A DNA stretch of 64,000 nucleotides, from assembly GCA_050173015.1 (NCBI GenBank), contig JBFXLE010000008.1:96584-160583 (forward strand), read 5' to 3'. Source of the DNA: Calditrichaceae bacterium (GTDB lineage: Bacteria > Calditrichota > Calditrichia > Calditrichales > JBFXGD01). Positions 1-64,000 of the stretch are shown here, one piece after another. Each line of letters opens with the position of its first letter. Within the stretch, counting starts at the first letter, position 1. The notes beneath the pieces are model-generated. The model saw only the letters and a program-made list of their open reading frames with translations. It was not told the origin of the DNA and did not search any database. Both the position numbers and the translations under genes were made by a program.

Positions 1-891
1 GTGTATGTCCTTTTAAGTATTATAGAGGCGAGTCTGCTCATGGTGGCGGGCATGAACTGGTTTGATGCTCTTTGTCATACATTCGGAACAATGGCAACCG
101 GTGGATTCTCAACAAAAAACGCGAGCATCGGACATTACAACAGCGCGATGATAGATTATATTATCATTATATTTATGATTTTGGCCGGAACCAATTTTTC
201 CCTGCATTACAGAGCTCTAAAGAAAAAACCTTTTATCTACTGGAAGGATCCGGAGGCGATGTTTTTTATCGGAATAATCGTATTCGCGACGATCGCCATC
301 GGCCTGAATGTCTGGATTCACACCGGAAACAACCTTACTTTAACCGTCCGGCATTCACTTTTCCAGGTGGTATCAATTCTCACCACCACCGGTTACGGCA
401 CGGCAAATTATGAACTCTGGAGTTCCACTTCACAAATGATCCTGTTTGTGCTGATGTTTATGGGAGGATGCGCCGGTTCTACCGGAGGCGGGATGAAGAT
501 CATACGCTCACTGATTCTGATCAAATTTGGCTTAAATGAATTAAAAAGGCTTATTCATCCGCAGGCGATTCTGCCTGTCCGCATCGGGAATTCAGTCATT
601 CCGCGTGAAATTGTAACAAATATTGCCGGATTTTTTATGTTTTATATCGCCCTTTTTGTCTCGGGTGTGCTTTTTATGAGCGAACTTGGGCTGACACTGG
701 ATACGGCTATGGGAAGCGTCGCGGCGACTATCGGAAATATAGGTCCGGGTCTTGGAGATGTCGGTCCAAGTGATAATTACGCGTTTATTCCGGACATCGG
801 AAAATGGTTTCTATCTTTTCTTATGCTTGTCGGACGTCTTGAAATCTATACCGTCCTGATCATTTTTACGCCGGCTTTTTGGAAAAAATAA
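1..891 (+). CDS. trkH: TrkH family potassium uptake membrane protein (5' truncated by window edge)
   Basis: P-loop-type motifs ATGGFS, TTTGY, GGCAGSTGGGMK, GNIGPGLG and the C-terminal LMLVGRLEI; hydrophobic throughout. Confidence 0.93.
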   Translation: MYVLLSIIEASLLMVAGMNWFDALCHTFGTMATGGFSTKNASIGHYNSAMIDYIIIIFMILAGTNFSLHYRALKKKPFIYWKDPEAMFFIGIIVFATIAIGLNVWIHTGNNLTLTVRHSLFQVVSILTTTGYGTANYELWSSTSQMILFVLMFMGGCAGSTGGGMKIIRSLILIKFGLNELKRLIHPQAILPVRIGNSVIPREIVTNIAGFFMFYIALFVSGVLFMSELGLTLDTAMGSVAATIGNIGPGLGDVGPSDNYAFIPDIGKWFLSFLMLVGRLEIYTVLIIFTPAFWKK

Positions 892-920
892 AAATCAGAC
901 TTCCTGTTTTTCTATTAACA

Positions 921-956
921 AAAAAGCCGTCGCAGGTTTCCCGGCAACGGCTTTTT
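921..956. terminator. Bidirectional intrinsic terminator between convergent trkH and typA
   Basis: AAAAAGCCGT...ACGGCTTTTT inverted repeat with A/T tails on both sides. Confidence 0.8.
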
Positions 957-958
957 AA

Positions 959-2788
959 CTATTTACCTTTTGTTTTACCCAGCTTAACCGCCATGAATCT
1001 TTTCCGTTCATTTTCATCGAGAATAATTTTTCTCAACCGGATTGATTTCGGCGTGATTTCCACCAGCTCATCGTCGTCGACGAATTCAAGGTATTCCTCA
1101 AGACTTAATTTTGTCGGGGGAACGATCTTAATCGCCTTGTCACTGCCGGATGCTCTCATATTAGAAAGCTTTTTCGATTTTTGTAAATTAACCTGGATAT
1201 CGCCTTCCTTATTGTATTCACCCACAACCTGTCCGGCATAAACATTTTCCGTTGTCTCGACTATAAAACTGCCTCTGTCCTGTAGCGCGTCAACGGCATA
1301 AGGTATAACCGGACCTGTACCCATTGAAATCATTACCCCGTTGAGACGGTGTGGAATGGAACCTTTAAAAAATTCATATTGATAAAAACGGTGAGACATC
1401 ACCGATTCACCTGCTGTAGCGGTAAGAAGTTTATTTCTTAGTCCCATCAGACCACGTGACGGAATGTGAAAAACCAGATGTCTAAAGCTGCCTTTGTCTT
1501 CCATTTTTAAAAGCGTTGCCCTGCGCGGACTGACAATCTCGATCACTTTTCCTGCCCACGCTTCCGGTACATCAACAACCAGCTCCTCAACCGGCTCAGC
1601 CTTACGCCCGTCAATCTCCTTAAAGATCACTTTCGGCTGACCGACCGCGAACTCATATCCCTCACGGCGCATATTTTCAATAAGAATGGACAAATGCAAT
1701 ATTCCCCGACCCGAGATTTTATAGCTGTCCGGTGAACCGGTTTCTTCCACTTTTAACGCCACATCAGATTCCAACTCCCGGAACAAACGGTCTCTCAGAT
1801 GACGGCTTGTCACATACTTCCCATCTTTGCCATAAAACGGAGATGTATTAATCGTAAATGTCATGCTAATCGTCGGCTCGTCGATAGTGATGATGGGCAT
1901 TGGTTCCGGATTTTCGAAGTCGGCGATTGTATCACCAATATTAATATCTTCTATTCCGACGATGGCGCAGATGTCACCCGTTGGGACTTCATCCTGTTCC
2001 TCACGTTCAAGACCTTCAAATGTGAGCAATTGTTTTATATGAATATTTTTGATATCGCCATTTCGTTTGACCAGTTTATAAGATGTTGCGTTTGTGACCA
2101 CGCCTCGGTAAACCCGCCCTATTCCGATACGTCCTACATACGGAGAATAGTCGATGCTCGTTATCTGCATCTGGGTGGTTCCCTCTTCTGCTTTAGGTTG
2201 CGGAATACTTTCAATGACCGCTTTCATCAGAGGTTCAAGGTTTTTTCCCGGCTTTGCGGCTGATTTACTTGCCCAGCCGCTCTTGGCTGAAGCGTAGATT
2301 ACCGGAAATTCGAGCTGATGGTCATCTGCACCCAAATCGATGAATAAATCATAGATTTCATCCAGCACTTCCTTTGGACGGACATGCGGCCGATCCATTT
2401 TATTTATAACCACAACCGGTTTAAGATTCAAATCAAGCGCCTTTTGCAGCACAAATCTTGTCTGCGGCATGGTGCCCTCAAAGGCATCAACCAACAGCAG
2501 CACGCCATTTGCCATCTTTAAAACGCGCTCCACTTCACCGCCAAAATCGGCATGGCCCGGCGTATCAATTAGATTTATTTTATAATCCAGGTATCTAAAG
2601 GAAATATTTTTTGATAATATGGTAATTCCGCGCTCCCGTTCCAGATCGTTCGAATCCATAAATTGTTTTTGAACAACCTGATTATCCCGGAAAACATGGT
2701 TTTGTTTCAGTAACTCGTCCACAAGTGTTGTCTTACCGTGGTCAACATGCGCAATAATTGCAATATTGCGGATTTTCTCGATGTTCAT
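959..2788 (-). CDS. typA: Translational GTPase TypA/BipA
   Basis: [71 protein letters not shown]. Confidence 0.97.
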
Positions 2789-2828
2789 TAAGCTCCTTCA
2801 ATCATAAAAGTATATTACTAAAAAGATA

Positions 2829-2857
2829 ACCGAAAACCGGAAAATCCGGTTTCCGGT
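2829..2857 (-). terminator. Probable intrinsic terminator after ahcY
   Basis: Minus strand ACCGGAAACCGGA-TTT-TCCGGTTTTCGGT hairpin followed by TATCTTTT. Confidence 0.6.
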
Positions 2858-2871
2858 AATATGATGTAATC

Positions 2872-4131
<1,260 letters not shown>

Positions 4132-4176
4132 TTATTCTCTCCCTTTCTAATATGATGATTCTATTACTTTTATACT

Positions 4177-5373
4177 TTATTGTTTTTTAAATATCTGATA
4201 AAAAACGTCTATGTTTTCTGTACTATGCCATGAACGAAAAGCGGTCTCAGTTAATTTCGCCTTTCTAGCCCATTTTCTCAAAACCAGCGGATTAAATCCC
4301 AGCCAGAGATCACGCATTTTATCAGCCAGTTCCTTATTATTATGACGCATAAAATCTACAACCACCAGATAGCCGCCTTTTTGTAAAATTTCAGCGGAAA
4401 CAAATATCAAATCCGCCGGATCAGGCACATGATGCAGTGCAAGCGAAATAAAAACCTGATCACAACTTTTTGATTTTACCGGCAATTGGCTGATATTTGC
4501 CTTGAGGATGCTAAAATCTTTTAACGAAAGAGACTTTTTTATCGCGATTAACTGCCTGAGCATGATTTGGTTAATTTCTATACCGGTAACTTTCGCTCCC
4601 CGTAAAGCATTATGAATAGCCACAAATCCGGTACCGCTTCCAAGATCCAGGATATTTTTATTTTCCTGGCCATTGAGCAAGGAAAATATCTCATCGAGAC
4701 GGCTTTCATCAAAGTAATTGTTTCTGACATGATCCCATTCATTTCTTATCTGATCAAAATAAGCCTGACTTTTTCTGTGAATTTGATTTAAAAGGTCATC
4801 TGGCGGCTCAAATGAATTTATAAATCGGGCGATATCCTGAATTTCCAGATATCCCGCGTTCTCCCTGAACCATTGCGGAAGAAAATACAGGAGATAGGCT
4901 TTTGTAAAACCGGCCCGTGCCCTGCTTATTAATGATGTCGCGGCCTGCACACTCAGATTCATCTCCCGGCTCAAGGCATCATAGCTTAACCCGTCAATCT
5001 CCCTGAGTATAAATATATGTTTCTGTCTCTCTGGAAGAGATGACAAAGCAGACTGAAAAGGTTCATCAAATTTCGATTCATCCATCTCGGTTTGCAGCGC
5101 GTCTTCATTTATCATTTCAAACTGCCGGCGCTTTTTTTGAAGATAGAAATTCACAACCCGGTTTCTTGCCACTGTAATCAGCCAGTTTTTCAGTGAACGG
5201 TCGGGATCAAGATTTTTCAGATTCTTCAAAGCCTGCAGATAAACATCCTGGCATAAATCTTTCGCGATCTCGGAACTGTTCACGGCATTTTTAATATAGC
5301 CGTAAACTTCGCCTTCGTGTGAATACAGTTTTTGCCAGATTTGTTTTTCGTACTTTTTATCTTTTTCAGTCAT
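4177..5373 (-). CDS. ECF-type sigma-70 factor fused to a C-terminal SahR-like class I SAM-binding (methyltransferase-fold) domain
   Basis: Region 2: AKDLCQDVY, SLKNWLITVARNRVVN. Region 4: LSSLPERQKHIFILREIDGLSY...ISRAR. C-terminus: SQAYFD..W, ILDLGSGTG, ALHHVPDP, GGYLVVVDF.RH...MRDLWLGF. Confidence 0.85.
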   Translation of the reverse strand: MTEKDKKYEKQIWQKLYSHEGEVYGYIKNAVNSSEIAKDLCQDVYLQALKNLKNLDPDRSLKNWLITVARNRVVNFYLQKKRRQFEMINEDALQTEMDESKFDEPFQSALSSLPERQKHIFILREIDGLSYDALSREMNLSVQAATSLISRARAGFTKAYLLYFLPQWFRENAGYLEIQDIARFINSFEPPDDLLNQIHRKSQAYFDQIRNEWDHVRNNYFDESRLDEIFSLLNGQENKNILDLGSGTGFVAIHNALRGAKVTGIEINQIMLRQLIAIKKSLSLKDFSILKANISQLPVKSKSCDQVFISLALHHVPDPADLIFVSAEILQKGGYLVVVDFMRHNNKELADKMRDLWLGFNPLVLRKWARKAKLTETAFRSWHSTENIDVFYQIFKKQ

Positions 5374-5550
5374 ATATACAAATAAGCGTTAAAAATCTTT
5401 CGCTAAAATAACTAAAAATTGGGCTTTTTTTAAAATATTTTTAGAGAGGAGCAATAATTCAGAGAAAAAAAGTGCGTCCTTATCTGATTTCAGCGGTAAC
5501 AGGATGAAAAGAAAATACGAAATTATGGATTGAAAGCTGATTTATCTATT

Positions 5551-5624
5551 TTGAGAAATTTTTCACTTTATTTTTGCAATTATAAGAAATACCAAAATAT
5601 TGGATTATGCGAATTTTTTCACAA
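5551..5624. promoter_or_regulatory. Two Rex-like operator boxes upstream of the hydrogenase operon
   Basis: TTGAGAA-ATTT-TTCACTT (5551-5568) and ATGCGAA-TTTT-TTCACAA (5607-5624) compared with the Rex consensus TTGTGAA-N4-TTCACAA. Confidence 0.5.
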
Positions 5625-5653
5625 ATCTTTATTTATAAATGCTTTATCAATTA

Positions 5654-5669
5654 TGGCCTGGAAATTGCC
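5654..5669 (+). promoter_or_regulatory. Putative sigma-54 (-24/-12) promoter of the hydrogenase operon
   Basis: TGGCCTGGAAATTGCC: GG-N10-GC with TTGC at -12, about 160 bp upstream of hydC. Confidence 0.5.
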
Positions 5670-5826
5670 TTTTCATATTTCGAAGGGAAATAATATTCAC
5701 AGAGAATGATCATTGATCTTTTAAAACGGTTTCAAAATATTGATTCCGTTTTTATTTAATCATTCATGTGAATTATTTCTCTTAATTGATACCAAACCGA
5801 CTTCGATGTCAATTGAGGAGACTTGT

Positions 5827-6285
5827 ATGACAAATGTTGAAAGAATTGTAAATGATCATGTTTCCGTTTTGGGCAAAAAGAAAGAAAATCTGCTGCCCGT
5901 TCTGCAAAAAATAGTTAAAAGCGAACGCTATTTATCCGAAGAAGCGATGATCACCGTTTCTCGTGAAATGGGGCTATCCGCGGCTGAAATATACGGTGTC
6001 GCCTCCTTTTACTCCTTTTTGGATATTAAACCCCTCGGTAAAAATATTATCAGAATATGCAAAACCATTACCTGTGACATGAAAAACAAAGACGAAATTA
6101 TTAGCGCGCTGGAACAGCGGTTAAAAATAAAACTTGGTGAAACAACCAGAGACAACAAATTTAGCCTGCTTACCGCCAATTGCATGGGTTGGTGCCATAA
6201 AGGACCGGCTATGCTGATCAATGACCGGGTTTATACTGAACTGACTCCGGAAAAGGCACTCAAAGCGATTGAAGATTATCTATAG
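5827..6285 (+). CDS. hydC: [FeFe]-hydrogenase [2Fe-2S] subunit (NuoE-like, HydC/gamma)
   Basis: GVASFYSF, CKTITC...NCMGWCHKGPAM. Start moved to ATG 5827, downstream of a GAGGAG RBS. Confidence 0.88.
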   Translation: MTNVERIVNDHVSVLGKKKENLLPVLQKIVKSERYLSEEAMITVSREMGLSAAEIYGVASFYSFLDIKPLGKNIIRICKTITCDMKNKDEIISALEQRLKIKLGETTRDNKFSLLTANCMGWCHKGPAMLINDRVYTELTPEKALKAIEDYL

Positions 6286-6299
6286 AAAAGGAACAAATA

Positions 6300-7487
6300 A
6301 TGACTGCCAAAGAAGAAAAAGTAATAAAATTGAAAGAACATCAGAAACGAGTGGATCTGATTTTTGTTGATCGGGATATCTGGATGATAGTTGATAAAAT
6401 CTTGCTCATGACTCCTGAGGACATCATTCAAAATATCATCGATTCCGGATTGCGCGGACGCGGAGGCGCGGGTTTCCCAACCGGCCTTAAATGGAAATAT
6501 GCCGCCGAACAGGAAAACGACACAAAGTATATAATTTGTAATGCCGACGAAGGAGAACCCGGTACATTTAAAGATCGGGAAATTTTACAGCAGCAGGCTG
6601 AAAAAGTTTACGCGGGCATGATGATTGGCGCCAGAGCAATCGGCGCGAAAACCGGATTTGTATATCTGCGGGCCGAGTACAATTATCTTCTACCGGAGTT
6701 ACTGGAAAAAGCCGAGAATTTTAACCAGGGATTAAAAGAGCGCGGTTTCGATTTTACCATTGAATTCAGATCCGGAAGCGGCGCGTATGTATGTGGAGAA
6801 GAAACAGCGCTGATTGAATCCATGGAAGGAAATCGTGGCGAGCCGAGAAATAAACCTCCCTTCCCTACTTCGAACGGCTATCTGGGAAAGCCAACGGTTG
6901 TCAACAACGTTGAGACCCTTGTTTATGCCTTAATGATTATAAATCATGGACCTGAATTTTTTAAAAGCCTCGGCACCAAAGATTCCCGGGGTTCCAAACT
7001 GTTCTCTGTTTCCGGTGATGCCCACATCGAAGGGATTTACGAACTTGAACTGGGAATGACCATAGCGGAATTTGTAGAACTGTTTGGTGATAGTGATACA
7101 AAAGCCGTACAGGTAGGAGGATCATCCGGATTCTGTGTTCCGCGAAAAAAGTTCGGTGAAACGATCATCGGTTTTGAGGGCATTCCCACCGGCGGATCTA
7201 TGATGCTTTTTAACAGCACTCGTTCAATGTACAACGTGCTTCATAATTATCTTGATTTTTTTACGGAAGAATCCTGTGGGCAGTGCAGCCCGTGTCGTAT
7301 CGGATGTCAGCAACTGCTGCACGGTATTGAGGCAATAAAAAAAAGTGAGAAGCCCGCGGCCTATGTGGAAGAACTAAAAAAATTGGCTCAAACCATGAAG
7401 ATAGCGTCGAAATGCGGTTTGGGACAGTCCGTGGCAAATCCATTTATATCAATCGTCGATAACTTTAAAGAAGAAGTTATTTATTAA
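6300..7487 (+). CDS. hydB: [FeFe]-hydrogenase FMN/NADH-binding subunit (short NuoF-like HydB/beta)
   Basis: SGLRGRGGAGFPTGLKW, CNADEGEPGTFKDR, GAYVCGEETAL, ESCGQCSPCRIG...SKCGLGQ. No C-terminal ferredoxin domain. Confidence 0.9.
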   Translation: MTAKEEKVIKLKEHQKRVDLIFVDRDIWMIVDKILLMTPEDIIQNIIDSGLRGRGGAGFPTGLKWKYAAEQENDTKYIICNADEGEPGTFKDREILQQQAEKVYAGMMIGARAIGAKTGFVYLRAEYNYLLPELLEKAENFNQGLKERGFDFTIEFRSGSGAYVCGEETALIESMEGNRGEPRNKPPFPTSNGYLGKPTVVNNVETLVYALMIINHGPEFFKSLGTKDSRGSKLFSVSGDAHIEGIYELELGMTIAEFVELFGDSDTKAVQVGGSSGFCVPRKKFGETIIGFEGIPTGGSMMLFNSTRSMYNVLHNYLDFFTEESCGQCSPCRIGCQQLLHGIEAIKKSEKPAAYVEELKKLAQTMKIASKCGLGQSVANPFISIVDNFKEEVIY

Positions 7488-7500
7488 TTTGGAGATGAAT

Positions 7501-9282
7501 ATGACTGATATGGTAAGTCTGAAGATAGATAACATCGCTACACGCATCAACGCCGGATCCACTATTCTGGATGCAGCCAAAGAACTGGGAATAAAAATTC
7601 CGACACTTTGTCATCACCAGGATCTTTGCGTTGCCGGCAATTGTCGTGTCTGCCTGGTTGAGCAAAAAAACGCCAGGACACTGACCGCTTCATGCGCGAC
7701 ACCGGTTTTTGAGGGTATGGAAATTTTCACCAATACAAAAAAGGTAAGGTCCGCGAGAAAACACGTCATCGAACTGTTGCTCTCAGAGCACCGCAGCGAC
7801 TGTACAAAATGCTATAAAAACGGGAATTGTGAGCTCCAGACGCTGGCAAACGAATACAGAATAGAAGAAAAGGCCTATATCGATCTGGCGATCGGGCGGC
7901 ACATAGACACCTCTTCGCCCGCCATTCTGAAAGACGACAGTAAATGTATCCGCTGTCAGCGCTGCGTCCGCACCTGCGCGGAACTTCAAAAAGTCAACGC
8001 GCTGACGGTAGCGCACAAGGGCGATAATATGCGTATTGAAACCTTTATGGATAAACCGCTGCATTATGTAGTTTGCACAAACTGCGGCCAATGCGTCAAC
8101 CGCTGCCCCACCGGCGCCCTGGTAGAAAGAAATTATATTGAAGATGTCTGGGAAGCCATTGACAATCCCGCCAAACACGTGGTAGTGCAGACAGCGCCCG
8201 CGGTTCGCGTAGCATTGGGTGAGATGCTTGGATATGATCCCGGAAAAAGGGTGACAAAAAAGATGGTAACCGCTCTGAAACGGATAGGATTTGACACGGT
8301 TTTTGATACAGACTTTACCGCTGATCTCACAATTATAGAAGAGGGAACCGAATTACTGACCAGACTAAAAAAGGCGCTGGTGGATAAAGAAAAGGTTGCC
8401 TTACCAATGATGACCTCGTGCTCACCGGGCTGGATAAAATTTATTGAACATGAATATCCGCAGTTTCTGGACAACCTTTCAACCTGTAAATCCCCGCAGC
8501 AGATGTTTGGCGCCGTTGCCAAAACATATTATGCGCAAAAAGCCGGTATCAATCCGGAAGATATCATTGTAGTCTCCATCATGCCTTGTACCGCGAAAAA
8601 ATTTGAAGCGCAGCGACCGGAGATGAAATCGAGCGGATTTCGTGATGTTGATTATGTACTGACTACACGTGAGCTGGGCTTAATGATCCGGCAAACCGGA
8701 GTCGATCTCAGAAAAATTGAAGAATCCGAATATGATTCTCTCCTGGGCACTTCCACGGGCGCTGGTGTAATTTTTGGCGCGACGGGAGGCGTCATGGAAG
8801 CAGCACTCAGAACGGCCTATGAAATTGTCACCGGACGCGAAGTTCCGTTTAAAAATCTAAATATTGTCCCCGTCCGAGGCATGGAAGGAGTAAAATCTGC
8901 ATCCATAAAAATAGAAAACTGCAAGGATGAATGGAAATTTCTTGATGGTGTGACCTTAAATGTCGCCATCGCGCACGGCTTGAAGAATGCGGATAAAGTA
9001 ATGAGCAGCATGGAAAAAAACGGATCAGAATTCCATTTTGTTGAAGTTATGGCTTGTCCCGGTGGCTGTATCGGGGGCGGCGGTCAGCCAATTCCGACCA
9101 GTATGGAGATCCGTGAGAAACGAATGGCGGCGATTTATGAAGAAGATACAAATATGAATATCCGGAAGTCACATGAAAATCCGGAAGTAGATCGTATTTA
9201 CAAAGATTTTCTGGAGGAACCCCTGGGGCATTTATCCCACAAATTGTTACATACGAGCTATACGCCTCGTAACAAAAATTAA
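7501..9282 (+). CDS. hydA: [FeFe]-hydrogenase catalytic subunit (group A, multimeric type)
   Basis: H-cluster motifs TSCSPGW, SIMPCTAKKFE, EVMACPGGCIGGGGQP. N-terminal 2Fe-2S, His-ligated and 2x4Fe-4S motifs. C-terminal SHENP...SHKLLHT. Start moved to ATG 7501 after GGAG. Confidence 0.95.
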   Translation: MTDMVSLKIDNIATRINAGSTILDAAKELGIKIPTLCHHQDLCVAGNCRVCLVEQKNARTLTASCATPVFEGMEIFTNTKKVRSARKHVIELLLSEHRSDCTKCYKNGNCELQTLANEYRIEEKAYIDLAIGRHIDTSSPAILKDDSKCIRCQRCVRTCAELQKVNALTVAHKGDNMRIETFMDKPLHYVVCTNCGQCVNRCPTGALVERNYIEDVWEAIDNPAKHVVVQTAPAVRVALGEMLGYDPGKRVTKKMVTALKRIGFDTVFDTDFTADLTIIEEGTELLTRLKKALVDKEKVALPMMTSCSPGWIKFIEHEYPQFLDNLSTCKSPQQMFGAVAKTYYAQKAGINPEDIIVVSIMPCTAKKFEAQRPEMKSSGFRDVDYVLTTRELGLMIRQTGVDLRKIEESEYDSLLGTSTGAGVIFGATGGVMEAALRTAYEIVTGREVPFKNLNIVPVRGMEGVKSASIKIENCKDEWKFLDGVTLNVAIAHGLKNADKVMSSMEKNGSEFHFVEVMACPGGCIGGGGQPIPTSMEIREKRMAAIYEEDTNMNIRKSHENPEVDRIYKDFLEEPLGHLSHKLLHTSYTPRNKN

Positions 9283-9303
9283 GAGTTTTCCTTCCTGGTG
9301 GTT

Positions 9304-9336
9304 AGGGGATGGAGGATATTCTTTCATCCCCTTTTT
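9304..9336 (+). terminator. Intrinsic terminator after hydA
   Basis: AGGGGATGGAGGA-TAT-TCTTTCATCCCCT followed by a T run. Confidence 0.8.
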
Positions 9337-9403
9337 AATATTCGCAGGGATTGGAAATATGATGAAAAATATGGTTGTCATGAGAATCCTAAGGAGCAAT
9401 GTG

Positions 9404-10810
9404 ATGAGTTTTATAGACAACAAACGAATTTACGCTGAATTGGCAAATCCCGTGATTGCTTCACCGGAGCGCATTCGTGAAATTTTTGCAAAGGCCCGCG
9501 AAATGAAAGGACTTGAATATGATGAAGTCCTTGCTCTGCTACATCTTGACGACCCTCGGCTGATCAGTGAAATGTATGAAACATCACGATGGATAAAACA
9601 GGAAATCTATGGCAACAGACTCGTGCTCTTTGCTCCATTATATGTCTCCAATTTATGTCAGAATGAATGTCTTTACTGCGCCTTTAGAGCAAAAAATAAA
9701 AAACTGGTCAGAAAATCACTATCACAGGATGAAATCAGGGAAGAAGTTGAATTTCTTCTATCACAGGGCCATAAACGGGTTCTTCTGGTTTCCGGTGAAT
9801 CTTATACCGAACGCGGGCTGAATTATATATTTGATTCGATCAAAACGGTGTATTCCGTCAAAACCGGCAACGCGAATATTCGCAGAATTAATGTGAACAT
9901 CGCTCCCCTGTCCGTAGATGAATTTAAACGGCTATATCAGCAGCAAATAGGCACGTACCAGCTATTTCAGGAGACATACCACGAGGATACATACAAAAAA
10001 TTACATCTGAAGGGCCCGAAATCGGATTATGAATACCGTCTCAACACAATGGACAGGGCTTTTGAAGCCGGATTTGATGATGTAGGAATAGGCGTCTTAT
10101 TCGGGCTTGCTGACTGGAGATATGAAATACTCGCTCTTCTCAATCATATCAATCATCTGGAGCAAAAATTCGGAATCGGTCCGCACACCGTATCCGTTCC
10201 GCGGCTTGAACCCGCGCTCAATTCTGAGATCAGTTATGATCCGCCTTACGCGGTGAGCGACGAGGATTTTAAAAAAATTATCGCTGTTCTGCGAATTGCC
10301 GTACCGTACACCGGGATTATACTCAGCACCCGTGAGAGCGCTTCTATGCGCCGGGCCGCTTTTGATTTGGGCATATCGCAAATATCCGCGGGATCCAGGA
10401 CCAACCCCGGTGGTTATAAACATGATGATACGCATCCTACGGATATCCCCGAAGGTGAAAGGAGTCAGTTCTCTTTGGGTGACTCCAGACCGCTGCTGGA
10501 AGTGACAAAGGATATCGTCGCGCATGATCACATACCCTCATATTGCACAGCATGTTATCGTCTGGGACGCGTCGGTAAGGATTTTATGGATCTCGCCAAA
10601 CCGGGTTTAATAAAGCAAAATTGCCTTCCAAACGCGATGTTCACTTTTGCCGAGTATTTACATGATTTTGCTGACGCGGAGTTAAAAATCGACGGATTCA
10701 AAATGATTGAGAGAATGATTGGGGAAGAAATCAATAATGAAGGGTTGCAAAGAAGAGTTCGCAAAGATTTGATCGAAATAGAGAACGGCCATAGGGATTT
10801 ATATTTATAG
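9404..10810 (+). CDS. hydG: [FeFe]-hydrogenase H-cluster radical SAM maturase HydG
   Basis: FAPLYVSNLCQNECLYC, IRRINVNI, IGTYQLFQETY, GPHTVSVPR, auxiliary PSYCTACYR...C. Start moved after AAGGAG RBS. Confidence 0.95.
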   Translation: MSFIDNKRIYAELANPVIASPERIREIFAKAREMKGLEYDEVLALLHLDDPRLISEMYETSRWIKQEIYGNRLVLFAPLYVSNLCQNECLYCAFRAKNKKLVRKSLSQDEIREEVEFLLSQGHKRVLLVSGESYTERGLNYIFDSIKTVYSVKTGNANIRRINVNIAPLSVDEFKRLYQQQIGTYQLFQETYHEDTYKKLHLKGPKSDYEYRLNTMDRAFEAGFDDVGIGVLFGLADWRYEILALLNHINHLEQKFGIGPHTVSVPRLEPALNSEISYDPPYAVSDEDFKKIIAVLRIAVPYTGIILSTRESASMRRAAFDLGISQISAGSRTNPGGYKHDDTHPTDIPEGERSQFSLGDSRPLLEVTKDIVAHDHIPSYCTACYRLGRVGKDFMDLAKPGLIKQNCLPNAMFTFAEYLHDFADAELKIDGFKMIERMIGEEINNEGLQRRVRKDLIEIENGHRDLYL

Positions 10811-10938
10811 AGTAGTATTGAAAAGAATACGAGAAATAAATAAGATAAAAGATTAAATTAAAAATTTAATATGAGTACAGACTTTGAATCGGAAAACAAT
10901 TGATCCACAAAAATGAATGAATTAAGAAGGCTGACGAC

Positions 10939-11997
10939 ATGCTGACAATACTTAATGAAGATCCACACAAGAGAATTGAGCTAAACCGGAGCCAGATCAT
11001 TGATTTATTAAAAACGGATGATCCGTACATTATAAAAGAATTATATAACCGTGCCAATAAGATTCGGGCGCGTTATTGCGGAGAGGAAATTCATGTCAGA
11101 GGGCTTATTAATTTTTCAAACTATTGTAAGCGTGCTTGCCTGTATTGCGGATTAAGAAAAAACAATAAAAATATTCAGCGATACCGCCTTACTACAGATC
11201 AGATTTTTGCGACGGTTTCGAAAGGAGTAACGGCGGGTTATAAAACTTTCGTGCTGCAATCGGGTGAAGATCCCTACTACACCGATGAAATGGTGTCAGG
11301 ACTAATCAGGATGATCAAATCAAAATTTAGTGTCGCCCTTACCCTTTCTCTTGGTGAACGACCTTATTCAACGTTAAAGAAATGGCGTGAGGACGGCGCG
11401 GACAGGTATCTTTTAAAGCATGAGACTTCTGACGCGGGCTTGTATCGGAGACTTCATCCTGATTTGGAATTTCACAACCGGATCACTTCTTTGATCAACC
11501 TCAAGGAGATAGGTTATCAGACCGGGTCAGGCATAATGATTGGACTGCCCGGACAAACCTATGAAAGTATAGCAGACGATATTATCTTATTTAGAAATCT
11601 TGATATTGACATGATCGGCTGTGGTCCATATATCTATAACCCCGATACCCCGAAAATTAAAACAACACCAAACCGTAAAAAATACATTCAGCCGGAAGCG
11701 GAATTTATTTACAAAATCACCGCCATAAACCGGATTATGATCAAGGATGCACTTATTCCCGCCACAACAGCTCTTACTACAATCGAAGAGACAACCGGAC
11801 AGAAAAACGCTCTATTATGCGGCGCCAATGTTATTATGCTGGATATAACTCCCTTAGAAGTGAAACACCTCTATAAAATATATCCGAAAAAAGACTTTAT
11901 TGATGGGATCAAGGACGCGGAAATACTTTTTCAGAATCTTACCATCTCAACGGGAAGACCTGTATCAAAAACACTTGGGCACAGGGCACATCTTTAA
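10939..11997 (+). CDS. hydE: [FeFe]-hydrogenase H-cluster radical SAM maturase HydE
   Basis: RGLINFSNYCKRACLYCG, VLQSGED, GADRYLLKHET, GANVIM, YKIYP; adjacent to hydG. Confidence 0.92.
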   Translation: MLTILNEDPHKRIELNRSQIIDLLKTDDPYIIKELYNRANKIRARYCGEEIHVRGLINFSNYCKRACLYCGLRKNNKNIQRYRLTTDQIFATVSKGVTAGYKTFVLQSGEDPYYTDEMVSGLIRMIKSKFSVALTLSLGERPYSTLKKWREDGADRYLLKHETSDAGLYRRLHPDLEFHNRITSLINLKEIGYQTGSGIMIGLPGQTYESIADDIILFRNLDIDMIGCGPYIYNPDTPKIKTTPNRKKYIQPEAEFIYKITAINRIMIKDALIPATTALTTIEETTGQKNALLCGANVIMLDITPLEVKHLYKIYPKKDFIDGIKDAEILFQNLTISTGRPVSKTLGHRAHL

Positions 11998-12038
11998 TAT
12001 TTGTTAAAGCCGGTTAGTTGCCTTACCTCAAATTTTTA

Positions 12039-13286
12039 TTATAAATAGGATAGAGCTGAGTCGTTCATTTTATAAAATGGCTCGATAGCGCGCTTGTAAA
12101 TTCCAAGACAATAAGCTATCGCCATGCCGTAATTAGTGACCGGAATTTCGAGGTCTATTGCCGGCTTTAACCGGTTGTAAATCTGCTTTCTCGTGAGCAT
12201 ACACCCGCCGCACTGAATAACCATACTGTATTCCAGGATCTCCCGTTCCACATTGCTGAGTCCCGCCACCATATCAAAATGGAGCTTTTTCCCGGTAAAA
12301 TTGGTTATCCATCTTGGAATTTTTACTCTTCCAATATCGTCTCCGGCAACATGATGGCTGCATGATTCAAGAACTAATATCCGGTCATTATCCTTTAGCT
12401 TGGATATATAAGGTGTGCCGTCGATATATTCCCTGAAAGCTCCGCGATATCTGGCCAGAAGAATGCTGAAACTTGTAAGAGGGATATCAGCCGGGACTGA
12501 GGCATCCGCTTTTAAAAATTCCTGACTGTCTGTAATCACTAATTTTGGTTTCAGATCAGGATGTGTCCTAAAAAATGCCTCCAGTTCCCTCTCTTTCATG
12601 ATGATAGTGATGCAGTCATGATCGAGCAAGTCGCGAATCGTCTGAACCTGAGGCAATATAAGTCTGCCCTTCGGCGCCTCCACATCAATCGGCGTTACAA
12701 GGACAACAATATCACCGTATGAAACCAGATCACCCACCAGACTCGGCTGATCCAGAGAGGACTCAGGAACATGTTTTTTTATTAAACCGATAATCTCATC
12801 TATATTATCAGGGCAAAAAGCGTTAAACTCAATAATATCCGTCAATGTCTCTTTTTCGATTATTTCTTTGGTCAAGGCGGACATTCTTAAAAGATCGGAT
12901 TTATTATGCACCACCAGGAACGGCACCCTGTATTCTTCAAACTTTTCGACGAGCAGCCGTTCGGGACTTTCGTAAGTATTTTCGGAGACCAGCAGGATCG
13001 CCATATCTATCGTTTTTATGACATCGAGTGTTCTCCCGACCCTTTTCTGTCCCATTTCCCCCACATCATCAATACCCGCCGTATCAATAAAGATGACCGG
13101 ACCAATTCCGGGCAGTTCCATCGCTTTGTTTACGGGATCGGTCGTCGTGCCCGGATAATCGGCAACGATCGAAACATTCTGACCCGATACCGCATTGATA
13201 AAAGAACTTTTTCCGATATTTCTCCGGCCAAAGATTCCGATATGCGGTTTTTCTGCTTTTGTCATGGATACTCCAAATTTAGACAA
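12039..13286 (-). CDS. hydF: [FeFe]-hydrogenase maturation GTPase HydF
   Basis: GRRNIGKSS, GTTTDPV, DTAG, NKSD, APKGRLILPQVQ, ESCSHH, QCGGCM, TNYG. True start may be a few codons downstream. Confidence 0.95.
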   Translation of the reverse strand: MSKFGVSMTKAEKPHIGIFGRRNIGKSSFINAVSGQNVSIVADYPGTTTDPVNKAMELPGIGPVIFIDTAGIDDVGEMGQKRVGRTLDVIKTIDMAILLVSENTYESPERLLVEKFEEYRVPFLVVHNKSDLLRMSALTKEIIEKETLTDIIEFNAFCPDNIDEIIGLIKKHVPESSLDQPSLVGDLVSYGDIVVLVTPIDVEAPKGRLILPQVQTIRDLLDHDCITIIMKERELEAFFRTHPDLKPKLVITDSQEFLKADASVPADIPLTSFSILLARYRGAFREYIDGTPYISKLKDNDRILVLESCSHHVAGDDIGRVKIPRWITNFTGKKLHFDMVAGLSNVEREILEYSMVIQCGGCMLTRKQIYNRLKPAIDLEIPVTNYGMAIAYCLGIYKRAIEPFYKMNDSALSYL

Positions 13287-13305
13287 TGAAACTCAACAAA
13301 ATCTG

Positions 13306-14775
13306 TTACTCGTTATCTATTTCTTTTTCCCGGTTATCGGGTATTTCATCAATTGTAAATCCGAGTTTTAACAGATAATCCGGCTTCATTAAGATCTCCA
13401 ACTGATCGGGGTCAATTAAATGTAAATGCTGATTTGCATTAAATATATCACAACTGTGTTCCGACATTACTCTTGCCAGTTTTTCCACCTGCTTATACCC
13501 CAGATACGGAATAAGCGCTGTCGTAACAGCTGGATTTTTCAACAATTTTTCAAGCGCCTGTTTCGTATTGATATTCAGACCGGTCATCATATTACGATTT
13601 ACTGTCCAGTTGCAATCAATGAGTAATTGCAGACTATCCAGCAAGGCGTCTCCAATTACCGGCAGATTGGCATTCAGATCAAGGCATCCCTGAGCGGCAA
13701 GCGAAGTGATAAGTCCGTCATTCGCGTAGATTTTATGGCAAGCGCCAATGACAAATTCAGGAATAACGGGATTAATTTTACCGGGCATGATGGAGCTTCC
13801 AACCTGTTTCTTCGGAATTTCCATCTCTTTTTGAGAAATTAAATCCGAAGAGAGCAACCGGAGATCGGAAACCATTTTCTCCAGATTTACCGCGTTTGCC
13901 TTCAGGATCGCGTGTACTTCGACAAATGAATCCAAATTAGCGGTCGTGTCCGATAGATTTTCACTTCTGGTCACCGGGTGCCCTGTTAAATCCTTCAATG
14001 TCTGCACCACTTCGAAAATGAAAAATCTGGGAACGGTGATACCTGTGCCGACAGCGCTCCCGCCAAGATTCACGATTTTTATTCGTTCCAAACTTTTTGA
14101 AACGCGCCACCAGTCTCGTGAAAGGGCATTATTATATGCGCTGAATAGTTTTCCGTATGAAGATGGAACCGCTGCCTGCATTTGGGTATATGCAATACGA
14201 AGGTTTTCCCGGTAGTTTGTTTCGTGTACTTCAGTGATTTTTCGCAATCCGTTGATTTCTTTTTCCAAAACTCCCAGTAATTCCATCATAGCCAGTCTCA
14301 GGGCGGTAGGAACCACATCATTGGTTGATTGAAAGATATTGGCATGTTCTATCGGATGAACAACTTCATAATCACCCGGATTTTTACCCATTCTCACCAG
14401 AGCCGAATTAGCGATAATCTCATTGATGTTCATATTGATGCTTGTTCCGGCTCCTCCGGAAATGCCGGGAACAATAAAATGTTCGAAATATTTACCGGAA
14501 GATATTTCTTCAGCACTAATGATGATTTGTTTTAAAACAGAGTCATCAATAAATTTTAAGGGAAGTATTTTATTCGGATATTTCTGCCGGGTAGCATTTT
14601 TAAATTTTTCATAAGTTTGATAACAGGCGAGTTTGACAGTTCCGAGAGCTCGGTACCATATAAAATTAAATGGGGATCGATCCGGAAAATTCTCTCTGGC
14701 TCTTATCGAATGAATCCCGTATAATGAATCTCTCGGAATACCTTTTTCTCCAAGAGCATCCTGTTCAGTTCTCAT
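13306..14775 (-). CDS. aspA: Aspartate ammonia-lyase-like protein (fumarase/aspartase superfamily), co-transcribed with hydF
   Basis: MRTEQDALG, GGAGTSINMN, QSTND, GSSIMPGKINP. Confidence 0.8.
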   Translation of the reverse strand: MRTEQDALGEKGIPRDSLYGIHSIRARENFPDRSPFNFIWYRALGTVKLACYQTYEKFKNATRQKYPNKILPLKFIDDSVLKQIIISAEEISSGKYFEHFIVPGISGGAGTSINMNINEIIANSALVRMGKNPGDYEVVHPIEHANIFQSTNDVVPTALRLAMMELLGVLEKEINGLRKITEVHETNYRENLRIAYTQMQAAVPSSYGKLFSAYNNALSRDWWRVSKSLERIKIVNLGGSAVGTGITVPRFFIFEVVQTLKDLTGHPVTRSENLSDTTANLDSFVEVHAILKANAVNLEKMVSDLRLLSSDLISQKEMEIPKKQVGSSIMPGKINPVIPEFVIGACHKIYANDGLITSLAAQGCLDLNANLPVIGDALLDSLQLLIDCNWTVNRNMMTGLNINTKQALEKLLKNPAVTTALIPYLGYKQVEKLARVMSEHSCDIFNANQHLHLIDPDQLEILMKPDYLLKLGFTIDEIPDNREKEIDNE

Positions 14776-15014
14776 GAATTAAATTTACTAAATATTTGTC
14801 TTTTTTGAAAATAACAATAAAAATATTATGCTGTTAAATGCATTGAATATTTAACAGTTTCTAATTAAAAAACATGTGAAAAACACCTGATTAAAGAATC
14901 AAACTTCCTGTTTTATCCTGATTCTTTATTTCGTTTTTGACAAAAAAATACCTTTCTCCCATGGCCGGGGAAAAAACACCGTTCACAATTGTTCAGATAA
15001 CCAAATAATATATT

Positions 15015-15341
15015 CTATTTCTTTGGTTTTATCGTTTTTAGCAATTTACCCGTTTGAGAATCAAATATTTTTAGGACTATTCCGTCAATAATACTGATCT
15101 CACATTTTCTGAATTCGCTGGCAATGATTTCTACATTCGGTTCCTTAGCATCAAGGTGGAGATAAACATCTACTTGTTCGAGGGTATCACTGTCTTTCCA
15201 TTCATATTCCACCACTACATTCACATTTTTGAAATCAGGTTGTATCTCAGTTGTATCAGCCTCTACCGAGAGCACGGCCGCGGAAGCATTGGAACCGATC
15301 ATGAGAACAAACAAAAAAACCATAAAAAAGGCAGCTTTCAT
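15015..15341 (-). CDS. Hypothetical secreted protein
   Basis: Sec-type signal peptide ending ASA-A; AAGGAGGT RBS. Confidence 0.65.
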   Translation of the reverse strand: MKAAFFMVFLFVLMIGSNASAAVLSVEADTTEIQPDFKNVNVVVEYEWKDSDTLEQVDVYLHLDAKEPNVEIIASEFRKCEISIIDGIVLKIFDSQTGKLLKTIKPKK

Positions 15342-15409
15342 CAGACACCTCCTTTTCTTGAAGATCCCCCGGCCTTTCTACGACTTTTATATATTATTAC
15401 CCGGTTTGT

Positions 15410-16264
15410 CTAATCTCTTTGCCTTTCCGCTGTTAAATCGAACGAATCACCGACATTCATTAGTTTAACCCTGCCTTTGAAATGCTGAAACATTGTATGC
15501 ATTGCCGTAAAACCGGTGCAATGCAAAGGGACAATAAATGCCGGATCTATTTTCTTCAGATCGGCAACAACACGCTCAATCCTTTTTAAAGGACTGCCAA
15601 GCAGATGCATACCTCCAAAAACAGCAAATATAGTATTATTATGAGTAATTCTCATTGCGTGTTTTACGCTGTTTACCGCGCCTGAATGTCCGCATCCGAG
15701 AAGAACAATCAGTCCTTTTTCACTATTTAGTATCAGCGACATATCATCATGTATTTCATCGTGGATGTAACTTTCCAATACCCGCTGCTGGTAGGTCTCA
15801 TCAATAAATTCATATTCCGTCAGGCGCGGGATTTCTCCTGAAATCCATACATCCGGGAATAGTTCATGGGCATGTGATTTGAAAATAAAATTCGCCCCCG
15901 AAGAAGTCACATCCTTTTTTTCCCAGGGCACACCGATATCCACTTTTCCATTCGGATAGACGCGGAATTTTTTATTTGTTAAGGCAGGATGGCAAACGAC
16001 GGAAATTGGTTTTACGCGTTTCACAAAATGAGTCAATCCGCCCGTGTGGTCAAAATGACCATGGCTCAAAACAATCATATCCACAAGATTAAGGTCAAGA
16101 CCAAGCTGAATCGCGTTGTGCATAAACGCGTCCGTCTGCCCCGTATCAAAAAGAATATTTCCTTCCGATGTCTGTACCAGCACCGACAATCCCTGCTCGG
16201 CAATAAGTTTCGGGTTGTTCACCCTGTTTTCGGAAAGGATGGTAAGTTTTATTTTTGATAACAT
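15410..16264 (-). CDS. MBL-fold metallo-hydrolase
   Basis: EQGLS, LFDTG, LSHGHFDHTGG, GCGHSG, GGMHL, PLHCTG. Confidence 0.88.
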   Translation of the reverse strand: MLSKIKLTILSENRVNNPKLIAEQGLSVLVQTSEGNILFDTGQTDAFMHNAIQLGLDLNLVDMIVLSHGHFDHTGGLTHFVKRVKPISVVCHPALTNKKFRVYPNGKVDIGVPWEKKDVTSSGANFIFKSHAHELFPDVWISGEIPRLTEYEFIDETYQQRVLESYIHDEIHDDMSLILNSEKGLIVLLGCGHSGAVNSVKHAMRITHNNTIFAVFGGMHLLGSPLKRIERVVADLKKIDPAFIVPLHCTGFTAMHTMFQHFKGRVKLMNVGDSFDLTAERQRD

Positions 16265-16383
16265 GGTCCCCCCTGTCTAAAAATTTTTAAAATTAATTTT
16301 TATTCAGGTATTACCACAACGTATGTGATATAATACACATAAATAAAACGGATTCACATAATTAAAATAAATATTTCTGCCGG

Positions 16384-17502
16384 TCAGCAATATCTGATCT
16401 CCGGTTGAGTTCGACCGATTTTTGTTAATACGATTTGCCATAACTGATTATCCCGGGAACGGAATCCCGCAGCTGAACTCAAAAGGTAATATCTCCACAT
16501 TCTTCTGAACCGGTCATCATAATGAATTTTCAATTTCGGCCAGGCGTTTTCAAAATTTTCATACCACGCCATTAAGGTCTTATCATAATCCGGCCCAAAA
16601 TTATGCCAGTCTTCAATGACAAACAGATTTTCCGCCGCCGAGCCAATTTGTCTTATGGATGGAACCTGTCCGTTCGGGAATATATATTTTATTGTCCATG
16701 GATTCATGGTGGTGGAGCTCTTGTTTTGTCCGATGGTCTGAATAAACGCAATTCCATCCTCTTTAAGAGTACGGTTGACCACCTCCATATAAGTCCGGTG
16801 ATTTTTATAACCGATATGTTCGAAGCTGCCAATGGAAATCACACGGTCAAATGAGCCTTTAACGGCACGGTAATCCTGTAATCTTATCTCTACGGGCAGC
16901 TCATGGCACAATTCATTGCCCAGCTCATACTGATTTTTTGAAACCGTTATGCCCGTGACGGAAACGCCGTACATCTCCGCGGCAAATTTCGCGAACGCAC
17001 CCCACCCGCAGCCGATATCCAGAACAGTCATACCTTCCCTGAGATCGATTTTTTTGCAAATCATAGCGAGCTTGGCTTCCTGCGCTTCATCAAGCTGATC
17101 CGCGTTTTTCCAATAAGCGCAGCTGTAATTCATCCTTTTGTCGAGCATCGCTCTGTACAAATCGTTCCCTACGTCGTAATGATGTTTTCCAACCTGATAT
17201 GCCCTGTCTCTGTTCTGAAGATTAAACAGTCTCGATTTAAGAACATGCCATTTTAAGGGTAAGCTGTGTTTAATCCGATGATGGATCCCTGAAGATAAAA
17301 TCCGGTAAAATAATTCATCAAGCGCCTCACAATCCCACCACCCGTCCATATAGGACTCTCCCAAACCCAGCGCGGAATCACGCAGTACCCGTTCGTAGAA
17401 GCGCTCATCATGCACAAGAATATCATACCGCTCATGGCCGTTTATTTTAATAGCGGCCATCTCAAGCAATTCATAGATTATGGATTCAGCCTTAGGAGCC
17501 AT
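16384..17502 (-). CDS. cfa: Cyclopropane-fatty-acyl-phospholipid synthase
   Basis: LGLGESYMDGWW, HYDVGNDLY, YSCAYW, LDIGCGWG, KYIFPNG, RMWRYYL. Confidence 0.95.
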   Translation of the reverse strand: MAPKAESIIYELLEMAAIKINGHERYDILVHDERFYERVLRDSALGLGESYMDGWWDCEALDELFYRILSSGIHHRIKHSLPLKWHVLKSRLFNLQNRDRAYQVGKHHYDVGNDLYRAMLDKRMNYSCAYWKNADQLDEAQEAKLAMICKKIDLREGMTVLDIGCGWGAFAKFAAEMYGVSVTGITVSKNQYELGNELCHELPVEIRLQDYRAVKGSFDRVISIGSFEHIGYKNHRTYMEVVNRTLKEDGIAFIQTIGQNKSSTTMNPWTIKYIFPNGQVPSIRQIGSAAENLFVIEDWHNFGPDYDKTLMAWYENFENAWPKLKIHYDDRFRRMWRYYLLSSAAGFRSRDNQLWQIVLTKIGRTQPEIRYC

Positions 17503-17693
17503 ACAACGGTCCCCTGAAATATATAATTTTAGATAAAAAGTTTGAACAGGATCAGTTTTATCTAACCAGGATTAATTCATATAGATTGCGGATCTGTATC
17601 TATTAAACAAGAGAATTGAATTTATTTTCCGTAAAAAATATTTTTTCTCACCGGTAAGATTTTTTTCTTCCCGGCTGAATATTCTTCTATAGA

Positions 17694-18821
17694 TCAACTC
17701 AGACGTTTTTGGAAACGCAGGACCGCGGATCCGAAAGCGATTAATCCGAAAGCCAGCATGGCCAACGCCTCCTTTACAAGATACGGGGCTGATGTGCCTT
17801 TTAAATATATTTCCCGTATGACTACCATGTAGTAACGCAGAGGATTAAGATAGGTTACCATCTGAACCCAGTCGGGCATGTTTTGGATGGGGATAAAAAA
17901 ACCGGAGAGGATAAACGCGAATATTGAAAAAAACCAGGCGACAAACATGGCCTGCTGCTGAGTTTTAGCCATCGTTGACGCAAATATACCGAGTCCAAGG
18001 GTGCTTAAACTAAAAATCATACTCAACACATAGAGTAAAATCAGATTTCCTTTGATCCATATCCCAAAGATGATTCCCGCGGCAAGTATGCCGACGTTTA
18101 GAAGCAGGAATGAGATGATCAGGAAAGGAATCGTTTTTCCGATTATAAGCTCACTGCTTCTTATGGGCGTCACCATTAATTGTTCAAGCGTTCCGATCTC
18201 TTTTTCCCGAACTATACTCATTCCTGTCAAAACCGCCGTAATAATAGTAAGCAATACGGCGATGACTCCGGGTACAATATTATTTACGCTTTCAAGACTC
18301 GGATTATATAACATCCGTGGTAAAATTTCAGTTATGTGCACACCTGCCGTTTTTTGGGCGAGAAGTCCGGCGCTGCCCAACCACTCTTTCTGGAGATTGA
18401 CAGAGATCTGATTCACATACCCCAGAGCGATTCCTGCCGAGTTTCCATCCACTCCGTCAACGATTGCCTGAACTTTGGGCTGAATACCGTTTTTCAAATC
18501 CCTTTCAAAATGAGGCGGAATAACCAAGGCTAGTTTTATTTCACCGTAATCCATCATCTCTTTCGATCTGGCTTCCGTTTTCACCACCCCGACATACTCG
18601 AATGATTCCGTCACACTGAACGCATCGATAATCCTTCGGCTGGACTGTGAATGATCCAAATCAACAATAGCCAGCGGAACATGCTTTACATCGGTGGTTA
18701 TGGCAAATCCCAGCAAAACGATTTCGACAAACGGCATCACAAAAATGATACCAATGAAAGCTTTTTCCCTTAAAATTTCCCTGAACTCTTTTTGTATCAG
18801 ATATAATATCCTTTGGATCAT
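17694..18821 (-). CDS. ABC-2 type transporter permease (YbhR-like)
   Basis: KEF N-terminus, SIVREKEIGTLEQLMVTP, LSGFFIPIQNMP. Start moved to MIQRIL. Confidence 0.9.
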   Translation of the reverse strand: MIQRILYLIQKEFREILREKAFIGIIFVMPFVEIVLLGFAITTDVKHVPLAIVDLDHSQSSRRIIDAFSVTESFEYVGVVKTEARSKEMMDYGEIKLALVIPPHFERDLKNGIQPKVQAIVDGVDGNSAGIALGYVNQISVNLQKEWLGSAGLLAQKTAGVHITEILPRMLYNPSLESVNNIVPGVIAVLLTIITAVLTGMSIVREKEIGTLEQLMVTPIRSSELIIGKTIPFLIISFLLLNVGILAAGIIFGIWIKGNLILLYVLSMIFSLSTLGLGIFASTMAKTQQQAMFVAWFFSIFAFILSGFFIPIQNMPDWVQMVTYLNPLRYYMVVIREIYLKGTSAPYLVKEALAMLAFGLIAFGSAVLRFQKRLS

Positions 18822-18823
18822 AT

Positions 18824-19927
18824 TTACTCCAGTTTCGTGCTGAACTTTCTGAGACTTAGGATGATCAATCCGGCGGACATCACTACCAGATAAATCGTTT
18901 GCCATGTCAATTCAGCGATTCCAACGCCTTTAAGCATGATACCGCGGATAATTTCTATAAAATGCGTCGCGGGTATAATCCAGGCGATATACTGCAGAAT
19001 TTCCGGCATACTTTTGATGGGAAAAATAAATCCTGTGAGCATCACTGTCGGTAATATGGTGGCGACAATTGTAACCAACATGGCCACCTGCTGTGAACTG
19101 GTGACCGTTGAGATAAGCAGGCCCAGACTTAAGCCGGTCAGTAAATAAAGGATCAGCATTATATTAAGCAGCATCAGGGAACCATTGACAGGGACATCAA
19201 ACCACAGCCATGCAAAAAAGAGTACGAGAATGCTGTCAAAAAAACCGATAATCACATAAGGGATTACCTTGCCGATGATAATCTGGACAGGCCGAACCGG
19301 ACTGACCAGAATCTGCTCCATCGTTCCCACCTCTTTCTCACGTACGATCGTGATGCTTGTCAAAAGTGCGCTGATCAGAAGCATAATCACCGCGATCAAT
19401 CCCGGTACAAAGAAATAGGATGACTTCAAATCCGGATTATACAGAAGTCGCGGTTCAACCTGAAACGCGGTCATCATCTGTTGATTCATCATAAAATTAT
19501 ATTTACTCACGATAAGCGTGACATAATTGTTTATATAGTTTGCCGCGTTGGGATCACTCGCGTCGATCAGTAACTGCACCGGAGTACTCACGCCGGTTTG
19601 CAATTCTCTTGAGAAGTTTTCCGGTATCACAAGAACGCACCGGGCTTTCCTCTGATAGAATATGGTTTCAATCTGATCATAAGGGACATCTACATCGGTC
19701 ACAATAAAAAAATCCGTCGAGATTATTTTTTCTGTCAACGCCCTGCTTTCCGGTGTTTTAGATAAATCAACGATCGCGGTTTCGATATTACGCATCTCCA
19801 GCGTAATCGCGTAGCCGTAAAGAAAAAGCATAATTATTGGCATGGCGATGATAATAGCGAGAGTCTGGGGATCTCTCCAAATATGAGTAAACTCTTTTTT
19901 CGCTATACTTCTCAGGATCTGGTTCAT
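18824..19927 (-). CDS. ABC-2 type transporter permease (YbhS-like)
   Basis: KEFTHIWRDP, LYNPDLKS, TIVREKEVGTMEQILVSP. Confidence 0.9.
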   Translation of the reverse strand: MNQILRSIAKKEFTHIWRDPQTLAIIIAMPIIMLFLYGYAITLEMRNIETAIVDLSKTPESRALTEKIISTDFFIVTDVDVPYDQIETIFYQRKARCVLVIPENFSRELQTGVSTPVQLLIDASDPNAANYINNYVTLIVSKYNFMMNQQMMTAFQVEPRLLYNPDLKSSYFFVPGLIAVIMLLISALLTSITIVREKEVGTMEQILVSPVRPVQIIIGKVIPYVIIGFFDSILVLFFAWLWFDVPVNGSLMLLNIMLILYLLTGLSLGLLISTVTSSQQVAMLVTIVATILPTVMLTGFIFPIKSMPEILQYIAWIIPATHFIEIIRGIMLKGVGIAELTWQTIYLVVMSAGLIILSLRKFSTKLE

Positions 19928-20670
19928 AGAGCCGCCTGCTTTACAACCTTCATAAAAACATCCTGCATGGAATCCACCCGGTACTTGCTTTTAAGTTTCT
20001 GAGGATTATCCAGCTCCACGATCCGGCCGTCCCGCATAATGCTCAATTCGTGACAATATTCCGCTTCATCCATATAATGGGTTGTCACGAATATGGTTTT
20101 ACCTTTTTCGGCAAGCTCGTAAATAAGCAGCCAGAAATTTCTTCGTGATACAGGATCGACACCACTCGTCGGCTCATCCAGAAAAATGATTTCCGGATCA
20201 TGTAAAATAGCGGTACTCAACGCCATCCGCTGTTTCCATCCGAGCGGCAAAGAACGAGTGAGCTGATCCGCCTGTTCCTCGAGTTTCAGATAACTTAGCA
20301 GTTCTTCCGTTTTTGTTTCAATCTCTGCGCGGCTTAATCCGTAAATCCCGCCATAAAATTCTATATTCTGTCTTACCGTCAGATCATCGTAAAGGCTGAA
20401 TTTCTGACTCATATATCCGATATTTCTTTTAATGGTCTCCGGCTCAGTGTAAACATCATATCCGGCGACAGTGGCTTTGCCGGATGTCGGGAGCAACAGG
20501 CCGCATAGCATTCTGATCGTAGTCGTTTTGCCGGCTCCGTTCGCGCCCAAAAATCCAAAAATCGCGCCGCGTTTAACTTTAAAACTAATATTATCCACCG
20601 CGTTGAAAGAGCCAAAGCTCCTGGTCAGATTTTCCACAACAACAGTATATTCGTTCTCAGCTATCTTCAT
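19924..20670 (-). CDS. ABC transporter ATP-binding protein
   Basis: GANGAGKTT, LPLGWKQR, LDEPTSGVDP, TTHYMDEAE. Confidence 0.93.
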   Translation of the reverse strand: MKIAENEYTVVVENLTRSFGSFNAVDNISFKVKRGAIFGFLGANGAGKTTTIRMLCGLLLPTSGKATVAGYDVYTEPETIKRNIGYMSQKFSLYDDLTVRQNIEFYGGIYGLSRAEIETKTEELLSYLKLEEQADQLTRSLPLGWKQRMALSTAILHDPEIIFLDEPTSGVDPVSRRNFWLLIYELAEKGKTIFVTTHYMDEAEYCHELSIMRDGRIVELDNPQKLKSKYRVDSMQDVFMKVVKQAAL

Positions 20671-20780
20671 ATTACCGGACTTTTAGTTTTATGGGTTTTG
20701 GTGACAAAATCATATCGTTACTCCCCGGTGTCTGTCAATTTTTGACCGCCTATCGTTTTTCTCATCACCCCTTTTTTCTT

Positions 20781-20985
20781 CTCACTTCCTACTTCCCACT
20801 TCTTACTTCTTACTTTTCTTCATTTCCCAAGCAAGCAGAAGATCCCTCCGGGATGACGTGTACGGCGGTCTGTCGTTAAATGGCCGGGCGCCCCTACTCT
20901 TAACTCTTAACTCTTTTCTCTTAACGCTCTTAATCTTTTCTCTTTTTTCTTTTTTCCTAAAATTCCTACTTCCTACTTCTTATTT
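20781..20985. repeat. Three tracts of degenerate 7-bp pyrimidine-rich tandem repeats
   Basis: CYYACTT x5 (20781-20815); TAACTCT-like x5 (20894-20928); CCTACTT, CCTACTT, CTTATTT (20965-20985). Confidence 0.85.
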
Positions 20986-20987
20986 CT

Positions 20988-21923
20988 TTATCCATCATCT
21001 CTACCCGTCATTAGTTCCAAAAACAGATTTTCAAGGTTTGGCTGTATTAAATCAACCGAATGATATTCGATTTTCAGTTTTTTAAGTCCGCTGCAAATTT
21101 CATCATGCCCTATTTTTTCCTTGTCCAGAAAGTGTACCCCGTTTCCAAAGAGCTGTACTTTTTCATTCCACGGTGATGACCGCAACGTTTCGAAGACAGA
21201 GTAAGGCTTGTCCGTACGTATAAGAAATAAATCCGACTTAAAGGACTCTATCAGTGTTTCCGGACGGTCAGTCGCCAGAAGTTTTCCGTCATACATGAGA
21301 CCAACTCTGTCACATAGGCTGGCTTCATCCATATATGCCGTGCTTACAAGAATACAGGTCCCATCCTTGGCGAGCGTCTGTAATATCTCCCAAAACTCAT
21401 TCCTTGAAACAGGATCTACCCCAAAAGTTGGCTCATCCATCACCACAACATCCGGTTCATGCATCAGCATGCAGGATAAAGCCAGTTTCTGTTTCATTCC
21501 TCCGGATAGGTCGCCCGCTCTGCGTTTTTTAAACGGTCCCAATCTTGAAAAATCATACAAGCGTGTCATTCGTTCCAATTGCCCGGATTTTGGTATTTTA
21601 AAAAGATCACCAAAGAAACGCAGATTCTGTTCAACCGTTAAATCGGGATATAAACTAAAGCGTTGAGGCATATATCCAATATTTGCCCTTACAGTGTGGA
21701 GATCTTCCTGAACAGCTTTACCATGGAATAATACATCACCGGAATCCGGATTCAAAAGCGATACCAGTATTCGGATCAGCGTGGTTTTCCCCGCGCCGTC
21801 AGGACCGATTAGTCCGAAGATTTCACCCTTTGCCACTTCAAGTGAAACATCTTTCAGGGCTTGAACAGAACCATAGGATTTTTTCAGATTTTTAATGATT
21901 ATTGGATGATCGTTAGCCGACAT
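20988..21923 (-). CDS. ABC transporter ATP-binding protein
   Basis: GPDGAGKTT, LSGGMKQKL, DEPTFGVDP, STAYMDEA. Confidence 0.93.
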   Translation of the reverse strand: MSANDHPIIIKNLKKSYGSVQALKDVSLEVAKGEIFGLIGPDGAGKTTLIRILVSLLNPDSGDVLFHGKAVQEDLHTVRANIGYMPQRFSLYPDLTVEQNLRFFGDLFKIPKSGQLERMTRLYDFSRLGPFKKRRAGDLSGGMKQKLALSCMLMHEPDVVVMDEPTFGVDPVSRNEFWEILQTLAKDGTCILVSTAYMDEASLCDRVGLMYDGKLLATDRPETLIESFKSDLFLIRTDKPYSVFETLRSSPWNEKVQLFGNGVHFLDKEKIGHDEICSGLKKLKIEYHSVDLIQPNLENLFLELMTGRDDG

Positions 21924-21944
21924 ATTATGTTCCCGGTTGAATAA

Positions 21945-22814
21945 TTATATCTTTACATCCACAGGCATACCGATTTTGAAGATACCATCGGGATTGGATA
22001 CGGCAATTTTTACAGAATATACCAGCGTGGTCCGGGTCTCTTTTGTCAATATCGTTTTTGGAGTAAACTCTGATTCGCTTGAAACCCACCTGACTTTTCC
22101 CTCAAATTCTTTATCGACGCCGTCAATCGTCAGCTTGACAATTTGACCCAGTTTTACCTTATTCAGCTCCTCCAGCGGGATATAAATCGTTGCTTCCATA
22201 CTGGAGATATTAGCCAGATCAACAACAGCCATCCCCGGCGTAATGAGTTCACCTTTATAATGATATTTGTTGATAATGATTCCGTCAATCGGTGAGATTA
22301 TTCTGGCATCCTGAATATTCAATTCTGTAATGTCCTGAGCTGCTCTTAACTGTTCGATCTTACTCGAAATAATTTGCCTGTTTGATTTTAATCCATCCTT
22401 TTGAGCCGTCAGTACATCGACCTGTGTGGCGAGTTCATCCCGTTTTTGTTCCGTTGCCGCTCCTTCTTTAAGCATGAGCTCGGTTTTTGCCAACGTTTGA
22501 GAAGCAAGATCGAGTTGTGCCTGTACCTGCCGCGCCTGCGCGTCAACCGCCTGCAAATTTACGGTTAATTCCACAAGCTGAGCCTGCTGCTGTCTCCGCT
22601 GCGCCAGGAGCTTATCCTTATTGATGAGCGCGAGAATCTGATTCTTCGCGACCGGGTCCCCCTCTTCAATTTGTAGAGAATCGATTTCTCCGGCAATCTT
22701 CGCGGACAAACGGATTACATCGGTCTCAAGACGGCCGTTATAAATAGTCTGATCATCGTTGTTATTTGAACAGGCGATAATAAATAACAATATGATTAAA
22801 TAATAAGCTCTCAT
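21945..22814 (-). CDS. HlyD-family membrane fusion lipoprotein (YbhG-like)
   Basis: Lipobox IIAC, lipoyl half-motifs, coiled coil, SEFTPKTILTKETR, FKIGMP. Start moved to MRAYYL. Confidence 0.88.
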   Translation of the reverse strand: MRAYYLIILLFIIACSNNNDDQTIYNGRLETDVIRLSAKIAGEIDSLQIEEGDPVAKNQILALINKDKLLAQRRQQQAQLVELTVNLQAVDAQARQVQAQLDLASQTLAKTELMLKEGAATEQKRDELATQVDVLTAQKDGLKSNRQIISSKIEQLRAAQDITELNIQDARIISPIDGIIINKYHYKGELITPGMAVVDLANISSMEATIYIPLEELNKVKLGQIVKLTIDGVDKEFEGKVRWVSSESEFTPKTILTKETRTTLVYSVKIAVSNPDGIFKIGMPVDVKI

Positions 22815-22816
22815 TA

Positions 22817-24115
22817 TTATAATCTCCACTCATTTATTGGTTGGCCGCTTAAATAGTCAATCTCATTTATCTTCATATCAAGGGTTAACATTTGTGTCGC
22901 GTAACTTAATTCGGCCTGGGTCAGTTCTAAATTAGCATCATTGAAATCCGTCGCGCTAGCCATACCCTGTAATGATTGGGACTGGATGATTTTCATTTTT
23001 TGTCTGGACAGCTCAAGTGCTTTTTCAGATACTTTTAACTGCTCTTTCACCGCGCTTAATTCACGCACAGCCGTGTCAAATCTTGTTCGGATCTGATCAA
23101 CAAGAGCCTTTTTCTGATAACCAAGCCTGACAATTCCCGCTTCGCGCGCTTCGACCGCTTTTTTGTCAGCTCCCCAGCTCCATAAATTCCAGCTCACTCC
23201 GGCCCCCCAGACACCGTAAGTCATCCAGTCTTTCTTAATCACATCCACACCCGGATTACCGTATTTTACCGCCGCCTCAATCGCTACGGATGGATAATAG
23301 GCTGACCGGGTTCTTTTTATATCCGATTCCAGAAGTTGTTCCTGAATTTCGAGGGCTTTGTAAGCTTCTATGCGGGAAATTTCCAATTCCGCGTAATCAG
23401 ATACCAAATTATCCTGATTTTTCTCATCGGGAACAACAGGCTCTCCCGCGAGAATCTCGAGCGTTTGCATGGCGGACTCCATAGATGCCCGGGCCGAGAT
23501 GATTTTCTGATCATAACTGAGTTTAGCCAGCGCCAGAGAAAGCGTATCTACCGGAAGCGCCATACCGTTCCTGACCAGTGATTTTACCTGATTCAGCTGT
23601 AGCCGCGTTCTCTCCGCCGCGGCTTCCAGCAAAGCTATATTCAACTTGCGCGCCTGAACCTGCCGATAAACAGTGACCGTCTCAAAGGCGATATCTTTTA
23701 TGCTTTTTTCCTTATTGTTTTCCGCGAACCGGTACTGCCGGTCACTGATTTCGACTGCCGCCTGCTGAGCGTATCCGCTAAAAACCACGTACGAAGCCGT
23801 TAACCCCGTCTCATAGGAATCGTATGTCGCCAGTCCGATTTTTGATGCCGGCATAACAACTGAACCCGGTAGATTTATCTCAGCGACATCCGTAACATGC
23901 CGGTAACCCGCGTTAAAATCCACTGACGGCAATGTTTTTCGAAAGACAGAAATCTTCGCCAGGCCGGCGGATTTGACATCCTCTTCCGCTGCTTTGAGTG
24001 TGGGATTATTGCTGATCGCCAGCTCAATAGTCTCAGACACCGACTGAGAGAATACGAAGCTCTCCGTCAGTTGATTTATAGATAAAATGATGAAGATCAT
24101 TAAGGAAAATCTCAT
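22817..24115 (-). CDS. TolC-family outer membrane efflux protein
   Basis: Signal peptide, AISNNPTL, LPSVDF and YYPSV repeats; sits in an operon with HlyD/ABC genes. Confidence 0.85.
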   Translation of the reverse strand: MRFSLMIFIILSINQLTESFVFSQSVSETIELAISNNPTLKAAEEDVKSAGLAKISVFRKTLPSVDFNAGYRHVTDVAEINLPGSVVMPASKIGLATYDSYETGLTASYVVFSGYAQQAAVEISDRQYRFAENNKEKSIKDIAFETVTVYRQVQARKLNIALLEAAAERTRLQLNQVKSLVRNGMALPVDTLSLALAKLSYDQKIISARASMESAMQTLEILAGEPVVPDEKNQDNLVSDYAELEISRIEAYKALEIQEQLLESDIKRTRSAYYPSVAIEAAVKYGNPGVDVIKKDWMTYGVWGAGVSWNLWSWGADKKAVEAREAGIVRLGYQKKALVDQIRTRFDTAVRELSAVKEQLKVSEKALELSRQKMKIIQSQSLQGMASATDFNDANLELTQAELSYATQMLTLDMKINEIDYLSGQPINEWRL

Positions 24116-24756
24116 TTACTTTCTCCCCGCGCGCTAATTCCATAATAGATATTTTCAAAGATGGCTTTTTTTCTGTCTTCAATAAATTTCTTCCGGTCAT
24201 AATCATTTTCCATTGAAAAAATTGCCCTAAAGACCGGTTCGGCAATAAAAAAGTAGATACAGGCTCCGATCACATTCATCATCAAATTTACATGATCCAC
24301 CGCTACAATTTCGCCGCTCTTCACAGCCCTGTCTATGGCATGGATCATTTTGTGCGGCACCTGAAATTTATCTGAACGGATCAATGAGGAAATGATTTCT
24401 TCGACGATACTCCCGCCCTCCAGCATTTCGCTCGCGACAAACACCGGCAGCCTTGGATTTTCATCAAGTATGTCAATATATCTGTTTATAAATGATTTTA
24501 ATGTTGTTTCAAACCTGTTTTCTTCTTTGAATACATCAAGAAGCTCGCCAAAATATTTGACAAAAACCAACTCAAAAATTTGCGCGTAAAGCTTATCCTT
24601 ACTTCTGAAATAATAATGAAGCATGGCCTTATTGATACCCGCGCGGTCGGCAATATCCTGCATCCTGGCGCCATGCCTTCCCTTTTCTATGAATACATCC
24701 ATGGCATTTTGCAGGATAATTTCTTCCGTGGTTTTTGTGTTTGAAATCCTGGGCAT
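24112..24756 (-). CDS. TetR/AcrR family transcriptional regulator
   Basis: ILQNAMDVFIEKG...ARMQDIADRAGINKAMLHYYFRSKDKL. Start moved to MPRIS. Confidence 0.93.
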   Translation of the reverse strand: MPRISNTKTTEEIILQNAMDVFIEKGRHGARMQDIADRAGINKAMLHYYFRSKDKLYAQIFELVFVKYFGELLDVFKEENRFETTLKSFINRYIDILDENPRLPVFVASEMLEGGSIVEEIISSLIRSDKFQVPHKMIHAIDRAVKSGEIVAVDHVNLMMNVIGACIYFFIAEPVFRAIFSMENDYDRKKFIEDRKKAIFENIYYGISARGESK

Positions 24757-24787
24757 AATTACCAACCAACTTGTTTAACTTATTTAT

Positions 24788-24830
24788 TTAACTTTTTGGT
24801 TAATTTATAGTCCCTTACAATTATTGTCAA
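24788..24830 (-). promoter_or_regulatory. Sigma-70 promoter with an overlapping probable TetR operator
   Basis: Minus strand TTGACA-N17-TAAATT; dyad TTAAC-N6-GTTAA at 24788-24803 directly downstream. Confidence 0.65.
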
Positions 24831-24928
24831 GAAAAAAATCATCCCCATCATAATCTTGCTTCTTCAGGTCAGCTTTCTTAATTTCATGCTCTTAGTCAAT
24901 GTCTGTTAAATAACAAGCCGGAGCTTTT

Positions 24929-26164
24929 GTGAGTCGAGTACATGTAACTTCTGAAATAAGTCCATTAAAAAAAGTGATCATTCATACACCCGGTATGGAA
25001 CTGGAGCAGATGACTCCCGAAGCCGCCGTTGAATTGCTGTATGATGATATTCTCTATCTGCCCTCCGCCATCAAACAACACAATCAGCTCAGCGGCGTTT
25101 TGTCAAAAGTCGCGGAACCGATTCAGGTTAATGATTTACTGGTGGATATTTTAAAGGACGAAAAAGTAAAAAGAGAACTTATACACGATTTGTGCGCTCA
25201 CCTAAACACCGTTGAAGTTGAAAATTCCCTTCTGGAGCTTGATCCTAAAACACTGTCGGCTCAATTGATCACAGGGACAAAGATCAAAAGAAACACGTTG
25301 GAGCGTTATTTAACTCCAAGGAATTATTCTCTGCCGCCTTTGCCGAACCTGTTCTTTACCAGAGATTCAGCAATGGTTATCAATGATAAAGCCATCATCG
25401 GCAATATGGCGAACCGGATTCGTATCGCGGAAGCGATCATAATGAGCTATATATTCCGTTTTCATCCTGATTTACTTTGCCAGGAATTTTTAATTGACGC
25501 CACAAAACAGAGTATGCCGGACGCCACTTTTGAAGGCGGCGATATTCTTATTCTCCAGGAAGATACTGTTCTTATCGGGATGAGTGAAAGAACCAGCATC
25601 CGCGGCATTGATTATCTTGTAGAACAATTCAAAAAAAGTAAAAACATAAAACATGTGTTCGTTGTTGTCCTTCCGAAAATCCGTGCCACCATACACCTCG
25701 ATATGGTTTTTACGATGATTGACTATGACAAGGCCGTCGTTTCACCACCGGTAATTCTGGCAAAAAATGCCGTTGATGTCATCCATATAAATTTATCCGA
25801 TGCCAATCATCCCAAATTTAACAGATATCCCTATCTTCTCAATGCTTTAAGAACAGTCAATATTAATCTGGAACCGATTAATTGCGGGGGAGATACGGAT
25901 CTCTACCAAAAACGTGAACAATGGCAATCCGGGGCTAACTTCTTTACAATCGCGCCGGGAAAAATTATCGGTTACGGAATGAATATATACACCTATGAAG
26001 CGCTCGCTCAGGCAGGAATACCGCGTATTGAAGCCATTGATGTGATGAGCGGAAAAGTTGATTTAAACAAAATGGATAAATATGCGGTGGCTATTTCGGG
26101 AAATGAGCTCACCAGAGGCGGAGGCGGTTGCCGCTGCATGACTATGCCCATTTCGCGGGAATAA
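24929..26164 (+). CDS. arcA: Arginine deiminase
   Basis: VTSEISPLKKVIIHTPG, LLYDD, PNLFFTRD, FEGGD, IHLD, ELTRGGGGCRCMTMP. Confidence 0.9.
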   Translation: MSRVHVTSEISPLKKVIIHTPGMELEQMTPEAAVELLYDDILYLPSAIKQHNQLSGVLSKVAEPIQVNDLLVDILKDEKVKRELIHDLCAHLNTVEVENSLLELDPKTLSAQLITGTKIKRNTLERYLTPRNYSLPPLPNLFFTRDSAMVINDKAIIGNMANRIRIAEAIIMSYIFRFHPDLLCQEFLIDATKQSMPDATFEGGDILILQEDTVLIGMSERTSIRGIDYLVEQFKKSKNIKHVFVVVLPKIRATIHLDMVFTMIDYDKAVVSPPVILAKNAVDVIHINLSDANHPKFNRYPYLLNALRTVNINLEPINCGGDTDLYQKREQWQSGANFFTIAPGKIIGYGMNIYTYEALAQAGIPRIEAIDVMSGKVDLNKMDKYAVAISGNELTRGGGGCRCMTMPISRE

Positions 26165-26275
26165 CTGTTTATTAACTTACTAAAATCTTCACAAGGGAAA
26201 ATATAATGTCGGGATGCAATCTGATTCCCGATATATATTACAGATGAGACTATTCAGTTGAAGCAAATAATCGTT

Positions 26276-26719
26276 CTATAAAATCGGAGCGATCTTTTTG
26301 TTTTTTTCCTTCTGCTGGCCTTTAAACGCCTTGATAATTTTCAGCAAATCACGCCGTGTAATCTGCCCGACCATCTTACCATCCTGATCCGCGACAACCA
26401 GGCGTCTGAAAAAATGCTTCAGGAACATATCCGCTACACTGAAGATATCAGTATTAGGCGGAATCGTAACCACATGTTCCGTCATAAAATCAGAGACTCT
26501 GCCGCTGGGAAGACTGTGGTATTCTCCTTTTGTCAACAGTGTGAGACAGTCTTTTTCCGAGAGAATTCCGACAATCTTCATTTCATCATCGGTTACAACC
26601 GCGCTGGTTATTCCCTTTGTAAGAAGAACGTCGATTGCTTTGTAGACATCCATATCCCGCTGCAGGGTAACAAAAGTCTTATCCATAAAATCCTGCACCG
26701 TTGGCAAGTTGCTACTCAT
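26276..26719 (-). CDS. CBS-domain pair protein
   Basis: VQDFM...VGILSEKD; VSDFMT...VGQITRRD. Confidence 0.88.
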   Translation of the reverse strand: MSSNLPTVQDFMDKTFVTLQRDMDVYKAIDVLLTKGITSAVVTDDEMKIVGILSEKDCLTLLTKGEYHSLPSGRVSDFMTEHVVTIPPNTDIFSVADMFLKHFFRRLVVADQDGKMVGQITRRDLLKIIKAFKGQQKEKNKKIAPIL

Positions 26720-26812
26720 TAGAATTCCTCCTATTTGTTAGTTAATCACGAAATGCTGATCCCATAAATGAATATCAACAATATGAATGATTCATGCAAG
26801 AATAATTAACAA

Positions 26813-27118
26813 TTATGAATAATAGTTGACTTTACAGCCGCAGCCGTCCCACATTTTTTCATAAATTTCCATCCGTTCATCCAGAAGTGCCATCGCAGAC
26901 TCCGGACTGGTAAAACTTCTCAAAGCAATTTCAGATTTATTCGTTGTCTCCTGCAGGATGTATGTATTCTCTATTTTCATGATTCGGATAATACCGGAGA
27001 TGAGAGTATCGCGTTCAGTGATGATTTCCGCGGAATTTTTTAATAATTCAAGTTGATCCGCGGTAATGACTTTTACTTTTTCTATTCCGATTTCTGTTAA
27101 TAAATTATTTAAATCCAT
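26813..27118 (-). CDS. Conserved hypothetical protein with C-terminal MWDGCGCK motif
   Basis: ATG start, normal composition, distinctive CGC motif. Confidence 0.7.
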   Translation of the reverse strand: MDLNNLLTEIGIEKVKVITADQLELLKNSAEIITERDTLISGIIRIMKIENTYILQETTNKSEIALRSFTSPESAMALLDERMEIYEKMWDGCGCKVNYYS

Positions 27119-27222
27119 TTTGTTTCTGCCTTACTTTGTTCAACTTTATAAATAAAAGATGAACAAAAATCAGATAAGATACACCTGCGTTTTTACATCT
27201 CTGCAAGCATTTTAAAACAATA

Positions 27223-27849
27223 TCACAGAATTCCCGCCTTTTGTAAATCGGTTCTCAGTTTTTCCACCCCGGTGAAAATAACTCCCCGCATACCGGCTTT
27301 GACGGCGCCTTCAATATTTTGCGGCCTGTCGTCAATAAAAAAACAATTTTCAGGATCAAAGCCAATATTTTTAGCCGCAATTTTGTACACTTCAACGGCC
27401 GGCTTCAGAATTCCGGTTTCAAAACTGAGGGTGGGGTTTTCAAAAACATCCAGTAACGGATAATTTTTTTTAAGGTAATTCCAGTGCGCGGGATCAATAT
27501 CCGAGAGCAAACCTATAGGATATTTCCCCTGTATTTCACGCACAACCGATTCCATGCCTTCCATCGGCTCAAATATATCACACCATTTTTCTATAAAAAC
27601 ATCGTATTCAAGTTGAATATCAAACTGATCTTTAACCGACTGATACATCTGTTTTGTATCTATCTTGCCGGTATTATACTTAATAAAAAGCTCATTTTTG
27701 AATAATTTATCCAACAGCGTGAGATCATCGGCGTTGGGTGAAGGGTGGGCATATTTAAACAATCCCCTCGCGAAATCAACCTTAACAAGTACGCGTCCAA
27801 GGTCAAATATAACCGCTTTTATTTCATTATTTCCAGGATTTATCATCAT
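27223..27849 (-). CDS. HAD-family phosphatase (YihX-like)
   Basis: IFDLGRV, GILKP, FIDD..NI.GA. Confidence 0.85.
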   Translation of the reverse strand: MMINPGNNEIKAVIFDLGRVLVKVDFARGLFKYAHPSPNADDLTLLDKLFKNELFIKYNTGKIDTKQMYQSVKDQFDIQLEYDVFIEKWCDIFEPMEGMESVVREIQGKYPIGLLSDIDPAHWNYLKKNYPLLDVFENPTLSFETGILKPAVEVYKIAAKNIGFDPENCFFIDDRPQNIEGAVKAGMRGVIFTGVEKLRTDLQKAGIL

Positions 27850-27863
27850 TCAAATTCCTTTTT

Positions 27864-29720
27864 TTAAGACGCGCTGCTCTCCACTAAATTTCTTGCTTTC
27901 AAAAGAATGTCAGCGGCGGTTTTTCCATATAATTTCAAACGTTCCGCATGATCATCGCGTGGTTCATTGCTTACCAATTCATAATAATAACGGAACTTGG
28001 GCTCCGTCCCCGAGGGTCTCAACAAAATCCAGCTCTTATCTTCAAAGATTATTTTTAAGCCGTCGATGGTATTAATTTCCACAATCTTTTTGTTTTCATT
28101 CCCGATGCTAATTTCATCCCCGAATTTATAAAGTCCGCTCATCAGAACATTGACAACATCGACCTTATATTTTTGCCAGGCTTCAACACTGACTCCCTTC
28201 ACATCTTCTCCGCCTCTTTCAGGGTAAAAATATCCGTATTTTTTACACAGGCTGTTATACCGCTCCGAAAGATTTTCTCCGGTGGATGCCATCACATCCA
28301 GCGCCGCCAGGAACCCCGCCAAAGCGCATTTTTCTAATGTATGCCCCTTAAAAGTAATACCGTCCGACTCTTCAAATGCCATCGCCACATCACCGCCGGC
28401 AAGCGCGGCGCGAAAATTTTTAAATCCGACGGGAGTTTCATAAAACGGAAATTGGTTTGCGCGGGCGATTTCCGGTGCAAATCCTGACGAAGGCACACTG
28501 GTTACAATGCCGCCTTTGATACCTTTATTGATGATATTCTCAAAAGCAATGGCGGCAAAACGGTTCATATCAATGTCCATTTCCGCGTCGTTAAAACGAA
28601 TCCTGTCCGCATCCGGATCCATCGCCACGGCCAGCGTCAGTTTTCTTCCCGATGAATTCAGTTTATCCATCAGCGGTCTTTGATTGGCGGCGCTCGGCTC
28701 CGGTTTCACCCCATGAAACGAATAATCTTCATCGGTATGTATAAATTCGATTGACCGCGTCTTTTCCAGTTCGCTTATAAGATCCTCACCGAGAAGAGAC
28801 TGCACATATCCTCTTGATGAACCATGCATATTATCGACGAGAATAAAAAGATCGTTTTTTGATTTTTTCAGCCAGGAGCGAATTTTTTTCAGATCAAACG
28901 CGATACTCTTCTCTTCCACAAATTTTCTGAAAACCTCCTTACCATCAATATCTATGCGTAATTCCTTAAAATCACTCATCGCCGGGACAAAATCTGAACC
29001 GGTTTTCATATAAAAATTTGATTTCTCTTCGATAATCGATGTCAGATTTTTGTCAGCCGGCCCGCCATCACCGGGATTAAATTTAACACCCGCGTATTCC
29101 ATCGGATTATGCGAGGGGGTAAAGTTAATCGATCCGGCCGCTTTCAATTCTTTAAGTATCGCCGACCCCACGCCCGTCGGACATTCGCCTACGAAATATA
29201 TCCTGATTTTTTCTGAAGCCAGTTCACGCATGGCGGCATCCAGAAACCGATCTCCCATAAACCGGTTATCCCGCAGAAGGAGAATCCCTGCTTTCCTGAC
29301 ATCATCAAAATCCGTGTACCCGTTTGTCTTCAAAAATTCATCGCTTTTCATCATTTCAATGATACCGCGAACCACTTTATGCGCATTTTCGATTGTAAAG
29401 TCTTCTCCAATGAGACCACGCCATCCCGATGTGCCAAAGACAACAGGAGCCGGATCTTTCGATTCGACGGCCCTCTGCCCCTGAAAGACTCTGATATGAT
29501 CGATAATCTCCCTGCATTTTTTACGGATATCATTTCCAACGGAGGCTCCGTTGTAGAAATTACCCAAAATATTCGCCGCCTCCCAGAGATTGGGTTCCCG
29601 ATCCTGAGACGGGTTAAGATAACCATCTAATTTGCTGATAATTTCAGGTGGAAGTGAATTTAAATTATCTGTGATAGTATTTTGCAATGCACCTGCAAAA
29701 GCCGTCTTGCTTATGGTCAT
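27864..29720 (-). CDS. Phosphoglucomutase/phosphomannomutase family protein with N-terminal extension
   Basis: FGTSGWRG, TPSHNP, DPDADR, PVGFK, FEES, LRPSGTEPKFRYY. Confidence 0.9.
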   Translation of the reverse strand: MTISKTAFAGALQNTITDNLNSLPPEIISKLDGYLNPSQDREPNLWEAANILGNFYNGASVGNDIRKKCREIIDHIRVFQGQRAVESKDPAPVVFGTSGWRGLIGEDFTIENAHKVVRGIIEMMKSDEFLKTNGYTDFDDVRKAGILLLRDNRFMGDRFLDAAMRELASEKIRIYFVGECPTGVGSAILKELKAAGSINFTPSHNPMEYAGVKFNPGDGGPADKNLTSIIEEKSNFYMKTGSDFVPAMSDFKELRIDIDGKEVFRKFVEEKSIAFDLKKIRSWLKKSKNDLFILVDNMHGSSRGYVQSLLGEDLISELEKTRSIEFIHTDEDYSFHGVKPEPSAANQRPLMDKLNSSGRKLTLAVAMDPDADRIRFNDAEMDIDMNRFAAIAFENIINKGIKGGIVTSVPSSGFAPEIARANQFPFYETPVGFKNFRAALAGGDVAMAFEESDGITFKGHTLEKCALAGFLAALDVMASTGENLSERYNSLCKKYGYFYPERGGEDVKGVSVEAWQKYKVDVVNVLMSGLYKFGDEISIGNENKKIVEINTIDGLKIIFEDKSWILLRPSGTEPKFRYYYELVSNEPRDDHAERLKLYGKTAADILLKARNLVESSAS

Positions 29721-29735
29721 TATGATGTATCTCCT

Positions 29736-30116
29736 CTATTCAACTCCGTTTGTTTCCTCACGCAGTGCCGGGCGAACATTAATTTTTTTTGCCTGGCGAA
29801 TTGTTACGGATCCGGGTTTGGCTCCCCTGGGCTTACTTACCTGTTTGACAAAGCAATAATGTACCGGGACACTCCCGCCTTCCCTCATTTTTGAAAACCA
29901 GGCGGCCAGCTCTGCAGCTTCTTTGATACTCTGTTTGTCCGGCACTACAGAAACATCACCGCAGCGAAGAACAACATGACTACCCGGCGCGCCATTGACA
30001 TGAAACCATAAATCATTGGCATGACCGGTTCTGAACGTTAACTGATCATTGCTGTAATCATCCTGTCCTACGAGAATCTCCAGGTCTGAACTGCTTAAAA
30101 ACCGTTTTACCTTCAT
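29736..30116 (-). CDS. Stand-alone NFACT RNA-binding (DUF814) domain protein
   Basis: ILVG...NDQLT...DLWFHV.GAPGSHVV...AAELAAWFSK...VSKPRGAKPGSV. Confidence 0.85.
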   Translation of the reverse strand: MKVKRFLSSSDLEILVGQDDYSNDQLTFRTGHANDLWFHVNGAPGSHVVLRCGDVSVVPDKQSIKEAAELAAWFSKMREGGSVPVHYCFVKQVSKPRGAKPGSVTIRQAKKINVRPALREETNGVE

Positions 30117-30194
30117 ACTTACTAATATCTTGTTTAGTTCTGCCCTAATATAAATTTACAGAATGAATCTTCAAAGTTTTTTAGCTGAGCCGGT

Positions 30195-31592
30195 TTATAT
30201 TTGGATCATTTCTTCCCTTTCCGGGAAATAAACCGAAGGATAGCCTAAGTCTGAAATCGCTGCTTTCAATGGTAAGGCCTGATCTTCTTCACCATGCACA
30301 AGAAAGATTTGTGTTAATTTTTCCGGTTTGTGAAACTTCACATACTCCAACAATTCCTGACGATCCGCGTGTCCGCTAAAATCATCCATTTTTTTGACCT
30401 TGCATAACACCTTGTGTTTTTCACCAAAAATACTCACTTCTTCATCACCGTCCATCATTTTCCGGGCAAGAGTATGCGCCGCCGCGTAACCAACAAACAA
30501 CACCAGATTTTTGGGATTCTCTATATTATTTCTTAAATGATGCAGTATCCGGCCCCCTTCTGCCATTCCTGAAGCGGATATGATGATGTGCGGAGTCTTC
30601 AGATCGTTTAGTTCTTTGGATTTTGCCGCCTCGCGGATGTATTTCAATCTACCGAATCCGAACGGATTATCATCTTCAGACAGAAACAATCGATGAGTTT
30701 CCCTGTCGAGACATTCCGGATGCAATCTGAATACTTCAGTCGCGTTGCAGGCCATGGGGCTATCCACAAAAATGGGTATATCGGGAATCCTGGCCTGATC
30801 AAAAAGTTTATGAAGCATGTAAACCAGGACCTGAGTTCTTCCGACGGCAAAGGCGGGAATAATAATTTTTCCGCCATCTTTTACAACTTCCCGGATGGTT
30901 TGGGCCAGCTCTTCTTCAACATCATCCGAAGGAGTGTGCAGACGATTGCCATAAGTACTCTCCATTAAAAGAACATCAAGATCGCGAAGATAATTCGGGT
31001 CATGCAGCACCGGCATATCTTTACGGCCGATATCACCGCTGAATCCAAACCGGATTGACCTTCCGTTTTCTGATATTTCCAACAGAATACCCGCCGAACC
31101 CAAAATATGTCCGGCGTCCCTGAAAGTCGCTTTCACGCCCGGAGCCACCTCAATCGGATGATCATAATGAATTCCCACAAAATGTTTCAGCGCGGTCTCG
31201 GCGTCATCAATCGTATAGATCGGTTCAATGGGGGGCTGATTTTTACGTTTACGTTTCTTATTTACCCATTCCACATCCTTCTCCTGCAGATAAGCGGAAT
31301 CACGAAGCATGATCTGACACAAATCCGCGGTCGCGGAAGTGGCGTATATTTGTCCTTTAAATCCGTTTCTTATCAGGTTCGGAATGTTGCCGCTATGATC
31401 GATATGGGCATGCGACAACAGCATTACATCAACTTCAGACGGATTAAACAAAAAATTCTTATTCCGATCATAGGTTTCACTGCGGCGTCCCTGGAACATA
31501 CCGCATTCCAAAAGAATTTTTTTACCATTAATCGATAATAAATACTGTGACCCTGTGACGGTTTGCGCGCCGCCAAAAAATTGAATTTTCAT
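30195..31592 (-). CDS. MBL-fold beta-CASP ribonuclease
   Basis: GGAQTVTGS, SHAHIDHSG, AGHILGS, ESTYG, PAFAVGRTQ, FSGHAD, VHGE. Confidence 0.92.
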   Translation of the reverse strand: MKIQFFGGAQTVTGSQYLLSINGKKILLECGMFQGRRSETYDRNKNFLFNPSEVDVMLLSHAHIDHSGNIPNLIRNGFKGQIYATSATADLCQIMLRDSAYLQEKDVEWVNKKRKRKNQPPIEPIYTIDDAETALKHFVGIHYDHPIEVAPGVKATFRDAGHILGSAGILLEISENGRSIRFGFSGDIGRKDMPVLHDPNYLRDLDVLLMESTYGNRLHTPSDDVEEELAQTIREVVKDGGKIIIPAFAVGRTQVLVYMLHKLFDQARIPDIPIFVDSPMACNATEVFRLHPECLDRETHRLFLSEDDNPFGFGRLKYIREAAKSKELNDLKTPHIIISASGMAEGGRILHHLRNNIENPKNLVLFVGYAAAHTLARKMMDGDEEVSIFGEKHKVLCKVKKMDDFSGHADRQELLEYVKFHKPEKLTQIFLVHGEEDQALPLKAAISDLGYPSVYFPEREEMIQI

Positions 31593-31678
31593 TTTCCGTT
31601 CCCCTGTTACTGGACGACTATCAGATTTTCAGTGAAATAACATCTTCTTTTATTTTATTCCTGCTGGATTACCACCCG

Positions 31679-32374
31679 CTATAATTTTGTCAATCCGCCG
31701 AATCTAATCCATTCAAAGCACTTTTCAAGTGAACCCTGCAGCTCTCCGCGATCGTTACCTATCCAATAATTATGCAGACCGGCTTCTTTTGCCGGCTCTA
31801 TATCATTCTGCAGATCATTGCCAATCATGATCGCTTCTTCTGGTTCCACATCAAGTTTATTCAGAATTTCCTGATAATATTTGGGATCAGGCTTACAAAA
31901 ATGAGAATTTTCATAGGTGGTAATGAGCGAGAAAGAAAAGTCAGACAGGCCCGCCCAGTCTATCCTGTGTTCAATGGCCCGGGCGGGAAAAAGCGGATTT
32001 GTCGCGATAACCACCTGGCATCCCCATTTAAAGAGCTCACTGACAAAATCTCGCGCGATGGGAATCGGTCTGGTATATTTTTTCAGCATCGGAAACTGTT
32101 CATCATAAAAGGAATCGATTACCGGCCGAACGACCGAAGCCGGATGGCTGAGACGGGGATAGAAATAGTCGTCAAAAACTTCTTTATTGGTTTTGGAAGA
32201 ATCCCCGTTTTGAATCATCTCTTTTGTACCTTCCAGGACCAGATTAATCATATCGTCAGGCGGAAGGTACTCATTCATCTTACGGCTTAACGCTTCAAAA
32301 TAGACCGGAATGAATCGGTCCATATTTGTATCAAGCAGCGTATCATCAAGATCAAGCAATACGGCTCGGATCAC
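31679..32374 (-). CDS. HAD-family hydrolase
   Basis: DLDDTL, ATNP, CKP, MIGND..NDI. Confidence 0.85.
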   Translation of the reverse strand: MIRAVLLDLDDTLLDTNMDRFIPVYFEALSRKMNEYLPPDDMINLVLEGTKEMIQNGDSSKTNKEVFDDYFYPRLSHPASVVRPVIDSFYDEQFPMLKKYTRPIPIARDFVSELFKWGCQVVIATNPLFPARAIEHRIDWAGLSDFSFSLITTYENSHFCKPDPKYYQEILNKLDVEPEEAIMIGNDLQNDIEPAKEAGLHNYWIGNDRGELQGSLEKCFEWIRFGGLTKL

Positions 32375-32547
32375 CAGGAAACTCCTTTCCGGTTAATTCC
32401 AATGTATATTGAAAACAGAATTTAAGAAAATCAAACGTCTTTATCTAAAACAAAAAAAGATTCCTGATTGGAAATCTGATCATTTTTATAAAATTGATGG
32501 AAATTCACAGCGAAAAAAGAGATAGCGGGCTTACCGGAAGAGGGTAG

Positions 32548-33558
32548 TCAGATGATCGTCCAGCCATATTTAATCAGAGCAATCAGAAAAGTGTAGGCTA
32601 TAAAGCAGAATAAACTTGTTTTAATAAAGCGGATTTTCATCATTCCGGCTATATCAGAAATACTATTATTTTTCGAAAAGAACACCATTAAACCGGCGGA
32701 CATCCCCGTCAAACCGCCGGTGAAAAGTAATCCATAAAGAAGGTAACCCACATGTAGGTAATTTGCCCAAAGCATATCAAAGGGACAGTGATGCGAAGGC
32801 ATCGCGTAAATGTATTTTGAAAAATGAACGATAAGCGCGTCCAACGCGGCGATAAACAAGAGTGGTGAAAGCAGACCCGTCACATAACCGGTTCGCTGAA
32901 GAAGTTTGGTCTGCCGCTTTTTCAAGCCAAGCACAGCGAGTATGACATAGAAAATCAGCAATCCGTAAAAAAGATATACTTTTACTGATTCATTATCGCT
33001 GCTGTCAAAAGAATTTTGTGACATCGGGTTGTCACTGAATGAAATACTGCAGCAGGTAGTGATGATATTTGGATTAATATTAAGATAGTACTGAACTTCC
33101 GAATAAATTTGTATAAATATAAACGGGATCAGTACCAGCAGCAGATAAAATTTTTGACGGGTGAGTGGAAATTCAGGGATCTTCTGATCAAGATTATTTA
33201 TAACAAGCCATAACCCGTAAATAAAAAATCCGCCTATCTTGAGGTAAAGCGTCATCCAACCAAAACTATTTGTATTTAAAGCGCCCGTTCCGCACATGGC
33301 GCCCTTGATCAGCGCCGGGAAATGATCATTTACGGTCACGACAAAAAGCAGGAGCGAGATCATCTGAAACCCGAACACATAATTCATCACGGTCGATACA
33401 AGATGTGTTTTTCTTTCCAGCAGAAGCTGTTCATCCGTCGATGACTGAATATCCCATTTTCGGGCGATCTGAACTCCGATGCCGACCGCATAGACGGAGA
33501 ACACAAGCACAAAGATATCTCCGATCAGCATTACGATGACCCACAGATCGGTCAGCAT
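32548..33558 (-). CDS. Polytopic membrane protein with Cys/His motifs, last gene of the nos-linked cassette
   Basis: About 8 hydrophobic segments; GAMCGTG, TTCCS, HHCPFD; abuts the upstream ATPase. Confidence 0.75.
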   Translation of the reverse strand: MLTDLWVIVMLIGDIFVLVFSVYAVGIGVQIARKWDIQSSTDEQLLLERKTHLVSTVMNYVFGFQMISLLLFVVTVNDHFPALIKGAMCGTGALNTNSFGWMTLYLKIGGFFIYGLWLVINNLDQKIPEFPLTRQKFYLLLVLIPFIFIQIYSEVQYYLNINPNIITTCCSISFSDNPMSQNSFDSSDNESVKVYLFYGLLIFYVILAVLGLKKRQTKLLQRTGYVTGLLSPLLFIAALDALIVHFSKYIYAMPSHHCPFDMLWANYLHVGYLLYGLLFTGGLTGMSAGLMVFFSKNNSISDIAGMMKIRFIKTSLFCFIAYTFLIALIKYGWTII

Positions 33559-34251
33559 CTATTCATGCTCCCCATCGACCAGGTGACCGTCCCTCATACA
33601 AATGATGCGGCCTATCAGATCCGATTCATACACAAGGGGATCATGAGTGGCAATGATCTGCGTTTTACCCTGTTCTTTAAGATCCCGGAAAATATCCATA
33701 ATCTGTCCGGATAATTTTGTGTCAAGATGAGCAGTCGGTTCGTCAGCCATGATAATTTCCGGATCGGTAATCAATGCCCGGGCAATGGCCACGCGTTGAG
33801 CTTCGCCGCCGGAAAGTGTATCAATTTTAAAATTCAGCCGGTGAGAAATATCCAGACTTTCGGCGATCTTCATCGTCCTCCTGTTGAGTTCTCCGATATT
33901 TGGTCCCGAGGGAATCATTGGGATAATGATATTCTGCGCCGCCGTCAGTCCGCTGATCAGATTAAAATTTTGAAATATAAATCCAATATGTTGTCTTCTG
34001 AACAAGGTCAGGAATTTCTCTGTCCATTTTGAGACCCTGTTTCCGAGGATAATCACATCACCCGAAGTCGGTTTGGCCATGCACCCCAGCACGGCCATTA
34101 AAGTTGTTTTGCCTGATCCGGAGGGACCCTTGAGCGCTATGACTTCTCCTTTTTTTATATTTAAGTCAACACTTCGAACAGCATCGACCTCATTGACTTT
34201 ATCCTTATTAAAAGTTTTTGACAGTTTTTGAGTCACAATCATATCAGGCAT
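33559..34251 (-). CDS. ABC transporter ATP-binding protein (LolD/MacB-type)
   Basis: GPSGSGKTT, IGFIFQNFNL, LSGGEAQRVAIARAL, ADEPTAHLD, ATHD. Confidence 0.92.
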   Translation of the reverse strand: MPDMIVTQKLSKTFNKDKVNEVDAVRSVDLNIKKGEVIALKGPSGSGKTTLMAVLGCMAKPTSGDVIILGNRVSKWTEKFLTLFRRQHIGFIFQNFNLISGLTAAQNIIIPMIPSGPNIGELNRRTMKIAESLDISHRLNFKIDTLSGGEAQRVAIARALITDPEIIMADEPTAHLDTKLSGQIMDIFRDLKEQGKTQIIATHDPLVYESDLIGRIICMRDGHLVDGEHE

Positions 34252-35407
34252 GCATCACCTCCGAAGGGTCAATGACCGCCGCTTTCCAGGATGGTATCAT
34301 CGTCGCGGCGATATAAGGCACAACAGCAAGAACCAGAATCAGAAGCACACTGCCGATTTGCACGACCGGCAGCAGATTAAAATCGGGATAAATTACCGAC
34401 CAGCCGACTAAAAACGGCTTTAACAAGGGCGCCTGAAATATAAAATCATGCGCATACGCGCCGATTAATCCAATAAGAGTCGCGGTTAGCGAAATGGATA
34501 TACCTTCCCAGAATTTTAGTAAGAGTATATCCGATATTTCCCAGCCGACAGCCTTTAGTATTCCCAGTTCTTTTTTTGCTTCTGCTGAGATACCGGAGGC
34601 TCTTTGCCAGGCCAGAATCATATAGGCAAAAAGGGAAATCAGCAGTCCGAACATAAACAAGCCCCCTCGATACCCAAACAAAGCTTCGTAGGTTGATTTT
34701 ATTTCCGATTTTGTAACAACTCTCACGGAAGCAAAACGGCGGTCAATTTTGCGGCTGATATTTTCTATTTCATCATCATTGAAAACATAGACGGAAAGAT
34801 CGCTGTAATCTTTTTGTTTCAATCCGACAATCTTTCGCGCGTCTTCTATGGGAAGGATGATCAAATCCCTGGTCAGCAGATCCGATGGTGAGCTAAACCG
34901 GCCGGTTATCGTAAAATTATGCAGATTTTCATCCGTGTCAAAAAGGCTCAGGTTGTCCTGAAGTCTCAGGTAGTGCGTCTCCATAAAACCGGTTCCGCAA
35001 ACCGCTATTCCCCGGTCACCGGGTTGAATTCCCTTTCCTTCCACTATGGTGAGATCTCCGGTAAGAGAATCAGCTCCGATTAAGGTAAACACTCCGCCGG
35101 TGGGTGAATCAAAATAATACCCCCAAACGCGCGGAACAACCGATTTAATACCTCGTATTTCGCTGATACTCTGCGCAAGACTGTCCGGTATTTCAACCAT
35201 TCGGCCCGCTTTGATCTTCTGCACCGTAATATCGGGCGCGGTGCTAAGCACCTGCTGTGTTTCATATGACAGCGACTGGATAAAAAAGACAATGGAAGCG
35301 TAAGCAAATACAACCACCGAAAATATGGTGATAACTCCAAGATGCCATTTCCAGTTACGCCGCATTGATGTTAAAAAGAATGCCAGAATAAATAAATGCC
35401 GTCTCAT
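34244..35407 (-). CDS. FtsX/MacB-like ABC permease
   Basis: One TM, a large periplasmic domain, then three TMs; KKELGILKAVGW; IPSWKAAVIDP. Confidence 0.85.
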   Translation of the reverse strand: MRRHLFILAFFLTSMRRNWKWHLGVITIFSVVVFAYASIVFFIQSLSYETQQVLSTAPDITVQKIKAGRMVEIPDSLAQSISEIRGIKSVVPRVWGYYFDSPTGGVFTLIGADSLTGDLTIVEGKGIQPGDRGIAVCGTGFMETHYLRLQDNLSLFDTDENLHNFTITGRFSSPSDLLTRDLIILPIEDARKIVGLKQKDYSDLSVYVFNDDEIENISRKIDRRFASVRVVTKSEIKSTYEALFGYRGGLFMFGLLISLFAYMILAWQRASGISAEAKKELGILKAVGWEISDILLLKFWEGISISLTATLIGLIGAYAHDFIFQAPLLKPFLVGWSVIYPDFNLLPVVQIGSVLLILVLAVVPYIAATMIPSWKAAVIDPSEVMHA

Positions 35408-35772
35408 TTCTTATTCCCGTTGATTGGAATTTTGTTTTTAGTGACAACAGTTTGTGAAGATTGCATCATTTTTACCTGCGAAGGCGGCCAAAAAAACGTG
35501 GATGTCGGAAAATGATCCAAAAATCCGGGGATATCCTGAAAAGCCGCGGCCGGTTCCGGCAGAGCAATATGTCGGGTATGTCTTGATTCCGTTGTCACAC
35601 ACATATCGGTAAGATGCAGCAGCCTGACAATCTCAGCTTCCTCAACCAATCTCTGCTCATTCGATACTACCGCGCGACTGTGCAGAACGAGAATGGTGAA
35701 AATCACAATCAGCATAACCGTTAAAAAAGCATACATTTTCAGAATTATAAAATCACGATCAAGACCGGTCAT
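35404..35772 (-). CDS. Small membrane-anchored hypothetical protein
   Basis: N-terminal TM, LTDMCVTTESRHTRH motif; 4-bp overlap with the permease. Confidence 0.7.
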   Translation of the reverse strand: MTGLDRDFIILKMYAFLTVMLIVIFTILVLHSRAVVSNEQRLVEEAEIVRLLHLTDMCVTTESRHTRHIALPEPAAAFQDIPGFLDHFPTSTFFWPPSQVKMMQSSQTVVTKNKIPINGNKK

Positions 35773-35781
35773 TATCTACTC

Positions 35782-36636
35782 TCATTTGTCGCTAACCTTC
35801 TTCATGAATTCAATTATTTCAACGGATGTCAGTAACTTCCCACGGTGAATTTTGATAAATTCTTCAGCAATCATTTTTTCTTTAAATGCCAGTACGGGCA
35901 TTTTTCCCGCGTTCAGAAGCACATTACTGTTTATTACAAACCATGCTTTTTCCATTCCGAAGGGAAAACCCGTTGTAAAATTTATGACCCTGATATTGCT
36001 TAAATTACCGCCGTCCATTTTAATCTTCGCGCATTTAAGACCACATGCGTTAACGATCCCTTTATCCGTGATTATTTCCAGGCGTGAAAGTTGTTTTTCA
36101 TATACGGGTTGCTCACAGTGGTAGCAAACCCCGATTTTTTCCCCGGGCTCAGGATAAAACACTCTTGAATAATCGTTCACACTGTTTTCTCTAGCCAGTT
36201 TTAGGATCGATTCCGTTCCGAAAATTGATCCGCCATGCTGACTGACAAAATAAACAGCCCTGTCTTGCCGGTCAAATACCATCACAGGAAATATAGCGTT
36301 CGCCGGATAATGATTTCCCCCAAGAACAAAAATCGCGTTTGCCGCGGAAATCATCCGGCCCGAATAATATTCTTTTACATACATGTCAGCATACCGGTCT
36401 GAATTGTCGATAAGTTTTATCGCGCATGGCAGCGAGCAGGCATATTCCGGATCCTTCCCCTTAAGAATCAAATCAACTTTGGTCATCATATTCTCATAAA
36501 TATCTGCTCCGCAATTTATACATGTACTGATTTTTTTACCCAGATCAGGTTTGAAGAATTTATCAGCTTCCCCTGAAATGGCGCTTGCGGCCATGACAAA
36601 CATCAGAAAAACGATATACCATTTCTTATATGACAT
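35782..36636 (-). CDS. nosL: Secreted tandem NosL-like protein (two domains)
   Basis: Signal peptide; CINC...CSLPC and CYHC...CGLKC; each domain ends with a NosL-like AxFV...F...A..F...GG/RG tail. Confidence 0.72.
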   Translation of the reverse strand: MSYKKWYIVFLMFVMAASAISGEADKFFKPDLGKKISTCINCGADIYENMMTKVDLILKGKDPEYACSLPCAIKLIDNSDRYADMYVKEYYSGRMISAANAIFVLGGNHYPANAIFPVMVFDRQDRAVYFVSQHGGSIFGTESILKLARENSVNDYSRVFYPEPGEKIGVCYHCEQPVYEKQLSRLEIITDKGIVNACGLKCAKIKMDGGNLSNIRVINFTTGFPFGMEKAWFVINSNVLLNAGKMPVLAFKEKMIAEEFIKIHRGKLLTSVEIIEFMKKVSDK

Positions 36637-37441
36637 TGGTAACCTCCTGTGAATGATATGAATTTACCGCGGCAGCAGCCGCTCCTATAGCCGTCGTAAC
36701 CTGGGGCTGTCTGCATATTACCACCGGCCTCATCAGTTCATCTTCCAACGCCGCCAGCATACCTCTGTTCAAGGCGGCGCCGCCATCAAACAGGATGACA
36801 TCTTCGACCTTTACCCTCCCCGCTAAACGGGCAATCCTTCTCGCTATGGAATAATGGATGCCGGCCGCGATCTCGCTTTTGCTATGTCCCGCGGCCAGAA
36901 GAGAGATGATTTCTGATTCCGCGAAAACAGCGCATGTGCTGTTTATCGGCAATGGCTGATCAGCGCTTTGAAAATGTAGTTCGGCAAATTCGGAAAGATC
37001 TACTTCCAGATTTCTTGCGGCCATTTCCAGAAACCGTCCCGTCCCGGCCGCGCATTTATCGTTCATTACAAAATTGCTCACATGACCATCAGGATCTAGT
37101 TCAATCACTTTGGCATCCTGTCCGCCAACATTTATAATCGTCCGTATATTACCCGATTCACGGCATGTCAGAACCGAACCCATGGCGTTGGCTGTTATTT
37201 CATTGATTGATTCATCACTGTCCTTAAACAGCTTCCTTCCATAGCCCGTTGAGACCGTGTAAAGCAATTCATCCCTGTTCAGGTTGTTTTTATCCAGCAG
37301 CGTCTGCAGCCCGTCCGCCGCGTTTTTATTAAAGCTGCTGCCGGTAGGAGATGTGCCGGTGGCAATTAATTGAAGTGAATCATCAAGCAGGGCAATTTTT
37401 ATCGCGCTTGATCCGATATCAATTCCCGCGTAATAAGACAT
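36626..37441 (-). CDS. ATP-dependent [4Fe-4S] activase (HgdC/BcrAD/DCCP-R family)
   Basis: GIDIGSS, STGYGR, GGQDAK, MNDKCAAGTGRFLE, INSTCAVFAESE. Confidence 0.92.
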   Translation of the reverse strand: MSYYAGIDIGSSAIKIALLDDSLQLIATGTSPTGSSFNKNAADGLQTLLDKNNLNRDELLYTVSTGYGRKLFKDSDESINEITANAMGSVLTCRESGNIRTIINVGGQDAKVIELDPDGHVSNFVMNDKCAAGTGRFLEMAARNLEVDLSEFAELHFQSADQPLPINSTCAVFAESEIISLLAAGHSKSEIAAGIHYSIARRIARLAGRVKVEDVILFDGGAALNRGMLAALEDELMRPVVICRQPQVTTAIGAAAAAVNSYHSQEVTNVI

Positions 37442-38738
37442 TCTCTGTCTCCGAATGGTTTTTCCGTTTTTTCAATTTTATTGATTCGAGAAACGCTTCT
37501 ATTCTAGTTGATAACTGTCCCGCGTCTTCAGGGCTGTAATCGGTTTCAATATAAAGCATGGGTATTCCTTCATCGGAAAGCAGTCTGCCTGTTTTACGTG
37601 ATTCCAGTTCATAGAGCTGACACCCCGCGAATGCCTGATAAATGACCCCGTCCACCGCAAACTGCCGGACATTGTCTAACAACTTCCGGAATCTGTCTGA
37701 ATTCGGAGTGAAATTCGGACAGGTCCCCGGCTTAAGATAGCGGTCCGCGATCGCCGGAATCATATCATATAAATACCACTCATCCACGGCAACAGTGTCA
37801 TAAAGCAAGCGCGTGGTCGAACAAAATTCTTCTGTAACCACAATTCCCCCCAGTTTTTCGATTAAAACGGGAAGTTTCATGTTTGGAAATATTGACGGCG
37901 ATCCTGTCAGAAGAATTCGCGGAGCTCTTTCAGCGGCGACAGCGCGCCTTTCAATTTTTCTTGCCTCCATCTCATCATTCAGGCGGGATAAGGCCGCGGT
38001 CCATGACATGATATCATCAAAGAAAAAGGTGTTTGATATGAGTATGGCGTCTTTTCCGCCAATAACCGGCAACGTTTTGCGATTTTCATTGAACCTTCGG
38101 AACTGATTTTGCGCCTCAGCCACCATTTTTATGGAGTCGCGCAATCTGCTTCTCGTTATCCTTTGGCCGGTCACTTTTTCAAGCTTCAGAACCAGTTTTT
38201 TGACTGCCCCCTGCCAATAGAAACGGGCCTCTTCACTATCTTTTGTCGGCGGTACTTCGAGAGTGTAAAATTCGGCGTCAATGTCTTCGACGACTTCCGG
38301 GAGCTTCTTTTTTTGATCACAGGTTGTTGGATTTATAATCAGATCCGGCTTTACATTTCGAGCGAATGTATTCGCGTATAGTGAGCCCAGAGTGGATTTA
38401 ATCAATGGACATGTTTTGGCGGGAAGAAATTCGGCGCCTATGGTATCTGTCGCATAAGCCCCGGAACATATCCGAACCGGGATCGCTCCCGCCGCATAGA
38501 TTAGTTCCAGCGGGACGTGAATACACATTGTCGCGATGACTTTTTTTCCGTTGGGATTAAATCCTGAACTATCGGAATACCATTTCAGCTTATCATAAAA
38601 ATATTCCATCGCTTTCAGATTCTCCGGAAAATCATCCATGATCTCCCGAAGGCTCTTATTTGATTCCATACGAAGATGAACCGCCGCCGTTTTTTTGATG
38701 CGCTCTTTTCTGTTTAAAGTGTCGCTCATTTCTCCCAT
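37419..38738 (-). CDS. 2-hydroxyacyl-CoA dehydratase-superfamily protein, probable double-cubane cluster protein (DCCP)
   Basis: Single subunit with Cys72/110/140 (ATMC, TCPLIKS, TTCDQKKK) and Cys306/340/373 (EEFC, TCPNFTPN, AGCQLY); C-terminal IETDYS..D.GQLSTRIEAF. Confidence 0.8.
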   Translation of the reverse strand: MGEMSDTLNRKERIKKTAAVHLRMESNKSLREIMDDFPENLKAMEYFYDKLKWYSDSSGFNPNGKKVIATMCIHVPLELIYAAGAIPVRICSGAYATDTIGAEFLPAKTCPLIKSTLGSLYANTFARNVKPDLIINPTTCDQKKKLPEVVEDIDAEFYTLEVPPTKDSEEARFYWQGAVKKLVLKLEKVTGQRITRSRLRDSIKMVAEAQNQFRRFNENRKTLPVIGGKDAILISNTFFFDDIMSWTAALSRLNDEMEARKIERRAVAAERAPRILLTGSPSIFPNMKLPVLIEKLGGIVVTEEFCSTTRLLYDTVAVDEWYLYDMIPAIADRYLKPGTCPNFTPNSDRFRKLLDNVRQFAVDGVIYQAFAGCQLYELESRKTGRLLSDEGIPMLYIETDYSPEDAGQLSTRIEAFLESIKLKKRKNHSETENVLLRGN

Positions 38739-39730
38739 CCGGTCACCTCCGATTTTTCGGTAACATTAAATCTTTTAAAAAATCCTTTTTCAGTCGATGT
38801 AAATACCGGCATGGTCAGAATCGACACCTTAAGACAATCGTTCTCAGGGCAGGCTTCAACGCATTTAAAACACATCATGCAGTCATCCCGTACAATATTT
38901 TTACTTTCAATATCATCCGCGATTTCTTTGATCCCCACATCACACACACGATGACAATTTCCACAACGGGTGCATTTCGATCCATCCTTGGTCAGCCTCA
39001 GTAATGATGCTTTTGAAAATATATATTGCAGCGCGCTCATTGGACAGAAAAAACAAAAAAACCGCTTTTTCACAAACGAACCTGTGATGAACAGACCGGT
39101 CACAATGAGTCCCAGTGTGGACATAATGATGGTCGTACCCGAACTGAAATCTACCGCGAACTGCGATGTATCACCTGAAAATAAAGGCAAAACCGTTCTA
39201 CCCGGACAAACCTGGCAAAACGGAGCGGACAGATCATGTGAAAATTTTGGAAGGCCGAAAAGTGAATTGCTCATCCCTAAAGGAATCAGAATAAGGAGAA
39301 TCAACAGAATGTATTTTATCTTCTTCAGATGTTTAAAGGTTAGTTCATCGTATTTCGAAAAACGGACACCCGTTTTCTTTCGTAATCCGGTAATCCAGTC
39401 CTGAATCGTACCCAGAGGACAGATATACCCACACCAGGCTTTGTTAAAGAAAATGAAAAGGATAAAGAATACAACAATTCCGTTCAGCAAAGCTATACCG
39501 CGCCAGCTAAACAGGCTGCTCCAGGTTGTATGCAACCTGTGTTGCAGGCTTATCAGGAAACAGGTCCCTGCGCTGCCCTGATTATAAGGACAGGCAAAAG
39601 TCGGGATCTGGTCACTTATGTGGATAAAATAGTACCCGCCGTAAATCAGCACCAGAAATGCCGCTAGCTGAAAGTAAAATCTGAACCGGCTGATATTCGA
39701 AAAATTGATATAATCGCTGATTCTATTCAT
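38726..39730 (-). CDS. Membrane-bound 4Fe-4S protein (NapH/NosH/YccM-like)
   Basis: WCGYICPLG, FCQVCP, FCFFCPM, CTRCGNCHRVC, CMMCFKCVEACP; 4-5 TMs. Start moved to MNRISD. Confidence 0.85.
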   Translation of the reverse strand: MNRISDYINFSNISRFRFYFQLAAFLVLIYGGYYFIHISDQIPTFACPYNQGSAGTCFLISLQHRLHTTWSSLFSWRGIALLNGIVVFFILFIFFNKAWCGYICPLGTIQDWITGLRKKTGVRFSKYDELTFKHLKKIKYILLILLILIPLGMSNSLFGLPKFSHDLSAPFCQVCPGRTVLPLFSGDTSQFAVDFSSGTTIIMSTLGLIVTGLFITGSFVKKRFFCFFCPMSALQYIFSKASLLRLTKDGSKCTRCGNCHRVCDVGIKEIADDIESKNIVRDDCMMCFKCVEACPENDCLKVSILTMPVFTSTEKGFFKRFNVTEKSEVTGWEK

Positions 39731-40703
39731 TGAATGTGACCTCCCGGTACGGTACTTTTTTCCGCTCGCGATAGTAAAAAACAGCAACGGCAGCCAGGGA
39801 AAGCGCGAATACAAAAACGATCATTGCCCAGACCGCGGAAGAATACATCATTTTTGACGGAATATAACTTTCCGAAAATGTGGCAGTATACCGGACGCGC
39901 TTATAGGAACTGCCGTCAAATTCACCGTTTTCGGTAATGTCATGTTCGGATACAATCAAAAAATTAAATATTTTTTGTTTCTCAAATTCAGATAACGTTG
40001 AAAAATAGTCCTCCGGTATTTGAAATGTCACTTCTCCGTTTTTATCCGATTCTGCTAATTTAGCCCATCCGGTTTGGGTGATGAGTTTTACCTTTGAACC
40101 TGAAACCGGGGTTCCGTTAAGATTTAATTTGAAAGTTACTTTGTCACCGGACTGAATAAAGGTATGGAAATCCTCCCGGGGAAGCCTGTTTCTTATGACT
40201 TCATATGGGATATGACTTTTCAGGTCCTTGGGTTGAAGATTCGCAAGCACGTGTTTGTGCCCGTTTTGACATTTATGACTCAACCGTTCCGCTTTCGCGC
40301 TGATTATGTGCAGCGTATCTCCGGATACATATTTTTTCGTAAGATAAAGATTGTAGAATCCCTCCAGATTGCCGTTGTATATTATGGTCCCTTTCTCAAA
40401 CTCACAGTCAATCAATTTATTTTCAGGTGAGAGGAGATGGACTCGCGCATTTACGGATGGCGGGCCGGTTAAATATTCTGATTCTCCGGGCAGTGTCCCC
40501 GCCCGTATCCATTGTATGATATGAAAGACTCCCCTTTTACCGTTCCCCGGGACGGAAGAGATTTTATGCATTCCGAACGGCTGAATTTTCTTATCCGCGT
40601 CTTTCGGCGGAACATTTGATATCCAAAAAGTATTTTCCGCTTTTAAAGACGCGCCCTGAAAAATCAGAAAAATCGCAAAACAATAATAAATATATTTTTT
40701 CAT
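39723..40703 (-). CDS. Periplasmic DUF4198-like protein with C-terminal membrane anchor
   Basis: Signal peptide; HKCQNGHKH; GDKVTFKL..NGTPVSG.KV...SDKNGEVTF...H...Y.ATF pattern; C-terminal TM followed by basic residues. Confidence 0.6.
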   Translation of the reverse strand: MKKYIYYCFAIFLIFQGASLKAENTFWISNVPPKDADKKIQPFGMHKISSVPGNGKRGVFHIIQWIRAGTLPGESEYLTGPPSVNARVHLLSPENKLIDCEFEKGTIIYNGNLEGFYNLYLTKKYVSGDTLHIISAKAERLSHKCQNGHKHVLANLQPKDLKSHIPYEVIRNRLPREDFHTFIQSGDKVTFKLNLNGTPVSGSKVKLITQTGWAKLAESDKNGEVTFQIPEDYFSTLSEFEKQKIFNFLIVSEHDITENGEFDGSSYKRVRYTATFSESYIPSKMMYSSAVWAMIVFVFALSLAAVAVFYYRERKKVPYREVTFNE

Positions 40704-40769
40704 CCTGTCTGCCTTTCACTCAGGAAGTCTGAAAAATCTCTCTCACCATTTAAACGACCTCATTCCGGA

Positions 40770-43001
40770 TTAAAATTTTAATCCCGCCGTTATGGTGACA
40801 TTAACCGGGTAACCGGGATAGTAAGATTCACTCCAGACGCCCCTGCTGTAACTGGCGTAAGCCCATGTAGCGTAATTTGTATCAAATACATTGTTTACAC
40901 TCAAAGACGCGAAATAACGCCGTGTTTCATATGACAGTTTGGTGTTTACAATACCGTATCCGCCATATAGATGTACATTTTCATTGTCCATATAATATTT
41001 ATCTACCCATTTCCAGCTTATATCCGCGCTCAACCCTGAAGAATGAACATAGCGCAGATCGGCTCCAACCTGATGGCGGGGTGTTTTCCTGAGATAATTA
41101 TCATTGTAATCCTGGGAATTATCAAAACGGGCCTCTAAATACGCGTAATTCAATGAGAGTATCAGAGATTCCACTAATTTCAGATTTCCCGCAAATTCAA
41201 CTCCTTTATGAATGGTCTCACCGACATTCTCGTATTTTCCTGAAATCTCATCCTTGATAATCTGATCGGTAAAGTTCATCGCAAATAAGGAAACCTGGTA
41301 ATCAAATCTCCGTGATATCTTTCCCCGCGCGCCTATTTCATAATTCGTCAGATACTCGGATTTCAAATCCGGATTGGGTACCACCCCATATCCGCCAATA
41401 AATAACTGAGAAATTTGCGGAGGGTTGAAACCCCGTCCGACATTGGTGTAGATAGTTAAAAATTTGAATGGATTATAGGATAATGCCAGTTTTGGACTCC
41501 AGGCGCTGATTGTGGCGACATCCGAAGTATTTCCGTCGTCGGGGAGACGATCATCCCAATCATAATGAACACGGTCGTATCTGAGTCCGAATGAAAGCAT
41601 CAGGGGATTGGAAATCTGAAAATCATTTTGCAGGTAATACCCATTGATATCATAGATACTTGTTCCCTTATCCGTCATATCCGTCTTGACACCAAATTCG
41701 TCAAGATCAAATGTTTCGGAATCACCGTTTTCCCGCTCAGCAGTGATTCCGCCGATAAGAGAATTTCTTTTCCCAAGGATAAAAAATGATCGCTGCAGTC
41801 TTATTTCACCGCCAAAAAGATTGATGTCATCTTCGCTGGTGAAGGTATCGTTATAACCGCCTTCATCCATGCAATTTCTGAAAAATAAATTGGAATTCAG
41901 GTCGAATCCGGATGAAAAATGTTTTTTATGTGTGATTCCAAGCCTGAAAAACTCCTTTTTGCTTCCCGCGAATTTATTTTCGTTTGCTGTTTCGCGCGCT
42001 TCGAACTGCTCCTTAGAGAGAGAACCGGGAAAATCGGTATCACTCCGGATATAGTCCAGCGACAGCATCATATTACCCAATCGCTCGTAATCGGTCTGGA
42101 GTTTTGCGGCGAATTTATCCGCGTTGTATGAATTTCTGTCTCTGTACCCGTTTGTGGAATGATCCGACGCGCTGAGATATATCCCGTACTGGCCTAATTG
42201 GCCGCCGGCGCTCATAGTAAATTTTTTTAAATCGTATGCGCCGAATGATGATTCTATTTTGCTTTCAAATTTTTTCGGGGCCTTTTTTGTGACGATATTG
42301 ATAACCCCCGTAATACCATTTGGACCGTATAATGCTGATACCGGACCCTTCAAGACTTCAATCTTTTCGATATTTCCAAGATCAATCCCTTCAAAATCAA
42401 CCCTTCCCATTGCTTCATTAATGGAAATCCCGTCAACCAGTACTAAAATTCCCCTTGTCACATGAGAATGCAGTCCCACACCGCGGAAACTCACCACATT
42501 ATATTCTGAATGAAAACGGTCTTCAGTAAAAACCCCCGGAATTTTCTGAAGCATGGTCTCCACATTTCTCATTTCGGCCTGTTTTATATCATCCATTGAG
42601 ACCAGATATACCGAGGCCGGAATATCTTTTATCTCTTTTTCCATTTTTGTCGCCGTTACAACGACTCTTCCTTCTGATTCATAAATTATCGGATTAAGAC
42701 CGAAATTTATTGTTGTAGTTTCACCTGCATTCACCCGGATGTCTTTTCTCACCACTTTTTCATATCCGATCAACAATGCTTCAAGGGTGTAAACGCCGGG
42801 TTTGACATTACGAATTTCGTAATTACCGGCATAGTCGCTTACATCCCCGAGATATTCGCCTGTAATGTATATTTGTGCTTCCTGGAGTACGGTATTTGTT
42901 AAATTGTCATTCACATTCCCTTTAATGACACCGAATTCCTGAGCAAAAATTATATTTGCGAACAGAATCAGTAAAAACCCCCCAGATGTGAAATATTTCA
43001 T
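40770..43001 (-). CDS. TonB-dependent outer membrane receptor with N-terminal carboxypeptidase-regulatory-like domain
   Basis: VVVTATK, ILVLVDG, IEKIEVLKGPVSALYG..G.TGVINIVT, NPDLKSE...NYEIG, VNNVFD, terminal Phe. Confidence 0.93.
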   Translation of the reverse strand: MKYFTSGGFLLILFANIIFAQEFGVIKGNVNDNLTNTVLQEAQIYITGEYLGDVSDYAGNYEIRNVKPGVYTLEALLIGYEKVVRKDIRVNAGETTTINFGLNPIIYESEGRVVVTATKMEKEIKDIPASVYLVSMDDIKQAEMRNVETMLQKIPGVFTEDRFHSEYNVVSFRGVGLHSHVTRGILVLVDGISINEAMGRVDFEGIDLGNIEKIEVLKGPVSALYGPNGITGVINIVTKKAPKKFESKIESSFGAYDLKKFTMSAGGQLGQYGIYLSASDHSTNGYRDRNSYNADKFAAKLQTDYERLGNMMLSLDYIRSDTDFPGSLSKEQFEARETANENKFAGSKKEFFRLGITHKKHFSSGFDLNSNLFFRNCMDEGGYNDTFTSEDDINLFGGEIRLQRSFFILGKRNSLIGGITAERENGDSETFDLDEFGVKTDMTDKGTSIYDINGYYLQNDFQISNPLMLSFGLRYDRVHYDWDDRLPDDGNTSDVATISAWSPKLALSYNPFKFLTIYTNVGRGFNPPQISQLFIGGYGVVPNPDLKSEYLTNYEIGARGKISRRFDYQVSLFAMNFTDQIIKDEISGKYENVGETIHKGVEFAGNLKLVESLILSLNYAYLEARFDNSQDYNDNYLRKTPRHQVGADLRYVHSSGLSADISWKWVDKYYMDNENVHLYGGYGIVNTKLSYETRRYFASLSVNNVFDTNYATWAYASYSRGVWSESYYPGYPVNVTITAGLKF

Positions 43002-43086
43002 TTATTTTCTCCTGATGCTGAGAGTTCTATGTTAAACTTTAAATCATACGTGAGAGACCGAGAATGAAGCCTTTAAAGCACAAATT

Positions 43087-43572
43087 CTATTTTTGTTTGT
43101 TCTTTTCAGCCATTCGCTCCATTCTGATTGCTGTGGCGGTTTTTATCATTTCTAAACCGGTTAAATAGGTACCGCCGTAATGCCCGATAAAAAATTCAGC
43201 ATTTTCACTGCTTCTGAATGAAAAAGTCGGCATCATGGCATAAGCGGGGAGAATGTTGCTGCCGACCACAAAACTGGCATCGTTCATTTCTATCAGATCA
43301 CCCGTATAGAAATCCTTTACTTTTACGGAAGTGTATTTAGTTTTGTCCATCAATGCTGTCGCGCAGCCCACGGCGCAGGCATGTGTTACCGGGCCCCCGT
43401 CAAGTGACAATTCAATCCGAGTCCACATCTTTTCATAAACATCCATTCCGCAAATGGGGCAGGATCCGATTTTATCACCCAGATCCGGCTTCAGAACCGC
43501 GCCGGCGTTTTGTGAGTACCCGATAGCCATAAATAATAAAATGCAAATTATGATTAATTTTATCGATTTCAT
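43087..43572 (-). CDS. nosL: NosL-like secreted protein (4-Cys variant)
   Basis: Signal peptide, CPICGM, HACAVGC, DASFVVGS, AMMP, AEFFIGHYGG. Confidence 0.75.
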   Translation of the reverse strand: MKSIKLIIICILLFMAIGYSQNAGAVLKPDLGDKIGSCPICGMDVYEKMWTRIELSLDGGPVTHACAVGCATALMDKTKYTSVKVKDFYTGDLIEMNDASFVVGSNILPAYAMMPTFSFRSSENAEFFIGHYGGTYLTGLEMIKTATAIRMERMAEKNKQK

Positions 43573-43615
43573 TTTTAATCTCCGTTTTACTTTTTAAAGA
43601 TTAATTTTGAATGAA

Positions 43616-44101
43616 TTACATTTCCTGTCCAACAGACAGTCTCATCAACAAATCCCATGTGACTTCGTCAAATTTTAACATTTTACTACCCTGATGATCC
43701 TCCCTGAATTCTTCCGCGTCCGTTTTTGTTTTTAGCGGCACCAGTTCATTCCCCATCGGCCCAAGAATATCGCTGTCAATCACAAAAAAGGCGCTGTCGG
43801 CTTCTACCCACTGCAGTTCATAATATTCGCGAACATATATTTTCACCGGTTTTTGTTCAGCGGACCCTCCGTATTTTTCCGGATGCAGAAAATATTTAAA
43901 CATATCTTTTGGACCGTCAAAAAACTTCACCATCCCATCCGCATAAATCATTTCAGCAATCCATTTCGGATAGGGGTGAACAAACATGGCGCAAACCGGA
44001 CAGCGATCCTTCTCACCGGGCATTTTTGGATTTTGATCAGCAGCCTCCGAAACAAAAACAACCAGGAGAAGCGACAAAATGATTATTTTGATTTTTTTCA
44101 T
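43616..44101 (-). CDS. nosL: NosL family copper chaperone
   Basis: CPVCAM, FFDGPKDM, AFFVIDSDILGPMG, AEEFREDHQG. Confidence 0.85.
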   Translation of the reverse strand: MKKIKIIILSLLLVVFVSEAADQNPKMPGEKDRCPVCAMFVHPYPKWIAEMIYADGMVKFFDGPKDMFKYFLHPEKYGGSAEQKPVKIYVREYYELQWVEADSAFFVIDSDILGPMGNELVPLKTKTDAEEFREDHQGSKMLKFDEVTWDLLMRLSVGQEM

Positions 44102-44164
44102 TTATAAATATCCTTTAAATCTTGTGTTCAAAAGACAAGCGTTATTATTGTTCCCCCACAGGAC

Positions 44165-44686
44165 TCAGGGACCGTTCTGACTTGCTGTCTTATTTTCAGT
44201 TCGGCGGCCAATTCTGTCAAAAATATATTGTTCTGTAAGCCACCCGACATAAACCTCGAGAATCACACCTTCCCTGCTTAGTACAAAAGTAGTGGGGATT
44301 CCTTTGATTTTGTAGCGCTTCGCGGTTTTTGCGTACTCATCCACCAGCATTGGAAAAGTCACGTTAAATTCAATCTGAAAATCCTCCACATGATATTTGC
44401 TCTGTCCAACATTTACGCAAAGAATTTCCGCCTGCGCCATATCGCCAAACTTCTCATACGAGTTCTGCATCACCGGAAACTCGGAACGACATTCAGAGCA
44501 CCAATCCCCCCAAAAATGAAGAAGGACTATTTTCCCTTTATAGTCATTTAATGATACTTCCCTGCCGTTTACGTCATTTAGAAGAAAATCAGGCGCCTGC
44601 TCACCGATTTCGGGCATTCTATCACCGCATCCCATCATCATCATGAGAAAAAGGGTGATGATCCCCGTCTCTGAGATTTTTTTCAA
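44165..44686 (-). CDS. TlpA/ResA-like thiol-disulfide oxidoreductase lipoprotein
   Basis: Lipobox-like MMGC, APDF.L, FWGDWCSECRSEFP, GIPTTF; TTG start. Confidence 0.88.
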   Translation of the reverse strand: MKKISETGIITLFLMMMMGCGDRMPEIGEQAPDFLLNDVNGREVSLNDYKGKIVLLHFWGDWCSECRSEFPVMQNSYEKFGDMAQAEILCVNVGQSKYHVEDFQIEFNVTFPMLVDEYAKTAKRYKIKGIPTTFVLSREGVILEVYVGWLTEQYIFDRIGRRTENKTASQNGP

Positions 44687-44769
44687 TTTCAGATACTCCG
44701 AAATAAATTCCGTCTCATAAAAACGGGATATTAATCAAGTTTTATTAATTAGAAGACTAAAGGGATGGA

Positions 44770-45147
44770 TTATTCGGGTGGATGATAAATATCCTTCTGT
44801 AAAACAGGGATACTCAAAAAATCATTTTTTGGTTTTAACAGGGTTTGCTTATCGGGGATTAAAAGCAAATTTTCAAAAAACATTAATTTAGCGGTTAGAT
44901 CCATAACCACCGGAACAATCGTACTCATGCGTGAAGCACAATGCGTAAACCCGATCAGGCCGGCCTCATCATCACAGGTGCATTTTGTCATATCACCATT
45001 GCATCCGCAATTGCAATAATGGACCAAATCCGGAAGCGCTTCCGCCTGCCGGAAGGCTTCCTGAATGACAGGTACTCCGGCCATATTAAAAATGACCAGG
45101 AAGCTCATAAATAACGCCAGGATTTTTTTCCGATTGACCCGATTCAT
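44770..45147 (-). CDS. Cys-rich exported leader-type protein with C-terminal HPP (CruR/DUF2946-like architecture)
   Basis: N-terminal hydrophobic segment, HYCNCGC...KCTC...HC, ends DIYHPPE. Confidence 0.65.
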   Translation of the reverse strand: MNRVNRKKILALFMSFLVIFNMAGVPVIQEAFRQAEALPDLVHYCNCGCNGDMTKCTCDDEAGLIGFTHCASRMSTIVPVVMDLTAKLMFFENLLLIPDKQTLLKPKNDFLSIPVLQKDIYHPPE

Positions 45148-45165
45148 TTTAAACCAATTTTGATA

Positions 45166-45999
45166 TTACAAATCTTTGTTTGAAAATATTTTTATCGCCA
45201 GCGCCAGCGGCAGACCGCCCCATGCCAGCAATGCCGTAAATAATACCAGAAATCCGCTTCCCGTTCCGCCTACAAACTTTAATACCGCCCCTGCCGTAGG
45301 CCCGAACATGATCTTTCCGCCCAGAACAAACAAGGTTCCTACCCTTACAAGATCAACCGGATTTCCAAAAAGCATTCCAAAAAGCACATTACGGAGTACG
45401 TTTCCCTCAAAACTGGAAGCCAGCCACATGACAAGCAAATCATAAAGAATAACAAATATGAACCAGACAAATAAACCGATACTGAGGGCTTGTGTTCTTT
45501 TCATAGTGATCACACTTATCAGCGCGGAAATACTTAAAAATATCAACCCTAAAACAAGACTCAGCAAAACAAAAGCGATATACGCCGTCAGATCACTCGC
45601 GCCCGCTCTCCATCCGATGACCATACCGGCGGCGCCGAAACCGATACCTGTGGAAATCACTATAGCGAGAAACAAACCAAAATACTTCCCCAGCAGATTT
45701 TCTGATCGCAATACCGGCTGTGATATCTGAAGCTGCAGTGCTCCCGGTTCATCCGACGCAAAGCTCATTGCTCCCAGAATTAGAGCTACCAACGGGACAA
45801 GGTAAAGATTCAAATTTAATAAACTCGCTGTTGTGCGGATAAAATCCTGGAAACCGGTAAATCCTGATATTTTTGTGCCCGCGAAACTGATTGTAAGAGC
45901 GATTACAGCAAATACCACCGAAAAAATCATCACCCAACGGCTACGGATTACCGAGAGTAATTCCTGCATGGCAATTGAATTAATTATTTTAATATTCAT
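45166..45999 (-). CDS. nosY: NosY ABC permease
   Basis: ASLLNL.LYLVPLVAL, SQPV.R...LGKY, LFVWF.FV.LYD, GNPVDLVR; nos context. Confidence 0.88.
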   Translation of the reverse strand: MNIKIINSIAMQELLSVIRSRWVMIFSVVFAVIALTISFAGTKISGFTGFQDFIRTTASLLNLNLYLVPLVALILGAMSFASDEPGALQLQISQPVLRSENLLGKYFGLFLAIVISTGIGFGAAGMVIGWRAGASDLTAYIAFVLLSLVLGLIFLSISALISVITMKRTQALSIGLFVWFIFVILYDLLVMWLASSFEGNVLRNVLFGMLFGNPVDLVRVGTLFVLGGKIMFGPTAGAVLKFVGGTGSGFLVLFTALLAWGGLPLALAIKIFSNKDL

Positions 46000-46759
46000 A
46001 GGATTCCTTTGTCTCTTCTGCCAGATGCGCTCCCGTTACAATGAGCCTGCCAATTATTTTATCTGAATTATTCTCAAAAATATCAAAGCGGTCGCCGGGC
46101 TTATCAACCTTTAATCTGTACATTCTTGATTCCCCGTATGGAATTTCCATTTGCAATTCAGGATAATTCAGGATACTGATTGACGCATCCTTTTCTGTCC
46201 GGTTCGATATACGAATCTGTACTATCTGATTCAGAGTTGCTTCAAATACTTCCGGAGTGAGCTTATTCTGGATATAATCCGCCCGGACATATAAATCCGG
46301 TTCCTGATATTCGTCCCACATTTTATTCCATGAGAGAATTTCGCCCTCGCGGATTGTATTTTTAAATTTCAGCGCTGCCGCCGAATCGCTAAAAGTCGTA
46401 ACATTAAAGTCCATGACAGGAGTGCGATAATCACCCCTGACAAAGAGAGCGCTGTCCGCGGCAATCCAGTTTTTTGTGTCAAAGGCAATCACATAAAATT
46501 TGAGTATATTATTTTTCTCCCTCACGTGGCCGCCGGAAAAATACTGTACCATGCAGATGGGATGATCAAATTTTATGATCTCTCCATTTATTTTGATTAA
46601 TTCAGCGGCATACTCAAAATCAAGAATCTCCATCCGGCAGGTTATACAAATATCACCCTTTTCAACCGGTACGGGCTCACCCGAAATGCTCCCGCATCCC
46701 GTAATCAATGAAAAGATGGCACTTAATATGGCCTGACCGATCCATTTTTGTATGCTCAT
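45989..46759 (-). CDS. nosL: NosL lipoprotein with extra C-terminal beta-rich domain
   Basis: Lipobox ITGC, DICITCRMEI, KFDHPICM, TPVM; about 100-aa C-terminal extension. Confidence 0.82.
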   Translation of the reverse strand: MSIQKWIGQAILSAIFSLITGCGSISGEPVPVEKGDICITCRMEILDFEYAAELIKINGEIIKFDHPICMVQYFSGGHVREKNNILKFYVIAFDTKNWIAADSALFVRGDYRTPVMDFNVTTFSDSAAALKFKNTIREGEILSWNKMWDEYQEPDLYVRADYIQNKLTPEVFEATLNQIVQIRISNRTEKDASISILNYPELQMEIPYGESRMYRLKVDKPGDRFDIFENNSDKIIGRLIVTGAHLAEETKESYEY

Positions 46760-47664
46760 TCCTGAATATTCTCCGAAAATATCCTGTTGTAAACATATTC
46801 CAGCGTCGGGTCTTCCGTCCAGAAACGCTCTATTTTTGCCCCGGCTTTACGCAGAATTTCCAGCAAATTAGGACGTTTGTCGGCTTCAACAACTACCCGG
46901 AAAATGTCACCTTCGATTTCAACTTCCCTCGCTCCGTTCGCAAGAAGCAGATCCTTGTATTCCGGTTGTGTATTAAGAAATACAATAATCATTCTGGCAT
47001 CGGCGTCAGATGTTCTCTTTAATTCAAGCGCGTCTTTTACGGCAATCAGCCGGCCGTCTTTCAGAAGAGCGATTCGGTCCGCCAGTTGTTCCGCTTCGCT
47101 CAACAGATGTGTGGCCATGACAATAGTGCATTTTCTGGCTTTAATCTCCCTCACGAGTTCTTTAAACTTGGCCACGCCCTGCAGATCAAGGTTTATGGTT
47201 GGCTCATCAAGGATGTAGACGTTAGCCGGAGACAATTTCAATAATCCTAGACCAAGCCTCTGAACCATTCCCCCTGAAAACACCCCGACAAATTTATCCG
47301 TTGATCCGTTCAGATTGATATCTTTTAAAATCTCATTAATATGAGTCTGCGGTTGTTGTCTTATTTTCGAGTGATACAAAAGAATCTCTCTGGCCGTCAA
47401 ATTATCCGGAAATGACAGCCTCTGGGGCAAAAACATCATATTTTTTTTAACTTCCCTTGGATATTTCCAGACATCGGTGTCATTGACTAAAATCTGTCCG
47501 GTTGTGGGCTTGATAAGCCCAATGATCATTTTTAATAATGTCGATTTTCCGCTGCCGTTCGGACCAAGCAGAGCAAAGGTCTCTCCGGGTTTTATGTCAA
47601 GATCGACGTTATTAACAGCAAGCGTATCTTTGAATTTTTTTGATATATTTCTGATCTTTATCAT
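46756..47664 (-). CDS. nosF: NosF ABC ATPase
   Basis: GPNGSGKST, FSGGMVQR, LDEPT; lies between nosD and nosL/nosY. Confidence 0.85.
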   Translation of the reverse strand: MIKIRNISKKFKDTLAVNNVDLDIKPGETFALLGPNGSGKSTLLKMIIGLIKPTTGQILVNDTDVWKYPREVKKNMMFLPQRLSFPDNLTAREILLYHSKIRQQPQTHINEILKDINLNGSTDKFVGVFSGGMVQRLGLGLLKLSPANVYILDEPTINLDLQGVAKFKELVREIKARKCTIVMATHLLSEAEQLADRIALLKDGRLIAVKDALELKRTSDADARMIIVFLNTQPEYKDLLLANGAREVEIEGDIFRVVVEADKRPNLLEILRKAGAKIERFWTEDPTLEYVYNRIFSENIQE

Positions 47665-47680
47665 AATCCGTCCGGGATAA

Positions 47681-49102
47681 TTAAATTTCTGATTTGAACC
47701 AACTGTTTACCCGATATATCATGAGACCGGAGAAGCCGAATAATAATGACGAAAAAAGAAGCATCGGGAAAATCATTTTTTTCTCATTCGGCGGCATTAA
47801 ACGGGACAAAAGCCACTCCGGCATCTGGACCGGCTTCATTAGCGGATAATGGTCTGTATGTTTAACCTGTTCAATAAACGGCAAGATGCGTTCTGAAAAT
47901 ACTAACGCCTGCGCGGCAGGACTATAAACATACAAACGGAAAAAGGGATACTCACCCTGAAGATGGTCAAAAATCCCCTGTACACGGTGCGGAATATCAC
48001 TTATCCCGTCCGCGTCAAGATCGTAGCCTTTAAAATTACTCCAGTAGTTACCATGATGATCTTTTTGCCATGTAACGGTTACTTCGCCTCCGACAGAAAC
48101 CAGATTACTCAGATTATCTACAAAGGTGTTATCATAAAAATTAGTACCTTCTGAACTAAGATAGTATTTAATCGCCACACCGCTTTGTGCAATGAGGTTG
48201 TTGCGGACGACATTTAAATGAGACATGTCCAGGAACATACCGGTAGTGTTATTTACAATAAGATTATACTCGGAAAGTGAATGCCGGACATCTTTATAGA
48301 GCACTCCATATGCCCGGTAACCCACATTATGAGCAAAGATGTTGTACCTGAATACGAGACCCCGCTCGGAGTACATCAGTGCGACACCCGCCACATTTTC
48401 AGTAAAATAGTTATGCTCAAACACATCATAATCCGAATACATAAAATGCAGGCCATAACGCACATTTTTAATAAGACAATGGGTTACAAGGTTGCTGTCG
48501 GCAAAATCGAAATAAATACCATCGCGCGCGCCGTAAACATATAATGAATCCAGGTGATTATTGCGCGAATCATGCAGGTGAATACCGTTTCCTCTGTCTT
48601 CTTCGGGTTCACTATCACGCCCGTGAATAGTGGTTTTTTTTATGATATTATAATTCGCGCTAAAAAGATAGATTCCGAACAAATTGTCTTCGAACAGACA
48701 ATTTTCAATAACATTATGATGCGCCTTGTAAATCTTCAATCCCGCATTATCATGAATCCGCTTATGCCCGCCTCCCCTGATAATGAAACCTTTTATCGTA
48801 CAGGAATCAGCAAACAACTTTACTGCGTCCCCTGAATCCGTCGGCGCGGATATAATAGCCCCCTGTTCCCCAAGCAAAATCAGCTTTTTATCTATCTTAA
48901 TATTCCCGAAGTATGTTCCCGCTTTCACTCTAATAGTATCGCCCGGCTGGGCGGCTTCAATCGCTGAATTTATTGAATTGAACTTTTGATCACTTTTTGA
49001 AACAAATATGGTGCCGGCCGTACTGGCGGGGGGAAACGCCAGGACGATGGCGAAACTGAGGACAACTTCTTTCCATAGACTCATTTTCATTACCGACACC
49101 AT
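47681..49102 (-). CDS. nosD: Nitrous oxide reductase maturation protein NosD
   Basis: Beta-helix repeats, RGNGIHL, RDGIY, RYGLHFMYS, GNYWS.F.GYDLDADGISDIP. Confidence 0.93.
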   Translation of the reverse strand: MVSVMKMSLWKEVVLSFAIVLAFPPASTAGTIFVSKSDQKFNSINSAIEAAQPGDTIRVKAGTYFGNIKIDKKLILLGEQGAIISAPTDSGDAVKLFADSCTIKGFIIRGGGHKRIHDNAGLKIYKAHHNVIENCLFEDNLFGIYLFSANYNIIKKTTIHGRDSEPEEDRGNGIHLHDSRNNHLDSLYVYGARDGIYFDFADSNLVTHCLIKNVRYGLHFMYSDYDVFEHNYFTENVAGVALMYSERGLVFRYNIFAHNVGYRAYGVLYKDVRHSLSEYNLIVNNTTGMFLDMSHLNVVRNNLIAQSGVAIKYYLSSEGTNFYDNTFVDNLSNLVSVGGEVTVTWQKDHHGNYWSNFKGYDLDADGISDIPHRVQGIFDHLQGEYPFFRLYVYSPAAQALVFSERILPFIEQVKHTDHYPLMKPVQMPEWLLSRLMPPNEKKMIFPMLLFSSLLFGFSGLMIYRVNSWFKSEI

Positions 49103-49172
49103 TTTTTCCCATCATTTTAAACAGATTGATTTTATACTATTATAAGAGACTCAATCAATAAAACCTGAAATC

Positions 49173-49601
49173 TTATTTCCGCCAGGTTTCTTTCTCTCCG
49201 AGATTCTGCTTCTGGGCGATTTGCCCTCTCACCGCGGCAACCCCTGCCTTTATCATCCATTGAAGCGCCTGATCAAGATCCTCCGTCATCTGATAAGTAC
49301 AAACCTTCTTTTCATCCATATCTTTCTTCACTTTTTCCATAAAGGCCAGCGCTTTTTTCTCCCACATTTTAGCATCTTTAATCTCTTCAAATACGAGAGT
49401 ATTCATTTTTCTGGACTCAACATCCTTTATGACAGAGTCAACGATGTTTTGTGTCGCTGTGCATTCGTTATATTTTGACTCACATTCCTTCATATCGAAT
49501 TTTTTTACCTTGTACTGTGCCTGAACCGGCGCGACAAGAAAGATGCCAAGAAATAACATCAGCACCATCCAGGCGGGATTATATAATTTAAAACCTTTCA
49601 T
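49173..49601 (-). CDS. Hypothetical secreted helical protein in the nos core
   Basis: Signal peptide ending VQA-Q; 3 Cys and 7 Met in the mature part; starts 3 bp after the nosB stop. Confidence 0.7.
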   Translation of the reverse strand: MKGFKLYNPAWMVLMLFLGIFLVAPVQAQYKVKKFDMKECESKYNECTATQNIVDSVIKDVESRKMNTLVFEEIKDAKMWEKKALAFMEKVKKDMDEKKVCTYQMTEDLDQALQWMIKAGVAAVRGQIAQKQNLGEKETWRK

Positions 49602-49604
49602 TAT

Positions 49605-50249
49605 TTACTCCTCTGATATTTTTTGTGTTCTGGAAAAAAATATGGCCGCAACAAGCAGCGCAGCCGCAACACCCAAAAAAACGGCGCCTGACCGCGGCAT
49701 ATTTGTCACTCCAAAATTTGCAATCTGCCTGAAGCCAATGAGTGGCGGTGTAAAACCTTCAATTTTCATGGCAGCTTGCGGGGATAAATCATGCCCGTAA
49801 TTGTAAAGCCATATATAAAAACGATAAAAACTGAAGCCCGCAAGGTAACTCAGGAGCACCACCAGATCTATGAGTCCCGACATGCGTCCCATGATGAGCA
49901 GCCTTAGTGCCAGCAGTGAAAGAATACCGATGGCCAATGGCAGCCAGGTCAACTCCGGAAAATCACTTTCCTGAATATGTTTCATACCGATGTAGTGATT
50001 CAGAACATTTATTTCTTTCAAATGTCTGCCATGATCTCCACTCTCCAGTTTATGTGAGTAAATATCCAAAACGAGTCCATCAGGATAGAAATTCGAATTG
50101 AGGGTCATTCTATAGAGTGGAAAGGCGTATGTCATCAACAGGCTGACCACGGCGATTAATATCAAAACACGTGATTTGACGGTCAGCGGAAGATCGGTGA
50201 AATGATTCAGCTTTTCCAGAAATTTATCGATGCGATTTGAATTTTTCAT
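49605..50249 (-). CDS. nosB: Clade II nos membrane protein NosB
   Basis: YPDGL, EINVLNHYIGMK, FPEL, WLYNYGHDL, FTPPLIG..QIANF; directly after nosZ. Start moved to MKNSN. Confidence 0.85.
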   Translation of the reverse strand: MKNSNRIDKFLEKLNHFTDLPLTVKSRVLILIAVVSLLMTYAFPLYRMTLNSNFYPDGLVLDIYSHKLESGDHGRHLKEINVLNHYIGMKHIQESDFPELTWLPLAIGILSLLALRLLIMGRMSGLIDLVVLLSYLAGFSFYRFYIWLYNYGHDLSPQAAMKIEGFTPPLIGFRQIANFGVTNMPRSGAVFLGVAAALLVAAIFFSRTQKISEE

Positions 50250-50308
50250 TAGTAACTCCTTAAAAATGCCTTTACCGGGCTCCTTCTGCAAATGATCAAC
50301 ATCCTGAA

Positions 50309-52273
50309 TTAATTTATAAGTTTCGCGTGTTTGATTTTATTTGCCGGAGTGATTTCAAGTTTTTCAGCACCTTTCGGCTTCACCAATAGATAACCCTGCA
50401 TTTCCTGATGCAGCGCCGAACAGAAATTCGTGCAGTAGAACGGCCAGACACCCGGTTTATTGAGTTTTACAGTAAGAGTTTTGGTTTCTCCGGGAAACAA
50501 ATCGGTGTTAACATCATATTCACATATGGCGAATCCATGAATTTCATCCCGCATTTCTTCAATATTTGTCAAATGAATAGTGAGATTATCCCCTTCCATA
50601 CATTCGATTTTTGTCGGCGCTAATGTACTCCTGACAACAGTCATCCATACTTCCACGTTGTTTCCATTTCTCACAACTTTGGCATCTTTCGCATCCCAAA
50701 TAGCATTCGGATGTTCATTGAAAATAGCATTAGACGGAGCATCTGATCCTTTTTTGTAGAACATTTCTACGACATTGGAAGCAATCAGGTCCGCTTTGAG
50801 AAAAACCGCATAATGAGGTTCCGGCTCCGGGAATGCCTGGAATATCATTTTCATTTTCTCACCGGATATATCTATTAACTGACCGCTTTCCGGCATATCC
50901 GGTCCGACCGGTAAATGTGTGCCTTTGGACAATTTATTCAGCGATATTAACCAGTTTCCATGGGGATGCATAGTTTCTCCGTGAGCAACCGCCAAATGCC
51001 CCACATTGTAAGCGACAGGAATCTTATCGACCAGTTCCCATTTATCATTCAGACCCACACTCCATTTCGCGATCGCGCTTTCAACAAAAAGACTGGTGTA
51101 GGCATAACCTTTTTCGTCAAACTGAGTGTGAAGCGGACCAAGCCCTACAGTTACTTCCGCTTCTCTGACAGCATTATAGCGTAACACAGGAATGCCGTCT
51201 TCATCGCCTTCGAAGTCTTTACTGTTAATTGCCTGCTGAATTTTTTCAAAACTAAAAATTGACACTGTTGGCGAAAGTTTGCCATTACCAACGATATATT
51301 TGCCGTCAGGAGTCACATCGACCCCGTGAGGACTCTTCGGACATGGAACAAGGTAAACTAAACCGGGATTCTTGTTCGGGTCAAGCACAGGAACTCCGCC
51401 CAGCATAATTGTTTTTCCGGAATCTTTTATATTTTTTTCTGCAAGTTTCCAGTTGACGACCGCGATATAATCCATTTCTTTCTGGGAAGCGGTAACCTCC
51501 AGAACACCCGTCGCTCTCTCTGAATTATAGCAAGTCCAGAATGCCCATCCGTCACTTGGACCTTTACCGGCATCACCAAGGTCAAAATTGAACGGCGGCA
51601 TCAAAATTTCCCAGCCGTAACTAAAATGACCGTCAACAGGATCAATTTTTATTCCCGCCACAATTCCTTTATATGATTTCGCGTAATCTTCAACGTCTTC
51701 ATATTTTCCCTTTGGTAGCGGTATAGAAAATCGGCTGGCCATTAGTGAGTACTCAGTATTCGGAGTCACATAAGCGGACCCATGATCACCCATCACATTG
51801 GGAACAGGCCCGAATACTTCAACTGTCCTGAAGGTACGAAGATCGATTCTTGCCGTCCTGTTATTTGCGTTGTCATTCACAAATAACCATCTTCCGTCAT
51901 AATCACCATTCGTTTCACTGGGCGCGGGATGATGCACGTCGCCCCATCTGAAATCACCCATCAGAGCTTCACTCTCAACGTCAAATCCGTACCCCGTGGC
52001 CGCGTAATCCTGAAACACAGGAATCGTGCGAATATGACGCATTGACGGAACACCATAAACATACACACAACCATTGTGACCGCCGGACATGAACACATAG
52101 TAATCATCAAAATCACCCGGAGCGACATAAGTCCTCAGTGCATTTTCTGCGACTTCGCTCTTGGCAGTGGTCCCCTGTTTTTCTCCGCCGCCACATCCAC
52201 CGCCCATAAACATCATAAAGATGCCCGCGATTATAAAAGTGGTCAGCATCGGAACTAAAATACTGCGTTTCAT
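50309..52273 (-). CDS. nosZ: Clade II (Sec-dependent) nitrous oxide reductase
   Basis: CuZ His motifs DVHH, GDHG, SPHG, GPLH, VGH, EPH. CuA: EIHG...CTNFCSALHQEM. No twin-Arg; lipobox-like GGGC. Confidence 0.97.
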   Translation of the reverse strand: MKRSILVPMLTTFIIAGIFMMFMGGGCGGGEKQGTTAKSEVAENALRTYVAPGDFDDYYVFMSGGHNGCVYVYGVPSMRHIRTIPVFQDYAATGYGFDVESEALMGDFRWGDVHHPAPSETNGDYDGRWLFVNDNANNRTARIDLRTFRTVEVFGPVPNVMGDHGSAYVTPNTEYSLMASRFSIPLPKGKYEDVEDYAKSYKGIVAGIKIDPVDGHFSYGWEILMPPFNFDLGDAGKGPSDGWAFWTCYNSERATGVLEVTASQKEMDYIAVVNWKLAEKNIKDSGKTIMLGGVPVLDPNKNPGLVYLVPCPKSPHGVDVTPDGKYIVGNGKLSPTVSIFSFEKIQQAINSKDFEGDEDGIPVLRYNAVREAEVTVGLGPLHTQFDEKGYAYTSLFVESAIAKWSVGLNDKWELVDKIPVAYNVGHLAVAHGETMHPHGNWLISLNKLSKGTHLPVGPDMPESGQLIDISGEKMKMIFQAFPEPEPHYAVFLKADLIASNVVEMFYKKGSDAPSNAIFNEHPNAIWDAKDAKVVRNGNNVEVWMTVVRSTLAPTKIECMEGDNLTIHLTNIEEMRDEIHGFAICEYDVNTDLFPGETKTLTVKLNKPGVWPFYCTNFCSALHQEMQGYLLVKPKGAEKLEITPANKIKHAKLIN

Positions 52274-52358
52274 GCTTTAATCCTCCTTACGAGATAAGTA
52301 AACCCTTAACCAGATTGACACCAATCAGGCCATTATTTATTGTATTAATCCCCGGTTT

Positions 52359-53591
52359 TCAATTTAAATTTAGAGCTTTCATCCGCTCGGCTTCCTCCGC
52401 TCTCGCTAACTTATAAGCATTATTAAGCAGCGTTATAACTTCCTGTTTTTCTTTGTCCGTCAGTACAATCTGGGTTGAAAGCACCACTTCCATCGTGGCT
52501 TTGGGAGTGACCATAAACTGCTCAAGTGTCAGATTAAATCGTTTTTGCACATCTTCCGCCGCCTTACTCAACTCAGGCCCAATATTGGTAGGTGATTCTA
52601 CTTCATACACCTTAACGCTATGACAAATAAAACACCCTTTTTCGACAAAGAATTTGCCGCCGCCTTCCATCATTCTTCTTTCCTTATCTATTTCTTCCTT
52701 TGTTTTCTCCTCGGTGAGATTAATTCCCGGCAAATACTCGACAGGCACATTCATCTTCTGCCAGCTCATCACAAGCATTGCCAGAGACTGACCATCTTTT
52801 GTCGAAAAATTAAATTGCGGCATGATTGATGTAGGTACGAGCGCTGTAGGCGAGCGCAAATGCTGAACATGCCAGTTAAAAGAAGATTTATAGGATGTTG
52901 TATAATATGTAAAATCAAGCATTTCAGGATTTTTATCACCCTCATACATCAAATCAGGACCGATTACTCCACCCTGCCCGTTGATCCTGTGGCAGGCGCT
53001 GCAGCCTTTAGTCTTCATCAATTTTTTTGCATGGTTGATGTATTCCATCCCCTCCGTATATCTCTCGTAACGGTGACAGGCGTTACAGTTCACCTCCATG
53101 AGCGCCCCTTTCGAACGCACGAGATAAATATCTTCTATCTCCCTGCCTAAAACCGGAAATTCCCAGTGAGGTACCGCGCCGTATGCGGTCGCAAATTCCA
53201 GCGAATACCCCTGCCCGCCATGACAAACAGTACAGCCGTACTTTTCGATCGGGTGCTTTTGCAATATTTTCGACGGGTGACTCCTATGCGGATTTGGACT
53301 GTATTCCATACCTTTCCATGTTAACCCCAGATGACAGGATGGACATCGGTCAACCCGGTTAAGATCCGCGATATAGATCTGCTTGATGCCTTTCTCAATC
53401 TTTGAAGCGGTCTCCTTGCCGGATTTTTCAAGAACGATATCATAAAAATCATCCTGGTACGCGCTCCAGTCAGCTGAATATGACTGAATAATTATAAATC
53501 CTGTAATAACCAGGAGAAACAATGACAGGGAAAAAAGCAGATATGGTTCATTCTTTATCCCGTCAAAACTAAATTTTTTAAATATATTCAT
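52359..53591 (-). CDS. Membrane-anchored pentaheme cytochrome c of the Rieske/cytochrome b complex
   Basis: Five CxxCH: CPSCH, CTVCH, CNACH, CSACH, CFICH; N-terminal TM. Start moved to MNIFKK. Confidence 0.88.
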   Translation of the reverse strand: MNIFKKFSFDGIKNEPYLLFSLSLFLLVITGFIIIQSYSADWSAYQDDFYDIVLEKSGKETASKIEKGIKQIYIADLNRVDRCPSCHLGLTWKGMEYSPNPHRSHPSKILQKHPIEKYGCTVCHGGQGYSLEFATAYGAVPHWEFPVLGREIEDIYLVRSKGALMEVNCNACHRYERYTEGMEYINHAKKLMKTKGCSACHRINGQGGVIGPDLMYEGDKNPEMLDFTYYTTSYKSSFNWHVQHLRSPTALVPTSIMPQFNFSTKDGQSLAMLVMSWQKMNVPVEYLPGINLTEEKTKEEIDKERRMMEGGGKFFVEKGCFICHSVKVYEVESPTNIGPELSKAAEDVQKRFNLTLEQFMVTPKATMEVVLSTQIVLTDKEKQEVITLLNNAYKLARAEEAERMKALNLN

Positions 53592-53608
53592 TATATATAC
53601 TCCGCCTA

Positions 53609-54991
53609 TCAGAATCGAACCGGTATTGAAGGCCACGCTTCCCATGGCCAGTAAAAATCATAAAATGTGCCGCGCATAAACGTGCCGACAATAACAAGTA
53701 CCAAAATGAGTACGACGATGATGATAAATATCAAATTTTGTTTATTTCTGCCCTTATGAAACCACACCCCTATTGCTTGTGGGCCGCTTTTATCGATAAA
53801 CGGCCAGACGGCAAGTAAAACAAGAAGTACTCCCGGTACGATAATCCCCCCGATAAGCGCGCCGTTCAGCATGTAGCCGCCGATTTTGAAAGATGTATCC
53901 GCGACCAGTTCCTGCAGCCACAAAAAATACCATGGCGCCTTCGCGACGTCAGGGGTGACCCCCGGATTGGCCGGCGCTTCGAGAGGCGCCTTAAAAAGTA
54001 TTGATAAAACCGTGGTTACCAGAAATGTCAGAATAAAAACGGTGAGGATTCTTCTTGGTAAAAATGGACTGGTATTAAGAGTATCCTCCTCAGATACCAT
54101 TGATGTGATGACGCTCGGTCTTTGCCCTCTGGCGATTCCCAACAGTGAATATGTTTTTGATGAGGTGACTTCAATGGTTTGCTCTTTTCGCTCAAGGGCA
54201 AGATGATCAACGCAGGCCAGCCCGCCGTCTTTACGGATTCGCCACATATGATATGAGATTAGTATGAGGAGAATTATCGGCAGAAACGCCACATGCAGCA
54301 CATAAAAACGAATCAGAGTGTTTTGCTCGATCTGATTGCCGCCAAGCAGAAGATAACTCATAGAGTCGCCGATCAGCGGCGCGGCCTTCGCGATATTGGT
54401 TCCCACAGTGATCGCCCAGTAGGCAAGCTGATCCCATGGCAAAAGGTATCCTGTAAAAGAAAGAAACATCGTGAGCAAAAGTAAAAGTATGCCCGACAGC
54501 CAGTTCACCGCTCGGTTCGCTCCGACGACTTCCGCGCTGCGGTAAGCGCCGGTTAAAAACACTCTTACCATATGAAAAAACACAACCGCGACCATCAGAT
54601 GGGCCGCCATTCTGTGGGTGTTGCGAAGAAGCCATCCAAATGAAATCACAAATTCTATATCCTTGACACTCCAGTAAGCGCGTTCGATGGATGGAACATA
54701 GTAGAACATCAGGACAACGCCGGTAATAGAAAGGATTAAGAATAATGACGCTGAAATCGTACCCAGCCAGAGCGAATACCCCCAGGAGAGGCTTTTTTTT
54801 GTGATTTTTGCCGGAAACCAGTGTAGCAGGAAATTCCGTATGATCGATTCTCCCGCTTCTTTCGCGCTGCGTGGAAGCCATGTCCAAATGCTTCTTTCCC
54901 AAACATTCAGCCAGTACTCCCGCGATATAATCTTTCCGTTTCCGTTACTTTTTACTTCAGGCGTGTCGGTTACTTTTTCTTGAAGATCCAT
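53609..54991 (-). CDS. Cytochrome b of a Rieske/cytochrome b complex (b6 and subunit IV parts in one chain)
   Basis: Heme His in RNTHRMAAHLM...FFHM and YVLHV...SYHM; TGYLLPWDQLAYWA; Qo motif variant AKAPWYF. Confidence 0.92.
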   Translation of the reverse strand: MDLQEKVTDTPEVKSNGNGKIISREYWLNVWERSIWTWLPRSAKEAGESIIRNFLLHWFPAKITKKSLSWGYSLWLGTISASLFLILSITGVVLMFYYVPSIERAYWSVKDIEFVISFGWLLRNTHRMAAHLMVAVVFFHMVRVFLTGAYRSAEVVGANRAVNWLSGILLLLLTMFLSFTGYLLPWDQLAYWAITVGTNIAKAAPLIGDSMSYLLLGGNQIEQNTLIRFYVLHVAFLPIILLILISYHMWRIRKDGGLACVDHLALERKEQTIEVTSSKTYSLLGIARGQRPSVITSMVSEEDTLNTSPFLPRRILTVFILTFLVTTVLSILFKAPLEAPANPGVTPDVAKAPWYFLWLQELVADTSFKIGGYMLNGALIGGIIVPGVLLVLLAVWPFIDKSGPQAIGVWFHKGRNKQNLIFIIIVVLILVLVIVGTFMRGTFYDFYWPWEAWPSIPVRF

Positions 54992-55007
54992 ATTGATACT
55001 CCAAAAC

Positions 55008-55523
55008 TTAGGAAATATTAAATTCCGTTCCTTTTTTAACTTCGATTGAGGTATCTATTACCAGCTGCTGATCGTCGGGGGCGATATCGATCTTATGCCA
55101 GGGGAGAGGGGTAGGCGCCGGTCCTTCATAATTAGTACCGTCCTCATAAAACTTTGAGCCGTGACAGGGGCAATGATATTCATGGTTAATCTCAACATCT
55201 TTCCCGTCGATTTTCACTGTTTTTGGTTTTGCCAGTTGAACATGCTTCACCGTACAGCCCAGGTGAGTACATACTGCGGTGTGGGCGTGCATTTTTTTGT
55301 GATTTTTGGCGATGAATTCCTTCTGCTCACTAAAAAATTTTACACCGTCCGGAAGATCGGCCGCCATACCTACTTTAAATTTTTGCAGCGGCTCGTACAG
55401 AACATTTGGAACAAAAGAGCGGACCCAAGCGAAAAGATTACCCGCAAAGGCGACAACAATTGTCCCCGCGCCAAGTTTGTTCAAAAATGAACGTCTGGTT
55501 TCTTTCTTTGTTGATTCTGTCAT
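55008..55523 (-). CDS. Rieske [2Fe-2S] protein (Tat-exported)
   Basis: TRRSFL, CTHLGC, CPCHGSKF, GPAPTPL. Confidence 0.93.
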   Translation of the reverse strand: MTESTKKETRRSFLNKLGAGTIVVAFAGNLFAWVRSFVPNVLYEPLQKFKVGMAADLPDGVKFFSEQKEFIAKNHKKMHAHTAVCTHLGCTVKHVQLAKPKTVKIDGKDVEINHEYHCPCHGSKFYEDGTNYEGPAPTPLPWHKIDIAPDDQQLVIDTSIEVKKGTEFNIS

Positions 55524-55538
55524 TTAACTCACCTCTCA

Positions 55539-57476
55539 TCAAACTAATTGTTCATCAAATGAAAATTTTTCCATCGTCATGGCATCCGTCGGACAAATCT
55601 TCGCGCACAATCCGCAACGGATGCACAAATCTGTATCCTTGATCATTACCGAGAGTGGTGTATCATTATTAAGATCAAGACTTTTTGTTATTTTTTCTAT
55701 TTCTTCCTGATTGATAATCATGTCATCAAAGGGTATGATTTTAAGACAGTACTCAGGGCATATATCAACACATCCGCCGCAGAGAATGCATTTCTCCGAA
55801 TCGTAAATTGTCTGAATGTGACACTTCAGACACCTTTCACCCTGCCCGACAGCTTCCTCAATGGAATACCCTGTTTCGACTTCAGTGATCCCTGTTCTGC
55901 GGTCAGTAGAAACAGTGGGAGGAATTTCCCGGTCACACTGTTCATAACCCGCGGGCATATCGTAGTCTCTGGTTTGGATTAGTTCGATTTTGGCGGTAAT
56001 CCTGACTTCCGGTTGAGATATTTTTTGAGACGGTTCAGAAAGATATTTATGAATGGAACCTGCCGCGAGTTTGCCGTTTGCGGCCGCTTCGATCAGTATT
56101 CTTGGACCAAAGGCCACGTCTCCGCCGCAAAAAACACCCGGCGCGGTGGTTTCCAGTGTGTCAGGATTGATTTTTATTGTTCCCTGTGGTAGCACTTCTA
56201 CTTTGTCAGAAGAACTCAAAAACGAAAGATCCGGCACTTGTCCGATTGCTAAAATGACTGTATCAGCTTCTATCACTTTCTCGGTGTCCGGTCTAAGCAC
56301 AGGATTAAACTTCCCGTTCTCATCGAACAACTTTTCCACTTCAAGAAATTCAACACCGCTCAGTTTTCCGTCTTTTCCGGCAAATTTCTTTGGTCCCACG
56401 GATGGTAAAAACCTGATCCCTTCGATAGAAGCTTCGTGCAATTCATCCTTCCCCTGAACAGTTTTCGCCGCAGGCATTTCTTCAAAAGATTCAAGGGACG
56501 CTACCAGAACTTCCGCGCCTCCACGCCTGGCGCTTCGCGCTGCGTCAATAGCGACATGCATTTCTCCGGCTTCAGCGACTCGATCCACTTCATCCATTGG
56601 TTTATAGAACTCGCGTATCGCTGTTCTCGCGGCGTCAAGAGCAACGCTCCCGCCTCCGATGACAATGACTTTTTTACCGAGATCTATCTTATATCCGCTG
56701 TTGACGTTCAATAAGTAATCAACCGCCTTAACAACGCCGTCAAGTTGAATTCCGGGCAAATTAAGATCACGCCCTTTCATGGCCCCGGTGCTGAGAAAGA
56801 TGGATTTATACCCCATTTTTTTTAATTCTTTTAAACCAAAACCCTTGTGGAGGCTTGCGTTATATTTAATCTCGACTCCAAGACTTTTAATAACCGCCAC
56901 CTCTCTGTCGATCACACCGCGGGTAAGACGGTATTCCGGTATTCCCAGACGCATCATGCCACCGGGAATCGCCGCCGCTTCAAAGATGGTCACCTTGTAT
57001 CCCAGAAGCGCGAGATCATGCGCGCATGCTAATCCCGCCGGTCCGGCGCCGATCACAGCGACTTTCACACCATCGTTTCTGCCGTTGTTTTTAAGAAGAT
57101 TGGGCAAATGCCAGGCAAACTTACTACCAACATCGGGTTTTCCGGCTAATAAAGAATTAACCGTATCAGGTTTTGACGATTCCGGACCAAATTGCTCAGT
57201 TACAAACCGTTTTAATCCCCTGATAGTGACCGCCTCATCGAGTTTGCCTCTTCTGCACGCGTCTTCGCACGGAGCGGCGCATACTCTACCGCAAATGGAG
57301 GCTATCGGGTTCGGTGACTTGGCCACAAGGTAGGCATCTTCAAATTTGTTTTCTGCGATTAACTGAACATATTTCCCGGAATCGGTATGAACGGGGCAGG
57401 CCTGAAAACAAGGGACATCACTTCTATACCATTCAAAATCACGAAGATTAGTGATATATTTCACTTTGACTCCCAC
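55539..57476 (-). CDS. GltD/NfnB-like FAD/NAD(P)H oxidoreductase with C-terminal 2[4Fe-4S] ferredoxin domain
   Basis: PCFQACP, ICGRVCAAPCEDAC, GAGPAGL, GIPEYRL, GGGSVALD, GERCLKC, CILCGGCVDICP, CIRCGLCAKICP. Confidence 0.88.
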   Translation of the reverse strand: MGVKVKYITNLRDFEWYRSDVPCFQACPVHTDSGKYVQLIAENKFEDAYLVAKSPNPIASICGRVCAAPCEDACRRGKLDEAVTIRGLKRFVTEQFGPESSKPDTVNSLLAGKPDVGSKFAWHLPNLLKNNGRNDGVKVAVIGAGPAGLACAHDLALLGYKVTIFEAAAIPGGMMRLGIPEYRLTRGVIDREVAVIKSLGVEIKYNASLHKGFGLKELKKMGYKSIFLSTGAMKGRDLNLPGIQLDGVVKAVDYLLNVNSGYKIDLGKKVIVIGGGSVALDAARTAIREFYKPMDEVDRVAEAGEMHVAIDAARSARRGGAEVLVASLESFEEMPAAKTVQGKDELHEASIEGIRFLPSVGPKKFAGKDGKLSGVEFLEVEKLFDENGKFNPVLRPDTEKVIEADTVILAIGQVPDLSFLSSSDKVEVLPQGTIKINPDTLETTAPGVFCGGDVAFGPRILIEAAANGKLAAGSIHKYLSEPSQKISQPEVRITAKIELIQTRDYDMPAGYEQCDREIPPTVSTDRRTGITEVETGYSIEEAVGQGERCLKCHIQTIYDSEKCILCGGCVDICPEYCLKIIPFDDMIINQEEIEKITKSLDLNNDTPLSVMIKDTDLCIRCGLCAKICPTDAMTMEKFSFDEQLV

Positions 57477-57509
57477 AGATACAGTTTTACAATTTTTTCC
57501 AGGTGTTAA

Positions 57510-57926
57510 TTAATGATTAAATACTCTTAGGAAGTTCTTTAAATTGTCACATAACGAAAAATTTCTGTACACATCGCAACTATGACAATCTCCGTTTTTA
57601 CAACTTATTTTTGCTTCAAAACATGGTTGTTTCTTTGAAATGTAGGCTGGACAAGCCCTCTCTTCGTTGCAATTATTGATGTCCCAGCATGGAATGAGCG
57701 CGAGCAGCCGCCTGATACCTTCGATGTTCATCTTTTCATTCTTGATCAAATGTCTGATCTTTTTCAGCCACTCAAGATCATGCTCATCATATATACGCCG
57801 GTTCGTCCCTGTCCGGTGCGGAATTACGATACCTGCATCCTCATACATTCTTAGAGTGTTGGGAGATATATCAAGGAGACGGGCAATATCACCGATGGAA
57901 TACCATTTTTTTATCAATGTTTCCAT
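57510..57926 (-). CDS. MerR-family regulator with 8-Cys C-terminal domain
   Basis: YSIGDIARLLDISPNTLRMYE..G...P.R..TNRRIY HTH; PCW...C...CPAY...PCF...C...C..C...C. Confidence 0.88.
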   Translation of the reverse strand: METLIKKWYSIGDIARLLDISPNTLRMYEDAGIVIPHRTGTNRRIYDEHDLEWLKKIRHLIKNEKMNIEGIRRLLALIPCWDINNCNEERACPAYISKKQPCFEAKISCKNGDCHSCDVYRNFSLCDNLKNFLRVFNH

Positions 57927-57956
57927 ATTACCTACTTTTTACAGGCATTTTTCGCA

Positions 57957-57987
57957 AATCTATATCTACATTTCAAAATGTAATCAA
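57957..57987 (-). promoter_or_regulatory. MerR-type promoter (19-bp spacer containing a dyad) heading the nos supercluster
   Basis: Minus strand TTGATT (57987-57982), N19, TAGATT (57962-57957), with TACAT-N6-ATGTA at 57967-57982. Confidence 0.65.
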
Positions 57988-58215
57988 AATATCAATTTTT
58001 ACAATATGACGCTAACGCATAATCATTGCGCTATAAATACCGGCGGGTCAGATCCGGAGTCATTTCGATGTCCGAAACTGCATTTTTCATCATCCGATTA
58101 AAAGCATTTCAATTTTCTATTCAATTCCGACGGCAAAATCGTCTTCTGTTTTATATCTTTTCTATCGATAACAGTTTGTTTTGCTCATCTCCTCTTTTTT
58201 GAGTCCATTCATCAT

Positions 58216-58325
58216 ATACATTTTAAAATGTATGTTTGTCTTTTATCCTCTGATTAAATTGTATGGTTAAAAATGAATTAAAAAATAATGAATGTCAAGT
58301 GAAAATATATACATAATAAAATGTA
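58216..58325. promoter_or_regulatory. Two further copies of the TACAT-N6-ATGTA dyad
   Basis: ATACATTTTAAAATGTAT perfect palindrome at 58216-58233; TACATAATAAAATGTA at 58310-58325. Confidence 0.65.
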
Positions 58326-58386
58326 GAAAGGAAGGCTGAAAGCTTATTTTACAACAATCTCAATGATATTTTGACGCAAATAAATT

Positions 58387-58417
58387 TAAAATAGCCGTTC
58401 AATGAACGGCTATTTTA
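58387..58417 (-). terminator. Intrinsic terminator after the acyl-CoA dehydrogenase gene
   Basis: TAAAATAGCCGTTC-AAT-GAACGGCTATTTTA perfect inverted repeat a few bp after the stop. Confidence 0.8.
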
Positions 58418-58423
58418 CCGGCA

Positions 58424-60121
58424 CTAACCGTTCATTTCGTACAGGCCGTTTAACGCGTAAACATGCTCTTTCCAGATCTTTCCATATCTTTTTTCATCAA
58501 CTACCGGCTTGCGGATCATGTTCATACAATGATCCATTTGCTTTGAATTCGCGGATGGTTTGCTGTACAGCAGAAGAGCGAATTTCGAAAAATCTCTAAC
58601 CATAAAATCAAAAATCTGATCAATGAGATTATCTTCAATCTGATAAATTTTTGTATTTTCCAGAATTAACTGACCATACACGATCAATGTAAAAATCTCA
58701 CCAAGGCTCAGGAGAAAATCAATATCTTTGGTTTGCGTTTCATCCGGACTGGCCGTCGCCAGCAATTTCTTAAACACCGAAATCTGTTCCTTAAAGATAT
58801 TTACATTTGGCAGATCATGTTTATCATACACCTTTTTATAATCATGAAACCGGATTTTTCCAAGTCCCCGCGCCGCTCCCTGTTTAAAAAGAAAATCATC
58901 GTTTTTGGGAGTATCGATTTGAGCCACTTCCGGGTATTCCGCAGGATTGAAGAAATAATTCGCCATAAATTTTACAATCAGCGCGATATTGACATGAACC
59001 GTTCCTTCGAGTTTTGGAAGAGCCCTGATATCACGGGCGGCCATTTCAAAAAACGTGTCTTTCTCAAAACCTTTGGCCGCGATGACATCCCATAATAAGT
59101 TGATCACTTCCTCACCCTGGGTGGTCACTTTCATCTTCACCACCGGATTATACAACAGATAACGCCGGTCATCAGGAGACGCCGACCGCATATAATCCGC
59201 GGCTCTCAGCGCGAATAATTTCATGGCCACCAGCCGCGAGTAGGCGTCCGTGAACAATTGTTTCACATGAGGAAAATCGGTCACATACATATTGTAAAGC
59301 CGGCGGTTCGCCGCGTGATTGATCGCTTCATAGAAAGCGTGAGTACAAATACCGATGGATGCCCATCCAAGGTTGTATTTTCCGATATTTACCGTATTTA
59401 ACGCGCTGTCCCAGGCTTCCTGCCCTTTCGAAAGTATCTCGTTTTCAGTAATCGGGTAATCGCGTAACAGATACTCGGAAACATAATTCTGAGTGGAAAC
59501 AATATTTTTGACACATTCATAATTCTTATGGCTGTAGTTCGCGACAAAGAAAACATAATCACCGGATTCAGCCATTTTTCCGAAAGTTGACACCATTGGG
59601 GCCACATTTCCGTTACCGATATAATACTTACTGCCGTTTGCCAGATACGAACCGTCACCCTTTGGCTTGAGATTCATTTCGGTCGAATACACATCAGCCC
59701 CGTGATCTTTTTCAGAAAGACCAAAGGCGAACACTTCGCCATCTTTCAACAATTTGGCGGCGTGTTTTTTTTGAGTTTCATTCAAACTCATCCAAATGGG
59801 TCCCAGGCCGAGTATGGTTACCTGCCAGGTGTACCAGTACGCGAGTCCGTAAAAAGCGAGAATTTCATTGAACTCACAGATCCGCCAGGTATCCCAGCGG
59901 TAATTTTCATCCCCGTAGCCGGAAGGAGTCAGCAGTGTGGCGAATAATTTTTCCTTCTTTTGAAATTCAAGAAAATCCGCGTACCATATTCGTTTATGGT
60001 CGTCATCTTTTAGTTTTTGTTTGCCTTTTTTCTCAAAGAACTCAATTGTTTTCAGCATCAAATCTTTTGTTTCTCCATCGGGATAATGACGAACGTGTTT
60101 TTTGGGATTTAACAGAATCAT
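58424..60121 (-). CDS. Acyl-CoA dehydrogenase family protein
   Basis: FAFGLSEKDHGADV, ANGSKYYIGNG, LNTVNIGK, IAAKGFE, LPKLEGT. Confidence 0.88.
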   Translation of the reverse strand: MILLNPKKHVRHYPDGETKDLMLKTIEFFEKKGKQKLKDDDHKRIWYADFLEFQKKEKLFATLLTPSGYGDENYRWDTWRICEFNEILAFYGLAYWYTWQVTILGLGPIWMSLNETQKKHAAKLLKDGEVFAFGLSEKDHGADVYSTEMNLKPKGDGSYLANGSKYYIGNGNVAPMVSTFGKMAESGDYVFFVANYSHKNYECVKNIVSTQNYVSEYLLRDYPITENEILSKGQEAWDSALNTVNIGKYNLGWASIGICTHAFYEAINHAANRRLYNMYVTDFPHVKQLFTDAYSRLVAMKLFALRAADYMRSASPDDRRYLLYNPVVKMKVTTQGEEVINLLWDVIAAKGFEKDTFFEMAARDIRALPKLEGTVHVNIALIVKFMANYFFNPAEYPEVAQIDTPKNDDFLFKQGAARGLGKIRFHDYKKVYDKHDLPNVNIFKEQISVFKKLLATASPDETQTKDIDFLLSLGEIFTLIVYGQLILENTKIYQIEDNLIDQIFDFMVRDFSKFALLLYSKPSANSKQMDHCMNMIRKPVVDEKRYGKIWKEHVYALNGLYEMNG

Positions 60122-60178
60122 ACTTGCCCCTTCATTTTGTCACCTTTTATTTTATCGAAAACACTAAAAACAATGCCA

Positions 60179-61327
60179 TTATCGAAGCCAGAACCCCACA
60201 CCGACACCTATAAATGTCGCGACAGCGTATCCCAGCGTTCCGCAAAGAATCGCCGGTATGATCAGCGCCTCCCACTTTCGCGCGACTGCCATCGCCGCCG
60301 CTGTGGTCGGTCCGCCCATATTCGCGTTGGACGCGATGACTATTTCAGCCAGATCTAATTTAAACATTTTTCCGGCGACAAGTATAAAAAGCAGATGAAC
60401 CAGAAGAATAAGTCCGGCAAAAACAAACAACACCGGACCCACTTTCAGTACGATCATGATGTTGGCGCTCGCGCCGATGGTGGCGAAAAACACCTGCATC
60501 AACAAGGTGCCGATCTGATCCGCTCCGGTTATTTTACCAAGCTGTTTCGGGAAAACGGTCGCCGCGAGAACGATGAAAGCGGTAATAAACAGAATCCCGC
60601 TCCCGTCGATACCCGACAATTCGGCAAAATAGAATCCTGCCGCGCATACCGCGAGGCCGATGGCGAGACTCTTTCCCATATTCAGCAGATTCAATCCGCT
60701 TTCTTCCATATAGGAAACACTTTGGGTGTCATCCGAATTTTGAGCCTTTTCCTCATGATGCGTTGGAAATCTCTTTTGTAGAAAAGCAATGGAAGGCAAC
60801 GCGAACAGCACCAAAAAATATATGGTCATTACGAGATTATCGGCGGCCACACCGGCGGCGAGAAGATCGCTTGATTTTAGCTGCAGGGCTTCCGCGGAAG
60901 CGACAAAATTCATTGAACCGCCAATATAGGTGGAACAAAATATGCCCGCCAATCTCCACCCATCAGGCCCCAGCGGGATGGTTTGAAATGCGATCCAGGT
61001 ACCAATCACCGTGCCGATGCTTCCAAAAGAGAAGGCCAGCAGAGTGGGACCGGCTTCTTTTATTATTCTTCTCATATCTGCCCTGAAAAGCAGGAGGGGA
61101 ATAGCCAGCGGGACAAGATATGACCAGACAATATCATAAGCGGGAGCGGATGCCGGAATAATCGACAAATTGGATAAAACAAATGTGCCAAGAATCGAAA
61201 TGACCACCGCGGACAACCGCGCTCCCCACTTTGTTTTTTCCGCCCAAAGACCAAACGCGGCGACCGAAAAAAGCACCGCCCAGATAATCCAGTGTTGATT
61301 TTCAGCAATCAGCGTCGTTTCAAACAT
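60179..61327 (-). CDS. DUF819-family membrane protein
   Basis: About 11 TMs; LVPLAIPLLL, TYIGGSMNF, ASNANMGGPTTAAAMA, GTLGYA. Confidence 0.8.
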   Translation of the reverse strand: MFETTLIAENQHWIIWAVLFSVAAFGLWAEKTKWGARLSAVVISILGTFVLSNLSIIPASAPAYDIVWSYLVPLAIPLLLFRADMRRIIKEAGPTLLAFSFGSIGTVIGTWIAFQTIPLGPDGWRLAGIFCSTYIGGSMNFVASAEALQLKSSDLLAAGVAADNLVMTIYFLVLFALPSIAFLQKRFPTHHEEKAQNSDDTQSVSYMEESGLNLLNMGKSLAIGLAVCAAGFYFAELSGIDGSGILFITAFIVLAATVFPKQLGKITGADQIGTLLMQVFFATIGASANIMIVLKVGPVLFVFAGLILLVHLLFILVAGKMFKLDLAEIVIASNANMGGPTTAAAMAVARKWEALIIPAILCGTLGYAVATFIGVGVGFWLR

Positions 61328-61369
61328 TCCGGTTCTCCTTGTGAATTAGTTCCGCGGGATTATTCCTAT

Positions 61370-63001
61370 CTAAAATTGTTCATCATATTTTGTCCACAGT
61401 TCATTCCCGAGTTTCCAGGCGCGGTCAACCACCCGGTTTCCCCAATCCATGGAGTATTTGGTTAAGAAGGCTCTGGATTTATTCTTATTTTTATGATAAA
61501 GATTCAACGCCTCCTGCTCTGTATTTTTCTGATTGGCAAAGACTTCCGCCTGCATCGGATTCCAGACGGCATCCACATCTTTCCTCATATCTCCCCAACG
61601 CTGCGCGGCAAGGGTTCCAAGCCGGTTAAACGCCCACCAGGCGGATTCATACGTAAATCCGTTCACTCTTCCCGGTGTTTTGTAAGATTTCGGCACGTCA
61701 CTGATGCTGCAGTAAAAAGGCACATAAATAGAAGTGGCCGTGTTATCCATCGCCATCCAGACCACGCCGCCGATCTCATCCGGCAGCCAGTCTCTGGACT
61801 GCGTGATGGTCGCGTACATGGTAAACCAGCGGGCGATGGGTCTTTCACCGCGCCAGCCCCAGCCCCCGTTCACGTCAAAAATAGGATTCATATCATACGG
61901 CATGAACGGATTGGCGAATGGTGAAATCTCCGTTTTACCCTCTTTATTTGTCCAGGTGATATGCTTTACAAAATTATAATCCGTTCCTTCATAATAATCC
62001 TTGAAAATTTCAACCATTTTTTCGAGCGTCACCAGCGTATCCGGTTTAACCGAAAACGGATAATTTTCTGAATTCGGGTGGAGTTTTAATGAAGGAGCGG
62101 CTAAATCGAAAACACGCCATTCTCTTCTCCGGGCGGCAAAGGATGTTCTGCCTTCGGGATCATAAGCATAACAGAATTCAAACGGACCCTCTTCCGGATT
62201 CCACCAGCCGCTGTCCTGAGCGACGGAAAATACATTTTCGGAGGCCATAAAATAATCGTTATTATTTAGATCGATCCGGCGGATCCTGCTGGCATTGGCA
62301 TTAACGGAGATTTCACCGTCGGGCACGCGCTGAGCAGCCCATACCGCCCCAAAATTACCTTCTCCCGGTCCGATAATTTCAAGACTCCATACTTCCTTTG
62401 TATCGGCAATGGTCAGGCATTCGCCATAGTCATTCCATCCGTATTTTTTTGTGAGCTCATCGGCAAGAAGAATCGCTTCACGGGCGGTTGCCGTTCTTTC
62501 CAGCATCAGACGGACCAACTGCTGGCAATCGATCAAGCCGCTGTCGGAACGCATGGATTCTCTTCCACCGAATGTGGATTCACCTATGCCGAGCTGTTTA
62601 TCGTTCATACAGGGATAGGCGGTATTGATAAATCCGTGAGTATATTCCACCTGCGGGATTTCACCGACCGGGATATGTTTATAAGCCGGCATGGCGAGCG
62701 AGTCATTTTTTACCCGCTTTCTCATGGTCACCATCGTCCCCTTTTTATGCTTCTTGGCCGGTTCAATATCCAGCCAGGATCTGGTGCGGTGACTGTCGTC
62801 AGTATGCGATGTCATCACCGATCCGTCCGCGGATGCCAGTTTTCCGACCATGATTGTCGTGCAGCCGTTCGGACGGCCGCCTTCCCAGTCAGGCTTGTCG
62901 TCGTCCTGTGACTGAGCATTGACGGGTAAAAAGGATATTAAAATAAAATTAAAAAAAAGTAATAAGAAACCTTGCTTGAAGAGTGATCTGATAAATGACA
63001 T
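61370..63001 (-). CDS. Peptidase C69 family dipeptidase, secreted
   Basis: Signal peptide, GCTTIMVGKLASADGS nucleophile region, MNDKQLGIGEST, LERTATAREAI, WAAQRVPD, SAWWAFN. Confidence 0.88.
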   Translation of the reverse strand: MSFIRSLFKQGFLLLFFNFILISFLPVNAQSQDDDKPDWEGGRPNGCTTIMVGKLASADGSVMTSHTDDSHRTRSWLDIEPAKKHKKGTMVTMRKRVKNDSLAMPAYKHIPVGEIPQVEYTHGFINTAYPCMNDKQLGIGESTFGGRESMRSDSGLIDCQQLVRLMLERTATAREAILLADELTKKYGWNDYGECLTIADTKEVWSLEIIGPGEGNFGAVWAAQRVPDGEISVNANASRIRRIDLNNNDYFMASENVFSVAQDSGWWNPEEGPFEFCYAYDPEGRTSFAARRREWRVFDLAAPSLKLHPNSENYPFSVKPDTLVTLEKMVEIFKDYYEGTDYNFVKHITWTNKEGKTEISPFANPFMPYDMNPIFDVNGGWGWRGERPIARWFTMYATITQSRDWLPDEIGGVVWMAMDNTATSIYVPFYCSISDVPKSYKTPGRVNGFTYESAWWAFNRLGTLAAQRWGDMRKDVDAVWNPMQAEVFANQKNTEQEALNLYHKNKNKSRAFLTKYSMDWGNRVVDRAWKLGNELWTKYDEQF

Positions 63002-63269
63002 GAGCGCTCCTTTTGGGCCGGTATTAATTTTACAAATAAATTAAAAACAAGGTAAGAAATTTCTTCTTCAAATTAAAATGAACAGGTATTTATTGTATAA
63101 TTTTTTTTTTAGAATGCAGAAAAATATCGGGGAAATTTTGGGTTCAGAGTGATTTTAACATTCATGCGGGTGTTTATAAAATGATATGATTTTCAGAATT
63201 GATTATTCTGAAAAACCGGATGGGAAATTAGTGAACAAATCAACCAAAAATGTTTATGTCAGATCGGAT

Positions 63270-63632
63270 TCACCTGGAAAATATTACCTTAACCTGGGCG
63301 TATTTTCCTGATTCATGAACAATTTCACTCTGGGCGTTATATGATTTTAGAGCATCATCAACCTGCGCGCTCCAGGCGGGAAGTTCCGCTGCTTCCGTAA
63401 AGGCCATAAAACTCAGCAGATAATCCTTATCCCGCAAATCAAGTGAAATTTCCATCGGCTGAGCCGTCATCTGATTCAAATAATTCATAATATAATTGAT
63501 CACCTTTATCAGAGGTTTGGGATCTTCCGCTTCAAAGCGGCAGCCTTCATCGAGACATAAATTGGTCTGGATATCTTTATTCTCATTGATCATTATGATC
63601 AAATTTTTTAAATCAACCGTATTTTCTGTCAT
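63270..63632 (-). CDS. Hypothetical protein
   Basis: ATG after a GGAG RBS; 120 aa; no clear motif. Confidence 0.6.
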   Translation of the reverse strand: MTENTVDLKNLIIMINENKDIQTNLCLDEGCRFEAEDPKPLIKVINYIMNYLNQMTAQPMEISLDLRDKDYLLSFMAFTEAAELPAWSAQVDDALKSYNAQSEIVHESGKYAQVKVIFSR

Positions 63633-63831
63633 TATTTACTCCGTTTATTTGGATTATCCGGATTGGATTTGACATTGACAATTAATATAATCGGTTAAAA
63701 TTCTGAATTATTAACTTCCGCGCGAAAATTACACATGCTCTAATCATTTCTAATTAGATCGGATGAATACAAGTGAATGTTTAGTAAATTATTTTTATAT
63801 TCGGCAATTTAATCCGGAAAATCAATCAAAA

Positions 63832-63999
63832 TCAGGATTCGGGCTGAGTTTCAGGATGATCCACAATCAGCACAAGCCCCTGAACTTCTTTGATAATGAC
63901 ATGTTCGCCTTTTTCCACAGGTTTCGCCTCATCAGACAACCGCGCTCGCCATAATTCTCCTCCGACGCGGATCATTCCCTCCGGATTGAGCCGCTCGTT
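63832..63999 (-). CDS. NfeD-family C-terminal OB-fold domain (5' part outside the window; not in the ORF track)
   Basis: Manual translation NERLNPEGMIRVGGELWRARLSDEAKPVEKGEHVIIKEVQGLVLIVDHPETQPES*, matching the NfeD L.P.G.V.V.GE.W.A......G..V.V..V.GL.L.V pattern. Confidence 0.8.
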   Translation of the reverse strand, partial: NERLNPEGMIRVGGELWRARLSDEAKPVEKGEHVIIKEVQGLVLIVDHPETQPES

Positions 64000-64000
64000 T

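Follow-up and report, generated by a model that had tools for sequence, protein, structure and literature searches.

SahR is an SAH-responsive repressor of the ArsR family that controls ahcY, metK, metH and metF, and SamR is a relative of it. ECF sigma factors are mostly switched by anti-sigma factors, and the known 'one-component' ECFs sense metals or unknown ligands via SnoaL-like, TPR or Cys-rich extensions. In the portions of two sources available to us, SahR is described as an ArsR helix-turn-helix (HTH) joined to a SAM-dependent methyltransferase, which responds to SAH and is often encoded beside ahcY (bioRxiv 10.1101/2022.10.17.512643; PMC4239095). The ECF extension types named in the available sections of the classification by Casas-Pastor 2021 and of a 2022 review (PMC8999054) are SnoaL-like, TPR, Cys-rich, DUF1835 and transmembrane extensions and those with a CGxxGxGxCxC motif. 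A methyltransferase-type extension is absent from the main text of Casas-Pastor 2021, in which the word 'methyltransferase' occurs 0 times, and the group descriptions in its supplements could hold one; such an extension does not appear in the available sections of PMC8999054 either, their sole mention being of O6-methylguanine methyltransferases that neighbour ECF122. Within these parts of the ECF literature we thus found no description of a methyltransferase extension, in agreement with the original prediction for the gene considered here, which had not recognised its architecture as described. An ECF sigma factor with a regulatory extension is already a known kind; what would be new, as far as these sources go, is the sensor fold.

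The gene lies in a window of 64,000 nucleotides, the whole stretch of DNA from a Calditrichaceae bacterium that was analysed. It encodes an ECF sigma core fused to a methyltransferase-fold domain and is followed on the same strand by ahcY. The features on which the analysis draws are listed here.

5376..5402, minus strand: bipartite motif CGAAAG-N16-TGTAT with an A/T-rich tract upstream; ends 2 nt ahead of the ATG of the fusion gene
4177..5373, minus strand: sigma/methyltransferase fusion gene encoding 398 aa, in which an ECF sigma core of regions 2 and 4 is joined through a helical linker to a methyltransferase-fold C-domain
5125..5322, minus strand: sigma region 2, residues 18-83; Pfam PF04542 Sigma70_r2, E 2.1e-13
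4912..5058, minus strand: sigma region 4, residues 106-154; Pfam PF08281 Sigma70_r4_2, E 2.4e-13
4180..4806, minus strand: C-terminal domain, residues 190-398; Pfam Methyltransf_11 at residues 242-338, E 1.2e-16
4129..4176, minus strand: spacer between the fusion gene and ahcY, 48 nt; Shine-Dalgarno-like AAAGGGAGAG ahead of the ahcY ATG
2872..4128, minus strand: ahcY, S-adenosyl-L-homocysteine hydrolase, 418 aa; TIGR00936 631.3 bits against a cut-off of 497.6, Pfam AdoHcyase and AdoHcyase_NAD
2829..2857, minus strand: terminator-like hairpin of 13 pairs with a T-rich tail, 15 nt past the ahcY stop codon

The open reading frame, which we place on the minus strand, runs from 5373 to 4177 and its translation of 398 aa contains zero in-frame stops. 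It had first been read as one uninterrupted frame with sigma regions 2 and 4 and a set of quoted motifs, all of which are found in the translation (SQAYFD..WD at residues 201-214, LDLGSGTG at 242-249, LHHVPDP at 313-319 and VVDFMRH...MRDLWLGF at 338-360), and Pfam agrees. The models PF04542, PF08281 and PF04545 all exceed their cut-offs and other sigma domains are absent from the protein, which has regions 2 and 4 and lacks regions 3 and 1.1, as is characteristic of ECF (group 4) sigma-70 factors; the NCBIfam model for the sigma70-ECF superfamily, TIGR02937, gives 83.1 bits, its cut-off being 42.9. The last helix of region 4 extends to about residue 164 in the AF2 model (helix 142-164). That model of the single chain (pLDDT 84.9, pTM 0.68) is of low confidence only at the linker between sigma2 and sigma4 (residues 81-101) and at residues 187-189. 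In an alignment of 25 family members, the region 2 blocks D39/Q42/D43 and W64..R70..N71-R72 are invariant or nearly so.

The C-domain is made up of N-terminal helices (S..YF..WD), a Rossmann-like SAM-binding core and a tail signature, D-F-x-R-H ... A-D-x-M-x-D-L-W-L-G-F. Methyltransf_11 (PF08241) reaches 61.6 bits against a cut-off of 21.2, and both the glycine-rich motif I and the acidic residue past strand 2 of the class I SAM-dependent methyltransferase fold are present. The domain of about 210 aa is kept in 25 of 25 aligned members, also in the distant ones, and throughout this set motif I (D-x-G-x-G-x-G) is invariant, as are D243, G245, G249, H314, H315, P319, G334, H344, A350, D351, M353, D355, W357, G359 and F360; the acidic residue past strand 2 is D in 23 members and E in two. 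The motifs of the SAM/SAH pocket are intact and strictly conserved, and from them ligand binding is predicted. Every NCBIfam enzyme model stays below its cut-off for the C-domain, and neither this domain nor its ArsR-fused relatives are named by any NCBIfam model. An ArsR/SmtB winged HTH was likewise absent from the fusion protein by Pfam (no match to HTH_5 or HTH_20), the N-terminus of which is the sigma core.

Contigs from three other studies cross the sigma/methyltransferase junction without joints: among these independent assemblies, X3 spans positions 2800-5800 in one contig, X2 positions 2800-5139 and X7 positions 4614-5180, which rules out that the fusion arose as an assembly artefact. 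Nor is it a singleton. A search of a protein collection clustered at 90% identity retrieved 77 proteins at E<=0.001 among 4179 candidates; 45 other clusters are full-length (393-434 aa), 37-60% identical and of the same domain order, and one further relative is a 344-aa partial form that also carries the sigma and methyltransferase Pfam domains. When the genome collection was scanned with the single protein, only one relative was obtained, at 90% identity. With one genome taken per species, the fusion is present in 19 of 41 relatives, a count that leaves out G030, where the match is restricted to the methyltransferase part, and within the phylum it is found in 23 of 86 genomes belonging to two clades, a 24th match being a stand-alone methyltransferase and left out. 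When 1.84 billion representatives were searched exhaustively with HMMER, 26 clusters were obtained at E<=1e-30. Beyond the close clade, about 25 further 50%-identity clusters contain full-length fusions that are 20-36% identical, with both halves alignable, and the ESM Atlas holds a cluster of 66 members with sigma naming and methyltransferase Pfam domains, in which Chloroflexota is the commonest phylum among the eight members for which the phylum is known. A metagenome scan with an alignment of the distant fusions kept 80 loci, all of them generic ECF sigma factors matched over the sigma part only and none (0) with a fused methyltransferase; in the plasmid collection, 0 of 96 records cover at least 80% of any distant fusion.

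The placement of the fusion gene 48 bp upstream of an SAH hydrolase gene on the same strand, as originally claimed, is confirmed in the window (TIGR00936, gap of 48 nt) and extends to the relatives, in which all 20 assessable loci are linked. At each of these 20 loci with downstream DNA, the next same-strand gene is an orthologous ahcY, with 16 of the genomes belonging to the window's order and the other four (4/4) to a second clade; in the remaining three fusion genomes, the contig ends inside the gene or 158 nt past it. The spacer between the two genes ranges from 36 to 287 nt across relatives, and the fusion proteins are 37-60% identical as against 79-90% for ahcY. At eleven loci the orthologous ahcY (79-90% identical) is not preceded by the fusion; for nine of these, 1.5 kb of sequence ahead of the gene is present and the neighbours are unrelated, and for the other two there is less than 460 nt. 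The fusion is absent from at least 9 of 29 genomes that have an orthologous ahcY and enough upstream DNA, that is, from about a third. No replacement regulator was found at the fusion-less orthologous ahcY loci, and no Rfam riboswitch was detected at E<=0.1 at any of 13 fusion-less loci with an orthologous or paralogous ahcY. The fusion is also missing from seven genomes in which the only ahcY is of a distant, longer type. Since the fusion always precedes ahcY and its C-domain is kin to that of SAH-sensing repressors, it probably turns ahcY on when SAH accumulates.

In the window, a consensus scan gave no terminator-like site between the fusion gene and ahcY. The hairpin after ahcY, detected by consensus scan only (three sites found in the region versus 3.0 expected), is probably the end of a two-gene operon. 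Between positions 1 and 12000 of the window, neither an anti-sigma-like gene nor a match to an Rfam riboswitch or other family (E<=1) is present. The next gene beyond ahcY is typA/bipA. Upstream and divergent lies an [FeFe]-hydrogenase cluster, the members of which are a NuoE-like 2Fe-2S protein, a NuoF-like protein, the hydrogenase large subunit and two radical-SAM proteins.

The nearest kin of the C-domain outside the fusions are putative regulators. In the 90%-identity search, its best non-fusion matches are 11 proteins of 308-332 aa that combine an ArsR HTH (PF01022) with a methyltransferase (E 4.4e-18 to 6.5e-9), and UbiG-like enzymes match only at E 5e-7 or weaker. By domain classing, the 226 retrieved relatives comprise 82 sigma-fused and 51 ArsR-fused proteins, 86 with the methyltransferase domain but without sigma or ArsR, six with sigma only and one fragment. 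Alignments reveal a signature that is common to the sigma-fused, ArsR-fused and stand-alone forms and absent from UbiG-like proteins, consisting in order of an N-terminal helix S..(Y/F)F....W(D/E), D-(F/L)-x-x-H and D-x-W-L-G-F. A FastTree tree of 218 domains and a better-modelled IQ-TREE tree of 70 agree in placing the UbiG-like proteins as a long-branched outgroup with a support of 100, and a clustering of the C-domain with these catalytic methyltransferases is not seen. In the IQ-TREE ingroup, a polytomy joins three clades of sigma-fused domains (with 3, 15 and 18 rows) to a fourth clade (SH-aLRT 93) that contains all 19 ArsR-fused and 11 stand-alone rows, the ArsR-fused relatives being 'SahR-like' by architecture alone, as the tree includes no experimentally studied SahR sequence. 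The separate sigma-fused branches make the domain a kin of the SahR-type domain and not one derived from inside the ArsR-fused clade. Hence, the original assignment of the C-domain as SahR-type holds at the level of the sub-family shared with ArsR-HTH/methyltransferase proteins (E 4e-18 to 6.5e-9), with the domain on its own branch in the tree; the accompanying proposal that a sigma factor had replaced the ArsR domain is not borne out, with the sigma-fused branches standing beside the ArsR-fused clade and not nested in it.

The neighbours by predicted structure in the ESM Atlas are ArsR/SmtB-methyltransferase clusters that align from about residue 97-113 to residue 398. Given where this alignment starts, region 4 plus the C-domain overlays whole ArsR-type proteins, in a comparison of structures that are predicted on both sides. 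A solved SahR-like structure was found neither by sequence search nor by Foldseek. Foldseek of the C-domain retrieves the class I methyltransferases UbiG, RebM and MitM at E ~1e-11, with UbiG/SAH among the PDB matches. This resemblance to active enzymes, the intactness of every class I SAM-binding motif and the occurrence of domain relatives as stand-alone proteins and in fusion with enzyme-like domains all speak for a bifunctional protein, in which the C-domain would be an active methyltransferase with a small molecule, RNAP or sigma itself as its target, the sigma part would couple transcription to this activity and ahcY would be co-expressed because the enzyme makes SAH. We regard this as unlikely, as the closest relatives with a partner domain of known type are HTH regulators, with about 200 aa the domain is minimal and has no obvious substrate lid, the strict linkage to ahcY alone suits sensing over housekeeping catalysis, and a conserved candidate substrate gene was not found nearby.

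The domains to which members of the sub-family are fused also include LMWPc, rhodanese, C_GCAxxG_C_C and a second methyltransferase, which are enzyme-like or redox domains, as well as PNPOx and HTH_17. With such enzyme-like or redox fusions and stand-alone proteins in the sub-family, membership in it does not by itself imply a sensor. Its stand-alone members are proteins of 206 aa with Cys-rich tails, and they adjoin Cys-rich ECF sigma factors in three of nine loci. Together with the relatives fused to LMWPc, rhodanese or C_GCAxxG_C_C and the invariance of H314, H315, H344, D351 and D355, these proteins would be compatible with a C-domain that senses another signal, be it a metal, redox state or a metalloid, by way of the invariant His/Asp cluster, and in that case the link to ahcY would reflect a need for methyl-cycle capacity under stress. 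This reading is improbable too: the LHH..P block is a general feature of Methyltransf_11 and occurs in RebM as well, the sigma-fused forms have no Cys-rich tail, the nucleotide pocket motifs are strictly conserved and the sole conserved neighbour is ahcY.

The bipartite motif CGAAAG-N16-TGTAT in front of the fusion gene is a candidate for an autoregulated ECF-type promoter, or for an operator, and its spacing presumably resembles that of ECF promoters of the TGAAAC-N16-CGTA type. Among the 41 genomes searched, 19 bear the fusion gene, and 16 of these have the exact motif immediately in front of it; of the other three, G010 has an N18 variant and G008 and G028 are truncated at contig ends. In the second clade the motif is exact at three of four loci and CAAAAG replaces its first half at the fourth. 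The pattern occurs 60 times over the 41 genomes as compared with 78 times for the reversed control, so that, once the 16 copies in front of the fusion gene are set aside, the motif is at background. In the window's genome there are four strict matches, and only the copy at the fusion gene is upstream of an ORF, the other three being followed by stops in all three forward frames. A PWM scan scores the gene's own site at 39.0 and the next best at 25.6, and the latter apparently precedes no ORF (stops in three frames). The motif was not found at metK, metF or metH. As it exceeds background only at the fusion gene, no regulon is visible beyond sigma-ahcY, and judging from the motif the regulon appears to be the sigma-ahcY operon alone. 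A sigma factor for the methyl cycle at large, as had been suggested, is not supported, with metK, metF and metH being without the motif and its sole above-background copy being at the fusion gene.

The motif is not palindromic, and RNAalifold on 10 sequences predicted no consensus RNA structure over it. The distance from TGTAT to the ATG is 0 nt in five loci and 2 nt in the window and others, amounting to 0-2 nt in the window and about 10 relatives, with 12-16 nt in G004 and the second clade and >25 nt in G024. The N-terminal residues of the fusion proteins appear to be translated. Because a normal distance between the -10 element and the start would place the transcription start inside the ORF, the 0-2 nt cases do not fit it; they may represent leaderless transcripts with an unusual geometry, or an operator role. 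A mainly DNA-binding, repressor-like autoregulator in the manner of SahR, in which regions 4 and 2 would bind the motif abutting their own start codon until released by ligand, would account for the 0-2 nt position in many members, which is better suited to an operator than to a promoter, and for the superposition of region 4 and the C-domain on whole ArsR-methyltransferase models, but we consider it very unlikely, since the core-binding and -10-recognition blocks of region 2 are conserved like the rest of the protein, in a tree nearly all sigma cores of the fusions fall together and apart from 80 generic ECFs (4 label changes, a grouping that is indicative only because these ECFs were picked by pattern similarity), the two half-sites, set 16 nt apart and preceded by an A/T tract, have the geometry of a promoter and the distance to the ATG varies from 0 to >25 nt.

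We hypothesize instead, with a probability of roughly 0.55, that the fusion protein is a one-component ECF sigma factor which responds to SAH (or to SAM/SAH) and auto-activates the sigma-ahcY operon, the roles of the ligand, RNAP and the promoter being proposed from sequence. In its ligand-free or SAM-bound state, the C-domain would keep the sigma core inactive, as the fused extensions of ECF41/ECF42-type factors do. When SAH builds up, it would bind to the C-domain, leaving sigma free to form holoenzyme, which would then transcribe from CGAAAG-N16-TGTAT ahead of its own gene. The resulting sigma-ahcY transcript would terminate at the hairpin past ahcY, and the SAH hydrolase produced from it would clear SAH and in this way remove its own inducing signal. 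The net logic would be that a rise in SAH raises ahcY by activation rather than by de-repression. Four elements of this scheme are ones that we infer, namely which ligand is bound, in which direction control runs, that the extension contacts the core and that the motif functions as a promoter; as to the effector, sequence cannot discriminate between SAH and SAM. Counted against this auto-activating, SAH-responsive sigma factor are the 0-2 nt spacing of the motif, the enzyme-like fusions in the sub-family, the non-nesting in the ArsR clade and the genomes with a fusion-less ahcY.

A wider and more tentative proposal is that such proteins could constitute a class of ECF sigma factors that is fairly widespread and as yet undescribed, in which a methyltransferase-fold domain would read SAH or the SAM/SAH ratio and gate the holoenzyme directly, with leaderless or near-leaderless auto-activation of sigma-ahcY. 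Members of the proposed class are found in the window's phylum, in Chloroflexota-labelled clusters and in the about 25 further divergent clusters. If the one-component model is true, promoter selection would be tied directly to methylation potential through a SAM/SAH-binding sensor, and a central metabolite would control a sigma factor without an anti-sigma factor. A protein activator would then also stand as a third solution to SAH homeostasis, beside the SahR repressors and the SAH riboswitches. With a ligand hypothesis this specific, the fusion offers a direct test of the general problem of how ECF cores are gated by C-terminal extensions. Consisting of a single protein and a single promoter and responding to a defined metabolite, the system would in addition be a compact and probably orthogonal part, of a type that is wanted for synthetic circuits.

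Among the known systems, SigZ-type ECFs, which correspond to ECF238 in the available part of Casas-Pastor 2021, provide the best-scoring named sigma models for the fusion core, at 83.6 and 77.2 bits. However, these scores are far under the respective cut-offs of 212 (NF007215) and 168.65 (TIGR02959) and the fusion is without a Cys-rich tail. An identity with SigZ was rejected on the two scores. The SAH riboswitch is, as far as the available text of PMC4239095 goes, a functional analogue that senses SAH and activates ahcY in cis. In contrast to the fusion it is an RNA element, and none is present at the fusion locus or at the 13 other ahcY loci of relatives.

The likeness to SahR and SamR lies in a methyltransferase-fold domain of the same sub-family, with the S..YF..WD helix, D-x-x-H and the D-x-W-L-G-F tail, in the position of the gene directly ahead of ahcY and, going by the accessible portions of the SahR literature, in the expected logic by which SAH leads to ahcY induction. 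The output module differs, being an ECF sigma core and not an ArsR winged HTH, so that the fusion would activate where SahR represses. Also, while SahR has a palindromic operator at sahR, ahcY, metK, metH and metF, the fusion has a bipartite motif resembling -35 and -10 elements and none at metK, metF or metH, and its domains form a sister branch outside the ArsR-fused clade.

ECF sigma factors with a regulatory C-terminal extension share with the fusion the sigma2-sigma4 core and a fused C-terminal domain of >50 aa and, according to the sections of the ECF literature at hand, the lack of a nearby anti-sigma gene, a target gene adjoining the sigma gene and the co-segregation of core and extension in trees. 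The fusion itself has a conserved extension of >50 aa and no anti-sigma gene among its neighbours (ahcY, typA and the hydrogenase cluster), as in other one-component factors. It differs from these factors in that its extension has a SAM/SAH-binding methyltransferase fold, and the signal is likely a central metabolite rather than a metal or an unknown ligand.

The gene encoding the fusion of an ECF sigma core to a methyltransferase-fold C-domain is divergent from an [FeFe]-hydrogenase cluster, and the window start cuts a transporter gene:

5740-11997, plus strand: [FeFe]-hydrogenase cluster
1-891, plus strand: TrkH-type cation transporter, C-terminal part

The cluster encodes, in order, a NuoE-like 2Fe-2S protein, a NuoF-like flavoprotein, an Fe-only hydrogenase large subunit, which includes the small-subunit domain, and two radical-SAM proteins, one of which carries a BATS domain. 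Relative to the window, three independent public assemblies (X2, X3 and X6) have an extra G behind position 5526, between the sigma gene and the hydrogenase cluster. This may be an assembly difference of 1 nt; the position lies outside every ORF considered here.

The bipartite motif CGAAAG-N16-TGTAT, which immediately precedes the start codon of the fusion gene, has a single other strong match (PWM score 25.6), which is kept in both genomes of the genus (G000:C21:57165-57191 in the window's own genome and G001:C175:2448-2474 in its relative). All three frames downstream of this match are interrupted by stops, and it therefore probably arose by chance or lies inside an opposite-strand gene. Elsewhere in the window's own genome, at C32:20066-21295, lies a second ahcY, a paralogue with 46% identity to the one in the window. 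Its context is unlike that in the window, with two more same-strand ORFs following the paralogue, and neither the sigma fusion nor the motif is present at this locus.

Stand-alone methyltransferases of the same sub-family as the fusion C-domain, 206 aa in length and with a Cys-rich tail, are found in 9 of the 86 genomes of the phylum set. At three of these nine loci, a separate ECF sigma factor with a Cys-rich C-terminus (CC...CC pattern) is encoded directly upstream. Loci of this kind are:

L125 (G033:C294), 1163-1780 and 2076-2648, minus strand: stand-alone methyltransferase and ECF sigma factor
L131 (G075) and L134 (G078): further loci of the same kind

Such pairs may be the fusion's counterpart in split form, with a link to metals or redox. 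In the retrieved proteins P0111-P0228, domains related to the stand-alone form are joined to a second Methyltransf_31 domain, LMWPc (an arsenate-reductase/phosphatase fold), C_GCAxxG_C_C redox proteins, rhodanese, PNPOx or HTH_17, and these fusion partners suggest that the stand-alone-domain branch is associated with metalloids, sulfur or redox.

Follow-up and report, generated by a model that had tools for sequence, protein, structure and literature searches.

Which task could a double-cubane cluster protein (DCCP) and its ATPase perform among genes for envelope proteins, behind a nitrous oxide reductase (nos) operon? The question arises in the window, the whole stretch of 64,000 nucleotides from a Calditrichaceae bacterium that we analysed, where ten minus-strand ORFs occupy positions 32548..43001 (Table 1). 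All ten were present and as tightly packed as the initial annotation had described. By ORF coordinates, a gap of 66 nt separates the TonB receptor and DUF4198-like genes, the following junctions overlap by 8 nt (DUF4198-like/NapH-like), 13 nt (NapH-like/DCCP), 23 nt (DCCP/ATPase) and 11 nt (ATPase/tandem NosL), a gap of 9 nt precedes the small membrane protein gene, and overlaps of 4 nt (small membrane protein/FtsX) and 8 nt (FtsX/ABC ATPase) lead to the abutting genes of the ABC ATPase and the 336-aa membrane protein. The ten genes had been read as one cassette; the link between DCCP and envelope genes proved real, but the region holds two separate modules that also occur independently, A nested within B, where a clade II nos operon ends.

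Table 1. Features of the locus, in order of transcription
Coordinates	Strand	Feature	Module	Basis
45166..52273	-	Context: clade II (Sec-type) nos operon (nosZ, two unknown genes, nosD, nosF, NosL-domain gene, nosY)		TIGR04246 823.4 bits, TIGR04247 381.3 bits; Pfam NosD, ABC_tran, NosL, ABC2_membrane_2
44165..44686	-	ResA/TlpA-like periplasmic thioredoxin lipoprotein, CxxC motif	B (gene 1)	Pfam AhpC-TSA 94.8 bits
43616..44101	-	Canonical NosL, 161 aa, Cys-x-x-Cys-x-Met motif	B (gene 2)	Pfam NosL 110 bits
43087..43572	-	Extra NosL paralogue, 161 aa, directly upstream of TonB receptor		Pfam NosL 28.8 bits (cut-off 24)
40770..43001	-	TonB-dependent receptor, 743 aa	A	Pfam Plug and barrel, N-terminal CarboxypepD_reg domain
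39723..40703	-	DUF4198-fold periplasmic protein	A	AF2 pLDDT 87.1, pTM 0.82; fold match
38726..39730	-	NapH-like membrane polyferredoxin	A	Pfam Fer4_5 and Fer4_10
37419..38738	-	DCCP, double-cubane cluster protein, 439 aa	A	NF040772; PDB matches; HGD-D
36626..37441	-	Archerase-type ATPase (DCCP-R/HgdC type), 271 aa	A	TIGR00241 231.6 bits (cut-off 125.4)
35782..36636	-	Tandem NosL, 284 aa		Pfam NosL 45.3 bits for residues 37-144
35404..35772	-	Small single-pass membrane protein, 122 aa, conserved motif T-E-x-R-x-T-R-H ... H-F-P	B	No family
34244..35407	-	FtsX/MacB-type permease with periplasmic core domain	B	Pfam FtsX 31.4 bits, MacB_PCD 28 bits
33559..34251	-	ABC ATPase, MacB/LolD/FtsE type	B	Pfam ABC_tran 111.7 bits
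32548..33558	-	Polytopic membrane protein, 336 aa, invariant motifs G-A-M-C, C-C, P-x-H-x-C-P	B	No named family

The central protein reached 350.2 bits against NF040772 (cut-off 350) and 309.7 bits against Pfam HGD-D, and its closest solved relative is the DCCP of Carboxydothermus hydrogenoformans (PDB 7yyl_C, E 2.4e-69; 6eno_A, E 8.3e-69). The motif cysteines mapped onto those of the solved protein, all seven (C72, C91, C110, C140, C306, C340 and C373) each aligning with a Cys of 7yyl_C and being invariant in 71 of 71 sequences of the subfamily alignment. The idea of a single-chain DCCP with a partner ATPase thus stood, although the conserved cysteines number seven rather than the six first proposed: a review describes the cluster as ligated by six of seven conserved Cys, and in our alignment Cys91 is the seventh, non-ligand residue of the published motif. 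The adjoining ATPase scored 180.7 bits against Pfam BcrAD_BadFG, matched the HadI activator (4eht, E 1.7e-55) and DCCP-R (7yyl_E, E 2.2e-38), and keeps its two cluster cysteines, C130 and C170, in 47 of 47 sequences. The NF040772 score, the alignment of the seven Cys and the adjoining ATPase with both cluster Cys together make this a good single-chain DCCP with an archerase-type ATPase partner. As had been supposed, there is no second dehydratase subunit, DCCP being the sole HGD-D homologue in a genome-wide search (1 match), nor did Pfam find a CoA-transferase among the ten genes.

We then asked how far this arrangement extends, using the best 80 of 168 relatives' loci, all from other species. 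Module A consists of the DUF4198-like, NapH-like, DCCP and ATPase genes, usually with a TonB receptor in front. These four core genes occur together in 71 of the 80 loci, so the arrangement is far beyond chance; taken singly, the NapH-like gene is present in 78/80, the ATPase in 76/80 and the DUF4198-like gene in 75/80, and the window proteins are matched at a median identity of 55% (NapH-like) and 53% (DCCP). Carriers belong to Bacteroidota, Calditrichota, Thermodesulfobacteriota, Nitrospirota, Rhodocyclaceae, Sedimenticolaceae, Thiodiazotropha, Methylococcaceae and Spirochaetia. TonB-dependent import appears to be frequent but not obligatory, since, of the 57 loci that could be evaluated, 39 have the receptor gene immediately before the DUF4198-like gene and 18 do not. 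A DsbD_2 membrane protein follows directly downstream in 31 of 60 loci, and ExbB, ExbD and TonB genes lie downstream in some, the ExbD and TonB clusters each in 11 of the best 80 of 168 loci. No inner-membrane importer of the usual kinds, such as a binding-protein ABC system or an MFS transporter, is conserved in these neighbourhoods. That DCCP and envelope uptake components form an undescribed system, as first suggested, agrees with a link conserved in 80 species and with our literature search, which found nothing on DCCP tied to such components.

Module B comprises the thioredoxin, NosL, small membrane protein, FtsX, ABC ATPase and Cys-rich membrane protein genes, and was found in 78 metagenome loci, with gene clusters counted over 49 sources. 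A DCCP of at least 50% identity occurs in only 2 of the 78 loci, one of them from the window's own species, and neither NosZ nor NosD in any (0/78 each); module B is a separate periplasmic unit that probably handles Cu(I) or thiols. The unit end placed at 43001 did not hold, as the thioredoxin and NosL genes upstream form one conserved module with the last four of the ten genes; both lie outside the range 32548..43001. The thioredoxin scored 131.1 bits against the NCBIfam ResA subfamily, under its cut-off of 170, and clusters with those opening module B in 18/49 sources, with C63 and C66 invariant (19 sequences), while the canonical NosL clusters with its module B counterparts in 23/49 sources, with C34, C37 and M39 invariant (23 sequences). 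The FtsX permease and ABC ATPase clusters are present in 34/49 and 38/49 sources. Pfam assigned families to 8 of the ten proteins in 32548..43001; the 122-aa and 336-aa proteins had zero Pfam matches and no NCBIfam family. The first clusters with homologues from 18 sources, in whose sequences D56, T66, H68, D80, H87, F88 and P89 are invariant; in the second, C169, C170, H256, C258 and P259 are conserved in 100% and C89 in 98% of 48 sequences, and all its Atlas neighbours are annotated as 'hypothetical protein'.

Two further NosL genes have narrower distributions. The tandem NosL was rightly recognised as a true tandem, its halves matching each other at E 2e-13; both carry Cys-x-x-Cys but, unlike canonical NosL, lack the Met that follows. 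Full-length homologues were seen only in the window's genus or species (L002, 79%; L082 and L083, 94%), with a weak partial match of 27% in L079. The extra paralogue was matched at a coverage of at least 40% in only 2 of the best 80 of 168 loci, both weakly (30% in the same-genus L002, 26% in L079).

Regarding the cargo, the DUF4198-like protein begins with a signal peptide and has a membrane helix at its C-terminus; its cytoplasmic tail is conserved. Its earlier designation is weak by sequence (22.8 bits against Pfam DUF4198, under the cut-off of 34) and confirmed by fold, the AF2 model superposing on Zcp with a VIA-align Z of 18.9 (rmsd 2.7 A over 201 residues) and on the Ni-bound DUF4198 protein 9gcb with Z 16.5. 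A candidate metal site is formed by H46, H143, C145, H149, E168 and H180, conserved at 88-98% in 58 sequences. According to PDB entry titles and one paper, solved DUF4198 members bind Zn, Cu, Co or Ni. The closest solved chains to the receptor are YncD (6v81, E 1.2e-44) and the PQQ transporter PqqU (9c4o, E 9.4e-44).

In the NapH-like protein, four helices are combined with two cytoplasmic [4Fe-4S] motifs, and another eight Cys outside these motifs are invariant; all 16 cysteines are kept in 66-67 of 67 sequences. It scored only 76.3 bits against TIGR02163 (cut-off 213), and NapH proper was rejected. Its start is most likely the ATG at 39730 rather than the TTG at 39814 given initially, because the ATG leaves an 8-nt overlap with the DUF4198-like stop and the homologues' alignment begins there. 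Four of the invariant Cys lie in loops predicted from the sequence to face the periplasm. The predicted complex of DCCP with this protein scored an ipSAE of 0.71 (0.70-0.72 in three runs) against 0.00 for the best of 3 controls, a value that expresses the model's confidence and is not a measurement; partner pLDDT was at least 75 and at least 59% of contacts were common to the runs. Of solved complexes, 58 of 80 reach the mark used for ipSAE, and of mismatched pairs 2 of 110; since our own alignments were used here, these counts apply only roughly. In the models, both [4Fe-4S] motifs (residues 279-290 and 317-323) face DCCP residues 314-337, a segment between ligands C306 and C340 in which D314, D319, E320, D325, M326, D332 and K336 are invariant in the subfamily. 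This supports docking of DCCP on the ferredoxin domain. Since both cluster motifs abut a segment between two cluster ligands, the predicted interface looks more like an electron-transfer contact than a mere anchor. From a published account and our alignment, DCCP-R docks beside the ligand equivalent to C110, so the NapH-like protein and DCCP-R would contact opposite halves of the double-cubane cluster. A paper (eLife 2021) describes NapH-like proteins as modular devices for electron transfer across membranes.

Taken together, we propose, with a probability of about one half, that DCCP passes its ATP-driven low-potential electrons to the membrane polyferredoxin, and that their target is a metal which has been captured in the periplasm. 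The ATPase would spend ATP to drive electrons into the [8Fe-9S] cluster, as is established for the family; DCCP, docked on the cytoplasmic [4Fe-4S] domain as the predicted complex and conservation suggest, would pass them on; the eight further Cys of the NapH-like protein might relay them towards the periplasmic face; and there they may reduce or release a receptor-imported metal or metal complex held by the DUF4198-like protein. We know of no structural demonstration of NapH-type transmembrane electron transfer. Several points count against such a relay. To reduce Cu(II), Ni or Zn, a potential as low as that of the double-cubane cluster is not needed. The receptor has no Cys, His or Met column at 85% conservation (42 sequences), and no riboswitch and no enrichment of Fur or Zur boxes was found that would identify the cargo. 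The receptor is missing directly upstream in the 18 loci mentioned, and the NapH-like protein, modelled with medium confidence (pLDDT 72.4), has no solved relative.

DCCP might instead be a terminal reductase. An organic or organometallic molecule (cofactor, tetrapyrrole or metallophore) imported by the receptor would be handed inward by the DUF4198-like protein and reduced in the cytoplasm, the NapH-like protein serving only as an anchor or as electron donor of the ATPase. DCCP is a catalyst in vitro, acting on acetylene, hydrazine and azide. A review reports that it reduces small molecules and that its relatives, benzoyl-CoA reductase and 2-hydroxyacyl-CoA dehydratases, use organic substrates; a preprint ties other DCCPs to a system that imports what is suspected to be an organometallic compound, and the kinship of the receptor to YncD and PqqU, together with its lack of metal-ligand columns, fits such a cargo. 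We nevertheless consider this rather unlikely, as no usual inner-membrane importer is conserved, the predicted interface turns the NapH-like clusters towards the DCCP cluster segment, and the DUF4198 fold is known so far only to bind metal ions.

The initial annotation had raised a possible role in NosZ maturation, the whole set supplying Cu or S to CuZ or reactivating it reductively. In the window, the genes come after nosZ...nosY on the same strand, every gap being shorter than 100 nt, and four NosL-domain genes surround them. Module A also lies within or next to nos operons in three other lineages of the FCB group, which comprises Bacteroidota, Calditrichota and their allies: between nosD and nosG (L006), adjoining the operon (L009) and some 4 kb away from nosL/nosY (L080). 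With the window counted, four of the 11 FCB-group loci of sufficient length show the association, and 17 of 19 FCB-group carrier genomes have a NosZ homologue. Outside the group, however, only 18 of 61 do, and among the carriers of the best 80 of 168 loci one was found in 35 and not in 45, many being incomplete MAGs. Conversely, NosZ exceeds the cut-off in 37 of 86 Calditrichota genomes and DCCP is present in only 3, being absent from 34 of the 37, so NosZ works without it. The neighbourhood survey meant to show conservation of the cassette and co-occurrence with nosZ upheld the DUF4198-like/NapH-like/DCCP/ATPase set, but module B almost always occurs without module A and, as its 78 loci illustrate, without NosZ or NosD, and co-occurrence with nosZ fails in general. 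A dedicated NosZ accessory is therefore improbable; the nos link of module A is local to the four FCB-group lineages and the module itself is not nos-specific. Copper supply to NosZ in this organism is plausible, and because both modules sit behind nosDFLY here, the local cargo of the proposed relay would most plausibly be copper for NosZ.

It is equally doubtful that module A imports nothing and merely exports ATP-driven low-potential electrons, keeping periplasmic metal or thiol centres reduced for repair or activation, with the DUF4198-like protein as redox carrier. The 18 loci with the invariant core but no receptor upstream would suit it, as would the accompanying CcdA/DsbD-type DsbD_2 protein, the thioredoxin and Cys-rich membrane protein of the window, the predicted periplasmic Cys of the NapH-like protein and its NosR-type relatives, thought to supply periplasmic enzymes (eLife 2021). 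The receptor in 39 of 57 loci and the ExbBD-TonB genes in some argue for import, though, and the DUF4198 proteins so far characterised bind metals and are not electron carriers. A chance neighbourhood, with the DCCP/ATPase pair unrelated to the adjoining envelope genes, is very unlikely given the four genes' co-occurrence across many phyla, their overlapping stops and starts in the window and the predicted complex. The gene set conserved in about eighty species offers a first testable clue to what DCCP does in nature.

The window contains a long run of minus-strand genes, whose families were assigned with Pfam and NCBIfam profiles and which is headed by a nosZ of the Sec-type (clade II); no nosR, nosG or nosH was found in the window. 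Further along this run follow the ten genes at 32548..43001 that had been singled out in the initial annotation, and this observation as a whole, including the overlapping or abutting stops and starts, is confirmed by the gene coordinates. Eight of the ten received a Pfam family (TonB-dependent receptor; DUF4198, weak; Fer4_5/Fer4_10 of the NapH type; HGD-D, 309.7 bits; BcrAD_BadFG, 180.7 bits; NosL; FtsX/MacB_PCD; and ABC_tran), and the remaining two, of 122 and 336 aa, gave zero matches in Pfam or NCBIfam. For the NapH-like gene, the most likely start codon is the ATG at 39730, giving an 8-nt overlap with the preceding stop, and the NosL gene of this group (NosL284) is a real tandem, with its halves matching each other at E 2e-13. 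Upstream of nosZ and on the same strand (52359-57926) lie genes for a multihaem cytochrome c, a cytochrome b, a Rieske protein, a 645-aa flavoprotein with Fer4_20/Pyr_redox_2/Fer4 domains and a MerR-type regulator.

Genes of the minus-strand run, listed from nosZ downwards
Feature	Position	Strand	Assignment or remark
nosZ, Sec-type (clade II)	from 52273 downwards	(-)	TIGR04246, 823.4 bits
Two genes	after nosZ	(-)	no family
nosD		(-)	TIGR04247, 381.3 bits
nosF	after nosD
NosL-domain gene	after nosF	(-)
nosY	after NosL-domain gene	(-)
125-aa protein (hyp125)	44770-45147, between nosY and thioredoxin	(-)	no family; N-terminal helix, Cys-rich stretch
ResA-like thioredoxin	44165-44686	(-)	module B
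NosL161a, 161 aa	43616-44101		module B
NosL161b, 161 aa	43087-43572		NosL paralogue
TonB-dependent receptor	first of the ten genes	(-)	module A (usual)
DUF4198-like protein	39723..40703	(-)	module A
NapH-like protein	38726..39730	(-)	module A
Dehydratase-like protein (putative DCCP)	37419..38738	(-)	module A
ATPase	36626..37441	(-)	module A
NosL284, tandem NosL	35782..36636		NosL paralogue
122-aa small protein			module B
FtsX permease			module B
ABC ATPase			module B
336-aa Cys-rich membrane protein	ends at 32548		module B

The ten genes had been read as one cassette, a view that did not survive the comparison with related loci. Of the 80 loci analysed for relatives of the dehydratase-like protein, hereafter the double-cubane cluster protein (DCCP), only three or four showed the last four of the ten genes. 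Starting from an alignment of five relatives of the 336-aa membrane protein, a scan of metagenome contigs yielded 78 loci, only two of which encode a DCCP of at least 50% identity (L083, from the window's own species, and L157). Among the 48 of these loci that span at least 5 kb, plus the window (49 sources), the 336-aa protein was found in 48, the ABC ATPase in 38, FtsX in 34, NosL in 23, and the small protein and the thioredoxin in 18 each, with a recurrent order of thioredoxin, NosL, small protein, FtsX, ABC ATPase and membrane protein (module B). Its neighbours vary and include cytochrome c/FeS/NrfD sets, Rieske-cytochrome b, a cytochrome c assembly protein, MobA/MobB, rhodanese and DsbA. 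The thioredoxin and NosL161a of the window cluster with the first two module B genes, and NosL161b, the receptor-to-ATPase set (module A) and NosL284 stand between them and the last four; therefore module A is nested inside module B and flanked by two extra NosL paralogues. This arrangement of two modules, one within the other, is almost certain, and the single-cassette reading falls because module B mostly occurs without DCCP.

Module B is a second, separate and uncharacterised NosL-containing system. Among its conserved residues are the G-A-M-C, C-C and P-x-H-x-C-P motifs of the membrane protein and the Cys-x-x-Cys-x-Met motif of NosL; NosL284 does not have the Met that follows the Cys pair in module B NosL, and the PF05573 scores (cut-off 24) are 110 bits for NosL161a, 45.3 for NosL284 and 28.8 for NosL161b. 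All relatives of the 336-aa protein in the ESM Atlas are hypothetical proteins, and homology to a Campylobacter protein is suggested by one Atlas structural neighbour (TM 0.87). The system resembles NosDFY-NosL copper delivery in joining a NosL copper chaperone to a periplasmic-side ABC machine and thiol-redox proteins, but its ABC part is of the FtsX/MacB type instead of NosFY and it comes without NosD. A survey of the neighbourhoods of the 336-aa protein, proposed in the initial annotation, spoke against an association with nosZ: neither NosZ nor NosD was found in any of the 78 metagenome loci. Module B may also resemble the FtsX-ABC and thioredoxin genes that accompany the P19-Ftr1 iron system in Campylobacter, and there may be resemblances to FtrD of the FtrABCD iron system and to Campylobacter Cj1660-1665. 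Literature searches found nothing relevant on NosL with FtsX and nothing joining FtrABCD to a polyferredoxin. The available part of one paper (PMC8238504) mentions that P19 clusters of Gram-negative bacteria can include a thioredoxin-like gene. As a separate observation, in two Thermodesulfobacteriota MAGs (L016:10554-11582 and L017:3867-4859) a distant relative of the 336-aa protein (~20% identity) adjoins module A without FtsX-ABC genes, taking the place of the ATPase gene in L016, and the same pairing is seen in the metagenome locus L157 (DCCP 61%, membrane protein 23%).

For module A, we scanned one genome per species, which gave 168 DCCP relatives, and analysed the best 80 loci (49-90% identity) by tblastn with the window proteins (coverage at least 40%, E no higher than 1e-5). 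Besides the DCCP query (80/80, median identity 53%), the NapH-like protein was present in 78 loci (55%), the ATPase in 76 (59%), the DUF4198-like protein in 75 (32%) and the receptor in 51 (27%), and all four core genes other than the receptor occurred together in 71/80. The order receptor, DUF4198-like, NapH-like, DCCP, ATPase is fixed in the gene-order maps, which come from a simple ORF caller and contain some antisense errors in G+C-rich loci. Where the flank was long enough to judge, the receptor lies directly upstream in at least 39/57 loci and a membrane protein of the DsbD_2 family (PF13386) is the next gene downstream in at least 31/60; the latter is absent from all Bacteroidota- or Calditrichota-type loci, and ExbB, ExbD and TonB genes follow the module in several loci. 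By record title, the carriers are Bacteroidota, Calditrichota, Neomarinimicrobiota, Thermodesulfobacteriota, Nitrospirota, Nitrospinia, Spirochaetia, Rhodocyclaceae (Azonexus, Azovibrio, Azospira, Dechloromonas), Sedimenticolaceae, Thiodiazotropha, Thiohalomonadaceae, Sulfuricellaceae, Gallionella and Methylococcaceae. Module A is patchy and probably mobile between lineages, since DCCP occurs in only 3/86 Calditrichota genomes.

Two consecutive copies of receptor, DUF4198-like, NapH-like and DCCP genes are found in a Sedimenticolaceae locus (L076:1-15811), and L055 has a second set of receptor, DUF4198-like and NapH-like genes ~8 kb downstream of the first module. In three Lutibacter/Flavobacteriaceae loci (L010, L011, L018) the module sits in an island where three TonB receptors occur, a Cys-rich membrane protein of 125 aa with no family standing before each of them, together with a 412-aa BNR-repeat protein and a 281-aa protein with a weak YtkA-like match; a likeness of these pre-receptor proteins to hyp125 was not supported (BLASTP E 1.5).

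The identification of the dehydratase-like protein as a DCCP is very probable from its sequence matches. Its closest solved chains are those of the Carboxydothermus hydrogenoformans 'dehydratase family protein' (7yyl_C, E 2.4e-69; 6eno_A, E 8.3e-69), with other solved relatives being far weaker (BzdN 8s02_B, the second-best, E 5.3e-27; HadC-type chains, 7e-18), and the NCBIfam profile NF040772 (double_cubane) is passed only just, with 350.2 bits against a cut-off of 350. C72, C91, C110, C140, C306, C340 and C373 each align opposite a Cys in both chains and are invariant in 71/71 relatives; the six-Cys layout first described thus holds in that the six ligands align to the C. hydrogenoformans protein, but the conserved cysteines number seven. 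The accessible text of a review by the group that solved DCCP describes a seven-Cys motif: six of these residues are ligands of the [8Fe-9S] cluster, and Cys94, the seventh, is located next to it. In the portions available, this review and the group's 2022 paper state that the physiological function is unknown, and a literature search found nothing newer on it.

Directly next to the DCCP gene, and overlapping it by 23 nt, is the gene for an ATPase of the archerase type (TIGR00241, 231.6 bits), which among PDB entries matches the HadI activator (E 1.7e-55) better than DCCP-R, the ATP-dependent reductase of DCCP (E 2.2e-38). Its C130 and C170 are invariant, which fits the pattern of two cluster Cys per monomer, and the available part of the 2022 paper gives C115 and C152 as the cluster Cys of DCCP-R. 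Together, the PDB alignment, NF040772 and this adjacent ATPase uphold the DCCP assignment made initially. The pair shares with C. hydrogenoformans DCCP/DCCP-R (6eno, 7yyl) its fold, family, seven Cys, single subunit type and adjacent archerase ATPase, but differs in being a constant part of a module that also encodes a membrane polyferredoxin and a predicted periplasmic metal-binding protein, and in residues 314-337 of DCCP, invariant in the window subfamily and mostly not conserved in the solved protein.

A 2-hydroxyacyl-CoA dehydratase or benzoyl-CoA reductase is not supported, with the DCCP being the single HGD-D homologue of the genome (as claimed, there is no second dehydratase subunit) and the equivalog scores being far under their cut-offs (BzdN, 112.7 against 453.8; HadC, 86.2 against 700). 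What the window does share with class I benzoyl-CoA reductase is an ATP-driven archerase module feeding a double-cubane cluster, which in that enzyme reportedly acts as a relay, and its Bzd-type N subunit ranks second among the solved relatives. Here, in contrast, there is no second HGD-D subunit and no CoA-related gene, and the proposed acceptor is a membrane protein rather than an aromatic substrate site. In the reductase, an [8Fe-9S] cluster beside a [4Fe-4S]-OH2 site is reported in the accessible part of a recent study (Nat Commun 2025, PMC11971306).

The candidate acceptor is the NapH-like protein, which has a Fer4_5 membrane domain, Cys-x3-Cys-Pro motifs and two cytoplasmic [4Fe-4S] motifs. 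All of its 16 Cys are kept in 66-67 of 67 sequences: eight belong to the two [4Fe-4S] motifs, the pairs C128/C132 and C254/C257 come after helices 2 and 4, and C75/C85 and C200/C203 lie in loops that, from the helix order, are predicted to be periplasmic. Its model is of middling confidence (pLDDT 72.4) and gave no Foldseek match in the PDB at E no higher than 0.001. A NapH/NosH quinol dehydrogenase subunit proper was rejected (TIGR02163, 76.3 against 213; NF007013, 74.4 against 234). Like NapH/NosH/NosR-type proteins it combines the Fer4_5 domain and Cys-x3-Cys-Pro motifs with a cytoplasmic di-cluster ferredoxin domain; unlike them, it has four extra invariant Cys in the two predicted periplasmic loops and a predicted cytoplasmic partner, DCCP, not described for that family, and its module contains no FMN-binding domain and no NapG- or NosG-like partner gene. 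Such proteins have been proposed, in the part of the paper available, to act as modular conduits that connect the cytoplasm or membrane with redox partners outside the cytoplasm (eLife 2021, PMC8238504).

We predicted the complex between DCCP and the NapH-like protein from matched alignments of 56 loci. The ipSAE was 0.71 (0.71, 0.72 and 0.70 in separate runs) against 0.00 for the best of three controls, with a partner pLDDT of at least 75 and at least 59% of contacts common to the runs; in calibration the mark was reached by 58/80 solved complexes and 2/110 mismatched pairs, figures that apply roughly here as our own alignments were used. The confidently predicted interface involves residues 146-157 (cytoplasmic loop), 279-290 and 317-323 (both cluster motifs) and 342-351 of the NapH-like protein, and 167-169, 204-214, 314-337 and 348-355 of DCCP. 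The stretch 314-337 falls between ligands C306 and C340, and its D314, D319, E320, D325, M326, D332 and K336 are invariant or nearly so in the subfamily and mostly different in the solved DCCP. We know of no complex like this one, so the score is unlikely to stem from model memory. According to the available part of the 2022 paper, DCCP-R docks against N111 of the solved protein, a residue that aligns two positions before the ligand equivalent to C110; the ATPase and the NapH-like domain would thus each face a different half of the double cubane, on opposite sides, which would suit a through-flow of electrons. Physical coupling of the two proteins is likely on this prediction, its score being a measure of model confidence.

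At the periplasmic end, the DUF4198-like protein begins with a signal peptide, and behind its C-terminal helix comes a basic/acidic tail that is conserved. The PF10670 (DUF4198) profile covers residues 184-231 only and remains under its cut-off (22.8 bits against 34), and the AlphaFold2 model (55 sequences; pLDDT 87.1, pTM 0.82) is predicted to have the fold of solved DUF4198 members: it matches Neisseria gonorrhoeae Zcp (Foldseek E 2e-10; VIA-align to 9mhj_B, Z 18.9, rmsd 2.7 A over 201 residues) and the Ni-bound DUF4198 protein 9gcb_A (Z 16.5), with unrelated rows starting near Z 6. H46, H143, C145, H149, E168 and H180 are conserved at 88-98% in 58 sequences and form a candidate metal site. 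Zcp, for which PDB entries with Zn, Cu and Co exist, belongs to a family that the available part of its paper calls periplasmic metal-buffering binding proteins. With Zcp and other metal-capture proteins (9mhj-9mhn, 9gcb) the window protein shares fold and periplasmic location, and these proteins are often found beside TonB receptors, as far as the accessible text goes. Identity to Zcp is ~11%, however, and the window site includes a Cys, whereas Zcp is described there as a soluble homodimer with a three-His zinc site; the window protein further differs in its C-terminal membrane anchor and conserved cytoplasmic tail. The receptor has YncD and PqqU as its nearest solved relatives, and TIGR01778 was absent among its best 25 NCBIfam matches. 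Copper TonB receptors of the OprC/NosA type have a conserved Cys/Met/His copper site; no Cys, His or Met column reached 85% conservation among 42 module A receptors.

The attachment of the module to nos genes was substantiated in part. Physical linkage is confined to four lineages of the FCB group: the window; L006 and its extension L163 (Lentimicrobiaceae), in which two NosZ paralogues and nosD precede module A and nosG-nosH-nosF-nosL-nosY come after it; L009/L164 (Bacteroidota MAG), where the module is oriented divergently to a nosD-nosG-nosH-nosF-nosL-nosY type operon; and L080 (Lutibacter), with nosL/nosY ~4 kb away. These are 4 of the 11 FCB-group loci of at least 13 kb, window included, which by a rough estimate is far above chance for 20-kb neighbourhoods in 3-4 Mb genomes. 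A NosZ homologue (E no higher than 1e-10) was detected in 35/80 carrier genomes (21/50 plus 14/30), many of which are incomplete MAGs, making absences soft; by record title it was found in 17/19 Bacteroidota, Calditrichota and Neomarinimicrobiota carriers and in 18/61 of all others. Of 86 Calditrichota genomes, 37 have NosZ over the cut-off, including all three DCCP carriers, and 34 of those 37 have no DCCP, so that regular co-occurrence and linkage with nosZ was not found among either carriers or Calditrichota. The nos link is therefore real in the FCB group and not general, and the role first suggested, maturation or reactivation of the NosZ CuZ site, is too narrow. Several Bacteroidota MAGs (L164:1397-6327, also L163 and L165-L169) have tandem NosZ paralogues heading the nosD-nosG-nosH-nosF-nosL-nosY operon, 29-38% identical to the window NosZ, the first of 730-750 aa with a weak nos_propeller match (31.1 bits) and the second of 795-900 aa, with a C-terminal cytochrome c domain in L164.

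Regulatory and RNA signals gave little. In 31500-51400 we counted 53 promoter-like sites (44.7 +/- 7.1 in shuffles) and 30 terminator-like sites (20.2 +/- 4.4), with no convincing promoter or terminator between nosL and the receptor, a scan that is uninformative on co-transcription. Using the consensus strings of Fur and Zur on the 350 nt upstream of the receptor in 39 loci, boxes were not enriched (Fur, 8 loci against 7.5 in shuffles; Zur, 12 against 9.7). Rfam gave no match in the window and no riboswitch in seven of the 80 loci, only a 5' ureB sRNA (L047) and a tRNA-Sec (L021:14610-14703, 73.7 bits), the latter belonging to a Thermodesulfovibrio MAG and lying ~3 kb downstream of the module, which may be coincidence. 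Other DCCPs are statistically linked to a selenoprotein-rich import locus and to SelD in the available part of a preprint. The genome of the window encodes SelD twice, and the in-frame TGA in one selD (G000:C2:247845-248780, L161) is what a SelD with selenocysteine would show; module A contained neither selenoprotein nor SAO-type genes. Among the matches listed in literature searches, there was no link of DCCPs to TonB receptors, NapH-type proteins, polyferredoxin or nos, and no function for YjiM; nothing relevant joining 2-hydroxyglutaryl-CoA dehydratase and nosZ was found.

The most likely mechanism would be an ATP-driven low-potential electron path from the ATPase through the double cubane to the NapH-like polyferredoxin, which would serve the candidate His/Cys metal site of the periplasmic DUF4198-like protein and would usually work together with the TonB receptor. 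A role of module A in metal acquisition has, in our judgement, an even chance of being right, and copper as the metal in this organism is a doubtful proposition. In its full form, to which we assign a probability of roughly 0.3, module A would be an energy-coupled envelope machine, in which an ATP-driven [8Fe-9S] reductase on a NapH-type conduit sends very low-potential electrons to the periplasmic face, reductively freeing a metal (copper in the nos-linked FCB-group lineages) from forms not otherwise usable in sulfidic, anoxic habitats, the metal then being held by the His/Cys DUF4198 protein. If true, double-cubane proteins would thereby gain their first physiological role, and a cytoplasmic electron source would become known for the first time for a conduit of the NapH/NosR type. 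One subfamily of DCCPs is tied, by a gene set conserved across 80 species, to a membrane polyferredoxin and to a predicted periplasmic metal-binding protein, which turns the open question of DCCP function into concrete experiments. The gene set also bears on the old question of what feeds the cytoplasmic iron-sulfur domain of NapH/NosR, and makes module A a candidate route of trace-metal acquisition in N2O reducers and sulfur-cycling sediment bacteria.

What the first reader, a model, noticed from the sequence alone, without database searches (positions are those of the whole stretch)
50309..57476. NAD(P)H flavo-FeS subunit, Rieske/cytochrome b and pentaheme cytochrome c wired directly to clade II NosZ
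Seen: a GltD/NfnB-like protein with an extra 2[4Fe-4S] domain lies 15 bp upstream of Rieske, cytochrome b, pentaheme cytochrome c and nosZ. There is no gltB, nfnA, nosR or nosG. The cytochrome b has APWY instead of PEWY and no heme-ci Cys motif. The Rieske has GSKF (Phe, not Tyr), consistent with a lower-potential, menaquinol-type centre. Established: Rieske/cytb genes occur in some clade II nos clusters, and Rieske/cytb complexes with NAD(P)-oxidoreductase subunits are described from anammox bacteria. Inference: a dedicated N2O-respiratory complex in which quinol oxidation or bifurcation links cytoplasmic NAD(P)(H)/ferredoxin to N2O reduction.
Basis: partly seen in the sequence, partly recalled or inferred. 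Interest (0 to 1): 0.85.

Follow-up and report, generated by a model that had tools for sequence, protein, structure and literature searches.

The report
NAD-linked Rieske/cytochrome b module feeding NosZ
A conserved five-gene cassette places an NAD(P)H-type iron-sulfur flavoprotein next to a Rieske/cytochrome b complex, a five-heme cytochrome c and a clade II nitrous oxide reductase, much like the unusual complexes of anammox bacteria, so how many environmental bacteria gain energy from N2O may need rethinking.

Summary
On the minus strand lie a flavoprotein (Fer4_20 + FAD/NAD(P) domains + extra 2x[4Fe-4S]), a Rieske protein, a fused cytochrome b6/subunit IV, a five-heme cytochrome c and a Sec-type NosZ, with gaps of 15-85 bp. 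These are followed by nosB-like, nosD, F, L and Y genes.

It is not a one-off. I examined the best 80 of at least 698 related loci. The flavoprotein is followed by Rieske in 79 of 80 and by NosZ in 58 of 58 loci that are long enough. The order is the same in 57 of 57, across Bacteroidota, Ignavibacteria, Acidobacteriota, Gemmatimonadota and Anaeromyxobacter.

The Rieske protein's closest solved relatives are the two anammox Rieske proteins from NAD(P)-reductase-bearing complexes. Cytochrome b keeps an invariant N-terminal His and an RxRK motif on the cytoplasmic side. A docking prediction gave only weak support: 0.37 against a best control of 0.01.

Half of the orthologues have Tyr, and anammox Kustd1480, which has Ser/Phe, measures +335 mV.

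Published nos figures draw this gene only as "Fe-S". Whether electrons flow toward NAD+ or from NAD(P)H is unresolved. I rate it a new variant of a known kind.

The parts
58387..58417 (-). Strong terminator-like hairpin (14 pairs) ending the upstream acyl-CoA-dehydrogenase-like gene. It is followed by about 460 bp of AT-rich spacer and marks the likely upstream limit of the transcription unit.
57510..57926 (-). MerR-family regulator with a Cys-rich C-terminal half, 33-45 bp upstream of the flavoprotein. It is not conserved at this position elsewhere: only weak hits, about 3 kb upstream, in 2 of 80 loci.
55539..57476 (-). Cytoplasmic FAD/NAD(P)H-type flavoprotein of the NfnB/GltD kind. It has an N-terminal Fer4_20 domain and an extra C-terminal 2x[4Fe-4S] ferredoxin domain, with 17 invariant Cys, enough for four clusters. 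The probable start is at 57464.
55008..55523 (-). Rieske [2Fe-2S] protein with a twin-arginine signal (CTHLGC / CPCHGSKF).
53609..54991 (-). Cytochrome b: a b6-like four-helix part fused to a subunit-IV-like part. It has heme ligands H126/H140/H233/H248, an invariant n-side H57 (LHWFP) and HMWR(V/I)RKDGG, APWYF in place of PEWY, and no heme-ci Cys.
52359..53645 (-). Membrane-anchored five-heme cytochrome c (five CXXCH). The start may be the Met 18 codons further in.
50309..52273 (-). Clade II (Sec-type, lipobox-like signal) nitrous oxide reductase NosZ.
49605..50291 (-). NosB-like membrane protein, named from its position directly downstream of nosZ. It matches no Pfam or NCBIfam family and is conserved in 52 of 52 loci long enough.
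   Evidence: PMC11096178 passages
49173..49601 (-). Small secreted protein of unknown family. It is not conserved: one weak hit in 80 loci.
47681..49102 (-). NosD
46756..47664 (-). NosF (ABC ATPase)
45989..46759 (-). NosL-domain protein
45166..45999 (-). NosY (ABC-2 permease)
44770..45147 (-). Small Cys-rich secreted protein with no family match.
44165..44686 (-). Thioredoxin-fold (AhpC/TSA, Redoxin) protein.
43616..44101 (-). NosL

Best explanation
The five genes encode one dedicated menaquinol:N2O electron-transport complex.

A b6f-like Rieske/cytochrome b dimer oxidises menaquinol at the outer (Qo) site. One electron goes Rieske -> membrane-anchored five-heme cytochrome c -> NosZ -> N2O.

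The flavoprotein is a cytoplasmic subunit bound to the inner face of cytochrome b. Its chain of four [4Fe-4S] clusters wires the low-potential heme b chain to FAD and a pyridine nucleotide. An extra heme held by the invariant His57 pair at the dimer axis may lie on this path.

Favoured direction, as proposed for the anammox complexes: the second electron of quinol oxidation is pushed uphill to NAD+ instead of back to a Qi-site quinone, paid for by the very favourable N2O branch. The NADH made can re-enter complex I, so more protons are moved per N2O.

Shown: the gene content, motifs, conservation and the Rieske relationship. Inferred: the physical attachment, the extra heme, the preference for NAD(H) over NADP(H), and the direction of flow.
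For: Gene order and conservation:
- The gaps are 15-17 bp between the first four genes and 85 bp before nosZ, with no convincing terminator in any gap.
- I examined the best 80 of at least 698 confirmed loci from GTDB species genomes. Rieske follows the flavoprotein in 79 of 80. My script counted 75, but 4 of the 5 misses are filter artefacts visible.
- Among loci with enough downstream sequence, cytochrome b is present in 73 of 74, the five-heme c in 63 of 63, NosZ in 58 of 58, and the order is collinear in 57 of 57.
- Pairwise distances of the five proteins correlate at r = 0.87-0.95 over 44 loci. Shared ancestry alone also raises this figure.

The flavoprotein:
- It is NfnB/GltD-like (9bov_A 264 bits, 5jca_L 223, 4ylf_B 220, GltD 152; Foldseek top hits NfnABC and StnABC).
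- 17 Cys are invariant in 57 sequences, enough for four clusters.
- There is no NfnA or GltB partner in the window.

Links to anammox:
- The best solved relatives of the Rieske are Kuste4569 and Kustd1480. Both have Em > +300 mV with menaquinone (PMC12954380, abstract and passages).
- In cytochrome b, H57, R251, R253 and K254 are invariant in 68 of 68 sequences on the n-side. This parallels the His43/Arg247 and His62/Arg266-Lys267 that hold the modelled extra heme b in the anammox complexes (PMC12954380 section 3.3).

Unusual quinone-site features:
- APWYF replaces PEWY in 68 of 68, and none has a heme-ci Cys.

Nucleotide preference:
- The YRR(T/S) of the five best PDB relatives aligns with SLES, and S-L-E is kept in nearly all of 71 sequences. 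An acidic residue there fits NAD(H). The role of YRR in binding the 2'-phosphate is recalled, not tested.

Docking:
- The cytochrome b dimer plus the flavoprotein C-terminal 150 residues gave ipSAE 0.37 (runs 0.41, 0.37, 0.37) against a best control of 0.01.
- That mark was reached by 58 of 80 solved complexes and 2 of 110 mismatched pairs. At 0.60 or under, only 7 of those 80 solved complexes and both passing mismatches reached it, so the pass is weak.
- The runs agree in at least 92% of contacts and the partner's pLDDT is at least 68.
Against: - No experiment here shows that the proteins bind, and the only docking result is a weak pass on a job unlike the tool's calibration.
- No cytochrome b-flavoprotein fusion was seen among 30 long cytochrome b relatives, which is itself weak evidence.
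- In one of 80 loci (L034) the flavoprotein stands without Rieske/cytochrome b.
- The anammox complexes have heme cN and a split cytochrome b. This one has neither.
- The hosts are heterotrophs with plenty of NADH, so the need for quinol-driven NAD+ reduction is not obvious.
- An electron crossing to the n-side works against the membrane potential, which leaves little margin for reaching -320 mV.
- The anammox mechanism itself is still a proposal.
- Only the top 80 loci were examined. The remaining 618 or more were not.
Confidence: 0.42

Rival explanations
1. Same complex, opposite direction. The flavoprotein oxidises NAD(P)H and feeds electrons through its four clusters into the n-side hemes or Qi site of cytochrome b, re-reducing menaquinone there. 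The cassette would then be a self-contained NAD(P)H:N2O oxidoreductase with an internal quinone loop.
For: - The architecture and conservation evidence is the same as for the best explanation.
- In solved relatives, GltD/NfnB-type modules act as NAD(P)H input modules feeding Fe-S wires (NfnABC, StnABC, DPD, GltD).
- The hosts are organoheterotrophs. The window also carries an NADH-dependent [FeFe] hydrogenase, so reduced pyridine nucleotide is a main currency in this organism.
- This direction is thermodynamically downhill and needs no unusual potentials.
Against: - It would bypass energy-coupled NADH dehydrogenases and waste about 250 mV. This is the argument made against the same idea for anammox (PMC12954380 discussion).
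- The closest characterised Rieske relatives have unusually high potentials, which fits the uphill branch instead.
- The loss of the PEWY Glu and the invariant n-side His suggest a modified low-potential path rather than an ordinary Qi site.
Confidence: 0.28
2. Flavin-based bifurcation. As in NfnB, the FAD splits the NAD(P)H electron pair. One electron goes through the C-terminal clusters to cytochrome b, quinone and N2O (the high-potential branch). The other goes through the N-terminal clusters to ferredoxin (the low-potential branch). The cytochrome b complex takes the place of the missing NfnA.
For: - The best sequence and fold relatives are bifurcating Nfn-type modules.
- NfnA is absent from the window.
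- The protein has two separate cluster-bearing domains.
- The organism has ferredoxin-linked enzymes such as a group A6 [FeFe] hydrogenase.
Against: - Residues 525-553 align to the N-terminus of NfnB. C549 and C552 therefore probably complete the N-terminal clusters, and the four clusters more likely form one linear wire, as in DPD and the anammox models, than two branches.
- The NADPH-type YRR motif is lost.
- No ferredoxin gene is conserved in the cassette.
Confidence: 0.1
3. The flavoprotein is a soluble, co-regulated enzyme that does not dock on cytochrome b. For example, it could be a NAD(P)H:ferredoxin-type oxidoreductase that supplies reductant for NosZ maturation or activation, taking the role that NosR plays in clade I. 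The Rieske/cytochrome b complex would then run an ordinary Q cycle.
For: - The docking score is only a weak pass.
- One locus, L034, keeps the flavoprotein without Rieske/cytochrome b, next to a NapH-like polyferredoxin.
- NosR and NosGH are absent from the cassette, so some substitute for their role may be needed.
- No fusion with cytochrome b was found.
Against: - The flavoprotein sits directly before the Rieske gene in 79 of 80 loci across many phyla.
- Cytochrome b carries invariant cytoplasmic-face residues with no role in a standard Q cycle.
- A cytoplasmic enzyme cannot reach periplasmic NosZ without a membrane wire.
- The anammox counterparts co-migrate with their complexes, according to PMC12954380, which cites a complexome study.
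Confidence: 0.15

Closest known systems
Anammox Rieske/cytochrome b complexes with an NAD(P) oxidoreductase subunit (Kuenenia stuttgartiensis Kuste4569-4574 and Kustd1480-1485)
   Same: - One cluster holds a Rieske protein, a b6-like cytochrome b, a multiheme cytochrome c in place of cytochrome f/c1, and a cytoplasmic FAD flavoprotein with four Fe-S clusters.
- The organisms use menaquinone.
- Among solved structures, the Rieske proteins are the closest relatives of the window's Rieske.
- A conserved N-terminal His and basic residues after helix D of cytochrome b sit where the anammox models place an extra heme b.
- A subgroup of the nos-linked cytochromes b (L014, L025, L027, L030, L036, L060) carries a 70-residue insert giving two more helices, like the five-helix subunit IV of anammox.
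   Different: - The terminal partner is NosZ and N2O, not an HAO-like octaheme protein and nitrite.
- Cytochrome b and subunit IV are fused.
- There is no heme cN Cys.
- The cytochrome c has five hemes, not six or eight.
- The hosts are heterotrophs from many phyla, and several are culturable.
- Orthology of the flavoprotein and cytochrome b was not tested.
Clade II nos clusters drawn with 'Fe-S, Rieske (S/Rs), cy-b, cy-c' genes before nosZ (Anaeromyxobacter-type; figure legends in PMC11096178 and PMC13122619)
   Same: This is very probably the same cassette. L075 is Anaeromyxobacter soli and has the same gene order.
   Different: - Those papers label the 640-residue gene only as an iron-sulfur protein. 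I saw only the legends and passages, not the figures.
- I found no text naming it as an FAD/NAD(P)H flavoprotein or comparing it with anammox.
- The I. album genome paper lists only ACIII as complex III.
NfnB / GltD / DPD-type NAD(P)H flavoproteins, and the GltD-like modules of NfnABC and StnABC
   Same: - It has the Fer4_20 two-cluster domain plus FAD and NAD(P) Rossmann domains.
- These are its best sequence and fold matches.
- The permuted position of the RCLxC segment is shared with 9bov_A.
- A C-terminal 2x[4Fe-4S] domain extends the wire, as in DPD.
   Different: - There is no NfnA, GltB, FMN or HydB-like partner.
- The YRR motif is replaced by SLES.
- There is a 30-residue insert in the NAD(P) domain (residues 291-319, low pLDDT).
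- The neighbours are membrane respiratory genes.
Wolinella-type clade II electron module NosGH/NosC1C2 and clade I NosR
   Same: It does the same job in outline: a nos-cluster-encoded route from the quinone pool or cytoplasm to NosZ.
   Different: The proteins are unrelated. None of NosG, NosH, NosC1/C2 or NosR is in the cassette. Only a NapH/MauN-like gene lies about 4 kb away.
ExtP/ExtQ b-type cytochromes of the selenite/tellurite reduction operon (NCBIfam NF040969 and NF040970)
   Same: These are the best NCBIfam matches to the two halves of cytochrome b, and the ExtP match includes the N-terminal His region (ExtP 237 bits over residues 51-258; ExtQ 66 bits over 305-449).
   Different: - Both scores are below the family cutoffs of 290 and 150.
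- ExtP and ExtQ are separate proteins.
- I did not examine that operon.

Membership tests
Clade II (Sec-dependent) NosZ | Scores above the curated cutoff of the Sec-dependent NosZ model and better than on the TAT-type model | tested here: met
   TIGR04246 scores 823.4 bits (cutoff 625). TIGR04244, the TAT type, scores 452.8, below its cutoff.
Clade II (Sec-dependent) NosZ | Signal peptide without a twin-arginine motif | tested here: met
   The N-terminus MKRSILV...GGGCGG has no RR. 49 of 53 orthologues lack an RR-type motif by a simple pattern.
Clade II (Sec-dependent) NosZ | nosB membrane-protein gene directly downstream of nosZ | tested here: inconclusive
   A multi-helix membrane protein lies 17 bp downstream and is conserved in 52 of 52 loci. 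No NosB model exists in Pfam or NCBIfam to confirm its identity.
Rieske/cytochrome b complex, b6f-like | Rieske boxes CxHxGC and CxCHGS | tested here: met
   CTHLGC and CPCHGSKF. These are kept in 75 of 75, with one CACHGS variant.
Rieske/cytochrome b complex, b6f-like | Four heme-ligand His on helices B and D, with the b6-type 14/15 spacing | tested here: met
   H126/H140 and H233/H248 are invariant in 57 sequences. Cytochrome b6 is the best PDB match, E 1.4e-39.
Rieske/cytochrome b complex, b6f-like | PEWY motif at the Qo site | tested here: not met
   APWYF in 68 of 68.
Rieske/cytochrome b complex, b6f-like | Cys for covalent heme ci/cN before helix A | tested here: not met
   No Cys at residues 60-80 in 68 of 68.
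Rieske/cytochrome b complex, b6f-like | Cytochrome b6 and subunit IV as separate proteins | tested here: not met
   A single 460-residue protein matches both Cytochrome_B and Cytochrom_B_C.
Anammox-type Rieske/cytochrome b complex with NAD(P) oxidoreductase subunit | NAD(P) oxidoreductase flavoprotein encoded in the same cluster as Rieske and cytochrome b | tested here: met
   It lies 15 bp upstream of Rieske, and the arrangement is conserved in 79 of 80 loci.
Anammox-type Rieske/cytochrome b complex with NAD(P) oxidoreductase subunit | Flavoprotein carries FAD and a chain of four Fe-S clusters | tested here: met
   It has Pyr_redox_2 and Fer4_20 plus two CxxCxxCxxxCP motifs, with 17 invariant Cys. 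This rests on motifs only.
Anammox-type Rieske/cytochrome b complex with NAD(P) oxidoreductase subunit | Multiheme cytochrome c in place of cytochrome f/c1 | tested here: met
   Five CXXCH in 63 of 63. The anammox ones have six or eight.
Anammox-type Rieske/cytochrome b complex with NAD(P) oxidoreductase subunit | Rieske protein related to Kuste4569/Kustd1480 | tested here: met
   9rk4 (E 2.7e-16) and 9rk3 (E 3.2e-14) are the two best of 35 PDB matches. The next is Chlorobaculum at 1e-12.
Anammox-type Rieske/cytochrome b complex with NAD(P) oxidoreductase subunit | N-terminal His pair and basic residues of cytochrome b that hold an extra heme b at the dimer axis (so far only a model, even in anammox) | tested here: inconclusive
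   H57 and R251/R253/K254 are invariant. Equivalence to His43/Arg247 and His62/Arg266-Lys267 was not tested by alignment.
Anammox-type Rieske/cytochrome b complex with NAD(P) oxidoreductase subunit | Flavoprotein and cytochrome b orthologous to Kuste4570/Kustd1483 and Kuste4571/Kustd1481 | not tested
   The anammox sequences could not be reached. The searches returned only nos-type proteins or fragments.
Anammox-type Rieske/cytochrome b complex with NAD(P) oxidoreductase subunit | Subunits co-migrate as one membrane complex | not testable with these tools
   There is only a docking prediction, which gave weak support.
NfnB / GltD small-subunit family | Fer4_20 domain plus FAD and NAD(P) Rossmann domains | tested here: met
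   Pfam, PDB sequence search and Foldseek (TM to target 0.75-0.78 for NfnI-L, NfnB and GltD).
NfnB / GltD small-subunit family | Partner subunit NfnA or GltB encoded alongside | tested here: not met
   None appears in the 56 window ORFs scanned or next to the gene in the 80 loci (which searched only for the window's own proteins).
NfnB / GltD small-subunit family | YRR(T/S) after the second Rossmann strand (its NADPH 2'-phosphate contact is recalled, not from a call) | tested here: not met
   It aligns with SLES, and S-L-E is kept in nearly all of 71.
NosR or NosGH electron modules | NosR (FMN_bind plus polyferredoxin membrane protein) or NosG/NosH genes inside the nos cluster | tested here: not met
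   These are absent from 43.6-57.9 kb. A NapH/MauN-like gene lies outside the cluster at 38726-39814.

The most novel reading that the evidence does not exclude
The commonest environmental clade II N2O reducers (Bacteroidota, Acidobacteriota, Gemmatimonadota, Ignavibacteria, Anaeromyxobacter) run a quinol-based electron bifurcation. For each menaquinol oxidised, one electron reduces N2O and the other is lifted through the b hemes, an extra interfacial heme and four Fe-S clusters to NAD+. The NADH then passes through complex I again, an extended Q cycle that raises the protons moved per N2O. This would give culturable models for the unproven anammox mechanism. It could also help explain the higher growth yields reported for clade II organisms, a report I recall and did not check here.
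Probability: 0.3. Interest if true: 0.9.

Novelty: new variant of a known kind. Interest (0 to 1): 0.7.

Why it matters
- NosZ is the only known biological sink for N2O, and clade II organisms dominate that sink in soils and wastewater.
- If their dedicated electron-transfer complex is coupled to NAD(H), the energy yield and electron budget of N2O respiration in these organisms differ from the textbook cytochrome bc/Q-cycle picture. Growth-yield and competitiveness models would change.
- The proposed NAD(P)H-generating Rieske/cytochrome b mechanism has so far rested on anammox bacteria that are hard to grow. It would become testable in cultured bacteria such as Anaeromyxobacter, Ignavibacterium album, Gemmatimonas or Luteitalea pratensis.
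- It appears to have been labelled only as "Fe-S" in nos cluster figures.

Tried and rejected
Reaching anammox or other split cytochrome b relatives:
- I searched with residues 36-258 of cytochrome b so that the fused nos-type proteins would fall outside the length range. The 120 listed hits were fragments of nos-type proteins from short contigs, many named "partial", so no anammox comparison was possible.
- The full flavoprotein search listed 120 hits, all of 624-668 residues and 54-99% identity. Again none was from anammox.

Rosetta-stone fusion:
- Among 30 cytochrome b relatives longer than 805 residues, none carried a flavoprotein domain. The fusions seen were with Rieske (1) and with c-type cytochromes, all at 43% identity or less. 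The tool calls finding none weak evidence.

Family scans that gave nothing specific:
- NCBIfam on the flavoprotein C-terminal 150 residues returned only generic ferredoxin-type hits, and the cytochrome b N-terminal 59 residues returned none.
- The ESM Atlas returned only same-architecture "FAD-dependent oxidoreductase" clusters.

Literature:
- Searches found no paper that describes the nos-linked flavoprotein as an NAD(P)H enzyme.
- Most hits only cite Hein et al. 2017.
- Sanford et al. 2012 (PNAS) is not held.
- The reviews by Hein & Simon 2019 and Torres et al. 2016 were not seen, so prior description there cannot be excluded.
- Figures and PDF supplements were not visible.

Other points:
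- The promoter and terminator scan gave 43 promoter-like and 19 terminator-like sites, against 33.8 +/- 5.4 and 14.2 +/- 3.5 in shuffles. That is too noisy to define the operon beyond the strong hairpin at 58417-58387.
- I considered and rejected the idea that Phe in GSKF marks a low-potential Rieske.
- I also rejected MerR as a conserved part of the cassette.

Full report
**What is in the window**

Between 57.9 and 43.6 kb, all on the minus strand, lies one tight gene string. In order:
- a MerR-type regulator (57926-57510);
- a 645-residue flavoprotein (57476-55539);
- a Rieske protein (55523-55008);
- a 460-residue cytochrome b (54991-53609);
- a cytochrome c (53645-52359);
- NosZ (52273-50309);
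- a four-helix membrane protein in the nosB position (50291-49605);
- a small secreted protein;
- NosD, NosF, a NosL-domain protein and NosY;
- a small Cys-rich protein, a thioredoxin-fold protein, and NosL.

The gaps are 15 bp (flavoprotein-Rieske), 16 bp (Rieske-cytochrome b), an overlap or 17 bp (cytochrome b-c), 85 bp (c-NosZ) and 17 bp (NosZ-nosB-like).

A strong hairpin terminator at 58417-58387 closes the preceding gene. About 460 bp of AT-rich spacer then precede MerR. The consensus scans are too noisy to say more about transcription: 19 terminator-like sites against 14.2 +/- 3.5 in shuffles.

**The five core proteins**

*Flavoprotein.*
- It has Fer4_20, Pyr_redox_2 and a C-terminal double CxxCxxCxxxCP ferredoxin domain.
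- It probably starts at the second GTG, 57464.
- Its best solved relatives are Nfn-type modules: 9bov_A 264 bits, 9n5u_A 253, 5jca_L 223 and 4ylf_B 220. GltD scores 152 and DPD 132.
- A model built on 57 orthologues (mean pLDDT 76, pTM 0.79) finds the same structures by fold.
- 17 Cys are invariant in 57 sequences, enough for four [4Fe-4S] clusters.
- Residues 525-553 align with the N-terminus of NfnB. The protein is therefore circularly permuted, and C549/C552 probably complete the N-terminal clusters. This favours one linear four-cluster wire.
- The YRR(T/S) of the five best PDB relatives is replaced by SLES, and S-L-E is kept in nearly all of 71 orthologues. I read this as a lean toward NAD(H). 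That reading is an inference from recalled structural knowledge.

*Rieske.* It has a twin-arginine signal, CTHLGC and CPCHGSKF.

*Cytochrome b.*
- It is b6-like: 1vf5_A scores E 1.4e-39, against about 1e-27 for bc1 cytochromes b.
- It is fused to a subunit-IV-like part.
- It has APWY instead of PEWY and no Cys before helix A.

*Cytochrome c.* It has five CXXCH motifs and a membrane anchor.

*NosZ.* It is the Sec-type clade II enzyme: TIGR04246 scores 823 bits against a cutoff of 625.

**Is the arrangement conserved?**

Of these, 698 encode a relative, and the best 80 were kept with up to 10 kb of flank.

The 80 loci come from Bacteroidota, Ignavibacteria/Chlorobiota, Acidobacteriota (Pyrinomonadaceae, Vicinamibacteria, Thermoanaerobaculia), Gemmatimonadota, Zixibacteria, KSB1, Kryptonia, an Acidimicrobiia MAG and Anaeromyxobacter soli.

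I searched their ORFs with the window's own proteins. Among loci with enough downstream sequence:

| Gene after the flavoprotein | Present |
|---|---|
| Rieske | 79 of 80 |
| Cytochrome b | 73 of 74 |
| Five-heme cytochrome c | 63 of 63 |
| NosZ | 58 of 58 |
| nosB-like | 52 of 52 |
| NosD | 50 of 50 |

- For Rieske my script counted 75 of 80. Four of the five misses (L066, L067, L075, L079) are artefacts of a start-coordinate filter on long stop-to-stop frames, and their Rieske ORFs are listed.
- All 57 loci that hold the four downstream genes are collinear.
- The one true exception is L034. There the flavoprotein follows an Rrf2 regulator, a NapH-like polyferredoxin and a methyltransferase, and is followed by an unrelated gene.
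- Pairwise distances of the five proteins over 44 shared loci correlate at r = 0.87-0.95. This is as expected for a cassette inherited as a unit, though shared ancestry alone also raises this figure.
- Only the top 80 loci were examined.

**Conserved features that bear on mechanism**

In cytochrome b:
- the four heme ligands are invariant: H126/H140 at spacing 14 and H233/H248 at spacing 15, the b6 type;
- APWYF is found in 68 of 68 sequences;
- H57, in an LHWFP-like motif before helix A, is found in 68 of 68;
- HMWR(V/I)RKDGG, directly after helix D, is found in 68 of 68;
- no heme-ci Cys is found in any of the 68.

By homology with b6, the N-terminal segment and the end of helix D lie on the cytoplasmic side.

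Six loci (L014, L025, L027, L030, L036, L060) carry a roughly 70-residue hydrophobic insert in the subunit-IV part.

The cytochrome c has exactly five CXXCH in 63 of 63 sequences.

In the Rieske protein the Ser of CPCHGS is invariant. The following aromatic residue is Phe in 38 and Tyr in 37 of 75.

**Comparison with anammox**

Hauser et al. 2025 (PMC12954380; I read the abstract, passages and section 3.3) describe two Kuenenia complexes. Each has a Rieske protein, a b6-like cytochrome b, a five-helix subunit IV, a hexa- or octaheme c, and a cytoplasmic NAD(P) oxidoreductase with FAD and four Fe-S clusters.

From that paper:
- The proposal, originally by Kartal et al., is that quinol bifurcation sends one electron uphill to NAD(P)+.
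- Both Rieske domains measured above +300 mV.
- AlphaFold3 models place an extra heme b at the dimer axis. It is ligated by His43 (Kuste4571) or His62 (Kustd1481), with Arg247 or Arg266/Lys267 nearby.

How the window compares:
- The window's Rieske finds exactly these two proteins as its best solved relatives: 9rk4 at E 2.7e-16 and 9rk3 at 3.2e-14. Chlorobaculum follows at 1e-12, and b6f Rieske proteins score around 1e-9.
- The invariant H57 and RxRK of the nos-linked cytochrome b sit in comparable places. I could not align them with the anammox sequences, so this is a lead, not a test.
- Kustd1480 has the same Ser/Phe pair as the window's GSKF and still measures +335 mV.

**Does the flavoprotein bind cytochrome b?**

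I sent a cytochrome b dimer (residues 36-460, alignment A4) with the flavoprotein C-terminal 150 residues (alignment A3) as the partner.

- The verdict was weak support: ipSAE 0.37 (runs 0.41, 0.37, 0.37), with a best control of 0.01.
- That mark was reached by 58 of 80 solved complexes and 2 of 110 mismatched pairs. At 0.60 or under, only 7 of those 80 solved complexes and both passing mismatches reached it.
- The runs agree in at least 92% of contacts, and the partner's pLDDT is at least 68.
- The tool notes that this job is unlike its calibration.
- A search for natural cytochrome b-flavoprotein fusions found none among 30 long relatives.

**Most likely mechanism**

I take the cassette to be one complex. 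Menaquinol is oxidised at Qo, and one electron runs Rieske -> five-heme c -> NosZ. The flavoprotein on the cytoplasmic face links the heme b chain to NAD(H).

I favour the anammox-type direction (quinol-driven NAD+ reduction; overall confidence 0.42) for four reasons:
- the Rieske kinship with the high-potential anammox proteins;
- the altered Qo and n-side features;
- the large driving force of N2O;
- the loss of the NADPH motif.

The rivals are:
- the reverse direction, with NAD(P)H as donor (0.28);
- an unattached, co-regulated flavoprotein (0.15);
- flavin-based bifurcation to ferredoxin (0.10).

None is excluded by sequence alone.

**What is already known**

- Figure legends of recent nos papers list "Fe-S", "Rieske (S/Rs)", "cy-b" and "cy-c" genes in clade II clusters (PMC11096178 and PMC13122619; I saw passages only). 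The gene order is therefore in print, with the flavoprotein apparently drawn as an Fe-S protein.
- The Ignavibacterium album genome paper lists only ACIII as complex III and describes nosZ plus nosLDFY (PMC3362086, passages). Yet an I. album MAG (L048) carries the full cassette.
- In eight searches I found no text identifying the gene as an FAD/NAD(P)H flavoprotein or linking it to the anammox complexes.
- Subscription reviews and Sanford et al. 2012 could not be read, and figures and PDF supplements were not visible. Prior mention cannot be excluded.

**Verdict**

Membership in the anammox-type class holds for gene content, cofactor motifs and Rieske kinship. It fails for heme cN and the split cytochrome b, and it is untested for orthology of the flavoprotein and for physical association. 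I rate it a new variant of a known kind, with interest 0.7.

Noticed in passing
window 5740-13286: A three-gene NADH-dependent [FeFe] hydrogenase: NuoE-like, NuoF-like and HydA group A6 (880 bits against a cutoff of 765). With it are two radical-SAM maturase-like genes and HydF. This points to an anaerobic or facultative fermenter.
   Followed up: partly
window 35782-43572 (minus strand): A second cluster lies directly beyond the nos genes. It holds two further NosL-domain proteins, a TonB-dependent receptor, a 326-residue secreted/anchored protein, a NapH/MauN-family membrane polyferredoxin (below its cutoff), a double-cubane-cluster reductase (350.2 bits against a cutoff of 350) and its activase. 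It may serve copper uptake or a second redox function.
   Followed up: partly
window 55539-57476, residues 525-553 and 291-319: The flavoprotein is circularly permuted relative to NfnB/GltD, because the RCLxC-bearing N-terminal segment of NfnB sits after the FAD domain. It also has a roughly 30-residue low-confidence insert that duplicates a DAAR(T/S)A motif in the NAD(P) domain.
   Followed up: partly
window 57510-57926: A MerR-family regulator whose C-terminal half is rich in Cys (a possible metal or redox sensor) lies directly upstream of the flavoprotein. It is not conserved at this place in the 80 related loci.
   Followed up: partly
L034:7454-14306: This is the only locus of 80 where the flavoprotein is not followed by Rieske/cytochrome b. 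It sits after an Rrf2 regulator, a NapH-like polyferredoxin membrane protein and a methyltransferase, and before a large glycosidase-like gene.
   Followed up: partly
L014, L025, L027, L030, L036, L060 (cytochrome b genes, coordinates): A subgroup of the nos-linked cytochromes b has a roughly 70-residue hydrophobic insert between the last two helices and lacks an 11-residue segment after the APWY loop. This would give two extra helices, reminiscent of the five-helix subunit IV of anammox.
   Followed up: no
L012:3-3718 and L023:3-3482: A second, distantly related cytochrome b and a large multiheme cytochrome c lie about 9 kb upstream of the cassette in two loci.
   Followed up: no
window 44770-45147 and 49173-49601: Two small secreted proteins inside the nos cluster have no family match. 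One is Cys-rich (CNCGCNGDMTKCTC). Neither is conserved in the related loci.
   Followed up: no
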